A DNA stretch of 64,000 bases from Convolutriloba macropyga. Taxonomy: Eukaryota. The stretch spans positions 31,434,001-31,498,000 of the forward strand of contig NC_134472.1 of NCBI RefSeq assembly GCF_964194025.1, written 5' to 3'. Under the pieces are notes generated by a model. That model saw nothing but the letters and a program-made list of their open reading frames with translations. It searched no databases and was not told the DNA's origin. Positions within the stretch are counted from its first letter, which is position 1, and every line of letters starts with the position of its first letter. Position numbers and translations under genes: made by a program. This document shows positions 1-64,000 of this stretch, piece after piece.

Positions 1-3000
1 TTTCCTGGGAATTATAAATCAATGGACAGACCACCGCCTACACCAGCACGAAAACGAGCACAAATAAGTCCTATATCAGATAATGATATTATTCAGCAAC
101 TTCGCCTGATGTCAGATGACAGTGACAAAGTAATGGATTACGTTACAGGGCTTTTGAGTTCATCGAAAGACAACAGCAACAAAATTCAGCGAAATGAATT
201 GCAATACGATTTCTGATACTCATGTTGATGACGAGGGATGAGTGATGCTTGAAACTGTTAAAAAAAAACTTTTGCCCCAAAATTTTTTGTCCTAGCTTTG
301 ATAATGATGATGAAAACATATAACGGGGTATATATGGAGGAGAACGAGCTTGTAAAAGTAAAGGACGCTTTTCTACTCTTTTTGAATATAAGATCATTGC
401 GATGTCATCATAACCAGTTGAACGCTTTCCTTGAAGGTTTCTCAACCAAACCATTAGTAAGTGAGACATGGTTAACAGATAACGACCCGACCTCACTTTA
501 TAAAATCAATGGCTTTTCTAATATAGTCCCTCATAATAGAAGCGGCCAAAAAGGTGGAGGATGCGCATTTTTTGTTAATGAAAATGTTGACTTTACTGTT
601 AAACATCTCGGTGATCAAATTGAAGGCTTAACAATTACAATTAATTTAAAACATGAGCTACAAAATATAACAGTCATTTACCACTCACCAACATTTACAA
701 TCTCGAGTTTTTTAGAACTTTTTGAAAATTATTTGACCACTGTTCATCATCTAAAAGGAGATCACATTGTCTGCGGAGATTTCAACATAATTTTTTGGGC
801 TCACACAATAGCAGATTTTTTAATCTGCTAAAATCTTTCAATTTAAATCTCCAGAACCATTTTGCAACTCGCGTATCCATAAACAGTGAAAAATGTATTG
901 ATCATATTTTCAGTGATAAGTTTTTTACTTGCAACACGGTTAGAACTGATATTTCAGACCATTAAGCTCTTTTGATCAGAGCTAACAACAGTACTGAGAA
1001 GAATTGTGTCGCAAAAATTTTGTACAGGAAACTCAATAAATTGGCGGAAAGTGAAAAGGTTTTTAACTATTTGTTTCTCTTAAACCATGAAATTTGAAAC
1101 AAAACAATGTAGATGAACAGATCAAAGAATTGACAGAAATTATTCTTGATTGCATTGAAAAATTTGCATCATTAAGAATCTGGAGAATTAACCGCAAATC
1201 TCAATGGATGACCAATCAAGTGAAAAACAACATCAAAAAGAAAAACAATAGTTTCAAAAAAAGGTTGGAAAATCCTTCAGAAGAAAACCATAAAAAGTAT
1301 CGGCAACAACGCAACCTTGCAACCAAAGCTATCAAAAAGGCACGTCTGAGCTATTTTGATAATCTTACCAAGAAGAAAGACAAATGAACAAAAGCCTTTC
1401 TGCGTTCAGTGAATTTTGCACTGACAAAAAATCAGTCGAATTGAACATCAATCCCGAGATTTTCAATGATTATTTTGCTGGCATAGGCAAAAACTTAGCT
1501 TCAAGTTTCAATGAAACTGATATTTGTTTTGGTAGGGAAATTATCAATAGCTTTGTTATGTCACCAGTTACTGAAAAAGAAGTCTCAGCTGCTATTAGAT
1601 CACTGAAAAACAAAGCATCGTCTGGTCATGATGGCATTAGTAACAAAATTGTAAAAATTTCAATCTCAGTCATTTCCCATCCACTAACAAGATTGTTTAA
1701 TCAATGTATTAACCTTGGTTACTTTCCTTCGGAATGGAAATTGGTGAAAATAAAACCATTGTTCAAAAATGATTCAAAGACTGACCCGAGTTGTTACCGA
1801 CCCGTCTTTTAAGCTCGTTGTCGAAAGTGTTTGAAAAATTTTTATTTAAAAGGATGATGCATTTCATTAAAAAATTTAAAATAGTCAATGAAAATCAATT
1901 TGGATTTCAACAAGGAAAATCGTGCAAAAACGCTTTGATCTCTTTTACTGAGTTTTAAACGAATTCGGTAGACCAAAGTTTAAAAGGGTTAGCATGTTTC
2001 ATTGATCTAAAAAAGCATTTGATACCACATGCCATAAAACAATGATTAAAAAACTCGAAAAGTACGGTTTCCGAGGGAATTTTTTGAACTTAATGAAAAG
2101 TTTTCTTGAGAATCGCCACCAGTGCGTTGAATACAATAATTCTGTCTCACAAAAATTGAAGTTAAACTATGGCGTTCCGCAAGGGTCAGTCTTGGGTCCA
2201 CTGTTTTTCCTGTTACACATTAATGATCTCCCGGTAGTTTGTAAGTCAAACAAAATTACTCTGTTTGCAGATGATACTACAATTTACTCTGCTGCAAAGC
2301 AGAACACTAGTTTTTTCTATAATGAAGTTAAGGAAACAAAGAGATGGTTTGAAGAGCATAAGTTGACAATTAATGACAAAAAATGCAGCTTCATGAATTT
2401 TGGAAAACGTGAATACTTGAACGAAGATTTTCTAGTCAAAAACATACAAAATGTAAACAAAATTACGTATTATAGATTATAGACCACAAACTGAATTACA
2501 AATCTCATGTCGAAAAAATAGCAAAACAGATGAGTAAGTTTTGCGGAGTTTTGTACAAAGCAAGATACTACTTTACAAAAAATCAGTTACTACTTTTCTA
2601 TGAAAGCTGTGCCAAGTCTGTATTAACGTATGGTCTTATTGTTTATGGTTGTACAACTAAAACAAACCTGAACGAAATTTTCAATCTGCAAAAAAGAATT
2701 TTTTGAGCAATTTTTTTTAAACGGAAATTTGATTCCGTTCAATCAATAATGAGCAAATTCAAATTGCTCAACATATTTGAACTGTATGTATCAGAAATTT
2801 TTCGAGAGGTTTTTTTGCAACTGGCAGACAAATCTGTTCATAAATTTCTTAATAAGAAAGAACTTCTTGCTAGACGAGTAACTCGGAATACAACTAAAGG
2901 AATTTTACCAAGCAAACGACATCATAAAGAAACAGGACAAAAATCTTTACAACGACAGCTCAGACTGGCTCACAATTATGCCGCTGAAAACAACCTAATC

Positions 3001-3248
3001 CCAGAAAATATAGCTAAAATGAACCGCCATCAGTTAAATTTTTTGACAAAAAATTTTACTTTCCTGTACATTTTTGAAAATCAAAATTTAATAGATATGT
3101 TTTTTTGACATGCGTTAGGTCTCCTCCAATATACTTCTGGGCTACCCACTCGATGAGACATAAGTCTCTTTGGGATGCCCGCCAGGCAGTAACATGTATT
3201 ATTTTACATATTTATATTGCTGTTCTGGTTATATTCAAATTCAAAAAA
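1..3248 (+). mobile_element. Decayed APE-type non-LTR retrotransposon (CR1/L2/Crack group), frameshifted ORF2 plus 3' end
   Basis: ORF fragments 298-831 (NIRSL, SETWL, GGG, CGDFNI = AP endonuclease), 1384-1812 (SSGHDGI, YRP) and 2042-2482 (YGVPQGSVLGP, LFADD = RT), then C-terminal fragment 2749-3108. Followed by a 3' stem-loop and an A-rich end near 3248. Many stops and frameshifts. Confidence 0.93.
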
Positions 3249-3381
3249 ATGCGCTGAAATTTTGAATTTTCAGCGCCTTCTCCACAATTCAGCGCATTTC
3301 ATTGCATTCAGCGCATTTCTTACATAATTTCAGCGCATTCAGCGTATTTCTTACAAAATAATGCGCTGAAACGGCGCTGAC
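3249..3381. repeat. Short array of TTCAGCGCAT motifs in both orientations (MITE-like fragment)
   Basis: About 5 copies of ttcagcg(c/t)at flanked by inverted atgcgctgaa copies. Confidence 0.6.
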
Positions 3382-4685
3382 CTCTCGACCCGGGTAGTCG
3401 GCTTTACCCTATGTTATTAAATGTTGTCATCTCTCGGCTACGCCTTATAATAATACAGTAGGTGGTTTGTTGTCTATAACCTATCTCGAAAAATTGAATT
3501 TATCCGCTACCTTAAAACATTTAGAAGCACTTTTGCGCTATACTTTATCTCAGTACATGTAGTCGGCAATACCTAATCTTTCAACATATAGTTGGATACA
3601 CCTATTTTAAAGCGGAGTAGTGTCTGTAACATCTCTTGATTGACAGCGCAGTCGACTTCTTCCTCCCAGTGGAAGTTGGTGAAACAAAAATGTGAAACAA
3701 AAAAAGAATATGTACTAAATATTTTTTCTTTCCGTAGAAAGATCTGACAAGTCCAATGCTGTAAGCCCCATTCTCACTGAGCGTAAAAAATTAAAATAAA
3801 ATCTCAACGTTGTTTACTTGACACAGTAACTTGCTGAACAACTTGTTAAAATCTCAAAAGACTGCCTGCATTCAGTGCAATTAGTCTGTTTTTGACAAAA
3901 AAAAATATTTTTGTTTTCGAATAACATTTTGTAATCTCAATTGATTTCAATCCAAAAATTGAGTTTTTGTTAGGTTCAATTTTGAACAAGCAACAACTTG
4001 TTTGTAGAACATTTTTTTTGCTTTCAGCTTAAGCTGTTAATACTGGATGAAATAAAGTATTATTCTCATTGAGAATTTTTATCTTCTTAGATAAAACTCT
4101 CCAAGAATAAAACGATTCGGAAATGTGAATTCTTGCATTTTGTGAAAAAACTTTCTCAATGTGTTTTCAAATTTTGCTATTGCAAGTAACTTCCTAAAAA
4201 TTTCATAGCCATAACTCAATTATAAAAACCAATTGCAAAGCAATGACATTTACGACAACAACTTGAAGAAGTCGTAAAAAAGTAAACATCTTTTGAGAAG
4301 TGCATCTTAAAAGATGGATCTTTCAAAAAAGTTTCAAATAGTTCTTACCGAATGCTGTTCTCCAGTGTTGCAGAAGACCGTCATAGAAATTTCTCAGAGA
4401 ACAATTTGCAGGTTTAAAACAAATAGGGCCATTGATTTCTGTTTAAATCTAAGATTTTTTTATGATTAACTAATTGGGCTATTGATAAATGATATCTGAT
4501 TCAAGACAGTATGCACTTCAAGGCACTCTTAAACATGTTTATTGACGAACTCTTAGACGTGCAAGAATCTTCTTTTGATAAATTTATATGCAGAGCGTGT
4601 ATCTTTTTAATGCGCGTACTGGTTTAGGAAAAAAACACAACAAAGCAAACTTTGTATCTTAACACTACATTACAACTTCCTAAAA

Positions 4686-4760
4686 TCCTGTGGTGGTCTC
4701 GAAGCCTCAACCTCCAATTCCTAACCTAGATAACAACACACACTGCACTACGGTTGACTA
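4686..4760 (-). mobile_element. tRNA-derived SINE-like relic
   Basis: Minus strand shows A-box-like TAGTGCAGTG and B-box-like GGCTTCGAGACC at Pol III-type spacing. No clean cloverleaf. Confidence 0.35.
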
Positions 4761-5024
4761 TTTCTTTAAAAAATTTTACAAGCCATAATTGCAAGAGGAC
4801 AGAGAATTTCCTAACTAATTCTGTTTTCCTTGATGCTTCTTAACCATGCTAATCGGTAGCTCTTAAAAATGACATTTAGATGCCCCTTAAATTTGTAGTT
4901 TTTGTTTGTTAAACATGAAAATTTGATTCCTCATCATGTTCTCGTTTAATATATATACTAGCAAGTTCACAAAAGCATCAGAAAAAATTCATTTAAGGAA
5001 TAGATGTTTTAAGAGAACTGAAGA

Positions 5025-5100
5025 TTTCTGCTACCGTCTAACTCAGGCTCGAACCCATGCCGCTTGTTTACCTTCCATGGTTTATACTGTTTACGCTATC
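5025..5100 (-). mobile_element. tRNA-derived SINE-like relic
   Basis: Minus strand has B-box GGTTCGAGCCT with degenerate A-box (TAGCGTAAACAG) upstream. Confidence 0.35.
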
Positions 5101-7075
5101 TATGCATTTTGTTTGCCTCTATTACACTATGTACCGGCAGTTTTTTGTTCAACAGTTTTTTGCTATGTTGCATGTTTAAGTTGGGCTGACTTGTGCAGAT
5201 AACAATCTGCTACATGGTGGCAAAGTGCGTCTTAAAAGGCATGTACTACGTTAGGCTAAATGTTTAGGGAGCGTTAAATGTGCGAAGATTGGGAGCTTGA
5301 ACATGGTGACATTGCATTCAAGTTAAAATTAATATACAAATGATGCTGAACTAGTGAAGAACAAATAAACGCCTCTGCATAAAGCAGCAGAATGAGCGTA
5401 CAATTTCGCGAACATTTTCTGCTGATTTTTGTTTAGTTCTTCAGCTGTAAATTAGTGTTTTCCATTAAAGTCAGGCAATTTAAACAACCCGAGCAGAACC
5501 TCGTCGAGAGTGCGGATAGTCTGTTCATTGTACCCTCTGGATTTTTGCGTACACTGAACTGAGATATTTACAGACCCTGTACAGGCGGCAAACATTCTGT
5601 ATAGTTAGGTGATATTCTGTACCCTCAATTTGTACCCTCAGTTTGCAAACCATAAAGGTCTGGTCACCCACTTTTTTAGACATTAGCACAGTGAGTGATT
5701 TACATTTTGTTTCTCACATTATTCAGGTCAATTGTTAAATAAATTTAAAAATCAGTAAAACTTTTTCAGATGATTTATTATTTTACGACACAAAATTTCC
5801 TTATTGATGAATCAGACATCTTTATTACCACCTGGCGACAACCCAAAGTCAAAAAAAATTATGTCCCAGAAAGGTGACTTTTCAAACTTTTTTATCCACA
5901 CAAAAACAAATAGTAAGTTCTGTCAACAAGTTGACCTGAGAAAAATGCACAAAATTTTTTATTGCAAGATGTCAGTTCCCTGGTAGATTTCAAAATCAAA
6001 TTTCTGTACATACGGAAGCCTAGGTTTTCATAAAACTTGAAGGGTGGTAATATGGGCGGTAACATGAAGAGCGATTCATCGCACTCGCAAAGAAATAATA
6101 TAAACACCTTAGCATTGAAAATTGAGGAGTTTCACTTTATTATAATGAAACGTTTGAAATCAAATTAATCTTGATTACTTTTTTTAATTTATGTTCGTAA
6201 AAACTGACGTCATCTGATCTGCCATTGATTATTTTTTAACTTCTAGATTATTTCAGATTATGCAAAAAGCTGAAGTTTGACAAAACACCAAAGATCACAA
6301 TTATACCATTTGGAAATTTTATTCTGTGTAAATCATTCATACATCATGATCTAGCTTAAGAAAATTAAAGAATCAGTTCCCATTTTGTGCGTTCGATTAG
6401 ATTGTATAGTTAACTGATTTATTGACACCTTTAGTCAGCTGAACTAAACAAACGAAAAAGACCCAAAATATTTTCATATTTAACTTGAACTTATTCTCAA
6501 TTTCATAATCAGAAAACAATGGTTACGAATAAAATAGTTTAACAATTTTTGCTCTTTCATTTTATCCAAGTTTCTAAACTGTTTGCCTTCTGAGAAATAG
6601 AATTTAATCAATTATTGTTTTAAGATTTTTTAACTTTGCAAAATCGAAGTATCTCCATAAATATGTCTAGTAAACTATCTAAGCATATGCTTATACATGC
6701 TGATGCAAGTGTTTATGAGGAGTTAATGAATTTGGAACAATAAGTGCAAGTTTACTTAACTTACAGAGAAACAACAAAAGAAAAACGATAAAGAGCGGTC
6801 AATATAAAATATTGTTTCAACATTCATTTAGTGTTTAAATTTTTCGGTGGAAACACTCCCACATTTGCAAGTGAGAGATTTCTTCTTCTTACTACTATTG
6901 CTATGTTTTGGTGACTTTGAATGCTTTTTTTTCTGTGTGAAACACTGGAACGTGGTACCATCGCGACAGCAAAGCTTGCTCATGTTGTGAAGAACTCTTC
7001 ACTGAGGAAGCTTCACGCAGAGAATTGATTGAACTCACCGTGTCAATAACTCAGGATGCCTCCAAGCTTTGCTAA

Positions 7076-7439
7076 TTTTTTAAAGTCTTAAAGGTGTAAA
7101 TTAATTTATGCATATGCTTTAAGATACATGCTGTCAAAGCAAAAATCAAAAATGCATTATTTGACTAAAAATTTTAAAAAAAAATCGAAGATTGTTTACA
7201 TTGTTCTGAAAAAAGTGGCAATGAGAAGATATTTGAAATCTGTAGCACGTTTGTCTCAACGGGCAAACGTGCTACAGGTTTTAAATATCTCATTACCGCG
7301 CTTTTTTTTGAGAAAGCTATAAATAACCTGTTTTTTCTCTAAAATTTTTCTTAAGTAATGTATTGTTTCATTTTTAAATTGACAGCATGTATCTCAAAGC
7401 AAGTGCATATTTTAATTTACACCTTTTAGATATTAAAAA
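7076..7439. mobile_element. Fold-back MITE with ~110-bp imperfect terminal inverted repeats
   Basis: aaaggtgtaaattaatttatgcatatgctttaagatacatgctgtcaa (~7090) is the near reverse complement of ttgacagcatgtatctcaaagcaagtgcatattttaatttacaccttt (~7379-7426). Confidence 0.8.
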
Positions 7440-8187
7440 CCTGTCTTTGGTTTTTTTTTAAATTTATGTGAAATTATTTTTCCCGTCGAAACACATTTAA
7501 AACTTCTTGCGGGTAATTTTGTTGATTTGCGCGAACAACCAATTTCTAGATCTTGTAAAGCTTAGCATTTTGTACAAAAAAGCCCACTTTTATACCCCAA
7601 CTTATTTGCTCGTTCATTCTATTAACCGATTACGATGGTAGATTTTGAAAAAAATGGCACTAAAATTAAAGTGAATTAGAACAAATAATAAAAAAAGGTA
7701 TTTGATGCCGTGCCATATATAATTTACTGATTTTCAACGCTCTTCTGATAATTTCGGTTAGGCGCGTTTGTTAAGTCAATCCATTATCATAAAATACGCC
7801 TAAAAATCTGCAACTGTTGGTTGCTTCAAAAGTGACAATTAACCTGAAAGCAACTAAGATTTTGTCTCTCAAAAGCGTCATTTTCGTTTTCCTTTCAATG
7901 AAAGTCAACTTAAACTGTTCCATAAATTGCTGGCTTTTTGAACACGTTTTCAGCAATCGTTAGCATCTGCGTATTATTCTTTGCTTGAAAAATGATAAAC
8001 GTAACATCTACAACTTCACAAATTTACAGCTATTCCCTATTTCATCGTAGGAATCATTATTATACAAAACAAGTCAGAAGACTAAGAAAAATTCCTTGAA
8101 CACGGTGGTTTATAACAGTCCAGTATACAACAGTCAACATTGTCAATCCAGAATAACACACTGTCTACTGTTACGAAGCTATGAGTA

Positions 8188-8690
8188 AAACATAGCTGGC
8201 ATATTGCCAGAAAATAGCTGCAATAGCTTCCTAGATCTTCAGCCTCAAAAAGATAGTCAAGAAACAGACCGAAAAATTACTTTTAAATGCTGAGATGTTA
8301 TTTGATAAGGATCTGTTTAACTTATTGCTGCTATTAGCTGCACTCAAATAACCTTCAATTAGTTTGACACGCACTCACTTGCCCTTACCTCTTTGAATTG
8401 CAGAGAAGTCAACTAGAGAGTGAGGAATTCATTGAGTGAGGTAAGTCACGTTTGATCAAAAAATTTATCACCTAAATGAACATAGAAACTCGCCTCACTA
8501 ATAGAGAAAAATAACGTCACAAACATAAATCAATTGAAATTTTATGAACGAATGGACAAAAGGCAGATTTGAAGTTATTGTGCATATGCTCGTGCCAAAA
8601 ATCCCGACGAAATGAAAAAAACCCGAGATGGCCAATAAAAACCTCAGCTATCGCTTTGCGGGTACTAAACAGAATTCCCGGCACTTTCCA
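8188..8690. repeat. Dispersed non-coding repeat, copy 1 (copy 2 at ~11708-12146; fragments near 14715-14780 and 17180-17240)
   Basis: Colinear shared blocks: atagctggca, atctgtttaa..ttattgctgct, gagtgaggtaagtcacg, gcagatttgaagt. Confidence 0.8.
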
Positions 8691-9517
8691 AAAAATTTTT
8701 TTAATATTTCTCATAAATGCCGGAAGATGGGTTGAAATGAAAGCCTTTGGCCAAGCCAAAAAAAAATGTCAATACGATATTTTTTTCAATTGAGTGATTG
8801 TTTTTGATATAGACTACCTAAATTAATGTCTTGCTAATTGTTCGTGCTAGCACAATTAATGTTGTTGTTATCGGACGAAACCCGATTTATAAGCCGATTT
8901 TTCTGTCTGCCAGAGAATATAGTTTTCGCATACTCGATTATCTTACTACGTTCAGCGGCCGTGACTTATGGTATTTAGTCTCCTTTCTCCACTTTATTGG
9001 GTTCAGAGTAGTCAAACAGTTCTTTCCTTTCATTCCTTTGTCAAGAGAACATGAAAAACTGACAATACTTGTGGGCTTCCAAGAAAACCTAATATCAAAA
9101 CATTAAAGCCCTGCATAAATAACGTGAGGCCCAACTTGCATTAAGAACTTAGTTAGATTAAAAATCGCTCTCTCACATCTAACTGTACAAAACCAGTAAC
9201 AGATTAGCTATATTTAGTTATTCTGTCATCAGTAGAATATATTGTCAACAGTGCTTCCAATATACGTACAAATTAGGACATGAATCGTTATCAACACATC
9301 AGCCGAGTTGAGTAAAATAGTTATCGAGTAAAATGTGTGTACATAAAGAGAATTATAGTTTTCCTTCAATCGCCTGTTCTCTTCATACCCAGAAAAGTTA
9401 ATCGACCATGCATAATTTGTGCTCTTCTACTGATGTTGCCAACCAATTCCTTTTATATTCAAGTTATCGAGTTAGGGTTTTTGAAAATAAGTGAAGAGTA
9501 TTTTGTGACGTCACTGC

Positions 9518-9922
<405 letters not shown>

Positions 9923-10190
9923 TCAATGTGAGAAGTTTGCACAGAATGGTCAAATCAGAACACTGATCTGAAAAGGCAGCACAAGTTAATGCAAAAGAGC
10001 AACCAAACTCAATTTAATTTAACACGCAAAAGAAAAGCATGCATGGCTGAAAAAGCTCAGCACAAGCACTATAGTGATTATTTTTACGAATTGAAGCGTT
10101 TATATCAAAAACAAGAGCTTTGTCTATACTCTTTTTACTGTTTTACTGATAACAATTTTGTCCAAATTTCAAACAAATTTTCTACAAATA

Positions 10191-11141
10191 TCATACATCT
10201 TTATTTATAAATGTACAATGCTGATTAATAAGTAAAGGTACAAACACAGATTCAACATTCACTATTTGCGAGTCGGCAACTTTGCAAACTTCAGTGCCCA
10301 TTGTTTCGGATTCCACATTTCTTGAACACAAAACAACTTCTGTATAACGCTTAGGCAAAACATTACCAACAACACAATGATGCTGATACGAATTAAGTGC
10401 TTTTTGACATTTTTCAATTAAAATATTTTCATCTGTTTCCAATTTGAATGTTACCATGAAACTATCCGCGCACCATTTTGTGAGCACAAAGCTGAGAGCT
10501 TTTGGCACTGGGTACAATTTAAGGGTCAAATACTCCATTCCTGAAGGTATTTTATGATCAGGCAACTTATCCACCGGAATGTAATAATCCGAAACAGCAG
10601 CGGCAGAATACAACATAAATCTTCTGCCTACAACGGCCGCGTGTGTACAGATTTGTTGCAGCAAAGTAAAATAATCTTGCACTGTTACAAAGTTGAGTAT
10701 AAACAACCGCTTAGATTTCCCGAGCAAAGATTTGTGGCAAACTTCAGTCTTAATTGATCTTTTGGGCTGAATTTTATCAATAAAATTCGCAAACAGGCCG
10801 TTTGTGGCAGAGAACTCGGAAACGTTTAAGTATTGAGAGAACGGAAACTTTGCATTATCTCGCTTCACGAAAATGACGAAATAATTTTCATCCTCCAAGA
10901 ACTCCTCGACGCTTCTGGCACCGCGCAGACCAGTTGAGAAGTTATCCAAGTATCTAACGGGCGTTTTTTCCAGAGGTACGCTAGTGCCACCAGATGTAAT
11001 AAGGACCAATTTCGCATAACTATTTTCAGAGCACTGTTCAATGAACACTCTTAAGTCATCTCTCGTAGATTGATCAAGGTTTAATAACACATTCGATGTT
11101 GTAATCATTTTCTCCAGTTCTTTATACTGTGTTTCAGTCAT
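10191..11141 (-). CDS. PPCS: Phosphopantothenate--cysteine ligase, single coding exon
   Basis: Intact 316 aa ORF with motifs LVLITSGGTSVPLE..VRYLDNFSTG.RGA.S.E.FL, YSAAAVSDYYIP, HKIPS, VTFKLETD, VVGN.L. Confidence 0.96.
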   Translation of the reverse strand: MTETQYKELEKMITTSNVLLNLDQSTRDDLRVFIEQCSENSYAKLVLITSGGTSVPLEKTPVRYLDNFSTGLRGARSVEEFLEDENYFVIFVKRDNAKFPFSQYLNVSEFSATNGLFANFIDKIQPKRSIKTEVCHKSLLGKSKRLFILNFVTVQDYFTLLQQICTHAAVVGRRFMLYSAAAVSDYYIPVDKLPDHKIPSGMEYLTLKLYPVPKALSFVLTKWCADSFMVTFKLETDENILIEKCQKALNSYQHHCVVGNVLPKRYTEVVLCSRNVESETMGTEVCKVADSQIVNVESVFVPLLINQHCTFINKDV

Positions 11142-11707
11142 GATTTGGTTACATTCAAGCTTTAGAAGTGATCAATTCAAATAGCTAGTTAGTTCGCTCA
11201 AGAATGAAGTTCATGATGTACCGCAATTTCACTTCTTTGCTCTAAAGAACGTATTCGACATCATAAACTGAAACGAAAGGCGCTGAGTTTAGCATGGTTT
11301 GTAGCATGCTTCGTTTAAATCAACGCATCTAGCTTAGTACATCACATATTAAATAATTGAAGATTTAACATGCAATCGGCTATTTGTAACTATTAATGCG
11401 AAAAGCTGCCTGATAGGCGCTGTACTTTCAGTAAGATTCTCCTCTGCAGACAAATAAATACAATTTGCTGCTAGCAGGGCTTCAGAAAATTGCTTTCATT
11501 AACTGGAACACAAGTAAAATTAATAAACACTCCCGAGATTTTGACTTCTTTGTGAATGGAACGCACCATAGAACATGGAGAGCGCTGTTAGTTAACTGTT
11601 GGTTCTACAAAATTTACGTGCATCTGATCTTTGAAGATCACGTTTAAAAGTTTAAGTAACAAAAACTCGAAAAAGCTCAGTCAAAACAGTCAAACAAAAA
11701 TTTTGCA

Positions 11708-12146
11708 TAAATATAGCTGGCAGATTACCAGTAATTGCCGCAAACGCTCCGTAGATCTGTAATCTCAAAATGATAGTAAAATAATCAGACCAAGAAAGAA
11801 CCTTCTTATTAAATAAGTTATTTGAATAAGAATCTGTTTAAATTATTGCTGCTCCTATTAGCTGATCTCAAAGAAACTTCAATTAAAGTGACACACACTC
11901 ACTTGACTTTATCTCTTTAAATTAATATAAAGAAAAGCCCATTTCAGAGTAAAGAAGTCATTTTTGAGTGAGGTAAGTCACGTGTGACCAAAACTAATCA
12001 CGCAAATGAACAAAAACACTCCACACTTAAAGTGAAAAACAACGTCACGCACGCAATGAAGCTGAAATTGCATGAACCAATGAACAAGAAGCAGATTTGA
12101 AGTGATTGTATGATCGTAACAAAAATCTTGACGAAATAAAAACATA
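11708..12146. repeat. Dispersed non-coding repeat, copy 2, interrupted by the Tc1 element
   Basis: Aligns by eye with 8188-8620. Similarity resumes after 12846 (aagacctcacctac vs aaaacctcagctat). Confidence 0.75.
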
Positions 12147-12844
12147 CACTATGGTAACAAAAAGCTACTTACAGCATGATTTCTGCTTTTAAAGCATGAG
12201 TCGTGCTTCATAAGCATGATTTGCGATAAGGCGTGAAAAAAGTGTGAAATTAAGAAGTTTTAAGAGAAATTTCATTTTCATTTTCTCCGCCTAAACAAAA
12301 AAGAATGTTAAACTGCTTTGTTCTTTCACCGTTTGCCAAGTTGTTACGCTACAAGATGTCAGTTTTTCATGGTCTAAAATACAAAAACAACTCAACTTGA
12401 AATCAAGATCCAGTGCACACTATGCATACAAATGGGGTGCAATACGATGTTTTGGGGTGCAATACGATCATATGGACGCAAATTGATTGTTAAGCGTCCA
12501 AACAAGCTAAACGCTGTCGGTTATTTGGAGATTTGAAAATTACGAAGAGAAAAAGCATTTCCTGGACAATAGTTTTCAACAAGATAATGCTCTTGTGCAT
12601 AAATCCGGGATTGACAATTTTCCAAGAGAACGAGTGGAAGGTACTGGAATGGCCAGCATACTGTCCAGATCTGAACAACATTAAAAATTTTTAAGCAGCG
12701 ATTTTGAAGCAACAATTACGAGTTTTTTGGGAAAATTTAGAAAAAAAAAGTGTATGATATTTTGAATTAAATTGACGCAGACGTCGTGAGACGCCTGCTT
12801 TTTAAAAAATCTTCAGGTGTACGTAGCTTTTTGGTACCATAGTG
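12147..12844 (+). mobile_element. Tc1/mariner internally deleted DNA transposon with TIRs and TA target-site duplication
   Basis: TA|CACTATGGTAACAAAAAGCTAC ... GTAGCTTTTTGGTACCATAGTG|TA. Internal plus-strand remnants FQQDNALVH and LEWPAYCPDLNNI match the Tc1 DDE-region motifs. Confidence 0.92.
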
Positions 12845-13157
12845 TAGCAGGACAAGACCTCACCTACAATTCAAATTTTCATTGACTAAACAAAAAATTA
12901 GACATAGAAAGGACTATAAATGGATTGCGAACACCATTTAGAAAAAAATTCGATAAAAACATAAAAAACAGATTTTGTGTGAACAGTGAACAGATTTTAA
13001 AAAGAGGGCCCCAACTAAAATTCTTTGAATTGTAAAAACCGCCAAGAGAAGGATAATAATATCCCCAGCTATTGCTTGACGGCAATTAAATAAACACGTT
13101 TACAAAAATTGCACCGACTTTGTTCGCCCAAAAATTAGCAAGAAAATCAGAATTGCC

Positions 13158-13248
13158 AACTAAATTAGAAAACTATTTGTAGACTTTCTATTTGTAACTA
13201 AATTAGAAAACTATTTGTAGACTTTCTATTTGAAAACTATTTGTAGAC
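13158..13248. repeat. Local tandem repeat, ~38-bp unit, ~2.5 copies
   Basis: aactaaattagaaaactatttgtagactttctatttg repeated. Confidence 0.85.
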
Positions 13249-13795
13249 AAAATACATTCTTAGCTGCGTATCTTTATAAAAGATACGCAAAAGATATGCT
13301 TTATAAAAGAACCAAGAGATTAATCACGTATTTCACTCTTTCTCGATGTCTGTCAATTTGCACCCAAATAACGGAGAGAACTCAATATATTCTAAAAAGT
13401 GAGGTGACAAACAAATGGAAGAAAGGAGTGTTCTCGGCTCATTCACTTCAACTGATTTAAATGACTTACAACAATAACATCTTGTATGACTTACAAAGTC
13501 ATGGTTAAAGTCATACAACCAGAAAATGTCAGGCACAACTTATACCAGACTCCATGAACATAGAAACATTCCCTGATGTTATATCCAGTCTGCTCATATC
13601 CAGTCTAACTGTCTGAATATGAGCAATTTAGATCTGATTCATGTGAAGGACTTTAATTGTATTTTGCCTTCGCAGCTGCATCAAAATCAGCTTCAAGGCA
13701 ATTTCTTCAAAACTATAGGCCCTCTTCATTGCTCTGAGTTATGAAATTCAACTGGATAAATAATAATAATAAATTCTCGCAAAAATAGCCGCAAT

Positions 13796-14446
13796 TTATT
13801 TAGCAACACCAACAATGGCGGGTCTTATAACCCTATCATGTAATTTATAGCCAACTTTCTGTACATTGATAATTGTTCCCGATTCCTTTCCCTCGACGGG
13901 TTGGTAAAAAACGGCTTCATGCTCGTGAGGGTTGAATGGTTGGTCAATTGGATCTATTTTGAGCAAACTGTGATTTGAAAAAACTTTCTGTAATTGAACT
14001 TCAGTCATTTTCAAACCGTTGAACAAGTCTCGCAGAGGTTCATGAGAATTTAATTGATCTTCTGATACGCTGTTGAGAGCTAAAGCAAGTGTATCTGAGA
14101 TGCCCAAAAGATCTTTGCTGAACTTCTGGATTCCAAAAGTTTTCGCTTCCTCAATCTTCTTGTTCAAACGGACCCTTTGATTCTCATTTTCTGCTATTGC
14201 TCGACGGTATTTATCATCTAAAGCCTTGCACTTTTCAACTTCTTTCGCGTGAGTTGTCTTTAGGGTTTCAACTTCCGATTTCAGAGCACTCACTTCGTCA
14301 CCCAAAGGAGCTTTTGAGTCTGTCTGTTCCGGAATTGACTCGTTGTCGACTGGATTTGAAGCCTTGGCAGCCGTTGAGCACAAACATCGCTGACAACTCC
14401 GATATGAGGCCGGAAAAAGGACTCGCTTGCAAATCGAGGATAACAT
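13796..14446 (-). CDS. GRPEL: Mitochondrial GrpE nucleotide-exchange factor, single coding exon
   Basis: Intact 216 aa ORF with N-terminal presequence and motifs YRRAIAENEN.R.R, FGIQKFSKDLL..SD, FNPHEHEA, GYKLHDRVIRPA.VGV. Confidence 0.97.
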   Translation of the reverse strand: MLSSICKRVLFPASYRSCQRCLCSTAAKASNPVDNESIPEQTDSKAPLGDEVSALKSEVETLKTTHAKEVEKCKALDDKYRRAIAENENQRVRLNKKIEEAKTFGIQKFSKDLLGISDTLALALNSVSEDQLNSHEPLRDLFNGLKMTEVQLQKVFSNHSLLKIDPIDQPFNPHEHEAVFYQPVEGKESGTIINVQKVGYKLHDRVIRPAIVGVAK

Positions 14447-17400
14447 GACTCAAAGTGTCATAAACGTTACAAAATCTGAAACATATCATAAAACTTGTAA
14501 CAAGAAAAGAGTCACATTTTACTTCGAATGAAAATCAGTTTTTGACTGCGTCCGAGTAGTCTCAATGGACATCAATCAATAGCAGTTTTCAAATTACGCT
14601 TATTTTCAAATAAAATTTCAAAGTAGTCACAAAATTATTGTAGCCTTATAATTATAACGCTTGGATAAACTTTATTCAGTTTCCTTTAAAGTTTAGATTC
14701 TCGGTTTAGCTTTAAATGCAGAAGTCATTTTATTGAGTGAGGTACTTAATGTATGCTCCAAAAAAACTTATCGGAAGACGAATTTAAAAAAGACAAAATT
14801 CGGAAGCAACTCGAAGCGTCAGACCTTAGCGAATAATAGGAATGTCAATCACTGCAGTCGGAACAGTCATTTTTGTCTTCAAACATATATTTCTTTCTTC
14901 GCCACATTAACTTTTTGACAAATTTTAACTCCTGTCGTAACAAGTTTCAGAACTGACATCGATGCAGCAAGCAAAAACAAGACAATTGAGCTAGCATTCC
15001 GAAACCAAGACAAAACTACCTGCAGACCTATATATACAGGCGCCACTTCATCCCCACGAGATGAAAACTCACAGAAATCTAGTAAAGGCAAATCGTTAGA
15101 AAACATCTGCAAACTATCGGAAATGTTTGATAACGTTAAAAAAGACGGTTTTAGGACGGAAAAAATCGAACAACCCGACATACGGGCGAATAATTGTGAC
15201 GAAACAATTAATCACAAAAGTTAACAACTTGGCAATCAATTTTATGGCCTAAAATTTACATTGGGAAAGCATGAGATAGATACAATCTTACAATATAAAT
15301 TGAATTTCAAAACCTAAAAATAAATTAAGGTCACAGCATATCAAATTTTTGTTTTGGCGTCGCAGCAATTCAAGAAACCTAACAGTTGGTTCCCTCTTGT
15401 TAGATATCTTTGAAGGGATTAATTCAATCTGAAGAGATTAATTGAATTACCAAAGCCCAACCCAAACTAAAACGGCAGAGCAAATAAAACTAAAGCTATG
15501 GTCACTCATTATAGATAATTTCGAGAAAACAGCCCACCACTAGGATTCTACATATTAAAACGTAAAAAATATTCATACTTCTAAAAAATGAGAAGTTAAA
15601 GTTGAAAGGGGTACACTTTACCAATACATATTGGATATTCATTAAATGTAATTAAATAATAAAACTCAAGGTTAGAGTTATTTTTCAAAATGCCAAAATA
15701 CTGCGATAATTGCCAATAAAGAACAAATTTTCATTGAACTTCAAACAGTTAACGCCAAAAAAGTAATTAAATTATCAAGAGCAAACAATGTAAATCTCTA
15801 ACCGAGTACATAAAGGCTCACTGCCCTAACCGCTCGCACAAAAAATTAAAAAATAGAGCATAAACCGCCAAATATTTTTGTATATGTACAGATTTACAAA
15901 AAAATAAGAGATCATGTAAAAACTGAAAAACGCAAGGTCTGATTGCATGAAAGAAAGGCCGTTACCATATACACTGATTATAAAATAAGTCCGTCTAAAG
16001 ATTCAAAAACTGCAGAAATTAAACATAACCGACTGACGTCGGAAGAATTGCTTTCAGACATGCGGCAAGCAATTGGCTTCAGTAGTAGTCAGCTTGGGCT
16101 TAAGCAATCCAGCAGTCGGGGCGCATTGAGAGCGAGGAGTTGGAGCGGAAGGGCAAATCTAAACCGCTAAAAACGCCTTTTTACCATTATTTCATGTCTT
16201 TTCGGCACTTCGGTGAATTGAACACATAGAGACCAGTAGAGCTCTAAACGAGCATCTATATGACTTAATACCATCCGGGCTTCACCTGTTTATCCCGCTT
16301 TTCAGGACAAAGTTAAAAGCGTCACACGAAAATTGGCATTAAAAAGACGACAGGACTTATATACTTGCAAAAAACTTCGTTTGAGAGCAATTAAGAAAAG
16401 CCCAAAAATAGTCAACAAAATTGAGAGATAGGAGCCGATTCTGATTTTAAAAAGCATTATGCGGCTCTCAGAAAACGGCTGCGATCTAAAACTACTATGT
16501 TAACAAAACCTAACTGCAAGCAAAAGACTTGAGACAAATCGGTGAAAAATGGCTAAAAGCGGTTGGCTTTATATGCACCATTCTAAAAAGACCTATTGAA
16601 AGGCATAACACATCATTAATTCAACGCAGCGCATGAACAATCTCTCAGAAAAAAATAAATCGCACGGCAAATTTACTTACTATCGCTTTTAGGGGGGATA
16701 TTAGGCAGAAACTCCCTTAGGCCAACGGAATCTCGATAGCAATTAGGTGAAAATCCTAAACTCAAGTTTTGGGGAAAATAATGCGAATACCAATTAAAAC
16801 ACTTGAAAGGAACTTCAAAATCCAATAGAAGCTGTAAAGTTAAAATTGCTGATCAATAGCTTTAATGTATATAATTTAGAACCACCGGCTTGAAAAAATG
16901 CACGGTAATTTGGGGGAGTTGGAGTAACTGTTTTTGAATGCTAGTTCTCTATGAGGATAAATGTTATAGATTCTTGACTTACTATAAGTCTTCTAATAGT
17001 TATTAGCCAAATTTTCATAAAACTTTATTTCCGAATTTTCGCCTAATTGCTACAAAAATTCCTTTCTTCTAAGATCTTACGCCCCGCTTCAAGTTCAAAA
17101 CGCCCTCTGAACACAGTACTTCCGGTAAAAAAAACTTCAGGTAAAGCTCAGGAAAACCAATACTCCTTTTAGAGTCGTATAAAAACCAAGATGAGTCTAA
17201 AAATAGCCTTGCTATCGCTTCGCGGGTATTAATCAGAAACACTTTAAGCTTAGATTGTCCAGAAAAAATTATCGAACTCAATTTCAATTCTTTCAGTAAT
17301 TCAGGATCAACAGAAGAACCAAAATAAAATCAACTTTTTCAGGCATTAGGGACTTTGACTTTGTATAATTTAGACAACGACGATATCAAATTGGGGTCGC

Positions 17401-17677
17401 CAACGGGCTGACGATGACTGGGATAGATAGTTGAAGAGTGAACGTGCACTATAAAGAGCTACATCTGTTTCAAATACAATTTATCAGGAAATTTAAAAAA
17501 CCGGCAGACCACTATTCATAAATTTGACAATAAATTTCTTTCATTTGAGGTTTCAAACAAACACAGATAGGTTACTATACAATGCGGTCTACCGGCAACA
17601 GTCATACAAATAAACAAAATCAGGCAGAATGTCAAAACAAATTAAGGAAAGCTTAACAAAACTGCTCATAACAGCCT

Positions 17678-18336
17678 CTATTTGTCCTTTTTGCTTTCAT
17701 CATCACCATCATTATCCTCATTGTCAGCGTTGTCTGTAGCTTCTTCAGTAGCAGCTTCTTCGCTGGACTCTTTCGACTCGGTTTTCTGTCCCTTCCTATT
17801 GTTCTTTCCAGAACCCGAGGCCGATTCACCTTCAGTCGGCTCTTTATTATCAGTCTTCGATTCAGCCTGCTCGATCTGCTCACCAGTGACACCAAACTCA
17901 TTGGTTCTGGTCTTGTCAACTGGATAGATCCACTTCTGGTAGAGGAAAATGAAGAAAATGACGTCATCTCTGAGACATCCAATTCTATACAATGTCGGCA
18001 TCTGGATCACGAACGCAAAAATGTCATCTATGAACGTGTTCAAAGCCTTGTAGGTCAGCATTCTCCAAGGAAGATGAGCGACTGACTTCATCTTGTAGTT
18101 GATGAATAGTTGTGGCGTCATCATGATGAAGCCAAAGGTAAGCAGGAATCCGTACATCATACCTAGTACATATGAGTACCAGCCTTTGTGTTCGTTGTAG
18201 ACCAGAGAGTAGATAGAGTAGCCAAAAAGAAGTGGAATGAAGAGAACTCCAAGGTATTTGAAAGCCATCCGATCATATTTCTTTGTGGGCGATTCCTTGT
18301 ACGACGATTTTTCCTCAAACTTCAGAGGAATGAAGC
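17678..18336 (-). CDS. CLPTM1: CLPTM1 coding exon 3 (joined CDS 977+308+659 = 1944 nt, 647 aa)
   Basis: Acceptor atttttag; reads PQLFINYKMKSVAHLPWRMLTYKALNTFIDD.FAFVI...RDD...YQKWIYPVD.TR.NEFG; acidic tail. Confidence 0.95.
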
Positions 18337-18521
18337 CTAAAAATATGAGACTTAAGTTTTTGTTAGGAGAATGATGTAACTGAACAGCCAAAATACCTAT
18401 CAAAATAGAAATGATTAAATTAAAACATTAGGATATAGCTAATTTTGACTACTTTATTGAAATGAATAGCAGACATTTTAATAACAAAAGCGGGTATATC
18501 TACGCAAGATTATTATCTTAC

Positions 18522-18829
18522 CCCATGTCAAGGATTCCGTGGAGAATGTCACATGCACAACTTTTGTGATCTTCCACAACTCAATAAGTAGCCCGATTCC
18601 GCAACTTATTTGAACAACTGTGTTCGTCTCATTGTCCAAGACATACAACACCACAATTAGGGATTGGAATACATTGAAGAAAACGGAGCGCACGGAAAGC
18701 CCTTCCAGTGACTCTCTGGTTCGCCAAAACTGAATGTCGTTTTTGAAAGCCAGGAACTCAAAAACGCTGTGAATGATTGAGACTATTATAGTCAAACCAA
18801 GCAGATACGGGTTCGTATCTAACAACGCT
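18522..18829 (-). CDS. CLPTM1: CLPTM1 coding exon 2
   Basis: Acceptor tttgttttag; reads ALLDTNPYLLGLT...FEFLAFKNDIQFW...LEGLSVRSV; donor G|GTAAGA. Phases match the neighbouring exons. Confidence 0.95.
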
Positions 18830-19199
18830 CTAAAACAAATAGCATCTTGTTATCCTGAAGGTATGTTGGCGCACAACACCACCTGTATCACCTAACTATC
18901 CTAACTATTACAAACGGATAAAAAGCAAATGAAGTTGGATATCATTACATTCATATACACAAGTAATGCAATGACAATACTTTTGATTGTTTTCCAAAAA
19001 ACCTAAATGTAGATCAAAATTTTTCGCGCAATTATCATAGATCACCAGAACAAGGCGTGGTTTAGCTAAGCACTTTACCCCCCCCCCCCCAGCTGAGCTA
19101 AGCAATTTACACACCCCCCCCCCCCCCCCCAGCTTAGTGGGAATATATGTTTTATGACCACCAGGCGAACGTGCATTACTTTTACATATATTTTTTTAA

Positions 19200-22101
19200 T
19201 CTTCAAAAATGTAAATTCAAAGTTATAACCACAACAAAAACGTTTGGTTAAATATTTACATTTTCGAAATCGCCTCGCAAATATATGAATAGTTTGGTCT
19301 TTTATACTTCAGTAGAAAAAATTCCTAAAGCCTCTTACTTGTCTATCTATTGGAACACGTTCATGCAGTTTGACCATTTCGCTGCTTAGTTTTTCCTTAA
19401 ATTTATTTTCTTTTCGCATTTCCTTAAATTTATTTTCTATTTAGTCTTCTCTTTTCGCATTTCAAATGCCAAACTATTCCACTTCCTAGGAAAATTTCTG
19501 ATCAGAGACCTGTCACTCTAATTGGATTGGCACTTATTCTTTGGAAAAAACTGGACAGTTCTGGAGTTTTTGGTCAATTCGTAGTTTTCAAAAATCCTGA
19601 AAGAGGAGTTTTTGGTTTCTTGACTGCTCTCTTTATATTGTGAGAGGAGGTCAAAAAATTCAAGAAGACAAACTTTTTTGATGAAAAGCTCTGCTGGCAA
19701 AATTTTGTCTTTCAATAATACATCTCTTGCACTGTCAAACTTTTTGCGCAGGTGGCAAACCTTTATTCCCCAATTTATTTGTCTATTAACTCTATGAAGT
19801 GACATAAACGACAACGATTGAAAAAAAATGCACTAAAATTGAGATGGGACAAAACAAGTGATTTAAAAAGACCGATTCTGGCTTTTAGTGGTAGGAAATG
19901 TCTTGCTAAGTAAATTGAACTAATAGCATTTGCCATTTTTGTTAACGTTTTTTTAGATGAATAACAAAATTTAGATTGTTATCAATCATTATACCTAAAT
20001 AACGACAACTTGTTTTTGGCTCTATGAAAATTCCATTATAATGAATTTGTTCAATTTTTGATTCACCATTTTTTGAAAATACCACAATTTCTGTTTTATC
20101 TCGGTTTGAAGTTAGCATATTTTGCCTCATACAACTGTCAGTATTTTTAAATACACTGCTAATTTCGCATAGGAGATTTTCATTGGATTTGGAATGACAA
20201 ATAATGCATGTGTCATCTGCAAACTTTAAAACGTCCTCTTTTTTTCATTTTTTCTGGGAAATCGTTGATATACATTATAAAAATTAAATGTCCGAGAACT
20301 GTTCCTTGAGGTACTCCGTGATTGATTGTCACCCAGTTCGAATATTCAATGCCGTTCTTTACGCATTGTTTTCTGTCAGACAAAAACGATTCTAGCATTG
20401 CAATTGATTCCGTATTAAATCCATATTTTGTAATTTTTTCGAGAAACAATTTGAGATATCGAGTTAAAAGCTTTGGCTAAATCCAAGAATATACTAACAA
20501 CGGTTTCGTTTTCTTCTAACAAACTGTTTACTCATTCTGTCAACGATATTACTGTCTTTTCAGAAACCCAAACTAATTTTTATTGATTATTTCATACTTT
20601 TCAACATGTTCTAGCATTTGTTGGAGCAAAGTCTGTCAATAATTTTTGCAAGAGTTCGTGTAACTGAAACTGGTCTGTAGTTTTCTGCTTCCAGTGGATC
20701 AACTTTTTTGTAAATTGGAGTTACATATGCTTTTTTAAGTACGTCGGGAAAATTATTTTTTGATATGCATTCGTTTATTGCAAATTGTAGATGTGTTCCA
20801 ATAGACACTTTGCTACACTTGAAGGACCATGTAGTAAGTAATCCAGGACCCGCTGCTTTATTTTGTGGTAATTGATCAATTACAGTAAACAGTTCTTTTC
20901 TCCTTATGTCTGAAGGAAAACTCAGTTTTGTCAAAAGCATAGTCAGGTAGCTCAACCTTTTCTGTCTCGCCTTCGTATAAACCTAATTTAGAAAAATAAA
21001 TATTAAATGTGTTAGCGATTTCTTTTTTGTCTTTTAAAATATCTTGGTTGAACCGAACTCCGAACGTTTGCTTCTTCCTTCCAAAAATTGAAAAGCCTGT
21101 GCTTTTCGGATAAGATTCAAAATTTCTCTGGATAACCATTTCTTTTTTGTTGATTTTGACGATGACTCTACTATTTTAATGGGAGCTATATTATTCAGAA
21201 AATTGTCGAACACATTTGAAAATTTTTCAAAAGTTTGGTTTGCATTGTTTTGTTGATACGTGGGACTCCAACCCGCTGATGCAATTTTTTTGTTAAGATT
21301 AGCTCTAGTAAATTTGCTAGTATCCCGGTAAAAAACTGCGTTTTGTTGTTTTTATAATCAATGTCGTGACGAAAAAGAAAACTTGTATTAAATGATCACT
21401 TCCAAATAACTGCACGATAACAGTTGTATCAAAAACTTGGTGTTTTGTTGTTAAACAGTGATCAATCAGTGTTTCCTGATTTCCATTTGTCCAGGTTGGA
21501 GTATTTTTATTTACTATCTCAAGCCCATTGTTGGAAGCAAATTCTGTCAATAACTCTCTCTTTGATTGAAAAAATTGATGTTATAGTCTCCGAATGGTAT
21601 TGCATTATCTGTTATTGAATATGCGCCCGAAATTTCTGATGTCAACTCTTCTAGAAAAATTTCGGAACAATAAGAAACGTTTACTACAAGTTTTTCCTTA
21701 AACGGTGCTTGTATTTCAAGCCATAGTGATTCAAAAAAACTTCTGTTAATAGAGTTGAGATCATTCCGTATTTTATGTTTGAATGTATTTGGTACCCATA
21801 TTCCTACTCGATCACCTCTCGTTAACTGCGTCAATTTTGATCTACTTTGATGAACAAAGTGGTGATTGTTGCTTAAAAAATTTAAGGGTATCTTCTGATT
21901 ATCGTTTATCCATGTTTCAGTAACAATAAAGCATGTTTGTCTCTTCTGCTGTTGCAAAAGATCCGAGATTTCTTTGTGTTTGTTGTTAACGCTTCTAATA
22001 TTTGTGTATACAAAACATGGATGCAAGTTTGCATTTGCCTTATGTTTTTCGTAGCCTTCGAATGTTTGTAAATTAAGTAAATTGGGCCCTGGATTAGATA
22101 C
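19200..22101 (-). mobile_element. Decayed APE-type LINE inside CLPTM1 intron 1, same sense as the gene
   Basis: Fragments YTNIRSV..TETW..GDYNINF (endonuclease), TLIDH, KAAGPG, ENYRPVSV, HGVPQGTVLG, FADD-like, YLGIMID. The 3' boundary is approximate. Confidence 0.9.
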
Positions 22102-22276
22102 GTGCTATATACAACATAATTTTTAACTGGGGGTCATAAAAAACACTGGGGGGGGGAGGCGAAACAGATTAGATCCGATCATTTGATCGCGGATCCATGT
22201 GAAAACTGCAAGAGTACTTTGTTTTAAATCGTTATCTCATAAAATCATGCGATTTTTAAAACGTCATCACACACAC

Positions 22277-23253
22277 CTTTTGAATGTATCCTGATCGGCA
22301 TCGTTACTCTGGTCCTCCATTAGATACATTGACCAATGATTTCGCATTGACTGTGCGGCATACATTTGCCACCTGAACAGAGACAGAGGTGCAAAAGAAA
22401 GCTGGAAATTGATTTCACTCACAGTCTCATTCAGAGGCATGAAATCGGAATTCAAATTCCAATAGTCATTGAAGAATACAATTGGATAGTAATCTCCAAA
22501 CTCGTCAAACAAAATAAATTTGTCTAGCGGTGAGGGTACTTGACCTTGTTTCCACGGAGTGTGATCATCGACAACATTAATGGTATAATTGGGGTGAAAA
22601 TGTGATAAGATCTCGATACGATGAGTTTCATTCTCTCCCAGTTGTTGCTCAGGGGGTGCTTCGGTGTCGCCTGTAAGAAGATTTTTTGTCTTTTTGAACT
22701 CACGTTTTTTGAACTTTGTGATAGCTTTGGATCGGTAAATAACTTTACTCTTATCATAATCTTTTGATTGAGGATTATGACTAGCTCCTTCTTTTGTTAG
22801 GTACACATGGAGATATATTGTCCCATTATTTTGGACTGATGCCGGTACAGGATACGCATATTCCATAGAATAGGTAGAATCTTTATTGGGACCAGCATAC
22901 CAATCCCCATATTCTAATTCTTCTAGTTTCCAGTCAGGATCAGATGATTCGAAATTGAGAGGCAAAGTTTCCAGGTCATTGATATACACAAAAACGCTCA
23001 TTGGAACTCCTTTAGGGAAAATATTTTGCCCGGGTCTCAAAGGAACTGCAACTTCTTTTCCATCGGGTCCAATTTTTCCTTGCTGTGTCGTATTGTTTTG
23101 TGAGCCTCCTCGAAAGAAACTCATCACAAAGTACATTATCATCATTCTGGTGGCAAAGCTTTTAAACATTGCCCATCCTGACTGCTGCTGTTGCTGCCCG
23201 TTTTGGTCGTTGTTTTGAGCTGCTGCCGCCTCATTTGCAACAGCCTCAGGCAT
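22277..23253 (-). CDS. CLPTM1: CLPTM1-family lipid scramblase, coding exon 1
   Basis: Motifs VQNNGTIYLHVY, KKTKNLLTG, YYPIVFFNDYWNL, LSLFRWQMY, DQDTFK. Donor AAG|GTGTGT (phase 2) after 22277. Confidence 0.93.
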
Positions 23254-23291
23254 TTTCTTCCCTGAAGGTGAGATATTATTATAAGTTTGTT

Positions 23292-24061
23292 GGATCTATT
23301 GTTTCGCCCCCTCCCCAGTAGTTTATGCCGCCAATGGTTTGTTATGGTTTGTTATACAGCACGTAAAAAAATATCTTGTGAGGGGTCGTAAAAGTTATAT
23401 GCCCACTATGCTGGTCGGCCGAAACAGAAAAGCTCCAGCTTGCTTCATAGCTAAAATGGCTCAATCTCTGGGTCTTTTCCATTATGTCCCCCCTCCCATT
23501 ATGGTATATTTGCCATGATTAGGAGGGGGGCTATAGGTTAACTGACCACTGATCGGGGGGGGGGGGGCTATAATGGAAAAAACCCATCTTTAAGTGAAAA
23601 CGGGACTGATGGCAAAAAAGTATCGCAGAACAAGTATTGAAACGTCTGCAAAATTATATGCTAGAATGTTAGGAACCCCAGCAGACAGAAGTTTTGAGTC
23701 ACAAAGTTTTTGAAAGAAACAATCTGCAAGCAGTTCCTTTTGACAAAGGCACCTGATTAAACAATATATGAAAAAGTATCATTAATTAAGTAATTACAGC
23801 ACCAAAAGCCCCCTCCAAATGCATTAAACATAAACCGACTCATGTCGGAAAAGTTTCTCTCCAATGACAAGCGGCGCAATTTAATTCAGGGGCTGTAGCC
23901 TAGATAAATTTTTCTGGATTTTTCCCCATCTCAGTGGGCGCATAGTATTTGCACCCCCAGACGCACGTGCCATTTTTTTAGATAATGGTTTACTATGTGA
24001 TGGCACGTGCTCTGTAACTGGGGGGCGCATAACGTACTGGGGGTACAAACGGAAAAGATCC
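23292..24061. mobile_element. MITE bounded by GGATCT...AGATCC imperfect TIRs, with a nested small palindromic element at 23470-23585
   Basis: Left end ggatctattgtttcgccccctccccagtagtttatgc...agcacgt; right end acgtgct...gcataacgtactgggggtacaaacggaaaagatcc. No clear TSD. Confidence 0.65.
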
Positions 24062-24084
24062 ATTTTTCTTTATGCGTGTTAAAA

Positions 24085-24173
24085 CTTCAGACGCAGGTAG
24101 GCTTCGAAACCCAACCTCCTGAGTCCGATTCTGTCACCTCGACAGAGTCGAAAGCCACTCGGCTATCAGTACC
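24085..24173 (-). mobile_element. tRNA-derived SINE-like element
   Basis: Minus strand A-box TAGCCGAGTGG and B-box GGTTTCGAAGCC. Confidence 0.5.
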
Positions 24174-24852
24174 TTATCATAGTCTCTCTAACAATCGGTT
24201 TTGTTTGAACAACAACTTTATTTCTAAATGAGAGCAATTGAAATTCAAAAATCAAGAAGTGTGTTAAAAAGTCACTTAATAAGTAAAAATAACCTAGTAG
24301 CGCAAAACGGTCGAGCGAAAAATTTGCAAAAAAAAAGACGAGCAATAATTGTTTCTTTCGACAGCAATTAATAACCTATTACAAGGAGGCAGTAACGCGA
24401 AAAACTATTTAGGACAAATTCAACGGAAAACCTGATTCACTATTTCGATAATTTGAACATAACCGACTAACGTCGGGCGAATTCCTCTCAAACGACCGGC
24501 AAGCGCTTGGGGTTTCAGCTGTGGGAGGGAAAGATGTGGTGGTGGGGGGGGGGGGTCAAAATCTAAAACCCCCACCTTCACACGATAAGTATGTCTCCAA
24601 AACAGTTTCTGTGAGTCGCATACTTGTAGACTAGTGAGCTGAAAGGCATCAGAACCGAATGCCCACTGAACGCTACGAATATGTAAGCACATGAATCTTA
24701 GCGGCCAGTGGCTCTTAGTTACCTGACACGACGGCAATTGTTCCATAGTTCTGGGCACAAGGCTCGAGGGGGCTAAGATTCATGTGCTAACTTATTTGAG
24801 AACCAAAGGGTACGAAGGGTGTTAAACTTTAATTAAAATTAAGAGTACAGTT

Positions 24853-25400
24853 TTGCAAATTATTAAACGAGAACTTTTCGTTAATAACAGAATACAGCGA
24901 AACATGGAACGGTTTCAACGAAAGCTTGTGTCCTGGATAACAAATAGCAAGACACTGAGTTACATCGAAAAACTACGTTTGTCAAATCTACTACCCTTGC
25001 CAATGTACTATCAGCTCAATGATCTTCTACTACTATCAAGTCTTCAACAAATTCAACCGACAAATACAAAACAGCCGGTGCTGCCTGGAAACAGATCAAT
25101 GAGAAGAGACGATTACTTTGACTTAACGAAAAAACGACTCGAAAAATCTCGCTGCGAATTCTTCTTTCGCACCCAAAGGATAGCCAACAGACTTCATCAC
25201 AGCATTGACTTCGGAAATCAACACGGCCTAAAACACAGATTTCTAAAGCAGATGTGGAATTATAACATGATGCGGTACAAACCAGAAAACGTCTGCACGT
25301 GGCAGATCTGTTGTGACTGTCAACACTGCAGAGAAACATGGACTAATTTTCTGTAACTGTTTTGATCGGGAGAAATCCCTTCTGTAAAAAAATCCCCAAT

Positions 25401-25431
<31 letters not shown>

Positions 25432-25433
25432 GC
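24853..25433 (+). mobile_element. 5'-truncated LINE 3' end with (AAC)n tail
   Basis: ORF ERFQRK...SY.EKL..NLLPL...DLL...FFFR..R..N.L resembles a CR1-group ORF2 C-terminus. Followed by ~10 AAC repeats at 25400-25433. Confidence 0.8.
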
Positions 25434-26467
25434 AACTGGTTTATTATTTTTATCATATTATAATTTTTTTTATTTGCGGTCAATCATGTTTTACCACAAA
25501 ATTTTACAATTTTGAATATACCCCCTTAACTATAACACCCTATCAGAAACTTATTCACAAACCTTTCCAACGCTAATTGAAAGGTTGCTGGGAAAGAGGG
25601 GATTGGCGGTGGGGGTTGGGAGTATTTGGAGAATCCTTTTAAATGTTGTCAATGATCCAAATGTTTCCGTTTCCAAGGCGAAGCAATTGCTATCCTTTCA
25701 GATTGTGATGGGAATTATCAATAGTATTAGTTGGTTTGGCCTCAACACCTAAACTTATGCTCCTTAATGCGAGCGGGCCGCTAAGTTTGAGCGGCTAAGT
25801 TGGGGCCGCTAAGTTAGGGCCGCAAAACTTAGCATTCCACTTTTTCATGTGCTAATTGCTAGTTGCTTATGCCTTTAATTTTTAGCGACCAAAACTTTGT
25901 ACCCTGCGTTCTCTACTTCTTTATTCTGTTTCTGAGGATCGAAAAATAGCTTAAAAAATATTTTTCATGACGAGTGCTAAGATTGTTTTCCATGATGATA
26001 TTCGAGTCTGCAACTTCTAGTTTTCTGGCTCCGTTGGTAACTGTGAGTGTCACAGATATAATTAAAAAAGGTGTACAAAAAACCTTGGGTTTCAAGATTA
26101 TAGATTTCGTTTAAAAAAGATTAATTACCTGATTTATGACTGATACAAGGTTGATAGGTGTCAGAAAAAAATAGACATTTGATTATAAAAAGATCGGTTT
26201 CTAACCAAATCAACGAAACTGACATCTCTGTATTGACTTCCTTAAATTACCTCGATGATAGAACTGATATTAGTTATCGACCAAAGCGAGGGTTAAATTC
26301 ATTCATTGAGCACCAACCTACCATCAATGCTAACCACTCTGTTAAATCTTACTTTATTTAACCCAAAAAATCTTCAACATTAATGTGCTTAATAATTTTT
26401 ATCATACCTTTGCATTTTAAACAAGTACCACGCTCAGTTAGCCAAAAACATAAACCGTTGCGTACGT

Positions 26468-29400
26468 GCGGCTACTACATAATTAAATCATAAAAAATTG
26501 AAAAGGACAAAATTTAAGAGAAAAATTTCCAAACTCAAATTGCAAGGAAATGATCAAAATCATTTGTTGACTCTGGAGTGCTGCCGTGTAACCCATCTGC
26601 AAGACTTAAAAAGTTTGGTCGCCAAGTAATGATCGTTAAACTCAGAAACGCACGAAAATATTCAAAAATTTTATAAAATTGCAAATTTTAATACAATCTC
26701 TCTACAAAGTGTAACATTAATATTCTTCAAAACAACTTCGTTGTCTCAAGAGAACATTCCCTGTCCCTATTTCATGTCTTTCTGAGCTTCACTGGCTCAT
26801 AAAGATCCAAAAACTTGGAACATGAGAATATTTTTCTAAAATCTAGAGAAAAAAAATAAATTTTGTCAAAAAGCTGTATAAACTCAAGACATTAAAATAT
26901 CGATAACCATTCCATTAACTCTAGAATCTATGCAACTATTTTTTATGAAACCAAGGACGAGGTCCCAGCGCTCGTGGTGAAGGAAAAATTAAAAAAAATT
27001 AAAAATATTCAAAAAAATTGAAGTTAGCAAATTTTTAAAATATTGCTTAAATTCGTGATGTCGAAATATTCCAAAACATTCCACTACCCAAAAACACACA
27101 CTAACCTCTCATTGAAACACAAAGGAGGTCTTTCGGTTCTTGAGACTCGAAAACCCTAAAAGATGAAAAGAATTTCAAGTTTTATAAAAAAAACTCGAAA
27201 TCTGGTGATTTTAACGGGCGGCTACTGCATAATTGAATCATAAAAAATTGAATATGGCAAAACTTAAGAGACAAAATTTCAAATTTAATTTGCAAAAAAT
27301 GTTCAAAACTATTTGTTGACTGTGGAGTTCTGCCATGTAAACCATCTGCAAGACTTAAAAAGTTTTGTTGCCAAGTACTGATCGCTAAACTCAGAAACAG
27401 ACGAAAATAATCAAAAACTTTGTAAAATTGAAAAATTTTAACAGAGTCTCTCTTCAAAGTGTAATATTAATTTTTTTCAGAACAACTTCATTGTCTCAAG
27501 AGAATATTCCCTGTCCCTATTTCATTTCTTTCTTAGTTTCACTGGCTCATAATGATCCATAAACTTGGAAGCTGATAATATTTTTCTATAATCTAGAGAT
27601 AAAAAAATAAATTTTGACAAAAAAACTGCAAAAACTCAAGATATTAAAATATCAATAACCATTCCATTAACTCTAGACTATGCAACAGTTTAATATGAAA
27701 CCTCGGATGAGGTCCCTGCGCCTATGGTGCCGAAAACATTTTACAAAAACTAAAAATATTCAAAAAAAATTGAAATTAGCAATTTTTTAAAATATTGCTT
27801 ATATTCGTGATGTTGAAAAGTTCCCAAACGCTCCATTACCCAAAAAGACACAGTAACCTGTCATTGAAGCGCAAAAGAGGTCTTTTGGCTCGTGAGGCCG
27901 GAAGAACCTGAAAAAAGAAGAGAATTTCAAGTTTTATAAAAAAAAACTGCGAAAGTTTGTGATTTTAAAAAATTGAAAACCAATCCATGGCCCATTAAAA
28001 TTTTCTAGTACCATACTGTCAAAGTCTATAGGAAGTTGGTTGACCCTTGAGGCTGAAAAATACTCAATATTGGCAAATTTTTAAAAAAAATTGAAAAAAA
28101 GCAGTTTTTGTCAAAAAAGATAAAATTTGTGAAGTTAAAATGTTGAAAACCATTCCATTACCATTAGTAACTATGCGGTATCCTAATATCAAACTTAAGA
28201 GGAGGTTCGTAGGCTCCTGAGATCGGCGAAGCCTAAAAAATGACAAAATTTTCAAATGACGTGAAAAAATTGCAAGTTCTATAAAATTTCTCATTATTGT
28301 GATTTTCAGAATTTTGAAAACTAATCCATCGCCAATAAAAACTTTCTAGTAACTTACTGTCAGATACTAAATTACGTTCTTGAACCCCCTGAGGCTAGAA
28401 AAATTTGAATAATGACATCTAATGTCAAAAATTTTAACATAAAATTGCAGGTTTATAAAAAAACGCTAAAGTTTCTATGGTAAAAATCTTGAAAACCATT
28501 CCATTACAACTAGCAACTATGCAATGACCTATTATCAAACCCCTAGAGGAGATTCGTTGAACCTAAGGGCTAAAAAAATTAAAAAGGTAAAATTTTTAAG
28601 GAAGCTTGATTCGTGATATTATAATTTTTGAAAACATTCCATTAGTGCTAGAAAATATGCAATAACCTATTATCAAACCCTAGAGGAGATTCCTTAGCTA
28701 CAAAGGCTATAAGTCTGAGAAATTTTAAAAGAAGGAAGAAACTGCAAGGTCTATAAAACTAATTGCTGAAGTTTGTGATCTTAAAAAACTGAAAAACAAA
28801 CCATGGCCAATAAATATTTTCCAGTAACTTTTTGTCAATATCTAAAGGAAATTTTCTGACACCTGAGGCTGAAAAAATTCAAATAATCGCAATAAATTTC
28901 AAAAAAATGCAAACTTTGTCGAAAATTTGCTAAATTTCGTGATGTTAAAAGGTTCCAAACCATTCCATTACACAAAGAAAAAAAACAGTAAGTAATTATT
29001 GAAGCCAAGAGGAGGTCTATTGGCTCTTCAGGCTGGAGAAACCTAAAAAATGACAAAAATTTCCAAAAAAACTTTAAAAAAATTGCAATTTTCTTGAAAA
29101 AAATTGCTACTTTTTTGTTTTGAAAAAACTGAAAATCAATTCATGTCCAATTAAAAGTTTCCAGTGACACAGTGTCAAACTCTAGAGGAGGTTTTTTGAC
29201 CCTTGAGGCTGACAAATCTTGAAAGGTGACGAAGAAATTCAAGAAAAAAAATTGTAGTTTTTGCCGAAAAAAGCTGAATTTTGTAATGTAAAACTTATGA
29301 AAACCATTCCATTACAACTAATAACTATGCAGTATCCTAATACCAAACTTTAGAGGAGGTTCGTAGGCTCCTGAGCTAGGAGAAACCTAATAACGTTCGA

Positions 29401-31070
29401 CTAACTTGAAAAAAATTGCAAGCTTTATAAAGTTCCTCAACTTTTTGATAATCGAAATTTGAAATTTAATCCATCGCCAAAAAAATTTTCTAGTAAGATA
29501 ATTTTCAAACATTAAAGAACGTTTTTGATCCCTGGGGCTAAAAAAATCTGAATAATGACAACTAATGTCAAAAAATTTTTTTTAAAAAAGCAGGTTCTGT
29601 CAAAAAAATGCTAAAATCGGTAATGTTAATTTGTTGAAAACCATTCAATTTCAACTAGCAACTTTGTAGTAACCTATTATCAAACCCGTAGAGGAGGCTT
29701 TTTGACACTAAAGGCTGAAAAGTAATAAAAAGGCAAAAACTATAAGAAAGTTTGATTCGTGATAGTATATTTTTTTAAAAAAAACCATTATATCTTGAAA
29801 CAATGCAATAATTTATTATCAAACCTTAGAGCAGGTTCCTTAGCTATTGAGGCCATAAGTCTGAGAAATTTCAAAGAAGAATGAAAAAATTGCAAGTTCT
29901 ATAAAACAAATTGCTGAAAATTGTGATTTTAAAAAACTGAAAACTGAACCATGGCCAAAAAAAATTTTCAGTAACTTAATGTCAATCTCTAAAGGAGTTT
30001 TTCCGACACCTGAGGATGAAAAAACCTGAATAATCACAAAAAATTTCAAAAAATGGAAGTTTTGTGAAAAAAATAGTAAAACTCGCGATGTTAAAAAATT
30101 CCAAACCATTCAATTACCCATAGAAAAAATGCGGTAACCTATTAGTGAAGCCTAGAGGAGTTCCATTGGCTCTTGAGGCCCGACAATCCTAAAAAACGAC
30201 AAAAATTTTCAAAAAGCTAGTAAAAAAATCGCAGGTTTTTTAAAAAATAATTGCTAAAGCTTGTGCTTTTAAAAATTGAAAACCAATCCATGGCCAAATA
30301 AAAATTTTCAGTGACGCACAGTCAAACTCTAAAGGATGTATAGGTTTATTGACCCTTGGGGCTGAAAAACCTGAATAATGACAAAATTTTTTTAAAAAAT
30401 TGAAAAAATTGCAGTTTTTGTCCAAAAAAGCTAAAATTCGTGATGTTAAAATGTTGAAAACCGTTCCATTACCACTATTAGCTATGAAGTATCCTAATAT
30501 CAAAATTTAGAGAAGTTTCCTAGGCTCTTGAGCTTGGAGAAACCTAAAAAATGACAAAAATTTTCAATTGACTTGGAAAAATGGCAAGTTTAGCAAAGTT
30601 GCTCAACTATGGGATATTCAAAATTTGAAAACAAATCAATCGCCAATAAAAACTTTCTAGTAACTTATTGTCAAACACTAAAGGACGTTTTTGGCACGTG
30701 AGGATGAAAAAACCTGAATAACGAAAAAATGTCAAAAATTAAAAAAAAATTGCAGGATTTGTCAAACAAATGCTGGAATTGATAACGTAAAATTTTGGAA
30801 AAACTTTCGATTACCACTAGCAACATTGCAGTAACCTATTATCAAAACCCTAGAAAATATTCTTCGACACCAAGGGCTGAAAAAAAATCAAGATGGCAAA
30901 AATCTTAAGAATGCTTGATTCCTGATACTAAAATTTTAAAAACATTCCATTAGTTCTAGAAACTATGCAATAACCTATTATCAAACCCTAGAGCAGATTC
31001 CTAAGCTTTTAAGGCCATAGGTCTGAAAAATTTCAAAAAATGAAAAAATTGCAGGTTCTATAAAACAGTA
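26468..31070. repeat. Complex satellite: two ~750-bp tandem units followed by degenerate ~140-190-bp monomers arranged in a ~1.15-kb higher-order repeat
   Basis: cggctact(a/g)cataatt at ~26469 and ~27220. Recurring aaaaccattccattac and atcaaaccctagaggag motifs. Landmark (g/t)ttgattc(g/c)tgata recurs at ~28604, ~29751 and ~30913. Confidence 0.88.
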
Positions 31071-33459
31071 GCTCCACGACATTAAACCCTTGAAGTCCTA
31101 CTAAATGTGTCTACGTGCCTCCAATGAAAATTAATTTCCTCTGGGCGCTACCTGATTATCCCGTTATTAACGACGAAAAGTTAAATGGGTCAGATAAAAA
31201 ATCTTTTGAGTATAAAAGTGCATAAAAAGACCAACAGGACTAATACAAATGCTACAAAATTCGGTTGAGAGCAATAAATAACTATGATTCAGCCATCCTA
31301 GTTAGGATCCTAGTTAGCTTAGTTGTTGTGATAAACCTATTAAATAGATATCCACTTCATCGTTTCAAATTTTGTGCTTATAGACTATATGCGCTACAGG
31401 GCTGAACCTAGTGATTTTCCTATCCCATGAGTTCTTAGTCAAACACCCTCTAGCTGATAAGTTCAAAATAATATTATTTCTGGGCAGTATGATAATTAAA
31501 ATTGAATCAAGTTGACTATAGGCAGCACCAGTTGATCTGAAGCAAACCCTGCCACCAATAACATTTGCAATTCCAGGGTTCAGACTAAATCACTATTCAA
31601 TTTCCCATCGCAAGGAATTAACACAAATCCTAACGATAGAACTTCTACAAAAGAAAACCCAAATAGCCCTCTGCCATGATATTATCAGAGACACAATGGA
31701 CTTACTTGCACCGTCTTGGTTCACCGACTTTCTTCCGAACTTCAGAACATTCAACACGCTTGCCAACGATACAAAACAAAAACTCATAATACAGAAGAGA
31801 AAACCCTCTCCAAGAACAGCTAGCACAAGCGCACCCATCACTTTAACGGGAGTTAAATTATCTGCAAACTGCTTTGAAAATTAACTTACAAAAAATACTG
31901 GTAAGCAAACGTCAACCAAATCGGATGAGACTGTCTCAGAATAGCAGTCAGCGCAAAACTTCAAGGAAATTGCTGTCAAAGAACAAGAACATTAAGAAAA
32001 AGTAGTGAAGACAAATGTACTCTAACTTTTAATTGTCCTATGCTCTGGTAGCCTTCTGGAACTTTTCTGTTCGGTTACACCCTAGGTGCTTGACAGTTGA
32101 TATGTAATTAGATCTGCCGAGAATCTGGTTAGTAATTGTTGACAAATTTTTCTGATTTTTGGTGGCTTTTTGGTCTTTTTTTGTCCACGTGCGGCATAGG
32201 GGAGCGTTTACCAGCCAAAAATAGCTCCAGTTAAAAGAAAAAAATATAACCCGGGGACCTGAATTATGGGGATGGACATATAAACAATGCCGTAAAACCG
32301 TCAAGATCTCAATTGATAAAGTGATGGAGTTTGACCAATACCGTTAAACCGTCAACATGTCAATTGATAGAGTGAAGGAATGTGACCTATGCACAACACA
32401 TTTCTGGTACAAATGCCTAAACATGACCGCTGCAATTTTTGAGAACGTGATGAGACCTTCAGTCAAAAGTTGTTGCAAAATGCCTGTCTCGGATGTCAAA
32501 ACGGTCATAAATGAGTAAAGGCGAGAGGTCGAGTAAGCTGACGAAATGACCAGATTGTTCTGAAGTTAACAACTAACTCAGTAAAAACCTTAATGGACAA
32601 ATTTTATTGTTTAATCAATGGTTCCAAAGCGAGAAAAAACCGCACACTTTTGACAATAGAATCAAAGGAAGTTTAGCACAAAAACGTGGCAAAGTGAAAA
32701 CACTAAAACAAATCTCTTTAGAAGCCTGAGTAGACCAGAACGTGAAGAGGAAGAAGAAATCAAGAGAACGAAGATTGTAATCAAACATTGGGCAGTGGAA
32801 AAGAGGGCGAAGGAATTACATTAAACTCAAAAAAATTGAGAGAGCTTGGTGAAAAGCTGGAGCAAAAAGACGAGATGGTGACAAGAAGAGACACTTTCCT
32901 GGCGCCATCTCAAGCAAGAAGAGTCACTTTCCAAACCATCGAAGAGGTGCGTTCTATCATGAAGAACTTCGCCAAACAAAGAAAAACTGAATCTAACTTG
33001 AAGGACCCAGACAGAACTCTGAGAGAACAAGAAATTATTCGCTAAGTTGTACACAATGCAAAAACTAAACAGCACTGGAAAATTGGGAACCCCTGCCTCT
33101 AGTCAGAAAGATTTCAAGGGAGATGGCAGACATTTTCAATGGAGATGGCGCAGCAACACCAATCTCAAGAAAACGGATAACTTGCAATAAACGTGCTCAA
33201 ACTAAGAAACATCGATTTATACTGGAAATCGTCTTGGCACAAAATTTATGGTTTTAATTTAGAACCAAAAAGACAAGAAACGGATGGAAACGAGACGGCG
33301 GATGCTAGTTTATTTTATTAAATATTTTCATTACATAGAAAAAAATCATACCCTGCAGCGTTACGGAAATTCATCATTTTGAACCATCCGACCACTTCTT
33401 CTCTGATGTTTTTTGAAATTGACGCGGAACTCAAACAAGTTTTTAATTACATTGGAAAC

Positions 33460-33594
33460 NNNNNNNNNNNNNNNNNNNNNNNNNNNNNNNNNNNNNNNNN
33501 NNNNNNNNNNNNNNNNNNNNNNNNNNNNNNNNNNNNNNNNNNNNNNNNNNNNNNNNNNNNNNNNNNNNNNNNNNNNNNNNNNNNNNNNNNNNNN
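33460..33594. other. Assembly gap (N run)
   Basis: 135 N. Confidence 1.
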
Positions 33595-34556
33595 CCATAA
33601 ATGGATTGGGAAAGTATAGCAACACACAAAAGTATAGCAAAACGCCTTTAAAGACGCTGTGCGAATGTCTTGCCTCACACAAAACACAAATAAACCGACG
33701 AGAGAGAGAGTGAAGCAAAATCCAATGTCTTTTCTTGACTTGCGGTTCCTGGACCTAACCTTGACCTCAAAAATTGTAGAAAATTGTGCCCCAATAACAG
33801 CGAACAGCAACTAAAAAAGACCTCACTCCGTTTTGCAATAGGATCTGTTTTGATATAAAGGATAGAATTTCGGAAAAGTGATTACTTTAAAATGCAATGC
33901 CAATTTGCCAGAGAAAATATACCTTCACAGGCAAGAAGACCTCACGAGTGCCAGAAAACGTTCGAAAAAAACTGTAGTCATCCATCGAATTCAACAACAG
34001 TAAAGATGAAGAGATAAAAAGCCAAGATCTTGTTGAATGATGAAACCTTGGACTTATAAAGGCAAGAAAAAGGCCAGGAAAACGTTCACAATAGAGAGCA
34101 TTGAATAAACTACCGAAAAAATTATTTATGAAGAAGAAACATTTTGCGCAAAGCAACTCAGCAACCTTGCCAACTGATCGAAACAACATTTCTGCTTGTT
34201 TAAACGCGAAGACAACAAAAAACAGAGAACCAAAATATGCAAGAAGTCCCTTGTCCTGAAAAGCACGATGAGAAAGTTCCAAAACAGTTAAAGAGAAGGT
34301 AAATTTACTTTCTAATTTACTATCAATTTTCACCGGGAGCTTGGGATATTCAAGTTGATTGCAAATTTGCGGTGAGCGTAAGTGCTGTGAGAGTATATCC
34401 GGTGAAACCATTGAATAAATTCACCAGGTGGCATATAAAACATTATATTAATGGCTATAATAGTAATCTAAGGCCATTGCAATTTGGGTTTATGACAGGA
34501 ATATCAACCTTGTAGTTAACGAAAACCATAGACAAGTGGACCGGAGCAATTGACAA

Positions 34557-34689
34557 NNNNNNNNNNNNNNNNNNNNNNNNNNNNNNNNNNNNNNNNNNNN
34601 NNNNNNNNNNNNNNNNNNNNNNNNNNNNNNNNNNNNNNNNNNNNNNNNNNNNNNNNNNNNNNNNNNNNNNNNNNNNNNNNNNNNNNNNN
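34557..34689. other. Assembly gap (N run)
   Basis: 133 N. Confidence 1.
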
Positions 34690-36299
34690 TGATACTTTGC
34701 TTCACGGTCCCGCTCTGACTTCTAGAACTGTAAGCAAAAAAGGGCAAAGCAATAGGCTGTGAACCGTTACAAAGACGGCGTTAACTGGACATCACACAAC
34801 GGTAGCAAGCAAAGAGTGGCGTTAATGGGGACCTACTCCAATTGCAATCAGAATTATGATGTGGCGTTCCGCAGGGGATAAATTTATGTACTAGGTTTTT
34901 TTTATCATGTACACAGACTCAATGCCAGACTCAACGAAGCCAGCTATATACTTCTTGAAGATAATGCGAAAATATTCAGTTCAATCAGTGGAAAACACAA
35001 TCACTCGGACTAGTCGGAGAAAAGTTTAACAATCTGTCAATGAGGTACAGCCGTAGTTTACTACGTGTCAACTCACAAAAGTTCGTTTTACAAAACTTAT
35101 CACCAAAAAGCAATCAAACTGAACCAATTGGACAGTGATGAAGAACAAGCTGCAGTTGAATCAGAGAAAAACCGCCGTGTAAACACAGACCGGAAGCCAA
35201 CTTTCGGCCCTAATATTAAATCAGAAGTCAATAAAGCGAATTTCATCCTTTGGGTGACCAGAAAAACCTTTCAAGTGATTGCCCTGCAGACCTTACTTCA
35301 GCCTAACAAGGCACTTATTCTACTACACCCTGAATATGCAAACGAAGTCTGGTGTCCCCTAGTGAAGAAACACGTAACTCTAATGGGGAATTTACAACGT
35401 CCAGCATCCGGCTTGGGAGTAGAGATCCGAAGAAAGATCTACCAAGATAGACTCAAGTTACAGTCTGCCAACGTTAAGTTATCAAAAAAGAGAGGCAAGA
35501 TAAAACAAATCTACAAGATACTGAGGGAGAAGTACGCCGCGGAGGCAACAACTGGTTTATATGGAACTAACTGTAGAGATGTGAGAAGGAAATAAAGCAA
35601 AATCCGTACCAATAAGCGTTGAACTGAATTGCGGATGAACTACTTTACAGTGAAGGAACGAAATGAGCGGAATTAGCTACCAGTTGAAGCTTTGTCAAGC
35701 CCATCACTGGACTGTTTCAAATCAAAACTGGATAAACGCTGGGCCTCTCAACAGTAGATTACGTTGAAGTTGATATAATTGGCACGGAAAAGACCAGAAA
35801 GCTGATCAACAGAGGCAAGAGCTTGCCGATTAGAATTCTTGAAAAAAATTAAACTTAGTGATGCAGTCAACATACCCCACTTCACATTTCTGGAATATTG
35901 TCAACTTGCTAGCATGCTGGGTCAGGGAATTCTTCGGCAAGGTGTTTTTCGCGCAGACTGTTCTCGTGTACTCAGCTTCTTTAATTAAAAACAGTTTGGT
36001 TAGATGTGACGACGCATGATGATATCTAATGTAATTGAAAACGAACCTGAAACTTGTAAAATTCATAGCGATTGATTTCAGAAGCTCTACTGCTTAAAAT
36101 CCCACGGAAAAGTTTGTGCGCCGATATCCGGTCGCGTTTGAAATCAATTAATTTTACGTTTTTTTGTACCTTCAAAAGAGGCAGAAGTTAGTTACTAAAT
36201 TTACTGTATATTTTCCGTCAATATTATGCAGATTGAGTCATGTGATGGAAGTGTTGTAATATTTTAAAAGCACCATCTCTCAGTCTAACCATGAAATAA

Positions 36300-39200
36300 C
36301 TGTAATGTATGCAAACCTTTAGAAATTAATACTAAATCTTTAATAATTTTACTCCATTTTGATTTTGTTAAAATTTTCTCCACATTTTCTAAAAAATATC
36401 AAGTTGTTTCTCATCAACTATTGTGAAGAAATTGCATTCTGTATAAGCAATCAATTTCACAATTTTTTCATCATTAGATTTTCTGAAGACAATTTTTTCG
36501 ACGATCCCAGTTATTTGATTTTTGTTTACTCACATGCAATTTTAGGTTCAATTTTCCTATAATTGAATTTTTTGTTGTCTTCCTTTGCTTCTCATTCATC
36601 TCTTTTACAGTTGTTCAAGATTATCCGTACTAGTTGGCAGAAAAAAGTTATACCAAAAGTTTTACTGAAAATGTTTGATGCTCTCCACTTGCGACTATCA
36701 GTAGTAGTTGGAGAGCTGCCTCTTTTTCAGATTTTGCCAAATTGCCGTCAGGTTTCCAATATTTGTGAACAAAATAATTGATTAAGAAGTTTAGCATCAT
36801 TGATATTGGCCCGATAAGAATAGACTTTTTCCAGTTGTGTAATTGTGTATTTTTTTGACTGACACTGTCCGGATTGTTTGCAAATCTCGTAATATTTGTT
36901 CTACGACTTCATTTCGTTCGTCAAATGAGAGTCTTTGATACACAGGAAGACGTGCCATTTTAAAATGAGTTTACTCAATAAAATGTTAACATGCATTTAC
37001 TATTGTTGCCATATGAAGCTAATTGTCAATCGCATGTATTTTAGCAATCAAAAACTTGAGTGGGTCAGTAATACCTATGTCAATACTGTTGCCTGTCACT
37101 TTCTAACCCAAAAATATGTCCGCTCAAAATTCAGGAAATGTTGCCTGAATTTTCATTCAACACTCAAAAGGGATTTTCTATAGTGATGCCAAATTTTTCC
37201 GGGTTATTGGATCATTTTCTCTCATTCTTTTTTTTTGCTGACTGAGCTACATATAGGTAGTTGAAATGAATTGTATATTGAAGAGCTGGCCCGCGAGTCC
37301 TTTTGTTAGCCAATGGAACGTGTATAGCTTTGTAGAGATTTAGAACTGTTGCATCTGAAATCATTGGGAATATCAATGTTTTCCACAATATCCCCGTGTT
37401 CAGGTATTTCCGCTTTATCATATGCTAACAGCGGATTTGTTGACATCGTAGGTGATAATCGTTTGTTTGTAAGTTTTTGCAAACTGACTACTATTTCAAT
37501 AATTTTTCAAGCACTCTTCATGAAAGTAGTTCAGTTCGTACTTAATTTTTGACCTTTGTAAATACGGGACTAAAAAATGTTAGCCTGTAGCTAAAAACTG
37601 CTGGAAAGTATGAACTGATTTCACTTAACAGAGCAGATGACAGTACCATTAAATTGGTTTGCACTTGTAATACTTGGTCAAGGGTCTAGACGAGTCGATT
37701 GCAAATCTTCCTTTTTTTGAAGTTTTTAATATCAAGGTAAATGTTCCATTGAAAAACTCTGGCTTTTTTGGGATGCAATAGTTTTTGTGTTGAAAATTGT
37801 CCACATTTTCTGAGCGATGAATGACATTGCACATATTATCTTTGTTTTTCCTTTAATTTTAAATAATCGTCTATTGTATTTTCCATTTGATTCAACGCAA
37901 AATCACTGTTTTCTCTGTTTTGATTTCCCCTCCGCAAAAATAAAAGTTGATACCCAATGAGCAATCATTTGCCGAACATAGAGTGGCTGTTTTCAGGGCT
38001 GCAAATGCGATCATGGCTGAATGTTTTTGTCTAGACATTACTTTTTCTGTAAGTTTATTTTGCTCTCCAAGTGTTTTGTAAATTAGGGCATTTATTTTTA
38101 ACATTTTCACTTGAATTATTGAACGCGTGTGTGTGAATTATTGTTTGCAAATCTCGTAATATCGGTTCTACGACTTCATTTCGTTCGTCAAATGAGAGTC
38201 TTTGATACACAGGAAGATGTGCCATTTTAAAATGAGTTTACTCAATAAAATGTTAACCTGCATTTACTATTGTTGCCATATGAAGCTAATTGTCAATCGC
38301 ATGTATTTTAGCAATCAAAAACTTGAGTGGGTCAGTAATACCTATGTCAATACTGTTGCCTGTCACTTTCTAACCCAAAAATATGTCCGCTCAAAATTCA
38401 GGAAATGTTGCTTGAATTTTCATGCAACACTCAAAAGGGATTTTCTATAATGGAGCCAATTTTTTCCGGGTTAATGGATCGTTTTCTCTCATTCTGATCA
38501 AACACAGATTGAAGTTAGAGGTTGCGATGTAATGATATATTTGCCTTTGCCAGTGTTTCGAGCCTTTTCCTCGACGGCAGCTTCATAGATCTTCTTTCAC
38601 ACTTCCGGCAAGCACTGAAAGGACTGCCTAAAAAAGGGATACCAAAACAATTATCACAAGCAGTTTAAAACTAGAAGCCATTATACCAAATTGGAGAAAT
38701 TGCTTGAATCTACGCAACTGTCAATAAAATTTTTCGATACAAGAACAATTTTTTTTATTGTTGACTGAGCTACATATAGGTAGTTTAATTAAATTGTATA
38801 TTGAAGAGCTTGCCCTTGAGTCCTTTTGTTAGGCATTGGAACGTGTATAGCTTTGTAGAGATTTAGAACTGTTGCATCTGAAATCATTGGGAATATCAAT
38901 CTTTTCCACAATATCCACGTGTGCAAGCGTTTCCGCCTCATCATATGCTAACAGCGGATTTGTTGACATCGTAGGTGATAATTGTTTGTTTGTAAGTTTC
39001 TGCAAACTGACTACTATTTCAACATTTTTTCAAACACTCTTCATAAAAGTAGTTCAGTTCGTACTAATTTTTTGACCATTGTAAATATGGGACTAAAAAA
39101 TGTTAGCCTGTAGCTAAAAATTGCTGGAAAGTATGAACTGATTTCACTTAACAGAGCAGATGACAGTACCATTCAATTCGTTTGCACTTGTAACACTTGG

Positions 39201-39950
39201 TCATGGGTCTAGACGAGTCGATTGCAAATCTTCCTTTTTTTGAAGTTTTTGATATCAAGGTAAATGTTCCATTGAAAAATTTTTTGGGATGCAATAGTTT
39301 TGTGTTGAAAATTGTCCACATTTTTTGAGCGATGAATGACATTGCACATTTTATCTTTGTTTTTCCTTTAATTTTAAATAATCGTCTATTGTATTTTCCA
39401 TTTGATTCAACGCAAAATCACTGTTTTCTCTGTGTTGATTTGCCCCTCCGCAAAAATAAAAGTTGATACCCAATGAGCAATCATTTGCCGAACATAGAGT
39501 GGCTGTTTTCAGGGCTGCAAATGCGATCATGGCAGAACGTTTTTGTCTAGACATTACTTTTTCTGTAAGTTTATTTTGCTCTCCAAGTGTTTTGTAAATT
39601 AGGTCATTTATTTTTAACATTTTCAATTGAATTATTGAACGCGTGTCATTTTCAGTTAGCTCTTTTCACTGTAGGATCACATCTGCGTTCTGATTGACAT
39701 CACAAATTGTTCGAAAGCCTCAATAGGGCTTAGGTGTGCTGGCAAGCGGCCAAACTCAGAAATTTTTAATTGTTCGGTCTATATTTATAATCAATTTTAT
39801 CTTAAAAATATAATGAGTTTTTTCAATCTCACCTGTTTCGCAAAGATAGATTGATCTACTGTTTCAACCATATTTGGGTTAATCTTGTGTAGTAGATTCC
39901 TCTGTTTCAATTAGAATCTCTACATAATTGTTGACAAAAATCTCATTAGT
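36300..39950 (-). pseudogene. Decayed class I (F-type) viral envelope-like gene with internal tandem duplication
   Basis: Furin-like site RQKR followed by hydrophobic SAMIAFAAL..CS..CSLG..FCGG. Downstream LIFPMISDATVLNLYKAIHVP and EKARNTGKGKYIITS remnants. Many frameshifts. Confidence 0.6.
36873..39646. repeat. Direct tandem duplication (36873-38130 and 38140-39646)
   Basis: Near-identical ORF-track peptides occur in both copies. The left copy lacks ~255 bp present at ~38495-38750. Confidence 0.97.
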
Positions 39951-40118
39951 GAGCTCTGACATAAATTGTTTTACTTTTAACAATGTATAGACGTTTCTGA
40001 TACTCACTGACGTTTTGACTGATGACGTTTCACAAGCCGCGTTCCTAATTTTTTCAGAAAATTTTTGTTTTTTGAACTATATATTTTGAATATTTTGTTA
40101 TGCTAATATCATTTATGT

Positions 40119-40425
40119 AGTAAGCCAGAACCTAAGTGGGCTACTTTTACAGACTTCTGGTTTAAAGAGCTAGGGCTACTTATTTTTGCACGCGAAATAG
40201 GCTTACCTATATCTCTCAGACTAACAGACTCTGTAAAACAAAGAAGGTATATTTCAATTATAACGATGTACAAAAGAGTTCACACCGGAGTCAGAGGTAT
40301 ACACATTGTGCAACTACTCTAATAGACTGACTACAGTCGGCAGAGTTACTGCTATATAAAAAAGAATAGTGTCTTCTTAGTCTCTGATTGGTTGGCGGAG
40401 CACATCCAGTATTTCTAATGCTACA
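40119..40425 (-). repeat. 3' LTR
   Basis: Direct repeat of 55496-55802. The left boundary is uncertain by a few bp and no exact TSD was found. Confidence 0.92.
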
Positions 40426-40439
40426 TCCATCCGGGGTTT

Positions 40440-42930
40440 AGAGTTTTAAATCCGGATCTGTGAGTTGTATCGGAAATACGTCAGATGAGTGATCCTCGTT
40501 GTAGATGGAACTGAAGAAGAGCCGTGTTGTCGTGGCAGTGAAGTTGTGACCTGTGCCGTCGTCTAGAGTCCCTGTTAGTAGAGTGTTGACTAATGTCGTC
40601 AGTAAGTTATCCACTTCAGATGTGGTGCCAGTTACAGGGTGTGCTGGCCAATAACGTCAGTCCTGTCGAGCGTACCCAACTGTCTCTCACCGTTATGTAG
40701 TGAGGATTTACTCCCAGTTGGAGGATCGCTTTTAGTCTGTAGTCTCTGTCTAGTTGAACAAGGTGATTTCTGTTCATCTCCATCTGGTTCCGGGTTTTAC
40801 CGGTCAGATTTAACAGCTTACCTTCAGTTGAAAATCAATCTTTTAGCTACTGTGTGAGTTACTGGTTCTCTTAAACTTTTTGTGAGGTTTAGTGCCTGCT
40901 GAGTAAGCTCTGACCGGAGAAAAAAGAAAAGAACAGAACCTAATCTTCTTTTTAATTGTGGCAAAGAAGAAAAGAAAAAAAAGATTAAATACAGTGAAAA
41001 TAAAAAGAAACATAGAAATAAAGAAAAGATAACTTAACATGAGTTTGAGAACAGTGAGCCTCAAGTTTTGTGGGTCAGTGAGTACCAGTGGTAGGACTGT
41101 GGCTTACGTCTGGAACTCGAATTCGAAATCAAGGGCTCGGTTGTCCGGATCCCTGAAGAATTCAAGAAAATCCTTGTCTCGTGCAAGAAAAGCGGCAAGC
41201 GCACGTGTGTAGAGATCGATGTTGATGTGGGGTTGCAACGCTAGAAGGTGGTTGAGGATCTGTGTTCCATCTGGTGTTGGTTCCAGAATGGCCAGCTTGT
41301 CCACCATCCAGTCCCTGTAGGGGAGATTGATTGTGTGTCCGTACATGCGCGTTGTTGCGCCTCGCTCTACACGCTAAAAGTATTCAATGAGGACAAGGAT
41401 CGGGCGATGCGTTTTCGCGTAAAATGGGACAAACAAGAAATAATTTTTAATAGGGTCGAAGTTGCGGAGTGTTTCTTCGCAGTAAGTGGGATTAATTGTA
41501 TAGCTATAGTTCCATTAGTAGGTTGACGCGAGTTTAGTGTTGGCATACTGGAGGCGTGAATTCATTTGAACAAGAGCGTTAGTCCAATGAAAGTGGTGTT
41601 GGACGAAGAGATAATTGCGTATTGTGTGTAGCATATTTGTCTTGTTGACTTTGTGAGTTTGTTTGTTTAAATCCATTTAGTTTTTTATGCAAAAAACCAA
41701 ACTAAAGATAGAGGGATTCGTATTTTTGGTACAAGCGGTAGGGGGTGACATCTTTCGTGAAAAGTGTTTTCAGATAGTTGTTCTGACAATCTGCTAGTGC
41801 AACGAAATATTTGGATAGGTGCCAAAAACGCTCTGTGAAGCGGGGAAAAATTGTAAATTGAAGGCACTCCAGTGGGAGTTCCCTAAACCGTCCTGCTTCT
41901 ACATACTCCTTTCTCAACTGTCACAATGAGAATGAGCTTGCCGTTGGTTTCAACGTGTGGCGGAGTGAAAACATAGTTAATCCTCTTGGGGAAATAAACA
42001 CCCTGATCCCTGTTGATGCCCAGAGAGTTTGTGAATTGTAGAAATTTAAATTGTGGACCCGTTGCTTTGTGTAGCACTCCTTGTGTAGGGGCGAAGGGGT
42101 TGACTAGACCCATTGAAAATGGGGTCTGTGGGCCTCTGGAAGGGCTGGCGATGTACCGTGCAAGTGATTGTGAGGCCTGAATTGGGGAAGAGGGGACCGA
42201 GTAGATCTCATGCTTCATAGTCCTGGGCCGTCTCTTTGGGTAAGGATCCGTGCAAAAATAATTTTCGGTTGATGTCGGCCGATCATAAGGAGGGGTTGGG
42301 GGAAGTCAGTTGAGCTCAATTTGTGGGATTGCTGGTCCATAACTGTGCACTGGTGGAGTGTTAGCTACGAATGACAATGGTATGGGCGTCACTGGTGGTG
42401 GGTAGGTCATTGGCTGGCTACGCGGTCTCGAATTCGGCTTGATTAGGCTCAATTGGGGACCACTGTTTTGGGTGTTCAGCGGCCCGATTGTTACGCAGCG
42501 ACATCATCAGCCCAGGGAGAGCTTTATGGGGGTTGAGTTGGTAGCTGTGGCGCCAAAATGACGGCTGTGATGCCAGTGAAAATAGTTGTTGTGACTTTGG
42601 CACCGGCTGGGAGGCTTGGAACAAAAGTTATTGTGACGAACTTGTGGATACCATTTGTGTTGGCGGGCTCCTGTTGCTCTCGATGTATGAATGTAATTCC
42701 CCTGACAACGAAAAAGAAGTGGCGGGTGAAGGCAACGTATTCACCGGCGCATGAGTTGCTGAGTCCACGAACTGTGGCTATGGAGAAGCTTGGGCCAACG
42801 TGAAGAGGGTCAGCGTTTGCATCTCGCACACAAGTTCTGGTACGGGGGGAGGCAGCACCAGAGGCGTAAGAGTGGAAGGCAGGATGTCGTCGACATCCAG
42901 CATTATGAGGTCGTAAGCCGTAGGGTCGAC
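40440..42930 (-). pseudogene. 3' accessory ORF block (GC-richer, Pro/Thr-rich, unassigned)
   Basis: Fragments 42524-42829, 41883-42218, 41702-41917 and 41104-41346, preceded by a strong splice acceptor. Confidence 0.55.
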
Positions 42931-43299
42931 ATTTGGTGGGATGGGTGACCCTCCCTCTTGTTTGCCAGGAGTGAGAGTTGCGGTGTCGCTAAAATAAATT
43001 AAAAAGTTAAATTTGAGTATTTGATAAGTTTGAGATCAGTTCTTATGGGATTTCCTGACACTCAGGAACATTCTCAAAAAATCCTCAGAAAATGATATTG
43101 AACGTTAGCATTTACGTTTTCTAGACTGAAAAGTGTGTTAATGCAACGACTGAAAATCAAGATTTCGATGTGATTCTATCGGTAACTCAAAGCATTCATT
43201 TATAAATGTGGGGAGAGTAGAGGCCTTGTGCTTTTTGGAGTTATTGTCTACTGGAGAGGAAAATTTTTTATAAAAATTCTCAAACTTTCAGCGAAATAG

Positions 43300-45593
43300 A
43301 TTCAATCAATTTTGAGAATTCGAAGTGCTAATATCGACAGAGTGCTCACGTCTTGTCTCAGGCGATGGTGGGTTTTTTGTGTAGCGTCTGATTGTATTAC
43401 ATGAAAGATTGTCCGTGAGAATACTCCAAGAAATTCAGAAGTGATAATCTCAGCTAATGTGATATGCGGACTTGAGAGTGATTTGAGATTGTATGCGTTA
43501 AATGCGCTACAAAATAGTGCAAATAGGCATTTTTAAAAACTAAATACAGTCCATATATTAGCTATTTCTTTCAATAAGTACCAAGTATATCCAAAGATTC
43601 CGATGAAGGATTTTTTTCAATAGTTGCCGTTGATTAAATCACGCCAACCGAGACGGCAAAGTGTATTTTTTTTCTTAATAAAGAATTTGTTAAAACAATT
43701 GTTGTAACGACTTTGTAACTGTAAGAATTGTGCTTGTAATTGTCTGCAAAATTAACTGCTTGTGCTAATTCAAATTGCTCGGCGCCGTCATCTACTAATT
43801 GTTAAATTTATTTTTTTCTATTGAATTTGTCCAGTCTCTTTGACTATATATGCCAAGTTGTTCTGCAGTAAAAACCGCGTGGGTGAAGCGGTTTTCAGCT
43901 TCGTCAGGGGTGAAATTTTCAACGGGGTTTTGAGCTCTAAATGGGTAAGGCGTTAAGCGGAATGACTCATCACCATCTGGATCGAGTAATATTTGTTGAT
44001 CAAAATTTCAAGCTCTACATAGTGTTTTAATAGACCAAGGAAAAGTCTTGCGTGTTACTTGATCTACAAATTCAAGTTTATTTTGATAAAATATGGTAAT
44101 AAGTTCCAAAGATTGGTTTTCTAGATCATAAAGTGGCGAAGAGATAGTTCTACCTTGAAAAAGTGAAAGCACATCTGATATTATTAGCGTAGCGAATGTA
44201 TTTCGCTGTCCTGTGATAAAATATCCAACAAGTGAAAGTTTTTGTGTTAACAGAAAAGGGGCGGTCTGTATTAGATCTCTTTATAGAGTTTTTTATAATA
44301 AACTGATAGATTTTTGTAGTACAATTAAAATTAAACTCTGCTGTTCATATAGTCGAAATTAGCGTCAATCTGTACATTAGGATTAACAGCACCGAACCTA
44401 TTTTGTTTTTATTAAAAAGATAGTATTTTTCAGTTTTACGGTATATTGGAAATTCTTGTGGAAACCTCGTTACGGATATCTGCTTTAGTGTACCGTGTTA
44501 TTGAAGGTGCTTTATTTAGTACGGCTAAGTGTACGTCCTTAAATTTTGTGAAGGCTTTGCAGTGACAAAATTAAAACCTTCGTGTTTTTTGTATAAAAAC
44601 ATCTTGATATTGTGTTCCGTATCAAAGGTGATCCTCATTGCATATATAAATAGGTTTAGTGAGTACTTCATAAAGAGAGAATGCTAATTCATCATAGAGA
44701 TGGTTTTTTTGAAAACAACTATTAAACCTGTGTGCGTTTCATTATTTGCTAGTGTTTCATTAAAATGGAGTTTTTGAAATTTAATCATGCGTGCGTGAGA
44801 TCCACCAACCTCAATACTTCGAAAAAGAATATTTGGTTCCCAAATGAATTTGGCTTTAATAGCGTGATTAGGAGGGTAATAGCCTCTCAAAAGATCACAT
44901 TTATTACGTGTTTTATCATAATGGACACTTTCTGATTTAACTTCCAAACTAAGCGTGATGTTAGTTAATTGAAGTAACCATCTTAGTGTGTTATATGATA
45001 TATAACATAATTCCAAGTTTGAAGGCAAATGGTCGGTGGCGATCCAGCTGAAAACGGCCTTGTTTGGCTTCAGTGTTCACTTGCCAGCGTGGGTCGTTAA
45101 GTACATCAAATTGTATCATCTGTGCGTGTTAGTGATGTTTACTCACGAAACCAACGCGAGCAAAATCTCTACGAGCTTCAATTTCTGTGGGGAAGGAAGT
45201 TCTTTCCATATCGTTAACCTACCAATTATCGTGATCAAACCGGAAGCCCCTCCTAAGTGAGGTTTTGTGGTACAAATTTCTGTCGCAAAGTTATGCATAT
45301 ATAGCGTACGCGCGTACTTGAAGTGTTCGAATTTGTGAGAAGATAAAAACTTGCGCAGGGAGTATCTGGAAGTCTGCCGGTTTGATCTTACATTGGCCAA
45401 TCTTATTGAGTTTATAATACTGCATAATTGTGATATGCTGTGGTGAGCAATCATAGTGTGTTACAATTAAATCCTGAAATCCTGATTTGGGAGTAGAAAC
45501 GTTGCAATTATCAACCTTAATTGTTTGTTTTATGGGAAGTAAGAATAAAAAGAATAAATTAATTAGAAATAAGATCAAATTTGTAATAGTCAT
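43300..45593 (-). pseudogene. env: env: chuvirus/herpes gB-like (class III) glycoprotein, disrupted
   Basis: Signal peptide, then HYDCS...YKLNKIGQC, CDLLRGY....IWEP, ICNED..YGTQY.D.FI, ELITIFYQNKLEFVDQVTRK..C, QLGIYS. A hydrophobic remnant lies near 43500. Confidence 0.7.
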
Positions 45594-45699
45594 GTGTAAG
45601 AGAGTCCAGAGTGTGGGATGTAGAGGACCAAAAATCCTGCAGTGTTTTGTGTTTATCTATCAAATTTAAAGTGAATTTCTTGACAAATAAAGGATGAGG

Positions 45700-47676
45700 G
45701 ATTTGTTTTTACTCTAATTATAGCCGGAGCAGCAGCGTGTGGGTGAAAAATTAGTTTATCTTGTTCGACTACTATCTCAACAGAGAAATTAATCTTAGAT
45801 TGTTCAAGCATATCGTGTGCTCGTTGTGTTTTTACTGGTGTAATCTTGTATGATTTAGAGATTCGTTGTTTTGCGCAATTGTATAATTGTTCAAGGTTAT
45901 TATGATCTTCAAAAAGGCAGGTGGAAGAACTATAATTTTTGGATCTTTTTTAAATGCTTAAGTTGGGTAAGTTTGAGTGGCGTCAGGTTTTTTTTCCGAT
46001 ACATTTGAGAGAATGTTGGTCTGGATCTGGTGTGGGTGAATTTGAACTAAGAGTATTTATAGTTGGAGTACCCTGGATACTAAATGGTAGTGAGCTTTGA
46101 AAAGAAAGAGACGAATTGACTATATTGAATGAGTGAGTCCGGTGAGCTTGTGAAAGCAAACTTTCAATATTAGATACTGGTCCTTGTGGCGGATAAAAAG
46201 GATTATTTGCAATTTGTGAGGGAGTAAGTGACAAAAAATGTGAACTAATTGGATCAGAATTAAAGATGTCAGAGACATGACTGGTTTCTTGCGGAGCAGC
46301 TGCTATTGTAGAAACAAAATGAAGTGGCTGTGGCAATTCAGAACTACTAGTTTTATCTGTTAGCAAAATTAATCGGTTGAGTCAAAAATTGTGTTTTATT
46401 GGAATAATCAAGCAGTTCTAGTTCTTGTGCTCGTAGTGGAGCAGGTATGAATGGTGTTTGTTGTTGTAGAGTTGCGTTTATAAGAAAACTTGAGTATGGC
46501 AGAAAAGTTTGTGTATTTTTTTGTTGTTGTTGTGGTGTTTGCGCTTGTTGTATTTGCGTTTGACTTTGAGAGGTGGATATCGGATTACTAACTGAGGGGT
46601 AAAAAGGGGGGGGGTTCCTGTAGGACGAGGTCTATCTGTAGTTGTGGCAATAGTTTTGACTGAGTATGGATGTTCTTCTTTTTATTAAATAGTTTAAATG
46701 ATGACTTTTTAGGGATGGATTGTTTGGTAGTGTCACTGTACGAGCAACTTGGTGATTCTGAGACGGAGGTAGCTCTTGGGTTAGTATCGGGTTGTTGATT
46801 AGAGTACGCAATTTTGACGTTAATCGTTGGTCCAGAGTGGGGCAAAAATTACCATAGAATATCTTATAATGAGTGAAAGATGGAATAACAATTATTAATA
46901 AATTTATAGTAGGAATAATAAATTGGATTGCTGCAACGGTTGAATCTGGAGGGAGGACATTGTGTTGATAGATGAGATCTAAAAACTCAACAATAAAAAC
47001 TGTTAACAACTCTTCGAGCAAATGGTGTAATTTTTTTGAGAAATAATAGACAAATATTGAAAGGGTTGGTGATTCTGTTCTGTTTTTTTTAGAGTTGTTG
47101 GATTGTTCATCAAACATAAAAAGTTCTTCGTAAGAAGCTGGGACAGCATCCACTTTCAAAGTGTATACAATATTGTTATAGAGAAATTCACATAATTTGG
47201 GTGTTGATTGTGGAGGAAAAAGTGGAAGATAGAAGAGAGCAATATGTTTGTTGTTAAAGTCCCTTATATAAAAGACCCATTAACAACAAGTGTGTGGATA
47301 TAGTTGCTGGTCTAGGTTATAGAAAATATCTTGCAAACGTATTTGTTTTGTTTTAATATTTTGAATATACCATAAAGTATCAGCGTATGGGGTTGGTTCT
47401 ACAAAATAACACTTCAAGTCTGTGTTGTGAAGTAATTTGAATACTGTTTGTTCTATGAAGATCAGTTTGACTTTCAGTGCTGTGAGACTGAGAGTTGTGG
47501 ATTTTATGGAGGTGTACGCTGCTGTGAGCGAGTCTGTTCAATTTGTCCGTCTGTGAGCTATTTGATACTGCTTTTTTGTAGAGCTTGTTTGGACTAAGAA
47601 CTGTGCTGTGAGACAGTTCTGACTTTTCGAGAAAGAAAGTGAAAATTCCGGAAACAGAATTTTTTTTAGGAAACAT
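45700..47676 (-). pseudogene. Unassigned ORF block between integrase and env (globular part followed by Pro/Ser/Gln-rich part)
   Basis: Consecutive minus-strand fragments 47380-47676, 46632-47159, 46588-46845 and 45983-46366. Confidence 0.5.
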
Positions 47677-48293
47677 AGAAATTTTTATCTAAGTTAAGAA
47701 ATGAGATAGAGTGAAAAAGCGAGAGAGAAGTTGATAGAGTGAAGTTAGAATTTTATATTCAAAAAATAAGACAGAGAAGAAAGAAACATTTGAGTTGCAA
47801 ACAGGGTGGTCTGTGAAGTGACTTTAGACAATGCAGTTTAGCCTGACTACTACTTTTCTTAGGGGAGAAAAAACTTACCGAATCATACCTCGTTAAATTA
47901 TTCAGATTGGAGAATTATTCGCAGGCCGATCTGTGGGTAGGCTACTAACTTAAGTTTTGGTTTATTTACTTTCTTTTATTGTCGTCGGGAATGGCCTATA
48001 ATTCCCTATTTTTCATTTTCTGATGGAAGTTTATTGTGTTTCTGCCAGGGTAGCAGGTGGAAAGATAGTCCTCATGCTTTGTTCGCCTTATGGAGGGTCT
48101 TTGTTATTTTTTCCAAGGAAAGGTATTGTGAAGAAAATGAGAAGGGTGAAAGAACTATTCGAATTATCCCACTCGTATAAAAAACTGGGAAATTATAATT
48201 TTAGTCTATTTCTATACGGGGTGTTTAGTGTGTTATGCTAATTTGCATTGGGCTAAGGAGAGCGAGAGGCAATTCTGTGTGTTGCAGTAGTGG

Positions 48294-48325
48294 TATATAC
48301 ATACATACATATATATATATATATT

Positions 48326-48350
<25 letters not shown>
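48294..48350. repeat. (TA)n microsatellite
   Basis: Seen directly in the sequence. Confidence 0.95.
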
Positions 48351-48358
<8 letters not shown>

Positions 48359-48649
48359 ATATATGTATGTGTGTTTGAGAACTCTGCGTTGTTCTTGAAG
48401 CCCAAATTTTTGACTGTGATATGAAGGCTCTGTAATCTTTTGTCGGTTGTTTACGTGAACGATTGTCTCTAGTATTGTAGTTTTTCGAACTTTTTTCGGG
48501 TATTTCAGACAAACTGTAAGATGGCGGGGGAAAGTTCATTATTTGATGGTATGTCTGGGTTGTTTAGACTAAACGAGACAGATTTCGACTTTGTGATAGC
48601 GGGTTTTTTAGGGTGAAGTCGTAAAAATGAGTGGTCGGAAAAGTATTTT

Positions 48650-51600
48650 TCCTTCTGTTCTTGAATGAAGAGTTCTTTAGGGTAATATTAGTTACTTCGG
48701 TGATGGGTTATTTGTTTACCTGAAAAGTCCTCTAGTTTATATGTGACTAAAGTGGGAGTATCAATTATTTTGGAGGGTCCGACCTTTTGTAGTTGGATCT
48801 TCCTTGAAGTACCAATTTGTGGATTTTTATTTACATTAGTAACATAACTGTTAATTTTAAGTGGTTGAACCGTTCCGAACCGGCAATTTATGAACGTGCC
48901 TAAATGTTTATTCCCATTTAAATAAATTTGGAATTCGTTATACACTTCTGAGTGTATTTCCTCGCGATTTAGAAACCATTGTGCAAAGGTTCCTTCTCTT
49001 TTTTAATTTAAACTTTTTAATTTGGCGATGATGTTTAAGATGATTGATTTCTGTATGTTTTGTGAAGGAGTGGCACGGTGAGTTTTGTGAAGTCCGGGAG
49101 TTGCCAAAGCTATCTCTAGTTGAAGATAGAGTAAACATTTTTGGCTTTTTGGTGTTATGTCAAAGACGAGTTCATAAGGTGAAAGGTTCATGTTTGTTCT
49201 AATTTGTGAGTTAAATTCGAAGGGAAATGTTTTCAGCTTTTAAGACCATGTGTCGTACTGTGAATTTAAAACTGTGCATAAAAATGTATTTGGTTGGCGA
49301 TTGCCTTTTTTCTACTAGTCCATTGGACCGTGGTGCACTCAGTGTGCGTGGTTTAAATTGTACGTTGTATATGGGGCAAAATTGTGTAATTTCGCCCTTA
49401 ATAAAATGATTTCCATTATCAGTTACTAGAATATCAGGTATTCCGAATATAACTATCCAATTATCGAATAGTAACTTTAATGCTTTTGCTGCATCATTTT
49501 TCGGATTAGGACGGAGGACAACATTGTGTGTGAATGCATCAACAATTACATATACATAAGAGTTTCCGTATGAAGGTGGAGAGATTGCGCCTTTCGGGTC
49601 TAGAGAAATACAGTGGTTGAATTAAGGTGAAACTTTTTAAAATGGCTGTTGTGGTACCATAATAAGATTTGGCATGGTTAAGCTGGTTTGGCAATTTAAG
49701 CAATCATGTGTAAAGATTGCTATCCATGTTTTGATATTTGGAAAAAAATATGTTTCTGTTATTGTAGCATAGGTTTTGTCACGGTTGGTATGACCTGAAA
49801 TATCATGTGAATGTGCGACATGCAATACAGTTAGTAGAAAGGAAAGTGGTAAAAATATTTTATGTGATATAAAATAATGATTAGTTCCGTTTATGCTTAG
49901 ATTCGGAAAACGTCTATAATAGTGTAGCAGTCCCTTGATTGCTCGGACTGTTAACGAAGGGAGAGAGGAGCGGTTTTTGTTTTTTTTTGCAAAAAAGAAG
50001 TTGTCTTAAAACAGAATACTTTTGTTGAGTTTCTTGTAAAAATGTATCGGTTACTTCTGTCTGTTTGTCAAAGAAATAACTAAATATTTCTGGTGACTTA
50101 GGTATGAAATCATCCATTGCTGGGAGTGAAAATTTGATGCTATTTATTGAATCTGCATCATTTGCCTTTTGAGTATCTGGTGTGAATGGTTCTGTTTCAT
50201 TTGTATTCAGTGTAACATCTGTTTGTTTTACAATAGGATACGTTTCTAAGTGTGAATTGCCTTGTTTCAATTGTTGTTTTTTGTGATAATGGACAAGTTC
50301 TAGAGGTTGTGCTTTTGTTTTATATTCGTGGTATGAAAGGGGAAGATACAAATTGTTCTCTGGTTGTACTTTAAAATAGTCTTCTTTGATTTGTAGGTAT
50401 ATTGGAAAGTGTGGTGATTCTACAGCAATGTCTGTAGTTACTGTGTTATTGTATTCTTTTGATAAAGCATAGTGGCACTGCATCGGTTGAGTTTGTGGAT
50501 TATGTGTCATTAAGATTTTTATTGTATCGGGAGTTTCTACTATCCGTAGACGATGCACGTTTTGTGTTGTCGTTGAAAGTCAACGACCTAATATATCCGG
50601 AAGTGAAAGGTTATTGCCTTCCGTCCGAACTATAAGTAAGGAAATTTCATATTAGGAAATTTTATAAATATTAACTGGAATTCAAAAATTTTGAGATTTG
50701 GATTGCTCTTTTTATATAAATGAAACGAGCATGGGTTTGTGATCAAAATACAGGATAATATTGTGTTGTGACTCTTGGATAAAAAAATTCATAATCAGAG
50801 AGTGCGTAAATTACTGCAAAACGTTCACCAAGAAAATAAGCGAGAGATTGGGGAAACTAGTTCCAATTTTCCAAATTGTTTGTTCCAAATTGTTTTCCAA
50901 GTGCCGCTCCGATGCTATAGTTTGATGCATAACGTGGAATATAAAAGGGATTATCTGAACTAAGGAACGCTAGGCGTAGAGTGCCATCTGTAATTTTCTT
51001 TTTTTACTCTATCAAATGTTTCAGAGTCCGTTTAAAATTTACCGTATCTCGAAGATGAAGGTAGAAAGTTCTCAATTTAAATTGTAGGTTATAAAAGTTT
51101 TGAGATAAAGTTGAGAAAACCAACATATTTTTGTATTTCTTTTTTATTTTTTGGTGGTTTTAGTTTTAAGAATCCGTCTATTTTTGAAAAAGAAGGATTT
51201 ATTTGAAAGATTTAAGATTACACTTTAAGAATTTCGTTTTTGAGAATATTGTGATATTGTTCAAGTGTTTCCAACATTGTTTCTGTTATAGTGTCTTGAA
51301 CAAAAACATCTTCAAGATATTTGATAATTTAGTTTTTGCGGAATAGTGATTTAAATATACTACTTATAAAGGATGAGAAGACGGCTGGGCCAATAGAGAT
51401 ACCATATAATGAGCCTTTACGTCAAAATTATTGTTCTGCGATGACGAAATTAGTAAGTAGTTGTAACGGTTTGTCTAGCGGCTTTTGATTATATGTTCTA
51501 TTCATATCGGATAAAGAGAAAACTGGGCCTTTGATGCGTGTAAGTATTATTTGTATCAGCCCTATTGGCCAATTACATTTGGTTTTGTCAATCATTGTGT

Positions 51601-52850
51601 TCATCTGACGAGCGTCCAAGACAATTTTAAGTGACTCCCTTTTTAGAGTATAATTACAGGATTAATAAAGTTGTTCCCTGCAGTGAGAGAATCCGTATTT
51701 ACAGCTGCAGCAATATCTAAATGTGTCGACATGTCGAGTAAATGTTATACTCTTTCCTGTAATTGCAGAGGTATACGAGTAACTCGTTGCTTTTTAAATA
51801 CTGCTTCTGCCTTCAAAGAGAGATTTAATTCTACTTTGATTTTTCCTACATCAAATTTAGATGTAGCATAGCAATTTTTATATCTTATTAAAAGTTGTGC
51901 TAATTGTTCAAATTGTGTTTGTTATAGTCTAAAGTGTTCAAAATTGGAGATTGTGAGAAAAATACTGTCTGTTTTTGTGAACGTAGAGATATCAGATAGT
52001 ATGTGGAACGTTTTCTGTTGTGCTTTGTATTCAGGTGCTTGTTGCTTGGTGAGATTTAAGCAATAGAATTTTCTTTAGTGTTTCTGATGTAACGTATGTA
52101 ACGTAATTTAAAGTATAGGCATCCTTGAAATCTCTGAGTTCATTGACATGGTATTTTGTTGTATGAAACTCTTTGATTGAAAAATCTTGTTGCGCGTATC
52201 CAATCAATCAATTAACGAGTGTTAGTGGGTGATCTAAAGATTTTTGTCTAAGAATTTGAATGAACGATTGGTAAGAATATTCGAGTTTACTGATATCCAT
52301 TATAGAAAAACACATATTTCTATGGTGGTATAACTGAGAAATCAGATTTAAAAATTATACTTCCATTTGCATATTTGTTTTCACATTCGTATGCAGTAAG
52401 TGAATAAATTAGGATTTTGTGCTAAAAAATTGGAAAAAGTATGAGTGATCACCATCAATAGGAAATAATCGTGAATAGCATGGAGGTGATTCTGTTGAGC
52501 AATCATAGATATCATAGAAGGATTCAACATATTGTTCTAAAAATTCTGTTCCTAAATTAAAAAATTTTGGGTTTGAAACGTGAAAGGTGAGTTTTAAATT
52601 TAAATTAAGAGAAATCCTGTGTTCCGTTACCTCTGGTTAAAAAATAAGCTTTACTGATCCATTTGATTGTAATTTAGTGTTATTTGCTGCAATGCTGATG
52701 CTTTCAATTGTAATTCGTGGTACTCTCTGATTTCATTCCAAGTGTCTTTATCTAATACATTAAGCATTAAATGTAGCCCCCGAGTCTATTAACAAATCAA
52801 TTCCAAGTTGTGGTGGAGAAATTGTATTTGTAAAGTCGGGTGTCTGTTGT
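48650..52850 (-). pseudogene. pol: pol: protease, RT, RNase H, integrase (disrupted)
   Basis: LLIDSGAT at ~52786; YGISIGPAVF and YLEDVF at 51319; RNase H (Y)ASNYSIGAAL and DHKP; HHCC HSHDISGH...CLNCQ; IPDILVTDNG; GP-motif VGPSKII. Confidence 0.92.
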
Positions 52851-52999
52851 GTATACATTGTAAGTTGTTGTAACCAAGTATTACTTTCACACGATGCAGA
52901 ACGGATATATTCTTCTATGAGAGTATCTCATTTTTCCTGACAATTAAAATATACGTCTTGTGTATCTTAATTTAGTTCAAAAAGTAAATAATTGAATTG

Positions 53000-55303
53000 T
53001 TGTTCTAGAAGTTGTGCTTCTGAAACACTTTGTGTTTCCATATGTTCTATGTTGGACGTTGTATCATCTGTTTGTTCTATACGGTTGTTCTAGAGGTCTG
53101 GTCTAGAAGTGAATTAATATAATTTCTAAGGCGATTACGTAGAAGAGTCGTTGTGAACGATTACCATCTCTATTATAATTAGGTGATTGTGGTCTAGAGT
53201 TACTAGAGTAATTGTTGTTATTATTAAAGTTGGGCTTTTTCTGGGAATTTAGTTGTCTTGGGTAGGTTGAATCTGAACTACTTGGTGGCTTAAAGTAATC
53301 GTTTCCATAATAAGGTTTTGAGTTTGTAATTGATGATTTATTAGGACTTATGTGTCGAGAAGTGTCGCGATTGTCTCTACTGTTGCTCCTAGAGCGATAG
53401 GGTCATGGTAGTGTTTTAGCAGTCATATTCTTTGATGTGACTTGTCTGTTCGGGAGATTTTGATTCCCTTTCGTTACTTGATTGAAAGGTTGTTTTGAAA
53501 ACTTAGGTGTATCAATTGGTTTTGCATATTATTTGTCAGGGCAAATCGAAATACTTTGTCCTGATCATGAACATTTTTTACTAAATTTAAGGAAGAGTGG
53601 TTTTCTTTTAAACTTTGGATTATTTGAGCACTTGTGTAGTACTACATTGATTCTGGACTTTGTGAGTGGAGTTTGAGTGGAATTTGTGTTTATTTTTTTG
53701 TCAATCTATGTGTGTTCCAGTGATATCTTCCAGATGTATTTTGTCCACTAATTGATCAAAAGGAATCTGTGGTTCCAATGCAGTTAATTTGAGACATGCG
53801 ATCTTTTTAAGGGCTATTCGAACTAATTGCGAATCAAGTGTTTTGACAAGTGCGTCATTCATTTGTGTATTTCTCATATCAGGAGCATTTTTAACAAATG
53901 CTTTTTGAGCAGTTTCTTCAATTCTAAGTGCTAATGTTTTTATCTGTTCTCGAGAGGCACGCGTTATGCTTTCTAATAGTAATTTCGTATGTTTTTGCGA
54001 ATGTTGGTTATCAAAGGTCTTTTGAAATTCTCGGCACGAACCTTGCCATTCTTCCATAATCTCTAATGGCAAATGTGAATAGCATTGTTGTTGGTCCGAA
54101 TTATGTGTCAGATCAGTTGAATTCACAGGTTGTCTCTGATTTTCCTAAATCTTTTTGTTGCTAGGAGTGTCATTTACGGTAGCATTAGTGTTTATATTAT
54201 TGTTGTTAGTGTTATTGTGTTTTTCAAGGTCAATTAATGAGAGATTGTTTACAGTATCTGATGACAAAAGTGTTTCATCTTCTAATAGTCTGGAATTTAC
54301 ATCTATTTCTGTGGTTTTGTGTCTCTTGATCGTGAAACGACTATAGTCTCTATATTATCTGTAGGTTATTCTTCAAGAAATGTATTAGTGTTTTCTGGAA
54401 TGTTTGTAAAATTGACTGCTTGTTTTTCGGCGTTTTTTTTTAGTTTTAAAATTATTGTTGTCAACTGTTAGTTTTTGAATGATTCCTGATGAAACTTCTG
54501 TAATACTTTTAAAATTTTCAGGAATTCAATTTGAATCATAAATATTGTGTAGTGTTTCCGGCAAATTATCCATCAAGTGTGCGTACGTGTCGCCTATTAG
54601 TTTTGTAGCCTGGAAAATATGTTTTACTAAGCTTTTCCAAATTCTGAATGAGTACCAGGACAAAAGCGCGAGAAAATCTTTTATTTCCTCTTGCGGTAAA
54701 TCTGCGTCTTTTGCAGAGCTTATGTCTGTTTTTAGAAGGTGAGTGAAACCGTCTATTTTTTGTCTAGCAATTTTTTATGCTCGTTTTCTTTTCGTGATTG
54801 TAAAGCGGCGGTATTAAGTGCTGGCGCTAGGCGCTTTAGAAATTCGAATGACAGTTGGTTAAACACAGTTGAAGGTTGTAATTCTGTCTAAACTCCGTTG
54901 AGAAGTTCAAATAATGTGTATGGTAGTGGCTTAAATAATGTAAATCATATATGCATGGAACATAAGTTGTGTTTCATAGATCAGAGATAAAAAGAATTGA
55001 GCCCTTTGTGAGTTGAGCTCCATAAATTTCGATTAAGTGTGAGGGGAAAGCTATTCCTAATATTTGTGAATCTTTATCTGGTAAAGTAAGAAGAGGCTGC
55101 TAATCTATTGCAAAAAAATTGATTTTAGGTTGTTTTGCTGTGTTTAAAAGTAAATTTAATTCGTCTTGGTGATGATGTTGTGCAACTTTAAATGGTAAGA
55201 TTTCGTATATAAGAGTTTTGTTCGGTTGTGTAAGAACAGTTAATTGTAATTTATTGGAATGTGGGTCCGATTTTGATGACGTTTGGCCAGTGTGACGGCT
55301 CAT
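53000..55303 (-). pseudogene. gag: gag region with a long N-terminal extension or separate upstream ORF
   Basis: Capsid-like EQIKTLALRIEETAQKAF segment (53701-54126), degenerate zinc knuckle (S)KKCS*SGQSISIC near 53585-53540, Arg/Ser/Asn-rich tail. Disrupted ORF begins at 55303. Confidence 0.7.
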
Positions 55304-55480
55304 TTTGTTAATACTAGTGAAATTATTTTATTTTCTGAACTATTTGTAGGGTTGTGTTGCCTGTTTTCCTAATTTTAAACGTAAGAAAATTATGAAATTA
55401 TATAAACTAGTTGTAAGTTTCTTTCTCAACAGAGAATAGCTTGTTTTTCGTGAGTTCTTTTTACGGTTAGAGTTTGTTAA

Positions 55481-55496
55481 CTCACTGTTCGCACCA
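55481..55496 (-). promoter_or_regulatory. Primer-binding site TGGTGCGAACAG(TGAG)
   Basis: TGG-initiated sequence abutting the 5' LTR. The cognate tRNA was not identified. Confidence 0.75.
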
Positions 55497-55802
55497 GTTT
55501 AGGCAGACCCGAAGTGGGTTCCTTTTACAACTTTAAGGTATGAATAGCTAGGGATACTGTTTTTGCGCGCGAAGTAGGCTTACTTATATTTCTCACACTA
55601 AACGAATCTGTAAAACACTGAAGGTATACTTCAATTATAATGATGTACAAAAGAGTTTACACTGGAGTCAGAGGTATACACATTGTGCAACTACTCTAAT
55701 AGACTGACTAGAGTCAGTAGAGTTACTGCTATATGAAAGAAAATAGTGTGTTCTCAAACTCTGATTGGTTGGAGGAGCACATCCAGTATTTGTAATGCTA
55801 CA
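55496..55802 (-). repeat. 5' LTR
   Basis: Starts TGTAGCATT on the minus strand. Has a CCAAT box and TATA-like motif. About 85% identical by eye to 40119-40425. Confidence 0.92.
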
Positions 55803-58800
55803 ATAGCTTTGGACAATTTTTGTCCAGTCAAAAAATAGTATGACTAACTTTAAGAATTCTTCATTATATTGATTTTTAACATTTTAATACTATTAGCAAA
55901 TTTGAAATGTTTTTGTCCATACTCTCAGTTTCTGTATTTGAAAATCCTAACTGGTTATTCAAATTTAACAGAGCAGACTAGAATTCAATTTTCCAAAATT
56001 TTCACAAAAAATTATTTTTTTCAATGGCCCAAAATTTAGATCCAAAACCGTTCAATACCAACCCTTAATTGTGCAACTCAGAACTTGGCTTTCAATTTTT
56101 GGGAACAAATCATAGCAAAACATGATCAAATGGGGTCTTCTAGTTTGCTGCGACACGCTTCGGACAACAATCAATCAACTGACGAAAATCACATGCATAA
56201 ACTATATTCATATATTTAGAAGTTAGAGAAGTTGAATTATGGAGATCAATGTTCATTTCTCTCATATAAAAACAAAAATCGCGAGTGTAAACGCTACCCA
56301 ACATTGAGTCTAATCTGCAAAAAAAATCTGGTTTATTGATAGAAGATTAATTTCGTAAAGCTGAGTTTCGATGTTGACAGAGTTTCGATGTCCAGATGAT
56401 AGACGGGTAAATCCGCTTTGAATAAACTCGTCCATAGTCACCACCTTATATACATTACTCAAAACATAGGATGCAAAAACAACGCAGTCTGACTCACCAG
56501 GGGGAACGATATCCGAAGCAAAAATCCTGACAGGGTGAAAAATTTAAGAGAGAGTCACTACCCAACCGTTTTTCACGTAAGCAAATCAGAGTTCGTTTTG
56601 CGTTTCAGCTCTCAATGAGTAGGGCGAGTTCATCAAGTTTATTTGATCTATAGTTTAAATGTAACACCCAAGTATTTGCTCCAAGATTCTCTGTCAAAGT
56701 GGCCGATAAAATTTTGATTTTTTAAATAAATTTTGGTTCATACTACTAAAAGCATTGTTTATCAGATTATGATCCCATTTCTGCGATTAATAAAAATTAT
56801 CAGAATTTATGATTATCTTATTAAACGCAGCGGTTTTTGTCTTTCACTAAAAAGTCGTTTACATCGGCTTTTTCGCCCAAGGTTTTAAATATTCTTGTAC
56901 GGGGTGAAGTAATGACCTCGTTTTTGTATATATCCGTATTTTCAGATGGATGATCTTTCAACTTCATATGCTTCATCGGATAGACATTTTGTTTCTTGTC
57001 ACAGTTTACTATAATAGGCCTTCGACGAAAGACTTTTGAAGGAAGATGCTGAAGCACATTTTTATCGTCTCTTCCTACTTCAGCTCCTTTGCCACCCACA
57101 GCCTGCAACGGATCTTCAAAGGGATCAACCTTTTCAGTATCAACAATTCCAAACACTCAGATGCGTCGGTGATGAACCTGTTCGAGTGCATCAGCTTCGA
57201 GCGAGCGAGAATTCGTAGGTAGAGTTGAATCCGCTTTCTTCTTCGGAGTTTCAGTTTTTTATCGGGACAACATCTACAAAGAAAAGAGCTCGAGAAAAAC
57301 GGATCATGGAATCTTTGGGAACGCCAGTTCTGTCCCGGCAATGAATCTGTTGCCGTCGGGTCTTGGTCCAGTACACTCAATTTCATGCTTACTTCCTTCA
57401 GAATTTACAGACTTAGAAGCTGACTTTACCGAAAAAGGTCATTTTTCTCCTTTTTTCACTGTTCTCTATAAGTTCACCAATACTGATAAAAGATACCAAC
57501 TCTAGTTTACTTGATATGAACGCTCTGATTAGTGACGGTACTTACCGAAGATTGCAAACAGCGAGGGCACAACCTACCCTACCCGGCTTTAAGATTGTGC
57601 TTAGGCGCACAGAAATGGAACACTTCTTTGTCCCCTGCTTTCGATGCTGGAGATTAAATACCATATAACATCAACAAATATGAAATTAAAATGAATCAGG
57701 ATCATAAAGTCTCCAAAATACCCAAGGTCATAAAGTCTACTGTTATTGATACCTACTGAAATTAGTGTTATCTTTAATTTCAGAAGTTGTATACCAATGA
57801 AGCATAAGAAGATCATACAGGATGTTGCACACCACAAGTTTAGAAGAACAAGTAAGTCACGACTTTTCAATGGCAAATTAGAGAAAATTTTGATCAAAAA
57901 ATGAATATACATAGGGTTATGAGACGCAATTTTTCTCAAAAATTTTGGAAAATAGGGGAAAAATTGCAATTGCAGAACACCTGCAATATGCCAGGCAAAC
58001 TTTCAACGTTTTTACAAAGTCTATGGTATTCCTACAACATAGCTGGAACATCAGATTTCGATAGAAGAAAAAAATTAGGAGGACCATGTGCTGCTATCAA
58101 TCTAATTTTTCATACCCGAGAACTTTGTTCACATCTAAATAGCTTTTTGATTTCTATCTTAAATTCCCACGTTTTATACGCGATTAATTTTAGTGGGACA
58201 AACTCCACTAATTTTGGGAAAAATTGCCGAGAATGATTTTCCAGAGTGACAACAACTGTCTGCGTGTTGCGGAGCCTTACAGAAATTTGAATACAAAATT
58301 AAATACGAATGACTTGAGACAGAAAACACACAACTGAAAAAACCCTTCACATATGTCTGCGCAAGCCCACCATCAACACTCGAGACGATTAGCAAAGCCG
58401 AGAATTAACTCTAGATTAGTGCCAAAAATATGTTGCCTCTAACAAAATTTTTTAGAGCATGTTTTTGAATTTTTTAAAAGTTCTCCTAAAACAAAAACCT
58501 TTGAGTTCAAAATTTTTTAGACTTCCATTCAAAACTTCTAATTGTTTCAAAATAGTTAAAATAAAACAAAAACTTAATTAAAAAATTATTTAATTAACAT
58601 TGCACTATTTAACACACATATGGTCCACATGATTCAAGCAATCGCAAACAGTTTCAGTTTTTATATTGACTGTTTTTTATTTGTAGTCTCTCCACTTTAA
58701 AACCTATAATTATTTTATTACATCCTTCCTAGGCATTCTAGAAGATATCCCAAAAATCAAAAGAAGCAAAGTGAGATTCAAATGACCCACCATTTTCCCC

Positions 58801-59574
58801 ATCACTGATTTTGCCTTCTGTTCCAATTCTCGATCAAATAGTGGTTAGCAAAAATAAATTGAGACATCTTTCTTTTTTTTTTCGCAAAATTTATCCAATT
58901 AATAATCTTTAGCTGCAGTAGTAATAGCGCAAGTAGTCCAGGATGTTGGACTAAGCTAAAGCGTCTGCACCATTTTTTACCATTAAAGAAACAGTTCTGA
59001 GTTACAAAAACAGCAATTTTTGTATCTTTTTTGGAAACGCAAAAAAGTACAATTGTCACAAGTCATTAGTTGTACCAATATTAAAAGTCAATTGCTGCCA
59101 AAATTTTTTTCAAATCCTGATTTCTTGACAAGAAAACAGAGCATAATCCTCCGTATTTTGAGTCCTTAAAACACAAAAGTTGGATGACAAAGTTAAAAAT
59201 TTTCTCAATACTGCTTTTTTCTAATCGAAATACCAATCTACAAACAATATGCTTATGTTCAACTAAGAATTGCAATCAATATCTGCCTTTGAAAGACAAA
59301 TTCGAGACCATTTTTACATTATGTGACTTATCATGACAAAAGTTTTTTAAACTAAATAACAGATTAAAAAGAGCACTTCAAAAGAACTCCTAGCTAAACA
59401 TTTTCTTTTGGAAAATGAGATTCGACCAACCGTGGTTACCAAAAAAATTGAAGCAACATTTTGCTACATTTTCATTTTTTTTTTCTAGTAAACTTTTATC
59501 TTAAAGTTTTCAAAAGTTTGTAATCTCGAGTAGCAAATTTGCGCTGATATATTATTTAAACCAGATACAGGTCT

Positions 59575-60947
59575 CCTTCTCTTTAGATCACCTCACTCTT
59601 ACATCATTTTACCCCCTCAGAACAAATACCCCCAAACTCTTACATCATTTTACTGACCTTGTCTGTCCAGCTCTTAGCTCATTTCACCCCCTCTGAAAAA
59701 GAACCCCCAAATAATACACCATTTTACCCCTTTGGCAGCTCAAATCTTACCTCATTTTACCGGCTCTGAACAAACTTCCCCATCACTCTTACACCATTTT
59801 ACACCTTGGCAGCTCATCTCTTAATTCATTTTACCCATCTGAGCAAATTACCCCCTCACTCTTACACCATTTTACCCCATTTGGCAGCTCAGCTCTTAGA
59901 TCATTTTACCCCCTCTGAAAAATTACCCCCCCCCCCCACTGATACACCACTTTACCCCTCTGGGCTGCCCAACTCTTACTTCCCCCACAAAATTAACCCC
60001 TCACTCTTACACCATTTTACCCCCCTTGGCAGCCCAGCTCATACCTCTTTTTACGCCCTCTGGACAAATACCCCCTTACTCTTACATCATTACACCCATC
60101 CCCTGTCAGCCTAAATCTTACATCATTTTACCCCCTCTAAACAAATTACCCCCTCACCATTACAACATTTTACCTTTTTCCTCCCATTGCAGCCCATTGC
60201 AGCCCACTCTTACATGGCTATTTTAGTCAGGATGTAATTCCTCAAAAGGCCTCCCATTGCAACCCATTGCAGCACACTCTTACATGGCATTTTTAGTCAG
60301 GGGAGGTAATTCCTCAAAAGTCCTCCCACTGCAGCCCAGACTTACGTTGCAATTTTAGTCAGGGGAGGTAATTCCTCAAAGGTCCTCCCATTGCAGCCAA
60401 TTGCAGCGCACTTCTACATGGCATTTTTAGTCTAGGGGGTAATTCCTCAAAAGTCCTTTCATTGCAGCCCATTGTAGCACACTCTTACGTGGCATTTTTA
60501 GTCAGGGGAGGTAATTCTTCAAAATTCCTCCCACTGCAGCCCAGACTTACGTTGCAATTTTAATCAGGGGAGGTAATTCCTCAAAGGTCCTCCCATTGCA
60601 GCCCATTGCAGCGCACTTCTACATGGCATTTTTCGCCTAGGGGGTAATTCCTCAAAAGGCCTCTCATTGCAGCCCATTACAGCCCACTCTTATATGGCAA
60701 TTTTAGTCAGAGGTTTAATTCGTCAAAAGTGCCCCTGCCCCCATTGCAGTTCATTGCAGCCCACTTTAACGTTGTAATTTTAGTCAGGGGGTACTTTCTG
60801 AAAAGTCCTCCTATTGCAGCCGAACTCTTTTATTGTTTTACCCCCTCTGCACATAATACCCCCACTTTCTTACATCAATTTACCCACCATAAACAAATAA
60901 CAACCCTACTCTTACAAAAAATGGGAGGATTTTAGGGAGAACACTCG
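59575..60947. repeat. Composite minisatellite block, possibly a non-autonomous DNA transposon with internal arrays
   Basis: Units built on ctcttac.ccattttacccc (59590-60180, again 60825-60915) flank ~10 units of ~62-72 bp cctcccattgcagccc...ttttagtcaggggaggtaattcctcaaaa (60180-60820). Weak TIR-like ends. Confidence 0.85.
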
Positions 60948-60954
60948 ACTTGGG

Positions 60955-61728
60955 TTTTGACTTGAACAATTACAAACCATTGCAGAGAGTGTATGTCCTG
61001 AAATAATAAACGCAGCAAAAAAGTATCCGAAAATAAGAGAATTAAAAACTTAAAAAAATAATGGACCTTGAAAAAGAAACCTTCTGTCCACCTCCCTTGC
61101 TTGGATTTGTGGAGCTGATCCTTCAGCATCAAATATGCTAAGACAGTTTGCTTCGGAGCTCTACGCCCAAAAAATAAGAAAATTAGGCTGATAAAACGGT
61201 CTGTCTAAGAACAAAAATCAGCTTTGCACTTCTTATGAACTGCATTTTTATCATGCGATTCCATTACTGGCTAACGCGGGGCAAAATTGTTGATGCACAA
61301 ATAGAAATGTTTGTCGAAGAAGGAAGGAGGTTAATTTATTTCAAATAGTTTCGCTTTCACCAGATCCTTCGCATTTCAAACGTCCAAATTGACAAAACAA
61401 AAAAAAATTAGGTAGAAATTGAAGTGAGTTTAATGGGACAAGAGAAAAGTCACACAGTGTTTTGGAGGGTTTATAATCACAACTTTTTCTTGTCTATAAA
61501 TCGCATGCGAGAGTAATTGTCTCAGAAAAACATATTTTTAATGTTGATAACCATACAATAAGGCTTACAAAAATGATGAAGGTACAGTAAAGATCGCAAC
61601 TAATTTTTACCTCCATGCCCTGAAAAATATTTGACAAAGTTTTGTATGATCAACGTTTTTTTGTCATCAACAGTCAAAAAAAGTTTGAGATTTTTTTTTG
61701 AAAAGTCAGCCAGGAACAACAGTTTAAC
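60955..61728 (+). repeat. Second, shorter copy of the CRE-like 3' end (paralogous to 62437-63147)
   Basis: Shared tttgacttgaacaattacaaac, cggtctgtctaagaacaaaaatcag, gcggggcaaaattgttgatgcac, aaaatgatgaaggt.cagtaaagatcgcaact. Confidence 0.85.
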
Positions 61729-61799
61729 CCAAAAATGTTGACAGTGTTTTAATAGAAGAAAAGAAGACTATCAATAATTATATAATGCAAAACTAGAAA

Positions 61800-62830
61800 T
61801 TAATCCAGAATGCAACACTACAAACAGGTCAATATTTTTTGCTACCCGTAACGCAATTCGGTGTAAATCTCTTCCGATCTAATGATTTTGCTGCTGAAAG
61901 CAAACAAAAAACTGTCCAGTTATTCCGTATCTAATATAAACTACAATTAGAAGCTCAGACAAAGAAACAGATGATAAAAGTAACAGACAAATTAACAGAT
62001 AAATTAACAGAGATTATTATAACCTCTGTAATCTCAAAAATAAACAATTTCTGGCGCCGAATTGAATATGAGTGAGAATCACTCTTTTGATGTTGTCAGT
62101 AGAGAATGAGCAACAAATTGGATGTTGATTGATAAAAGACTTTGATTATGATATTGCAGCAGGCTATTGCTGCGAATCGTTCAAAAGTCCATCAGTGTAT
62201 GAGTATTCACCAAATGAACGGACGACAAAGGAAAAGTTCTCACATCTACTACACAACGAACTAAACGATATATCTGCAAAAGAATTCACTTAAGTTTCGA
62301 ATGACGATGAGATTGATAAACGTCCTCAGTCATTGCTGGGGAAACTTTTGCCCTTAAACCAATGACAACTGCGAAGGACTTAAGGTAGGACATTAATGTT
62401 CAGGTCAATTGAGAGACGAGATTGAATAAGATCTATTTTGACTTGAACAATTACAAACTCCTGCAGAGAGTTGTCCAGAAAAAATAACCGAAGCATAAAA
62501 GTATTACAAAATGAGAAAGAGAATCAAATACTATGGAAAAAAATGGCATTGAAAAAGACACCTATCTTAGCTTGGACCTGTGGAGGTAATTCTTCAGCTT
62601 TAAAATTCCTAGGACAGTTAGCTTTGGAGCTCTATGGCAAGAATGAAGAACTCTATGCTGATAGCACGGTCTGTCTAAGAACAAAAATCAGTTTTGCACA
62701 TCTTCTGAGCTCCATTTTAGCATGCGAGTCTATAGGTGGTTTAAAGCGGGGCAAAATTGTTGATGCACTATTAGAAGTGTTTGTCGAAGAACGAAGGAGG
62801 TTAATTTAGTTCAATTATATTTTCCTTCGT
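61800..62830 (+). mobile_element. Decayed 3' part of a CRE-like (restriction-like endonuclease) non-LTR retrotransposon
   Basis: Ordered remnants HNELNDISA, GETF..., R*DI, IYFDL, TPILAWTCGG....FLGQLA.EL..KNEE.Y.....LRTKISFA.L.S.ILAC resemble the RHNE.RD / R.DI / FD / TPLV..T.GG / LR..LSF.LLRS motif series. Confidence 0.65.
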
Positions 62831-64000
62831 CATGTTAAATGATAGGGGGTTAAATAAATAGGGGTGAAAAAGCGGGACACCTTATTAATCAAACTTTTTC
62901 TTTTCTATAAACCGCATGCGAGAGTAATATTCACATAAAGCATATATTTAATGTTGATAACAATACAATAGGGGTTACAAAAATGATGAAGGTGCAGTAA
63001 AGATCGCAACTATTTTTCATCTCCATGCACTAAAAAAACATTTGACAAAGGTTCCTATGAACAATGTTTTTTTTTGCCATAATTTGATAACAGGCAAAAT
63101 TGTTTGAAAAGTTTTCTTTGGAAAAGTCAGCAAGGAGCAGTTTAACTGTTGAACTGGTACCAGAATCTGGTTTTGAATCGCTTGGGTTTTTATTTTGAAT
63201 TTGGAAGTTTTTGATCCAAATAAAGATTTTAAAACAATGGAAAACTTGCTTCTCCAAAAACCTCAAATAATTCTCACTCGTTTCTGCAAATGAACTCAAC
63301 GATACTAATTGCAACCAGTTTTATGTCGAATTAACGTCGGAGAATCAATGCAATCATTATTAATGACAAAAAAAACTAAAATAATTGAAAAACAATTTCA
63401 TTACGAGCTTTTTATAACGAAATTGATTCCAGCTGATAAATGTTAACGAAGATGTCACGAAACTTTCAAATCCCTCATCAAACGTCAACGCATGTTATCA
63501 AAAAAGGACGCAATTAAACAGTTTACATACCTATGTCAATCATGTACTAGTTATCAACACGTACTTCTAACATGCGCCTTATCTAAAGAAAAACAAAATG
63601 GCAGAACAGAAATGTTTCAGTTAATTGCAACTCGATGCGTTCTGTCTTTTGTTCAACCATTATAACGGAAGACCGACTGTTCTGTTGGCTGCACATTTTA
63701 TTTTATATAGAAAGTTATGACCTCTTAACCTTGTTACCAAATGATAAAGATTTCAATGTGATTTGAAATGACTTCGAGGCCTTCTGCACATAAAGACAGC
63801 TATGATGATAATATGAATTATCTAGTTTGTAAGTCTTATAACCGCATGTTATCAAAAAGGAGATCAAAAATACAGATAAATTTTTAAAAAAATGGAAAAC
63901 TCGTTTCTGCAAAACAAGATGATATTGAACGCAAAAAATGCCAAGCTTAAACATCAAGAGAAAGATCTCCTTGCCAGGTATGAACCAAGAAAGAAGAAAT

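Follow-up and report, generated by a model that had tools for sequence, protein, structure and literature searches.

Complex vertebrate retroviruses are the group with which accessory regulatory genes, such as Tas/Bet and Tat/Rev, are usually associated, and env-bearing Gypsy elements have been described as gag-pol-env only. Invertebrate Gypsy elements with a gB-type env are already known (PMC13524379); that survey prefiltered regions of ≤10 kb with short gaps, and accessory ORFs are not a subject of its main text. Another report describes giant Gypsy elements that carry accessory ORFs (PMC6431247). Here, an element from Convolutriloba macropyga was analyzed within a window of 64,000 nucleotides (the whole stretch of DNA examined, to which all positions refer). 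An earlier note had regarded it as a giant Gypsy element organized like a complex enveloped retrovirus. The account we favor, and consider reasonably likely, is that it represents a Ty3/Gypsy lineage with a gB-type env and selected accessory genes that probably multiplies as an enveloped endogenous virus, its 3′ genes being predicted to be read from spliced, partly polycistronic mRNAs. For a Gypsy element of the invertebrate type, such a layout would be unusually virus-like.

A single insertion of a collinear, abundant family

55499–55802, minus strand: 5′ LTR, beginning TG; family end TTA, TAA in the window copy
40121–40425, minus strand: 3′ LTR, with TG…TTA ends
40117–40120, pairing with 55803–55806: 4-bp TSD, CTAT/CTAC, one mismatch
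55481–55496, minus strand: PBS, complementary to the 3′ end of the host tRNA-Met(CAT)
40426–41103, minus strand: 3′ non-coding region, with a conserved donor-like motif at ~40821 and a conserved motif at the PPT position adjoining the LTR

The whole element is a single insertion on the minus strand, at 40121–55802. The left end proposed earlier, 40119, was approximately right and lies 2 bp away from the end set by the …TTA terminus and the TSD. The two LTRs, noticed as ~305 bp long and ~85% identical by eye, measure 304 and 305 bp and share 88.0% identity (264/300), and the PBS reported with them was found at 55496–55481. The possibility that the LTRs belong to separate insertions with different TSDs was checked, and one TSD is common to both. 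TSDs were exact in seven of ten independent insertions of the family of the window copy (family A), the other three having one mismatch, and in 2/2 insertions of a sister family (family B). Arrays of tRNA matching the PBS gave 164 matches, compared with 0 for a reversed control, and were called tRNA-Met. The 5′ LTR has CCAAT and TATA-like boxes and a conserved splice-donor motif, degraded in the window 5′ LTR. No selected frame that would indicate a further ORF was detected in the 3′ non-coding region.

The family is abundant in the animal genome, with copies of 16–21 kb. Four independent copies are collinear over their whole length (66–79%), as are further copies, and the 40.4–48 kb segment, which the earlier note had considered might be missing elsewhere, is carried collinearly in them. 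Family B is 21.1 kb long, with LTRs 99.5% identical and an RT 61% identical to that of family A. Both share the gene order single-frame gag-pol, small ORFs, ORF-X, env and ORF-Y, and protein identity between them is 29% over 805 aa for env, 33% over 261 aa for Y and 41% over 120 aa for the C-terminal domain of X. Related loci were not found in IMG/VR and JGI metagenomes.

Purifying selection acts on gag-N, 2a, 2b, X, env and Y. Pairwise dN/dS, calculated against one natural copy and among related copies, so that values are not independent, was 0.10–0.25 for gag-N, 0.05–0.16 for 2a, 0.12–0.64 for 2b, 0.03–0.31 for X, 0.07–0.18 for env and 0.10–0.18 for the N-part of Y, versus 0.75–1.23 for a non-coding control. 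The env-bearing Gypsy architecture with several accessory genes is family-wide, its ORFs being under selection. Capture of ORFs by LTR elements, either in the stretch from pol to env or behind env, has been described (PMC6431247), and the extra ORFs could be passengers taken from the host or a virus that play no part in the cycle of the element, or the 3′ half a nested second element. This is highly improbable: dN/dS lies far below 1, no host-gene or Pfam match was obtained, the same order is kept in two deeply split families, and the collinearity of all full-length copies examined together with the one TSD rules out a nested or chimeric insertion of the 3′ 8 kb. The anatomy of the element is almost certainly as described here.

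The window copy is dead, as had been noted: alignment of tblastn pieces gave ~52 stops in gag-pol, 25 in env, 11 in ORF-Y and 5 in ORF-X, with frameshifts in each. Public contigs, which may be from the source sample, agree with the window at every letter over long pieces, so assembly errors do not account for these breaks.

gag-pol places the element among Ty3/Gypsy elements

48390–55303, minus strand: gag-pol, one frame of ~2,500 aa in the family, broken in the window copy

The gag-pol frame encodes, in order, an N-terminal domain of ~300 aa, a disordered linker of ~220 aa, capsid, a CCHC-type knuckle, protease, a spacer domain, RT, RNase H, a bridge and integrase, with landmarks in the window at ~52788 (protease DSG), ~51850 (RT), ~50670 (end of RNase H) and ~49860–48390 (integrase). 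Several family-B copies keep it open as one frame of 2,559 codons. Extra coding sequence does precede the capsid, as suggested earlier (~1 kb), and amounts to ~500 codons; it is in frame with gag and not a separate ORF. Pfam searches on natural copies bore out the gag-PR-RT-RH-INT series, identifying the PR-RT-RH-INT order, RT_RNaseH, RT_RNaseH_2, Integrase_H2C2 and a weak SH3_Tf2-1. A dUTPase-like identity was considered for the spacer between protease and RT, and no match to it was obtained in solved structures.

The solved structures nearest to the RT were 4ol8 and the Ty3 Gag-Pol 7q5b (E ~1e-27), ahead of foamy/MLV-type entries. In a quick tree of the RT with 67 database matches, built without named reference elements, a long-branch clade of 19 rows had an SH-aLRT of 100. 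Features of Ty3/Gypsy (Metaviridae) elements present here are the pol order, Gypsy-type RT, RNase H and integrase, LTRs, a tRNA PBS and a 4-bp TSD, within the 4–6 bp of the group. TG…CA termini are absent, families A and B both having TG…TTA; the TG..CA rule covers the majority of LTR elements but not every one (PMC12440569). The enveloped, retrovirus-like lineage proposed in the earlier note stands as regards env and accessory ORFs and needs correction as regards the retrovirus, the RT being nearest to Ty3 and RNase H being single. Membership of Retroviridae was rejected on one Gypsy-type RNase H directly behind RT in place of a degenerate tether plus second RNase H, and on an env of class III, not class I; Belpaoviridae (BEL/Pao, Anakin) on Pfam hits restricted to Retrotrans_gag/Ty3_capsid and Gypsy-type pol families; and Troyka on its CG…CG ends and 3-bp TSD, which neither family has.

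A class III env

43007–45593, minus strand: env, with signal peptide, gB/chuvirus-type class III ectodomain, TM helix and long cytoplasmic tail; broken in the window copy

The env that had been noticed was located at 45593–43007. It matches PF24664 above cut-off in both families (E 8e-14 and 5.5e-11), with TM and signal segments read from hydropathy, and is of the gB/chuvirus class III type, unlike the baculovirus-F env of insect errantiviruses. No match was found among solved sequences, and a single-sequence structure model (pLDDT 32) was too poor for the five-domain trimer fold of gB or the cysteine-bridge pattern to be read.

Between pol and env: small ORFs and a methionine-free ORF-X

47446–48389, minus strand: non-coding spacer, more conserved than synonymous sites, with acceptor-like sites
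47070–47442, minus strand: ORF2a, ~128 aa, directly 3′ of a conserved CAG|GT site; start codon lost in the window copy
46815–47110, minus strand: ORF2b, ~100 aa, overlapping the end of ORF2a; under weaker selection and holding a conserved T-rich acceptor-like site
45575–46812, minus strand: ORF-X, methionine-free, with a conserved ATT start; its end overlaps the env start

The spacer contains a (TA)n microsatellite at ~48295–48370. What had been left as a 2-kb unassigned block is coding, and resolves into the three frames ORF2a, ORF2b and ORF-X (47442–45575). In the window, 2a and 2b read as a single ORF of 215 aa, a decay artefact, the 2a frame ending at the junction in most other copies (by eye). 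Homologues of 2a and 2b were not detectable in family B. In family A, the 2b frame remains open for ~110 codons into X.

ORF-X consists of an S/T/P/Q-rich disordered part followed by a conserved C-terminal domain of ~125 aa. It has no methionine (0 in 430/440 in family A, 0 in 379 codons in four family-B copies), compared with 5–6 in each control disordered protein of 220–319 aa. Its ATT start stands in a strong Kozak context: of 11 family-A copies, ten have A and one has G at −3, and all have G at +4, while A at −3 with G at +4 is seen in 5/5 mapped family-B copies; the N-terminal IASS peptide is identical in both families. Most of the 150 best family-B matches keep X open over 385–396 codons, and in this family an in-frame stop lies a few codons upstream of X, with no AG kept at one position. 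From X to env, ATG density is 0–4.9 per kb versus 10–21 per kb in other ORFs, a depletion significant in a codon-shuffle test in 8/11 family-A (p ≤ 0.016) and 5/5 family-B copies (p ≤ 0.031) and, in a stricter synonymous-shuffle, in only 4/11 and 2/5 (p < 0.05). Other regions are also ATG-poor, namely the non-coding spacer of family A (3.5 per kb) and gag of family B, which passes the codon-shuffle (p 0.009), and most copies keep 1–6 out-of-frame ATGs between X and env. The env AUG itself has a weak context (C at −3). In family B, a second ATT-started ORF of 88 aa precedes X, with 0 ATG in 7/7 copies. We consider it fairly likely that X is started at AUU, with leaky scanning to env, as predicted from these features. 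A precedent in a reverse-transcribing virus is RTBV, with AUU initiation and leaky scanning over 900 AUG-free nt (PMC5902531).

It is rather unlikely that env and X are instead transcribed from internal promoters behind pol, X starting from an upstream exon and not at AUU. The conserved spacer behind pol carries repeated TCAGTC motifs resembling the initiator element consensus, one such motif falls within a low-dS patch inside X, and an internal start would also favor an AUG-poor leader before env. Internal initiation has a precedent in the env mRNAs of Tor3b/4b (PMC4402516). However, it leaves unexplained the identical ATT-GC(G)-TC start in two families whose synonymous sites are saturated, and is opposed by the stop just upstream of X in family B without a conserved AG and by the LTR donor kept in both families.

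A −1 ribosomal frameshift from ORF2b yielding a 2b–X fusion is very unlikely. The family-A 2b frame does overlap X, and several copies have a U_UUA_AAC heptamer in the right phase; yet selection in the X frame begins ~140 nt upstream of the heptamer (pN/pS 0.16–0.17 vs 2.1–2.6 in the 2b frame), the phase is lost in some copies, no conserved structure lies downstream, and family B lacks an open frame overlapping the X start. A conserved RNA structure in two low-divergence patches was unsupported, with compensatory changes in only 1/28 and 0/11 pairs.

ORF-Y, splicing and a model of expression

55584–55683, minus strand: hydrophobic LTR-internal ORF of 33 codons ending at the donor motif; predicted leader exon, with a stop in the window copy
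41104–42988, minus strand: ORF-Y, ~600 aa, with a conserved T-rich acceptor immediately behind the stop of env (42989) and its first ATG at 42903

Splicing from the LTR donor is predicted, and quite probable. The donor is kept in 11/11 mapped copies and acceptor-like sites in 9/9, 11/11 and 10/11; family B has the same LTR donor and an acceptor just before Y. At 24 of the 32 donor sites found, the leader ORF is open and its ATG lies 100 or 109 nt before the donor; its dN/dS is ~1, and it is absent from family B. Codons between the Y acceptor and the first ATG are selected (pN/pS 0.03), and the acceptor phase does not fit that of the LTR donor. A micro-exon before ORF2a that would mend this phase was discarded, its lengths varying mod 3 across copies.

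The 3′ block that had been estimated at 2.5 kb comprises 1.9 kb of coding sequence (ORF-Y) and ~0.7 kb without coding signal. ORF-Y has a Pro/Ser-rich disordered N-terminus and a domain of ~270 aa, predicted to form an SH3-like, five-strand Tudor/KOW barrel, with relatives in other genomes. The barrel compares with Tudor, chromo-barrel, KOW and PWWP folds at Z 5–6.5, in a model of mean pLDDT 51 and in a range (Z < 8) that can reflect a common fold. An aromatic cage is a feature of Tudor/'Royal family' methyl-readers; conserved aromatic residues occur in the Y strands, but not at the cage positions in alignments. An Sm/LSm fold, considered from motif likeness, was set aside, fold lists giving Tudor/KOW-type barrels instead, and a MutL-like match had an E of 1.3. 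X, Y, 2a, 2b and gag-N had no family in Pfam, PHROGs or solved-structure searches, and the ESM Atlas gave no usable match. That Y is a nucleic-acid- or chromatin-binding regulator is a putative and rather doubtful assignment.

Expression of the genes is predicted from sequence as follows. An unspliced LTR transcript would yield Gag-Pol and be packaged and reverse-transcribed with tRNA-Met, whereas splicing of the LTR donor to acceptors behind pol would give 2a/2b, X–env and Y messages. On the X–env message, some ribosomes would start X at AUU and the rest scan ~1.2 kb, nearly AUG-free, to the env AUG, the X:Env ratio being fixed by the share taking each course. Env, a class III fusogen, would carry particles between cells (e.g. 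soma to germ line). Y, from the most-spliced RNA, might act as a regulator, in a Tat/Rev/Tas-like role or as a silencing antagonist, via its SH3-like barrel and disordered arm.

Comparison with known systems

The gene set and its predicted expression layout appear to be new. The suggestion that the element was possibly undescribed appears to hold for these, and not for a gB-type env in Gypsy or for giant Gypsy elements with accessory ORFs. Full-text searches of openly accessible papers did not find the gene set described. A high-copy lineage that retains additional, strongly selected genes on both sides of a deep split provides two new protein families, a natural example of predicted AUU initiation conserved in a retroelement of animals, and a system in which control of splicing, export or host silencing by a gB-type endogenous virus can be tested. 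As a tentative extension, a distinct, thriving clade of giant Metaviridae may have independently reached a complex-retrovirus organization: a major splice donor in the LTR (which in one family also encodes a hydrophobic leader exon), an AUU-started polycistronic cassette read by leaky scanning into a class III env, and a 3′ Tudor/KOW trans-regulator, with X and Y as new families conserved as well as or better than env, in more than one host genome.

Burro/GYPSM1 of planarians (PMC6431247) is likewise a giant Gypsy element of high copy number that shows env homology and carries accessory coding sequence. Burro makes a single huge polyprotein, in which env sits in frame after gag and before pol and host domains (BIR, MATH, BCL2) can be recognized; in the present element env forms a gene of its own on the 3′ side, and the additional genes belong to no known family. 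Tor elements of Oikopleura (PMC4402516) are env-bearing and Gypsy-like, with spliced or internal-promoter env mRNA, and the text covered holds no genes comparable to X and Y. Extra ORFs also occur in invertebrate Gypsy elements of bdelloid rotifers (PMC5408684), where the varied ORF3s are, unlike those here, known enzymes or F-type env. Troyka (PMC12440569) shares non-standard LTR ends and differs in having CG…CG and 3 bp in place of TG…TTA and 4 bp. RTBV and badnaviruses (PMC5902531) are alike by analogy, with an AUU-started ORF, an AUG-free stretch, leaky scanning, a spliced mRNA for the last gene and a tRNA-Met primer, but are plant pararetroviruses, which have neither LTR integration nor env. 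In complex retroviruses and in foamy-like fish ERVs, which reach 17 kb (PMC6431247), accessory genes similarly lie on both sides of env, towards pol and towards the 3′ LTR, and a major donor lies near the 5′ end; their pol is that of Retroviridae, with a second RNase H, their env is of class I, and no sequence link was found.

The HSV/gB-type 'ancient errantiviruses' of Chary & Hayashi (PMC13524379) share the Ty3/Gypsy pol, the gag-pol-env order, a class III gB/chuvirus-like env, an extra bridge between RNase H and integrase, and their occurrence as young multi-copy families of invertebrates. In the parts of their tables searched, the present PBS and five env motifs were not found, and the longest LTR-to-LTR span among 72 of 1,512 rows was ~13.3 kb. 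As the present families show, a survey of env-carrying Gypsy elements that filters by length can overlook the largest of them. Compared with these errantiviruses, the present element reaches 16–21 kb, the stretch from pol to env takes up ~2.8 kb in family A and ~5.5 kb in family B, and a further gene of ~600 aa follows env.

The window copy and its genomic setting

In agreement with the earlier note, which had described a giant (~15.7 kb) Gypsy element bearing an env and several accessory genes, the retrotransposon in the window proved to be a single insertion with paired LTRs (304 and 305 bp, 88.0% identity) and a PBS, and to be dead, every gene being broken.

Window 40121–55802, minus strand: element, LTR to LTR

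Public contigs identical to this copy letter for letter were found, possibly deriving from the source sample itself. Across copies, its family (family A) has TG…TTA termini and a 4-bp target duplication, exact in seven of ten independent insertions and with one mismatch in the other three, including the window copy. The PBS, separated from the 5′ LTR by 2 nt, is complementary to a host tRNA occurring in arrays (164 genome matches at ≤1 mismatch versus none with the reversed control), identified as tRNA-Met(CAT) in three of four ARAGORN calls (two loci). Long tandem arrays of this tRNA-Met-like gene, with a period of ~0.5–1 kb, lie at C1:77668000-77750000 and C4:55026000-55077000; the anticodon of one unit was called as tRNA-Thr(CGT).

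Genes neighbouring the element resemble intron-poor animal genes. Long, intron-poor frames at window 10191-11171, 13796-14449 and 17678-23295 presumably encode host proteins like phosphopantothenate-cysteine ligase, mitochondrial GrpE and CLPTM1. The window also holds a higher-order tandem repeat (~170-bp; 26800-31050), a tandem array (~70-bp; 59590-60930) and a local duplication adjoining the 3′ end of the element (36870-39650).

Anatomy of family A and selection on its genes

First-look searches of the 1.18 Gb assembly returned 1,689 LTR, 2,159 ORF-Y and 3,091 env candidates, which are not copy numbers. The first five copies retrieved were collinear with the window throughout the parts present in each, which answers the earlier concern about a chimeric or nested segment. 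One of them, on the small contig C1345, is not independent: its flanks match those of the window at 87–89%, and it is the window insertion itself on another haplotype or a duplicate. Element and flanks are alike 85–89% identical (C1345:4338-22751 versus window 38570-57289), implying strong haplotype divergence or else an ancient duplication. Two LTRs, 89–100% identical, were present in 13 of 15 fetched copies, of which 11 measured 15.1–17.1 kb and two were internally deleted (~10.8 kb). Natural open frames of young copies define the anatomy, about 14.0 of 16.5 kb being coding.

Anatomy of young family-A copies, with pairwise dN/dS (up to 13 copies, each against one natural copy)
gag-pol: ~2,500 aa, single frame; N-terminal extension ahead of the capsid 0.10–0.25, linker 0.07–0.18, RT-RH 0.03–0.11
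Spacer behind gag-pol: ~0.9 kb; 0.75–1.23 (control)
ORF2a: 128 aa, after the spacer, before ORF2b; 0.05–0.16
ORF2b: between ORF2a and ORF-X; 0.12–0.64
ORF-X: ~430–440 aa; 0.03–0.31
env: ~880–910 aa; 0.07–0.18, with a single value of 0.76 for the tail
ORF-Y: 596 aa from the first ATG; N-part 0.10–0.18, domain 0.05 (one unsaturated pair)

Shifted frames, also used as controls, mostly gave values ≥1. Copies are related and the tests are thus not independent; the contrast between ORFs and controls was nonetheless uniform. With a layout shared among copies and extra ORFs under selection, the main proposal of the earlier note holds.

In gag-pol, Pfam recognized capsid, knuckle, RT, RNase H and integrase domains; env matched Monjiviricetes_fusion (PF24664, E 8e-14), and the remaining sequence matched nothing. 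Between protease and RT lies a ~120-aa domain (window ~52450-52100, minus strand), conserved in all families, in which a degenerate dUTPase fold might be seen; databases gave this identity no support. In the spacer (window ~48095-48000, minus strand), a conserved acceptor-like site precedes a frame of ~28 codons that includes a basic stretch; about half of the copies share its stop (pN/pS ~0.5), and it possibly represents a small peptide exon.

Putative expression of the 3′ genes

All 11 of 11 mapped family-A copies retain a donor motif in the LTR, and acceptor-like sites are found before ORF2a (9/9), inside ORF2b (11/11) and behind the env stop (10/11). Family B, a sister family in the same genome, also has an LTR donor and an acceptor-like site just ahead of ORF-Y. 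As judged from this conservation, the donor is likely spliced to the acceptors at ORF2a, ORF2b and ORF-Y for expression of the 3′ genes. At 24 of 32 family-A donor sites (some LTRs entered twice), a hydrophobic frame of 33 codons begins with an ATG located 100 or 109 nt upstream of the donor and is in phase with the ORF2a and ORF2b acceptors; its dN/dS is ~1 and it is absent from family B. The ORF-Y acceptor does not match the donor in phase, despite strong selection on the codons from there to the first ATG.

ORF-X contains no in-frame methionine in either family, and selection tracks its frame right from the start, a common ATT-GC-TC (peptide IASS). Around the ATT, position −3 is a purine and +4 is G in 11/11 family-A and 5/5 mapped family-B copies (one unmapped); in family B the frame is closed by a stop a few codons upstream, without an AG conserved at any one position. 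Between this ATT and the env ATG, 0–6 ATGs occur over 1.1–1.3 kb (other ORFs have 10–21 per kb), a depletion significant in 8/11 family-A and 5/5 family-B copies by codon shuffling, and in only 4/11 and 2/5 by a stricter synonymous shuffle. The family-A spacer is likewise ATG-poor, and in family B an additional ATT-started ORF without ATG in 7/7 copies directly precedes ORF-X. ORF-X is likely initiated at AUU, with ribosomes leaking past to the env AUG.

The ORF-X product comprises a disordered body and a conserved C-terminal domain (~125 aa) without a match in any database searched. Since it is predicted to be co-translated with env, one may speculate that it acts in assembling or releasing particles. 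ORF-Y encodes a ~320-aa disordered arm and a ~270-aa domain, modelled from 55 sequences (mean pLDDT 51) as an SH3-like barrel matching Tudor, chromo-barrel, KOW and PWWP at Z 5–6.5, a widespread fold from which no function follows. Its last-gene position with an acceptor of its own, disorder and barrel would fit a nucleic-acid- or chromatin-binding regulator, a rather doubtful assignment.

Family B and relatives in other genomes

A distant ORF-Y match (P0019) led to family B, which is abundant, 21.1 kb long, and has LTR pairs 99.5% identical, TG…TTA ends, the PBS of family A and an exact 4-bp target duplication in 2/2 insertions. Gene order is that of family A, with identities of 41–45% in gag-pol overall, 61% in RT-RH, 29% in env, 33% in the ORF-Y domain and 41% in the ORF-X C-terminal domain. 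Between pol and ORF-X, family B carries small ORFs of ~160–180 aa, 58 aa, 50 aa (these two hydrophobic) and 88 aa, none with detectable likeness to ORF2a or ORF2b. Family-B copies (e.g. C8:30068287-30089418) are larger, younger and very abundant, and ahead of ORF-X they contain a non-coding spacer (~3 kb) and four small ORFs. Many matches cluster in narrow mid-contig intervals of large contigs, which suggests a regional insertion preference.

A profile search with ORF-Y retrieved 222 proteins at E ≤ 0.001. Because the best host counterpart of some of these lineages is just 27–39% identical, and the host genome also lacks a third family with a long gag-pol (2,740 aa), the giant-element lineage, as judged from protein records, occurs in other genomes. 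In a quick RT-RH tree (67 rows, most near-identical third-family matches left out), families A, B and the third formed one long-branch clade with an outer group (SH-aLRT 100). The one outer-group Gag examined (P0249) has the capsid at its very start; the N-terminal extension therefore appears to be confined to the giant subclade.

Comparison with known elements

The closest solved RT structure is that of Ty3, and the element belongs to Gypsy/Metaviridae rather than to the retroviruses. Troyka is ruled out by its ends (PMC12440569). Env of gB type is established for invertebrate Gypsy elements (PMC13524379), giant Gypsy elements with accessory coding have been described, as has the capture of ORFs (PMC6431247; PMC5408684), and env mRNA of Tor elements is spliced or arises from an internal promoter (PMC4402516). 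Neither the same gene set in a Gypsy-type element nor AUU-based polycistronic expression of one was found in searches of open full-text literature. AUU initiation with leaky scanning is known from rice tungro bacilliform virus (PMC5902531), and the ORF-X–env pattern fits it. Tentatively, and with the balance slightly against it, these families may represent a Metaviridae clade of complex-retrovirus grade.

What the first reader, a model, noticed from the sequence alone, without database searches (positions are those of the whole stretch)
40843..55485. Splice-signal architecture suggesting multiply spliced subgenomic mRNAs in the LTR element
Seen on the minus strand: a consensus donor GTGAGT right at the PBS (55485), and tandem donors GAG|GTATGA (47888) and G|GTAAGT (47878) downstream of several AATAAA motifs after integrase. 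A strong acceptor tttaactttttaatttattttag lies at ~42930, directly ahead of the 3' ORF block. A 198-nt GTAAGC...polypyrimidine-CAG intron (41107-40910) would, if removed, join ORF 41104-41346 in frame to AYSAGTKPHKKFKR. Inference: accessory genes are expressed by splicing and perhaps from an internal promoter, as in complex retroviruses.
Basis: partly seen in the sequence, partly recalled or inferred. Interest (0 to 1): 0.7.

Follow-up and report, generated by a model that had tools for sequence, protein, structure and literature searches.

The report
Splice signals in decayed LTR retroelement
A dead, virus-like jumping gene carries an extra gene at its far end that probably was switched on by RNA splicing, as in some complex retroviruses, but only one of the proposed splice sites holds up and no RNA evidence was available.

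Summary
All motifs exist on the minus strand of a decayed 15.7-kb LTR retroelement (LTRs 14% apart) with three ORFs after pol; the 3' acceptor ends at 42989, not ~42930. Donor motifs are no more frequent than in shuffles. Sites differ in worth. Acceptor 42989 is supported: it follows the env-like stop, marks a GC step, is ancestral in relatives, and the segment behind it changes length by whole codons in 13 of 16 relatives, so coding starts at the AG, 28 codons before the first ATG. The PBS 'donor' lies inside the tRNA-pairing sequence. The 198-nt coding intron is not supported: relatives keep a stop there, read GTAGGC (16 of 17), keep the acceptor in register in only 3 of 11, and intact sister ORFs end at that point. 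No internal-promoter evidence, no RNA data. Verdict: a spliced 3' accessory gene is likely (0.55); precedents exist (Cer1 CERV, Tor env).

The parts
55497..55802 (-). 5' LTR (starts TG; CCAAT 55768, TATA-like ~55737, TCAGT initiator-like 55707; no AATAAA)
   Evidence: 44 differences in 306 aligned columns to the 3' LTR; promoter labels are motif readings
55578..55583 (-).
   Evidence: function inferred
55479..55496 (-).
   Evidence: its reverse complement reads as a tRNA 3' end with T-stem (tRNA anatomy recalled; the tRNA itself not identified)
53000..55303 (-). Decayed gag-like region, many stops and frameshifts
   Evidence: only a sub-threshold PNMA hit, E 0.099; label mostly by position
48400..53050 (-). 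Decayed pol: protease-like DSG motif, RT, RNase H-like, ~220-residue unassigned insert, integrase
   Evidence: RVT_1 E 1.3e-5 and RT_RNaseH_2 E 0.17; Integrase_H2C2 E 5e-10 and rve E 3e-8; best solved match foamy virus integrase E 4e-9; insert unassigned
48290..48380 (.). (TA)n microsatellite after pol
47873..47886 (-). ATG (47886-47884), two codons plus 2 nt, then donor GTAAGT at 47878: candidate start-codon exon, phase 2
   Evidence: chance 0.09 across the element, 0.005 within the pol-ORF-A gap (region chosen after the fact); conservation untested
47623..47800 (-). T-rich tract with acceptor-like sites at 47689 and 47623; 47623 is in phase 2 with the ORF-A frame
   Evidence: speculative
45653..47621 (-). 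ORF-A, decayed extra ORF of ~650 codons between pol and env, unknown family
   Evidence: 3 stops in 422 codons from 47621 vs 12-14 in the other frames; no Pfam hit; no homolog found for its frame-0 start
43007..45593 (-). Decayed env-like ORF: hydrophobic signal-like start at 45593, stop at 43009-43007
   Evidence: no Pfam or PDB match, model unusable; the env label rests on position, size and a recalled motif
42989..43011 (-). Splice acceptor: branch-like TTAAC overlapping the env-like stop, T-rich tract, TAG at 42991-42989
   Evidence: most T-rich of 58 acceptor-like sites; GC change point 42989, interval 42982-42994; kept in relatives
41104..42988 (-). ORF-C, decayed 3' accessory ORF (~630 codons): Pro/Ser-rich N-half, conserved C-terminal domain of unknown family; ends at the stop 41106-41104
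   Evidence: 109 hits, 16 hits; P0254 spans 553 residues of it in one frame; intact distant relatives P0094, P0090
40910..41107 (-).
40816..40821 (-).
   Evidence: same reading in 2 of 2 relatives that reach it
40121..40425 (-). 3' LTR, preceded only by GGATGGA
   Evidence: loose ends pile up at 40425 in three runs

Best explanation
The window holds a dead copy of a large, Ty3/gypsy-type LTR retroelement family with three ORFs after pol. When the family was active, the last ORF (ORF-C) was most likely translated from a spliced subgenomic mRNA: acceptor at 42989 directly behind the env-like stop (shown: ancestral motif, coding starts at the AG), joined to an upstream exon that brought the start codon (inferred), best candidate the ATG at 47886 with donor 47878 (phase fits; inferred), probably preceded by a leader exon from the LTR donor at 55583 (inferred), i.e. 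the exon 1-2-3 layout of HTLV tax/rex. ORF-C ends at its own stop at 41104; the T-rich 198 nt behind it are untranslated. The PBS GTGAGT is a by-product of tRNA pairing. ORF-C most likely works as a regulator of the element's RNA or expression (disordered N-half plus conserved domain; analogy only).
For: Acceptor: most T-rich of 58 candidates; GC steps from 0.36 to 0.53-0.57 at the AG, not at the first ATG 42903. In 16 relatives the residue over the AG is Ser in 10, Arg in 1, an alternative-frame reading with TTAG in 1, Thr or Gly (AG lost) in 2, and 2 start later. AG-to-anchor spacing is 11, 14, 15, 16 or 17 codons in 13 of 16, 1 is frameshifted, 2 unassignable: five length classes, all in frame. 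The internal Met is absent in 3 of 16. Of 12 donor-like sites upstream of the acceptor, 47878 is the only one with an in-phase ATG within 3 codons. 198-nt segment: 9 of 28 aligned rows end exactly at that stop, 5 just before, 11 read through with mixed residues, 3 are misaligned frames; other-frame readings imply GTAGGC in 16 of 17 (one spurious row dropped); acceptor 40910 in register in 3 of 11; all 120 listed members of the intact sister ORF family end in the same 8-residue tail, which aligns near this stop. Precedents: PMC10309623, PMC4402516, PMC4488940 (passages read).
Against: No RNA examined and no junction seen: none of the 15 listed joints or 12 listed 5c rows matches a predicted junction (1586 and 153 not shown; DNA-type contigs). 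Motif counts are at chance level. ATG-plus-donor at 47886/47878 is seen in this one copy only; its chance anywhere in the element is 0.09 and the search for relatives there failed. Relatives were recovered as open frames, which favours in-frame cases. In the relatives recovered the ORF-C frame is open upstream of the AG and several have a Met at about 43071 overlapping the env-like tail (P0247, P0249, P0254, P0259; absent at that place in P0248, P0251, P0256, P0258), so an unspliced start is possible. Intact sister ORFs carry their own Met. The codon over the AG is inferred from amino acids, not read from DNA.
Confidence: 0.55

Rival explanations
1. ORF-C is expressed without cis-splicing from its own start (Met near 43071 overlapping the env-like tail, or 42903) on a transcript from a local internal promoter, as for env in Tor3b/4b; the T-rich stretch is just the junction between two genes.
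For: Open frame and Met upstream of the AG in 4 relatives plus the window; intact sister ORFs have their own Met; precedent in PMC4402516.
Against: That Met is missing in 4 other relatives; the GC step sits at the AG; branch-like motif 18 nt upstream of the AG; no promoter-like signal tested positive anywhere internally.
Confidence: 0.2
2. The acceptor is real but its partner is another donor (LTR donor 55583, the PBS GTGAGT) or a spliced-leader RNA in trans; translation starts at 42903 and the ATG at 47886 is chance.
For: LTR donor present in both LTRs; Met at 42903 kept in 13 of 16 relatives; chance of the ATG-donor pair 0.09.
Against: Neither LTR nor PBS donor has an in-frame ATG in any phase, which leaves the frame-preserving length changes before 42903 unexplained.
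Confidence: 0.15
3. One reading: PBS donor, two tandem donors behind an internal promoter, and a 198-nt intron that adds a basic C-terminal tail to ORF-C.
For: All motifs are present; 40910 is the best pyrimidine-rich acceptor-like site by combined score in this copy; the T-rich segment is family-wide; GTAGGC still starts with GT; the 65 codons stay open in only 5% of shuffles.
Against: Conserved stop, weaker donor in 16 of 17, acceptor in register in 3 of 11, about 70-80% of laid depth shows other letters at 40935 and 40938 that put a second AG 24 nt upstream, tail peptide not conserved, intact sister ORFs end there.
Confidence: 0.07
4. The 198 nt are coding for a membrane anchor and the TAA is a decay mutation.
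For: Read-through gives a hydrophobic run followed by lysines.
Against: The stop is ancestral and relatives change frame inside the segment.
Confidence: 0.03

Closest known systems
HTLV-1 tax/rex doubly spliced mRNA (exons 1-2-3)
   Same: [quoted passage not shown] That exon 3 lies behind env is recalled.
   Different: No sequence relation shown; here an extra ORF-A lies between the ATG exon and env, the unspliced frame stops at once, and junctions are inferred, not observed.
C. elegans Cer1 (Ty3/gypsy) CERV
   Same: LTR retrotransposon with an accessory regulator made from a spliced mRNA (PMC10309623, abstract and passages).
   Different: CERV is a five-exon product sharing sequence with Gag; ORF-C lies behind the env-like ORF; no homology tested.
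Oikopleura Tor elements
   Same: Downstream ORF expressed by splicing from the LTR (Tor3a) or from an internal promoter (Tor3b/4b) (PMC4402516, passages).
   Different: Concerns env only; no further accessory ORFs in the passages read.
env-carrying Ty3/gypsy 'errantiviruses' of metazoans
   Same: gag-pol-env order, PR-RT-RH-IN, tRNA PBS (PMC13524379, passages).
   Different: Two more ORFs here; the text has no hit for 'splic', 'subgenomic' or 'accessory'; this PBS was not found in its 7 supplements held as text; env class not established here.
Foamy viruses (Spumaretrovirinae)
   Same: Best solved-structure match of the integrase; accessory ORFs between env and 3' LTR and a donor in R upstream of the PBS (recalled).
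   Different: The PDB holds few retrotransposon integrases, so rank is no classification; no second RNase H found; no internal promoter shown.

Membership tests
LTR retroelement, Ty3/gypsy order | Direct LTRs, PBS, pol order PR-RT-RH-IN | tested here: met
   (protease by motif only, RNase H sub-threshold)
LTR retroelement, Ty3/gypsy order | RT phylogeny inside Metaviridae | not tested
   no named reference set was fetched
LTR retroelement, Ty3/gypsy order | TG...CA ends with 4-6 bp target duplication | tested here: inconclusive
   TG start in both LTRs; 3' end and TSD not clean
env-carrying Ty3/gypsy (errantivirus-like) | env with F-type or gB-type fusion ectodomain | tested here: inconclusive
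   signal-like start; no Pfam/PDB hit, pLDDT 39
Retroviridae / Odin / lokiretrovirus | Dual RNase H (tether plus new RH) | tested here: inconclusive
   one gypsy-type RH-like stretch; the 221-residue insert before integrase has no RNase H hit; feature from PMC9040795 passages
Troyka | CG...CG termini and 3-bp TSD | tested here: not met
   LTRs start TG; feature from PMC12440569, first fifth of the text read
Complex-retrovirus expression plan (tax/rex-like) | Accessory ORF 3' of env beginning at a splice acceptor | tested here: met
   (sequence inference)
Complex-retrovirus expression plan (tax/rex-like) | Start codon on a conserved internal exon | tested here: inconclusive
   present and in phase in this copy; conservation search empty
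Complex-retrovirus expression plan (tax/rex-like) | Multiply spliced mRNAs observed | not testable with these tools
   no run on record as RNA was listed
Foamy-type internal promoter | Transcription start inside the element | not testable with these tools
   only a motif-similarity test, negative

The most novel reading that the evidence does not exclude
A large family of non-retroviral LTR elements independently evolved a complex-retrovirus expression plan: one start-codon exon behind pol, spliced alternatively to two unrelated accessory ORFs (acceptors 47623 and 42989) on either side of an env-like gene, with ORF-C a new regulatory protein family that is still intact in hundreds of young sister elements.
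Probability: 0.25. Interest if true: 0.72.

Novelty: new variant of a known kind. Interest (0 to 1): 0.46.

Why it matters
Spliced accessory genes are the mark of complex retroviruses and are documented in few retrotransposons (Cer1). A 15.7-kb element with two extra ORFs and a tax/rex-like exon plan would be a further, independent case, and ORF-C defines a protein family without Pfam, Atlas or name annotation that is intact in many sister copies (255 hits), so the question can be settled with host RNA alone. As it stands the plan is inferred from decayed copies.

Tried and rejected
No whole genome held, so no copy-by-copy DNA alignment. No RNA holder listed; this is no evidence either way. 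Contigs of 4 of 5 listed runs laid on 40000-56000: thousands of related pieces, but only 40 of 6683 letter rows and 15 of 1601 joints shown, none at a predicted junction; absence not shown. Viral contigs and JGI metagenome contigs: nothing. Rfam on 39500-56500: only sub-threshold hits, mostly on the (TA)n repeat. No tRNA gene in the window. Atlas: no usable hit for P0094 240-543. Structure models unusable (pLDDT 39 and 31), so no fold search was run. Homolog search from the ORF-A start: 41 candidates, none scored. Similarity between the LTR promoter part and 48400-47850: matched or beaten by 14-19% of 437 control tiles, rejected as internal-promoter evidence. AATAAA motifs: common on both strands of this A-rich element, given no weight. 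Earlier scan notes: none. Host not identified; a guess checked only by a search listing was dropped. Six paper searches answered listed no description of this family; without a host name this is weak.
Full report
1. What is there. The finding lies in one LTR retroelement on the minus strand, 55802 to about 40121. Its LTRs differ at 44 of 306 aligned columns and every ORF is broken by stops and frameshifts, so this copy is old and dead. Order: LTR, PBS (55496-55479), gag-like region, pol with RT (RVT_1, E 1.3e-5), an RNase H-like stretch (E 0.17) and integrase (H2C2 E 5e-10, rve E 3e-8), a (TA)n repeat, then three ORFs: ORF-A (about 47621-45653), an env-like ORF (45593-43007; label by position, signal-like start and a recalled motif, not confirmed) and ORF-C (42988-41104). 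Thousands of related contigs lay on the element in three runs, so the family is large. The host was not identified.

2. The observation. All motifs are present; the 3' acceptor ends at 42989, not ~42930. As a class they are not above chance: GTRAGT 3 vs 3.4 expected, GTRAGY 8 vs 6.0, T-rich acceptors 3 vs 1.7. Each site therefore had to be judged by position and by relatives. No genome and no RNA were available, so conservation was read indirectly, from proteins predicted on other decayed copies in all three frames. Codons are inferred from residues, not seen.

3. Acceptor 42989: supported. It is the most T-rich of 58 acceptor-like sites downstream of 47878. A branch-like TTAAC overlapping the env-like stop lies 18 nt upstream, and the best single GC change point in 43600-42400 falls at 42989 (interval 42982-42994); GC is 0.36 upstream, 0.57 between the AG and the first ATG at 42903. 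In 16 relatives the residue over the AG is Ser in 10 and Arg in 1; one alternative-frame reading contains the TAG directly; 2 have lost it; 2 start later. The distance from the AG to a fixed anchor is 11, 14, 15, 16 or 17 codons in 13 of 16, with 1 frameshifted and 2 unassignable. Five length classes in frame suggest that the 28 codons before the first ATG were translated, so the start codon came from upstream, joined in phase 2. Caveats: open frames are favoured by the search, and several relatives have an open frame and a Met near 43071 overlapping the env-like tail while four others lack it there.

4. Donors at 47888 and 47878: reinterpreted. The 'first donor' GTATGA contains an ATG (47886) that is followed by two codons plus 2 nt and then GTAAGT. 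This is phase 2, the phase the 42989 exon needs, and it is the only one of 12 donor-like sites upstream with an ATG within three codons. Chance is 0.09 anywhere in the element and 0.005 within the non-coding gap after pol, a region chosen after the fact. The same phase fits an acceptor-like site at 47623 that opens the ORF-A frame (3 stops in 422 codons), but one of two candidates fitting is not significant. Conservation could not be tested. The layout resembles HTLV-1, where exon 2 holds the Tax and Rex initiation codons (PMC4488940, passages).

5. PBS donor: explained without splicing. GTGAGT is positions 12-17 of the 18-nt PBS; its complement reads as a tRNA T-stem (anatomy recalled). It has no in-frame ATG upstream. 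It may still be used, but it is no independent evidence.

6. The 198-nt intron as a coding join: not supported. The in-frame join is trivial since both flanks share a frame. Of 28 rows aligned in the ORF frame, 9 end exactly at this stop, 5 just before it, 11 read through with mixed residues (Y, W, L, Q, E, R) and 3 are misaligned; readings in the other two frames imply GTAGGC, a TAG stop and weaker donor, in 16 of 17 (one spurious row dropped). Of 11 relatives that reach 40910, 3 keep the AG in register, 6 read Gly there (AG lost or shifted by one base), 1 Ala, 1 is deleted, and the tail peptide is not conserved. About 70-80% of laid depth shows other letters at 40935 and 40938, adding an AG 24 nt upstream. 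Intact distant relatives end near this stop, all 120 listed with the same tail. Relatives also change frame inside the segment, which rules out a membrane anchor. It is 3' UTR; a UTR intron, perhaps with the conserved donor at 40821 (2 of 2), is not excluded. In its favour: 40910 scores best among T-rich acceptor-like sites in this copy.

7. Internal promoter: no evidence. AATAAA is common here; a resemblance to the LTR promoter was matched by 14-19% of control tiles.

8. Reads. Contigs of X1, X2, X4, X5 behave as genomic DNA. None of the 15 listed joints matches a predicted junction, but 1586 were not shown; this neither supports nor refutes.

9. Mechanism and odds. Shown: element anatomy, ancestral acceptor motif, ancestral stop at 41104. 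Inferred: translation from the AG onward, start codon from 47886, leader from the LTR, regulatory role for ORF-C (no Pfam, Atlas or usable model).

10. Comparison and novelty. It works like the tax/rex plan of deltaretroviruses but is not shown to be a retrovirus: dual RNase H and env class are inconclusive and no tree was built. Spliced accessory or env mRNAs are known in Cer1 (PMC10309623, abstract and passages) and Tor elements (PMC4402516, passages); the survey of env-carrying Ty3/gypsy elements (PMC13524379, passages and 7 supplements searched) does not treat splicing. PMC9040795 (passages) and PMC12440569 (first fifth) supplied family features. Supplements of preprints and subscription papers were not visible. 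Rating: new variant of a known kind, interest 0.46; 0.72 if the one-exon, two-acceptor plan is confirmed by RNA (probability 0.25).

Noticed in passing
window 40624-40750: Non-coding-looking stretch near the 3' LTR with LTR-like contig depth (X1 about 2100-3000 vs about 50 at 40509) and loose ends at 40624 in three runs: shared by many more elements than the rest, perhaps a cis-acting RNA element or part of non-autonomous copies. No Rfam hit.
   Followed up: partly
P0094 and P0090 families: Intact 543-aa and 599-aa distant relatives of ORF-C (26% identity in alignment); 255 hits for P0094, the 120 listed 84-100% identical: young, high-copy sister families with an unnamed protein.
   Followed up: partly
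P0036: A relative joins the env-like region (window 44094-43942) straight to about 41340, a deletion copy whose ends are not at the proposed splice sites.
   Followed up: partly
window 49914-50579: About 220-residue insert between RNase H and integrase with no family match.
   Followed up: partly
window 40440-40650 (-): GC-rich 70-codon open frame just before the 3' LTR, and only GGATGGA where a polypurine tract is expected; no AATAAA in either LTR.
   Followed up: no
window ~300-3200 (+): Decayed endonuclease/reverse-transcriptase (non-LTR) element, recognised by eye in translations printed; label recalled.
   Followed up: no
window ~10300-11000 (-): Apparently uninterrupted ORFs resembling ATP synthase subunit c and a phosphopantothenate-cysteine ligase (by eye; labels recalled, positions rough).
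   Followed up: no
window 27900-31000, 59600-60900, 36873-39646: Tandem arrays of about 170-nt and 70-75-nt units, and a 1.3-1.5-kb duplication at 91-98% identity; N gaps at 33460-33594 and 34557-34689.
   Followed up: no

Follow-up and report, generated by a model that had tools for sequence, protein, structure and literature searches.

The region under study is very probably the broken gB-type envelope gene (env) of a decayed Ty3/gypsy element, which belongs to a gene-rich family in which env was likely inherited together with pol from an ancient progenitor and likely served as the membrane-fusion protein of the particle. The element occupies 15.7 kb (40121-55802) of the window, by which we mean the whole stretch of 64,000 nucleotides that was analysed, and its features are collected in Table 1.

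Table 1. Features of the decayed LTR element, in coordinates of the window
Feature	Position	Strand	Remarks
5' LTR, 304 nt	55499..55802	-	ends TG...AA in the window copy (family TG...TA)
Primer binding site	55481..55496	-	complementary to 3' end of host tRNA-Met(CAT), 15/16
Broken gag-pol, Ty3/gypsy type	48390..55303	-	gag, PR, RT, RNase H and integrase; tblastn map
Remains of ORF a (~130 aa)	47103..47393	-	69% identical to ORF a in copy C3
Remains of ORF b	46523..47000	-	overlaps ORF c; similar ORFs in two other families
Broken ORF c	45575..46812	-	Met-free; its end overlaps the start of env
Broken gB-type class III env	43007..45593	-	signal peptide, ectodomain (12 conserved Cys), membrane segment and tail at the C-terminus
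Broken ORF e	41104..43017	-	~600 aa in other copies
3' LTR	40121..40425	-	LTR pair comparison
4-bp target-site duplication	40117..40120	.	3/4 bases match the mate at 55803-55806

Architecture of the element and its family

The two LTRs of the window element are 86% identical (K2P 0.15). For the family survey ten loci of genome G000 were read, picked for long open frames, and two of the surveyed copies were 16.5-16.6 kb long with 100%-identical LTRs of 328 nt, each being broken in some gene. The gene order in those two copies is gag-pol, a spacer of ~800 nt, ORFs a, b and c, env and ORF e, and all of these genes could be mapped onto the window copy by tblastn. In total, LTRs that are 100% identical were found in three copies in or beside the family (C3, C16 and one of the 769-aa env family), and the family has therefore moved recently; the window copy itself is dead.

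The primer site matches tRNA-Met(CAT) at 16 of 16 positions in two younger copies, the corresponding tRNA gene family gave 94 pattern matches in genome G000, and an exact 4-bp target-site duplication flanks six of the seven other copies with resolved ends. LTRs, a tRNA primer site and a short target-site duplication are what is expected of Ty3/gypsy, with termini that are TG..TA and not TG..CA. The domain order of gag-pol, PR-RT-RH-IN with RT_RNaseH_2 and Integrase_H2C2, is likewise that of Ty3/gypsy (Metaviridae) elements: Pfam matches to rve and Integrase_H2C2 were obtained in the window itself, and those to RVT_1 and RT_RNaseH_2 in the pol of copy L022. The integrase is arranged as H2C2-rve-SH3, and the gag knuckle, which was read in copy L026, is CX2CX4HX4C.

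Several other features were recorded in the genome and in the rest of the window. The tRNA-Met genes matching the primer site lie in tandem arrays (G000 C1 77.67-77.77 Mb and C4 55.03-55.13 Mb), and env fragments are tandemly duplicated in decayed copies (G000 C11 17.36-17.38 Mb, C9 65.41 Mb and C4 66.85 Mb). The window also holds host genes in long open frames (9518-23295; ATP synthase c, a DFP-domain protein, GrpE and CLPTM1), a decayed non-LTR retrotransposon with endonuclease and RT matches (262-3108), and satellite-like arrays with units of ~170 nt and 70-75 nt together with duplicated blocks (26655-31037, 36873-39646 and 59588-60926). The duplicated blocks, of 200-300 nt and 91-98% identity, adjoin the 3' end of the element.

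The envelope gene of the window

The window gene opens with an ATG at 45593 on the minus strand and a hydrophobic stretch, MTITNLILFLINLFFLFLL, which is followed by THYDC..YYKLNKIGQC, RNKCDLLRGY..FIWEP and CNEDHL*YGTQYQDVFI and then by LELITIFYQNKLEFVDQVTRK..C and LGIYS. These motifs are split across three frames, and comparison with two other copies (71% nucleotide identity) revealed ~18-21 frame-changing indels and 15 stops. All of the motifs of the original prediction were found in the order it gave; of its span, 43300..45593, the start was correct and the far end was not, the gene reaching ~43007. Searched against genome G000, a 130-aa fragment of the window env gave 1292 candidates, with 150 scored matches at E <=2.7e-20, and the reading is therefore not due to chance. 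Copy L021 has a natural open env frame of 889 codons, which aligns along the window gene. A search of env for a furin-type site pattern found none.

Assignment of the envelope to class III

Three window env fragments, each scanned separately, matched no Pfam family. The env of copy L021 matched PF24664 (Monjiviricetes_fusion) with an E-value of 9e-14 and 50.8 bits against a cut-off of 27. An env search of 1.84 billion representatives returned 685 matches, and of the 23 distant ones that were scanned 21 likewise matched PF24664 (E <=0.01). Among 26 env rows, 12 ectodomain Cys are kept in nearly every covering row; the signal peptide and the C-terminal membrane segment were assigned by hydropathy and model helices.

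The fold was considered using an AlphaFold model, which was made on another copy and not on the window (pTM 0.44, mean pLDDT 64.5). In a Foldseek search of the PDB with this model, ranks 1-44 were all herpesvirus gB (best E 2.4e-10), followed by gp64 and a rhabdovirus glycoprotein, Chandipura G, and the VIA comparison gave a Z of 11.0 with 421 aligned and an rmsd of 15.6. The best match in BFVD (E 2.6e-24) was the G of Tacheng tick virus 4, which we take to be a chuvirus. These matches indicate a gB-like fold on a moderate model, with TM-scores that are low (0.2-0.37) and rmsd values that are high. Searching PDB chains with the env sequence gave no matches as a single protein and one non-significant match as a profile. 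No Pfam match to baculovirus or paramyxovirus F was obtained, and no F-type envelope was among the fold matches listed.

Taken together, the L021 profile match and the predicted model support a class III envelope of gB/chuvirus-like family and fold, as had been proposed from the sequence in place of an F-type env. The proposal of a chuviral donor did not fare as well: chu-like, qin-related and xinmo glycoproteins stand side by side among the top BFVD matches (E 2.6e-24 to 4e-21, 11-14% identity), and so no particular viral donor is supported.

Extra ORFs and selection

The cassette of extra ORFs, with a, b and c preceding env and e following it, is the apparent novelty of the family and looks new. 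ORF c consists of a low-complexity N-terminal part and a conserved C-terminal domain of 130 aa, and ORF e of a Pro/Ser-rich N-terminal part and a conserved C-terminal domain, the model of which (pLDDT 49.8) was too poor for a fold search. No match to ORFs a, b, c and e was found in Pfam, the PDB or the ESM Atlas, a result that does not itself show novelty or a lack of relatives. Motifs resembling PSAP/PPxY are present in ORF c or the env tail. Ten further G000 loci revealed a sister family in which ORFs c and e recur, with identities to the window's family of 41% for the c domain, 33-36% for the e domain and 29% for env. ORFs similar to b are present in two other families, and profiles of c and e found no homologues in the 898, 769, 828 and 754 families.

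Because the copies had been picked for open frames and dS was high, often near saturation, the dN/dS values (pairwise NG86) are rough: relative to the C3 copy they were 0.08-0.21 for env (eight pieces from five non-window copies), 0.05-0.12 for ORF c, 0.06-0.10 for ORF e, 0.12 for ORF a (one pair) and 0.5-0.7 for ORF b in the window's family, where b overlaps c; 0.04-0.38 for the window fragments; within the sister family they were 0.09 for gag-pol, 0.15 for b, 0.09 for c and 0.12 for env, with e saturated. These substitution ratios show purifying selection on ORFs a, c and e (0.04-0.12) and on env.

Additional ORFs were also observed in other env families. In the 898-aa env family (L124:9033-9985), three abutting look-alike ORFs of 104-110 aa run end to start just upstream of env, an arrangement that suggests stop-restart translation, and a Met-free ORF of 274-284 codons lies downstream of env. 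The pol of the same family shows a weak Macro-domain match between protease and RT (L124:392-6085; E 7e-4, 20 bits against a cut-off of 22). Arrays of short ORFs follow env at L139:2750-4603 and in the 754-aa env copy on C5 (L141), and contain Cys-rich RING-like ORFs with Pfam RING matches below the cut-off. In the 769-aa env family, an orphan ORF of 611 codons follows env (L133:2723-4555), and both of the full copies fetched carry LTRs that are 100% identical and a primer site for the same tRNA-Met.

A putative AUU start for ORF c

ORF c has no Met across 385-451 codons in both families, and its frame opens 5-11 codons upstream of an ATT whose -3 and +4 positions are A and G, which in the window places the putative AUU start at 46812-46810. 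The ATT is kept in all ten aligned copies (11 were examined) and, by exact pattern, in nine of ten sister copies; only 2 of 21 other Ile codons of ORF c are invariant. Within the 1.2 kb that precede the env AUG, all eight copies, drawn from three families and including the window, have one to four AUGs versus shuffled means of 7.0-12.5, and at most two of 200 shuffles were as low. Other segments along three elements were not depleted of AUGs, save two upstream segments of one sister copy (8 AUGs vs 18.7 and 6 vs 10.8). The Met-free ORF c, the near-invariant AUU in strong context and the AUG-poor 1.2 kb together point to leaky scanning, and on this pattern we lean towards a reading in which ORF c starts at the AUU and its AUG-poor frame is scanned through to the env AUG.

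It is also quite conceivable, if somewhat doubtful, that the same element expresses ORF c through a splice to an AUG exon upstream, a frameshift from b or reinitiation, and that env has its own spliced RNA, the AUG scarcity being a by-product. A donor-like GTAAG splice site in U5 was found by pattern search in five of six family LTRs, and this conserved AG|GTAAG, with an ATG upstream of it in the LTR, would suit splicing, but no conserved AG acceptor adjoins the ATT in the window's family. In that family ORF b overlaps c by ~390 nt and covers the AUU, so that frameshifting into c could occur there, although two Ile codons within the overlap vary. In the sister family, b ends ~800 nt before c and a frameshift from b into c is therefore not available; a short in-frame ORF that stops a few codons before c in that family speaks for the alternative.

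Polymerase and origin of the envelope

The RT of the element scored 104-108 bits on the gypsy profile and 1-5 bits on the BEL profile, and the RT frame of the window 44 and -2 bits, respectively, these profiles having been built from G000's own elements (26 distinct of 35 extracted rows). Its best PDB relative is Ty3 (E 1e-28), it nests among gypsy rows in the RT tree, and no match at E <=1 to the Pao protease, Peptidase_A17 (PF05380), was found in the element pol. The element RT is thus Gypsy and not BEL/Pao, an assignment made with gypsy references that were Pfam-picked G000 and database rows and not curated GyDB profiles, and for a long branch (1.8) that is liable to long-branch meeting. 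The original prediction was therefore right in calling the element Gypsy, and the grouping of the RT with BEL/Pao that would have counted against it was seen neither in the profiles nor in the RT tree.

A Pfam scan of genome G000 for gB-type env families gave 99 matches from 68 scored candidates, and ten env contexts were fetched: a gypsy RT lay upstream of env in nine of them, and no pol was seen in the remaining one. Seven sampled env-bearing lineages form one RT clade (SH-aLRT 100). In quick tree searches, with SH-aLRT only and seven rows having both genes, the env and RT trees both split lineages 881 and 1140/1146 from 769, 828, 754 and 898 and both pair 828 with 754; outside proteins fall among the G000 families in the env tree (4 changes). 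Because the two trees share their main split, env likely dates back to the base of the clade, and the seven lineages likely inherited it from their common ancestor. This view fits what the available part of PMC13524379 says on the age and spread of gB-type env.

The original prediction had instead proposed an independent capture by a Gypsy lineage. A fairly recent capture of a chuvirus glycoprotein of that kind, or its hand-over from a BEL/Pao element, would agree with the chuvirus or chu-like G proteins at the top of the fold matches, with the richness of genome G000 in BEL/Pao elements and with the capture of chuvirus-type glycoproteins by BEL/Pao, which the prediction had mentioned and which is in print (PMC7642597). 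We nevertheless consider it very unlikely, and independent capture is unsupported, since viral G is only 11-14% identical and the env and RT trees largely agree across seven lineages that share env within one RT clade. Qin-related and xinmo glycoproteins also come within a few orders of E of the top matches, the RT in nine of ten env contexts is gypsy, and scans of viral contigs with two env queries found no relative. Slightly less probable still is the placement of the element in a distinct group of retroelements close to Gypsy (Troyka, Odin or lokiretrovirus-like) and not in Metaviridae proper: a long RT stem, identity of at most ~33% to anything outside its clade, a length of 15.5-17.8 kb and numerous ORFs speak for it, but the RT nests among gypsy rows with Ty3 as its best PDB relative, and the TG start, 4-bp duplication and CX2CX4HX4C knuckle are unlike the CG..CG termini, 3-bp duplication and CX2CX8-10HX4C given for Troyka in the available part of PMC12440569, none of which the element has.

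Outside genome G000, a metagenome scan with a distant env query gave one short, weak locus. Two pol proteins, P0297 and P0304, are 65% identical to each other in RT-RNase H and 52% identical to the best G000 match, and the clade is therefore likely present in another genome too.

Proposed life cycle

The element would copy itself by tRNA-Met-primed reverse transcription and integration, and its 3' genes would be carried on a subgenomic RNA, which may arise by splicing at the U5 donor. Under the AUU-start reading, which we are inclined to prefer, some scanning ribosomes would initiate ORF c at the strong-context AUU and the rest would reach the env AUG. By analogy with Drosophila gypsy, putative Env trimers would probably let particles pass from somatic cells into the germ line. 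We propose, more tentatively, that these elements may constitute an undescribed clade of 'complex' Gypsy elements, in which a gB-type env sits among arrays of orphan genes and a polycistronic subgenomic RNA yields, by leaky scanning, an AUU-started protein in fixed ratio with Env; that protein would perhaps be matrix-like or a budding adaptor.

Comparison with known systems

The Anakin elements of mosquitoes, as described in the available part of PMC7642597, are BEL/Pao elements with a chuvirus glycoprotein inside their LTRs. The window element resembles them in having a chuvirus-like class III glycoprotein in that position and differs in its Gypsy RT and in the lack of a Peptidase_A17 match. 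The LTR elements of bdelloid rotifers with ORF3 types (PMC5408684) are similar in carrying additional captured ORFs; in the part of that source available, each of these is a lone ORF3 belonging to a known family (F-type env, GDSL or DEDDy), whereas the window's family has several orphan ORFs flanking a gB-type env.

For the expression of ORF c, the closest parallel is one of mechanism. According to the available part of PMC5902531, rice tungro bacilliform virus begins translation at an AUU, after which leaky scanning passes ORFs that are free of AUGs, and its ORFs I-II-III would be comparable, should our reading of ORF c hold, in the AUU start, the long AUG-poor stretch and the downstream AUG; it differs in being a plant pararetrovirus whose pregenomic RNA is translated with a shunt. 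No report of AUU-started leaky scanning in an LTR retrotransposon, or of a gene-rich cassette combined with such expression, was found in the CC-licensed PMC and bioRxiv literature.

The nearest relatives in print are the HSV/gB-type Ty3/gypsy errantiviruses of Chary and Hayashi (PMC13524379), with which the pairing of Gypsy and gB-type env is already published. That source describes the gB-type env of animal Gypsy elements as ancient and broadly distributed, with a frequency in animal Ty3/gypsy elements close to that of the F-type. With a Chuviridae-like glycoprotein of mosquito BEL/Pao as bait it found 114 gypsy elements, and it states that the cell entry of gB-only elements is unknown. The likeness extends to the Gypsy pol, the gag-pol-env order, the gB-type class III env with conserved Cys, multicopy recent insertions and an env that diverges with pol. 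The window clade differs in its length of 15.5-17.8 kb and its four extra ORFs; the primer-site 12-mer of the window's family is not in the element table, and the words accessory, leaky and splic- are absent from the text, of the part of PMC13524379 that was available. Its env starts 2.8 kb after pol in the window's family and 5.3-5.5 kb after pol in the sister family, distances that exceed the POL-ENV prefilter of 1000 nt in PMC13524379; this suggests that screens confined to a short distance between POL and ENV miss the members most like viruses. The clade has been recently active and keeps several orphan proteins beside env under strong selection, and these proteins are candidate fusion partners, budding adaptors or counter-defence factors.
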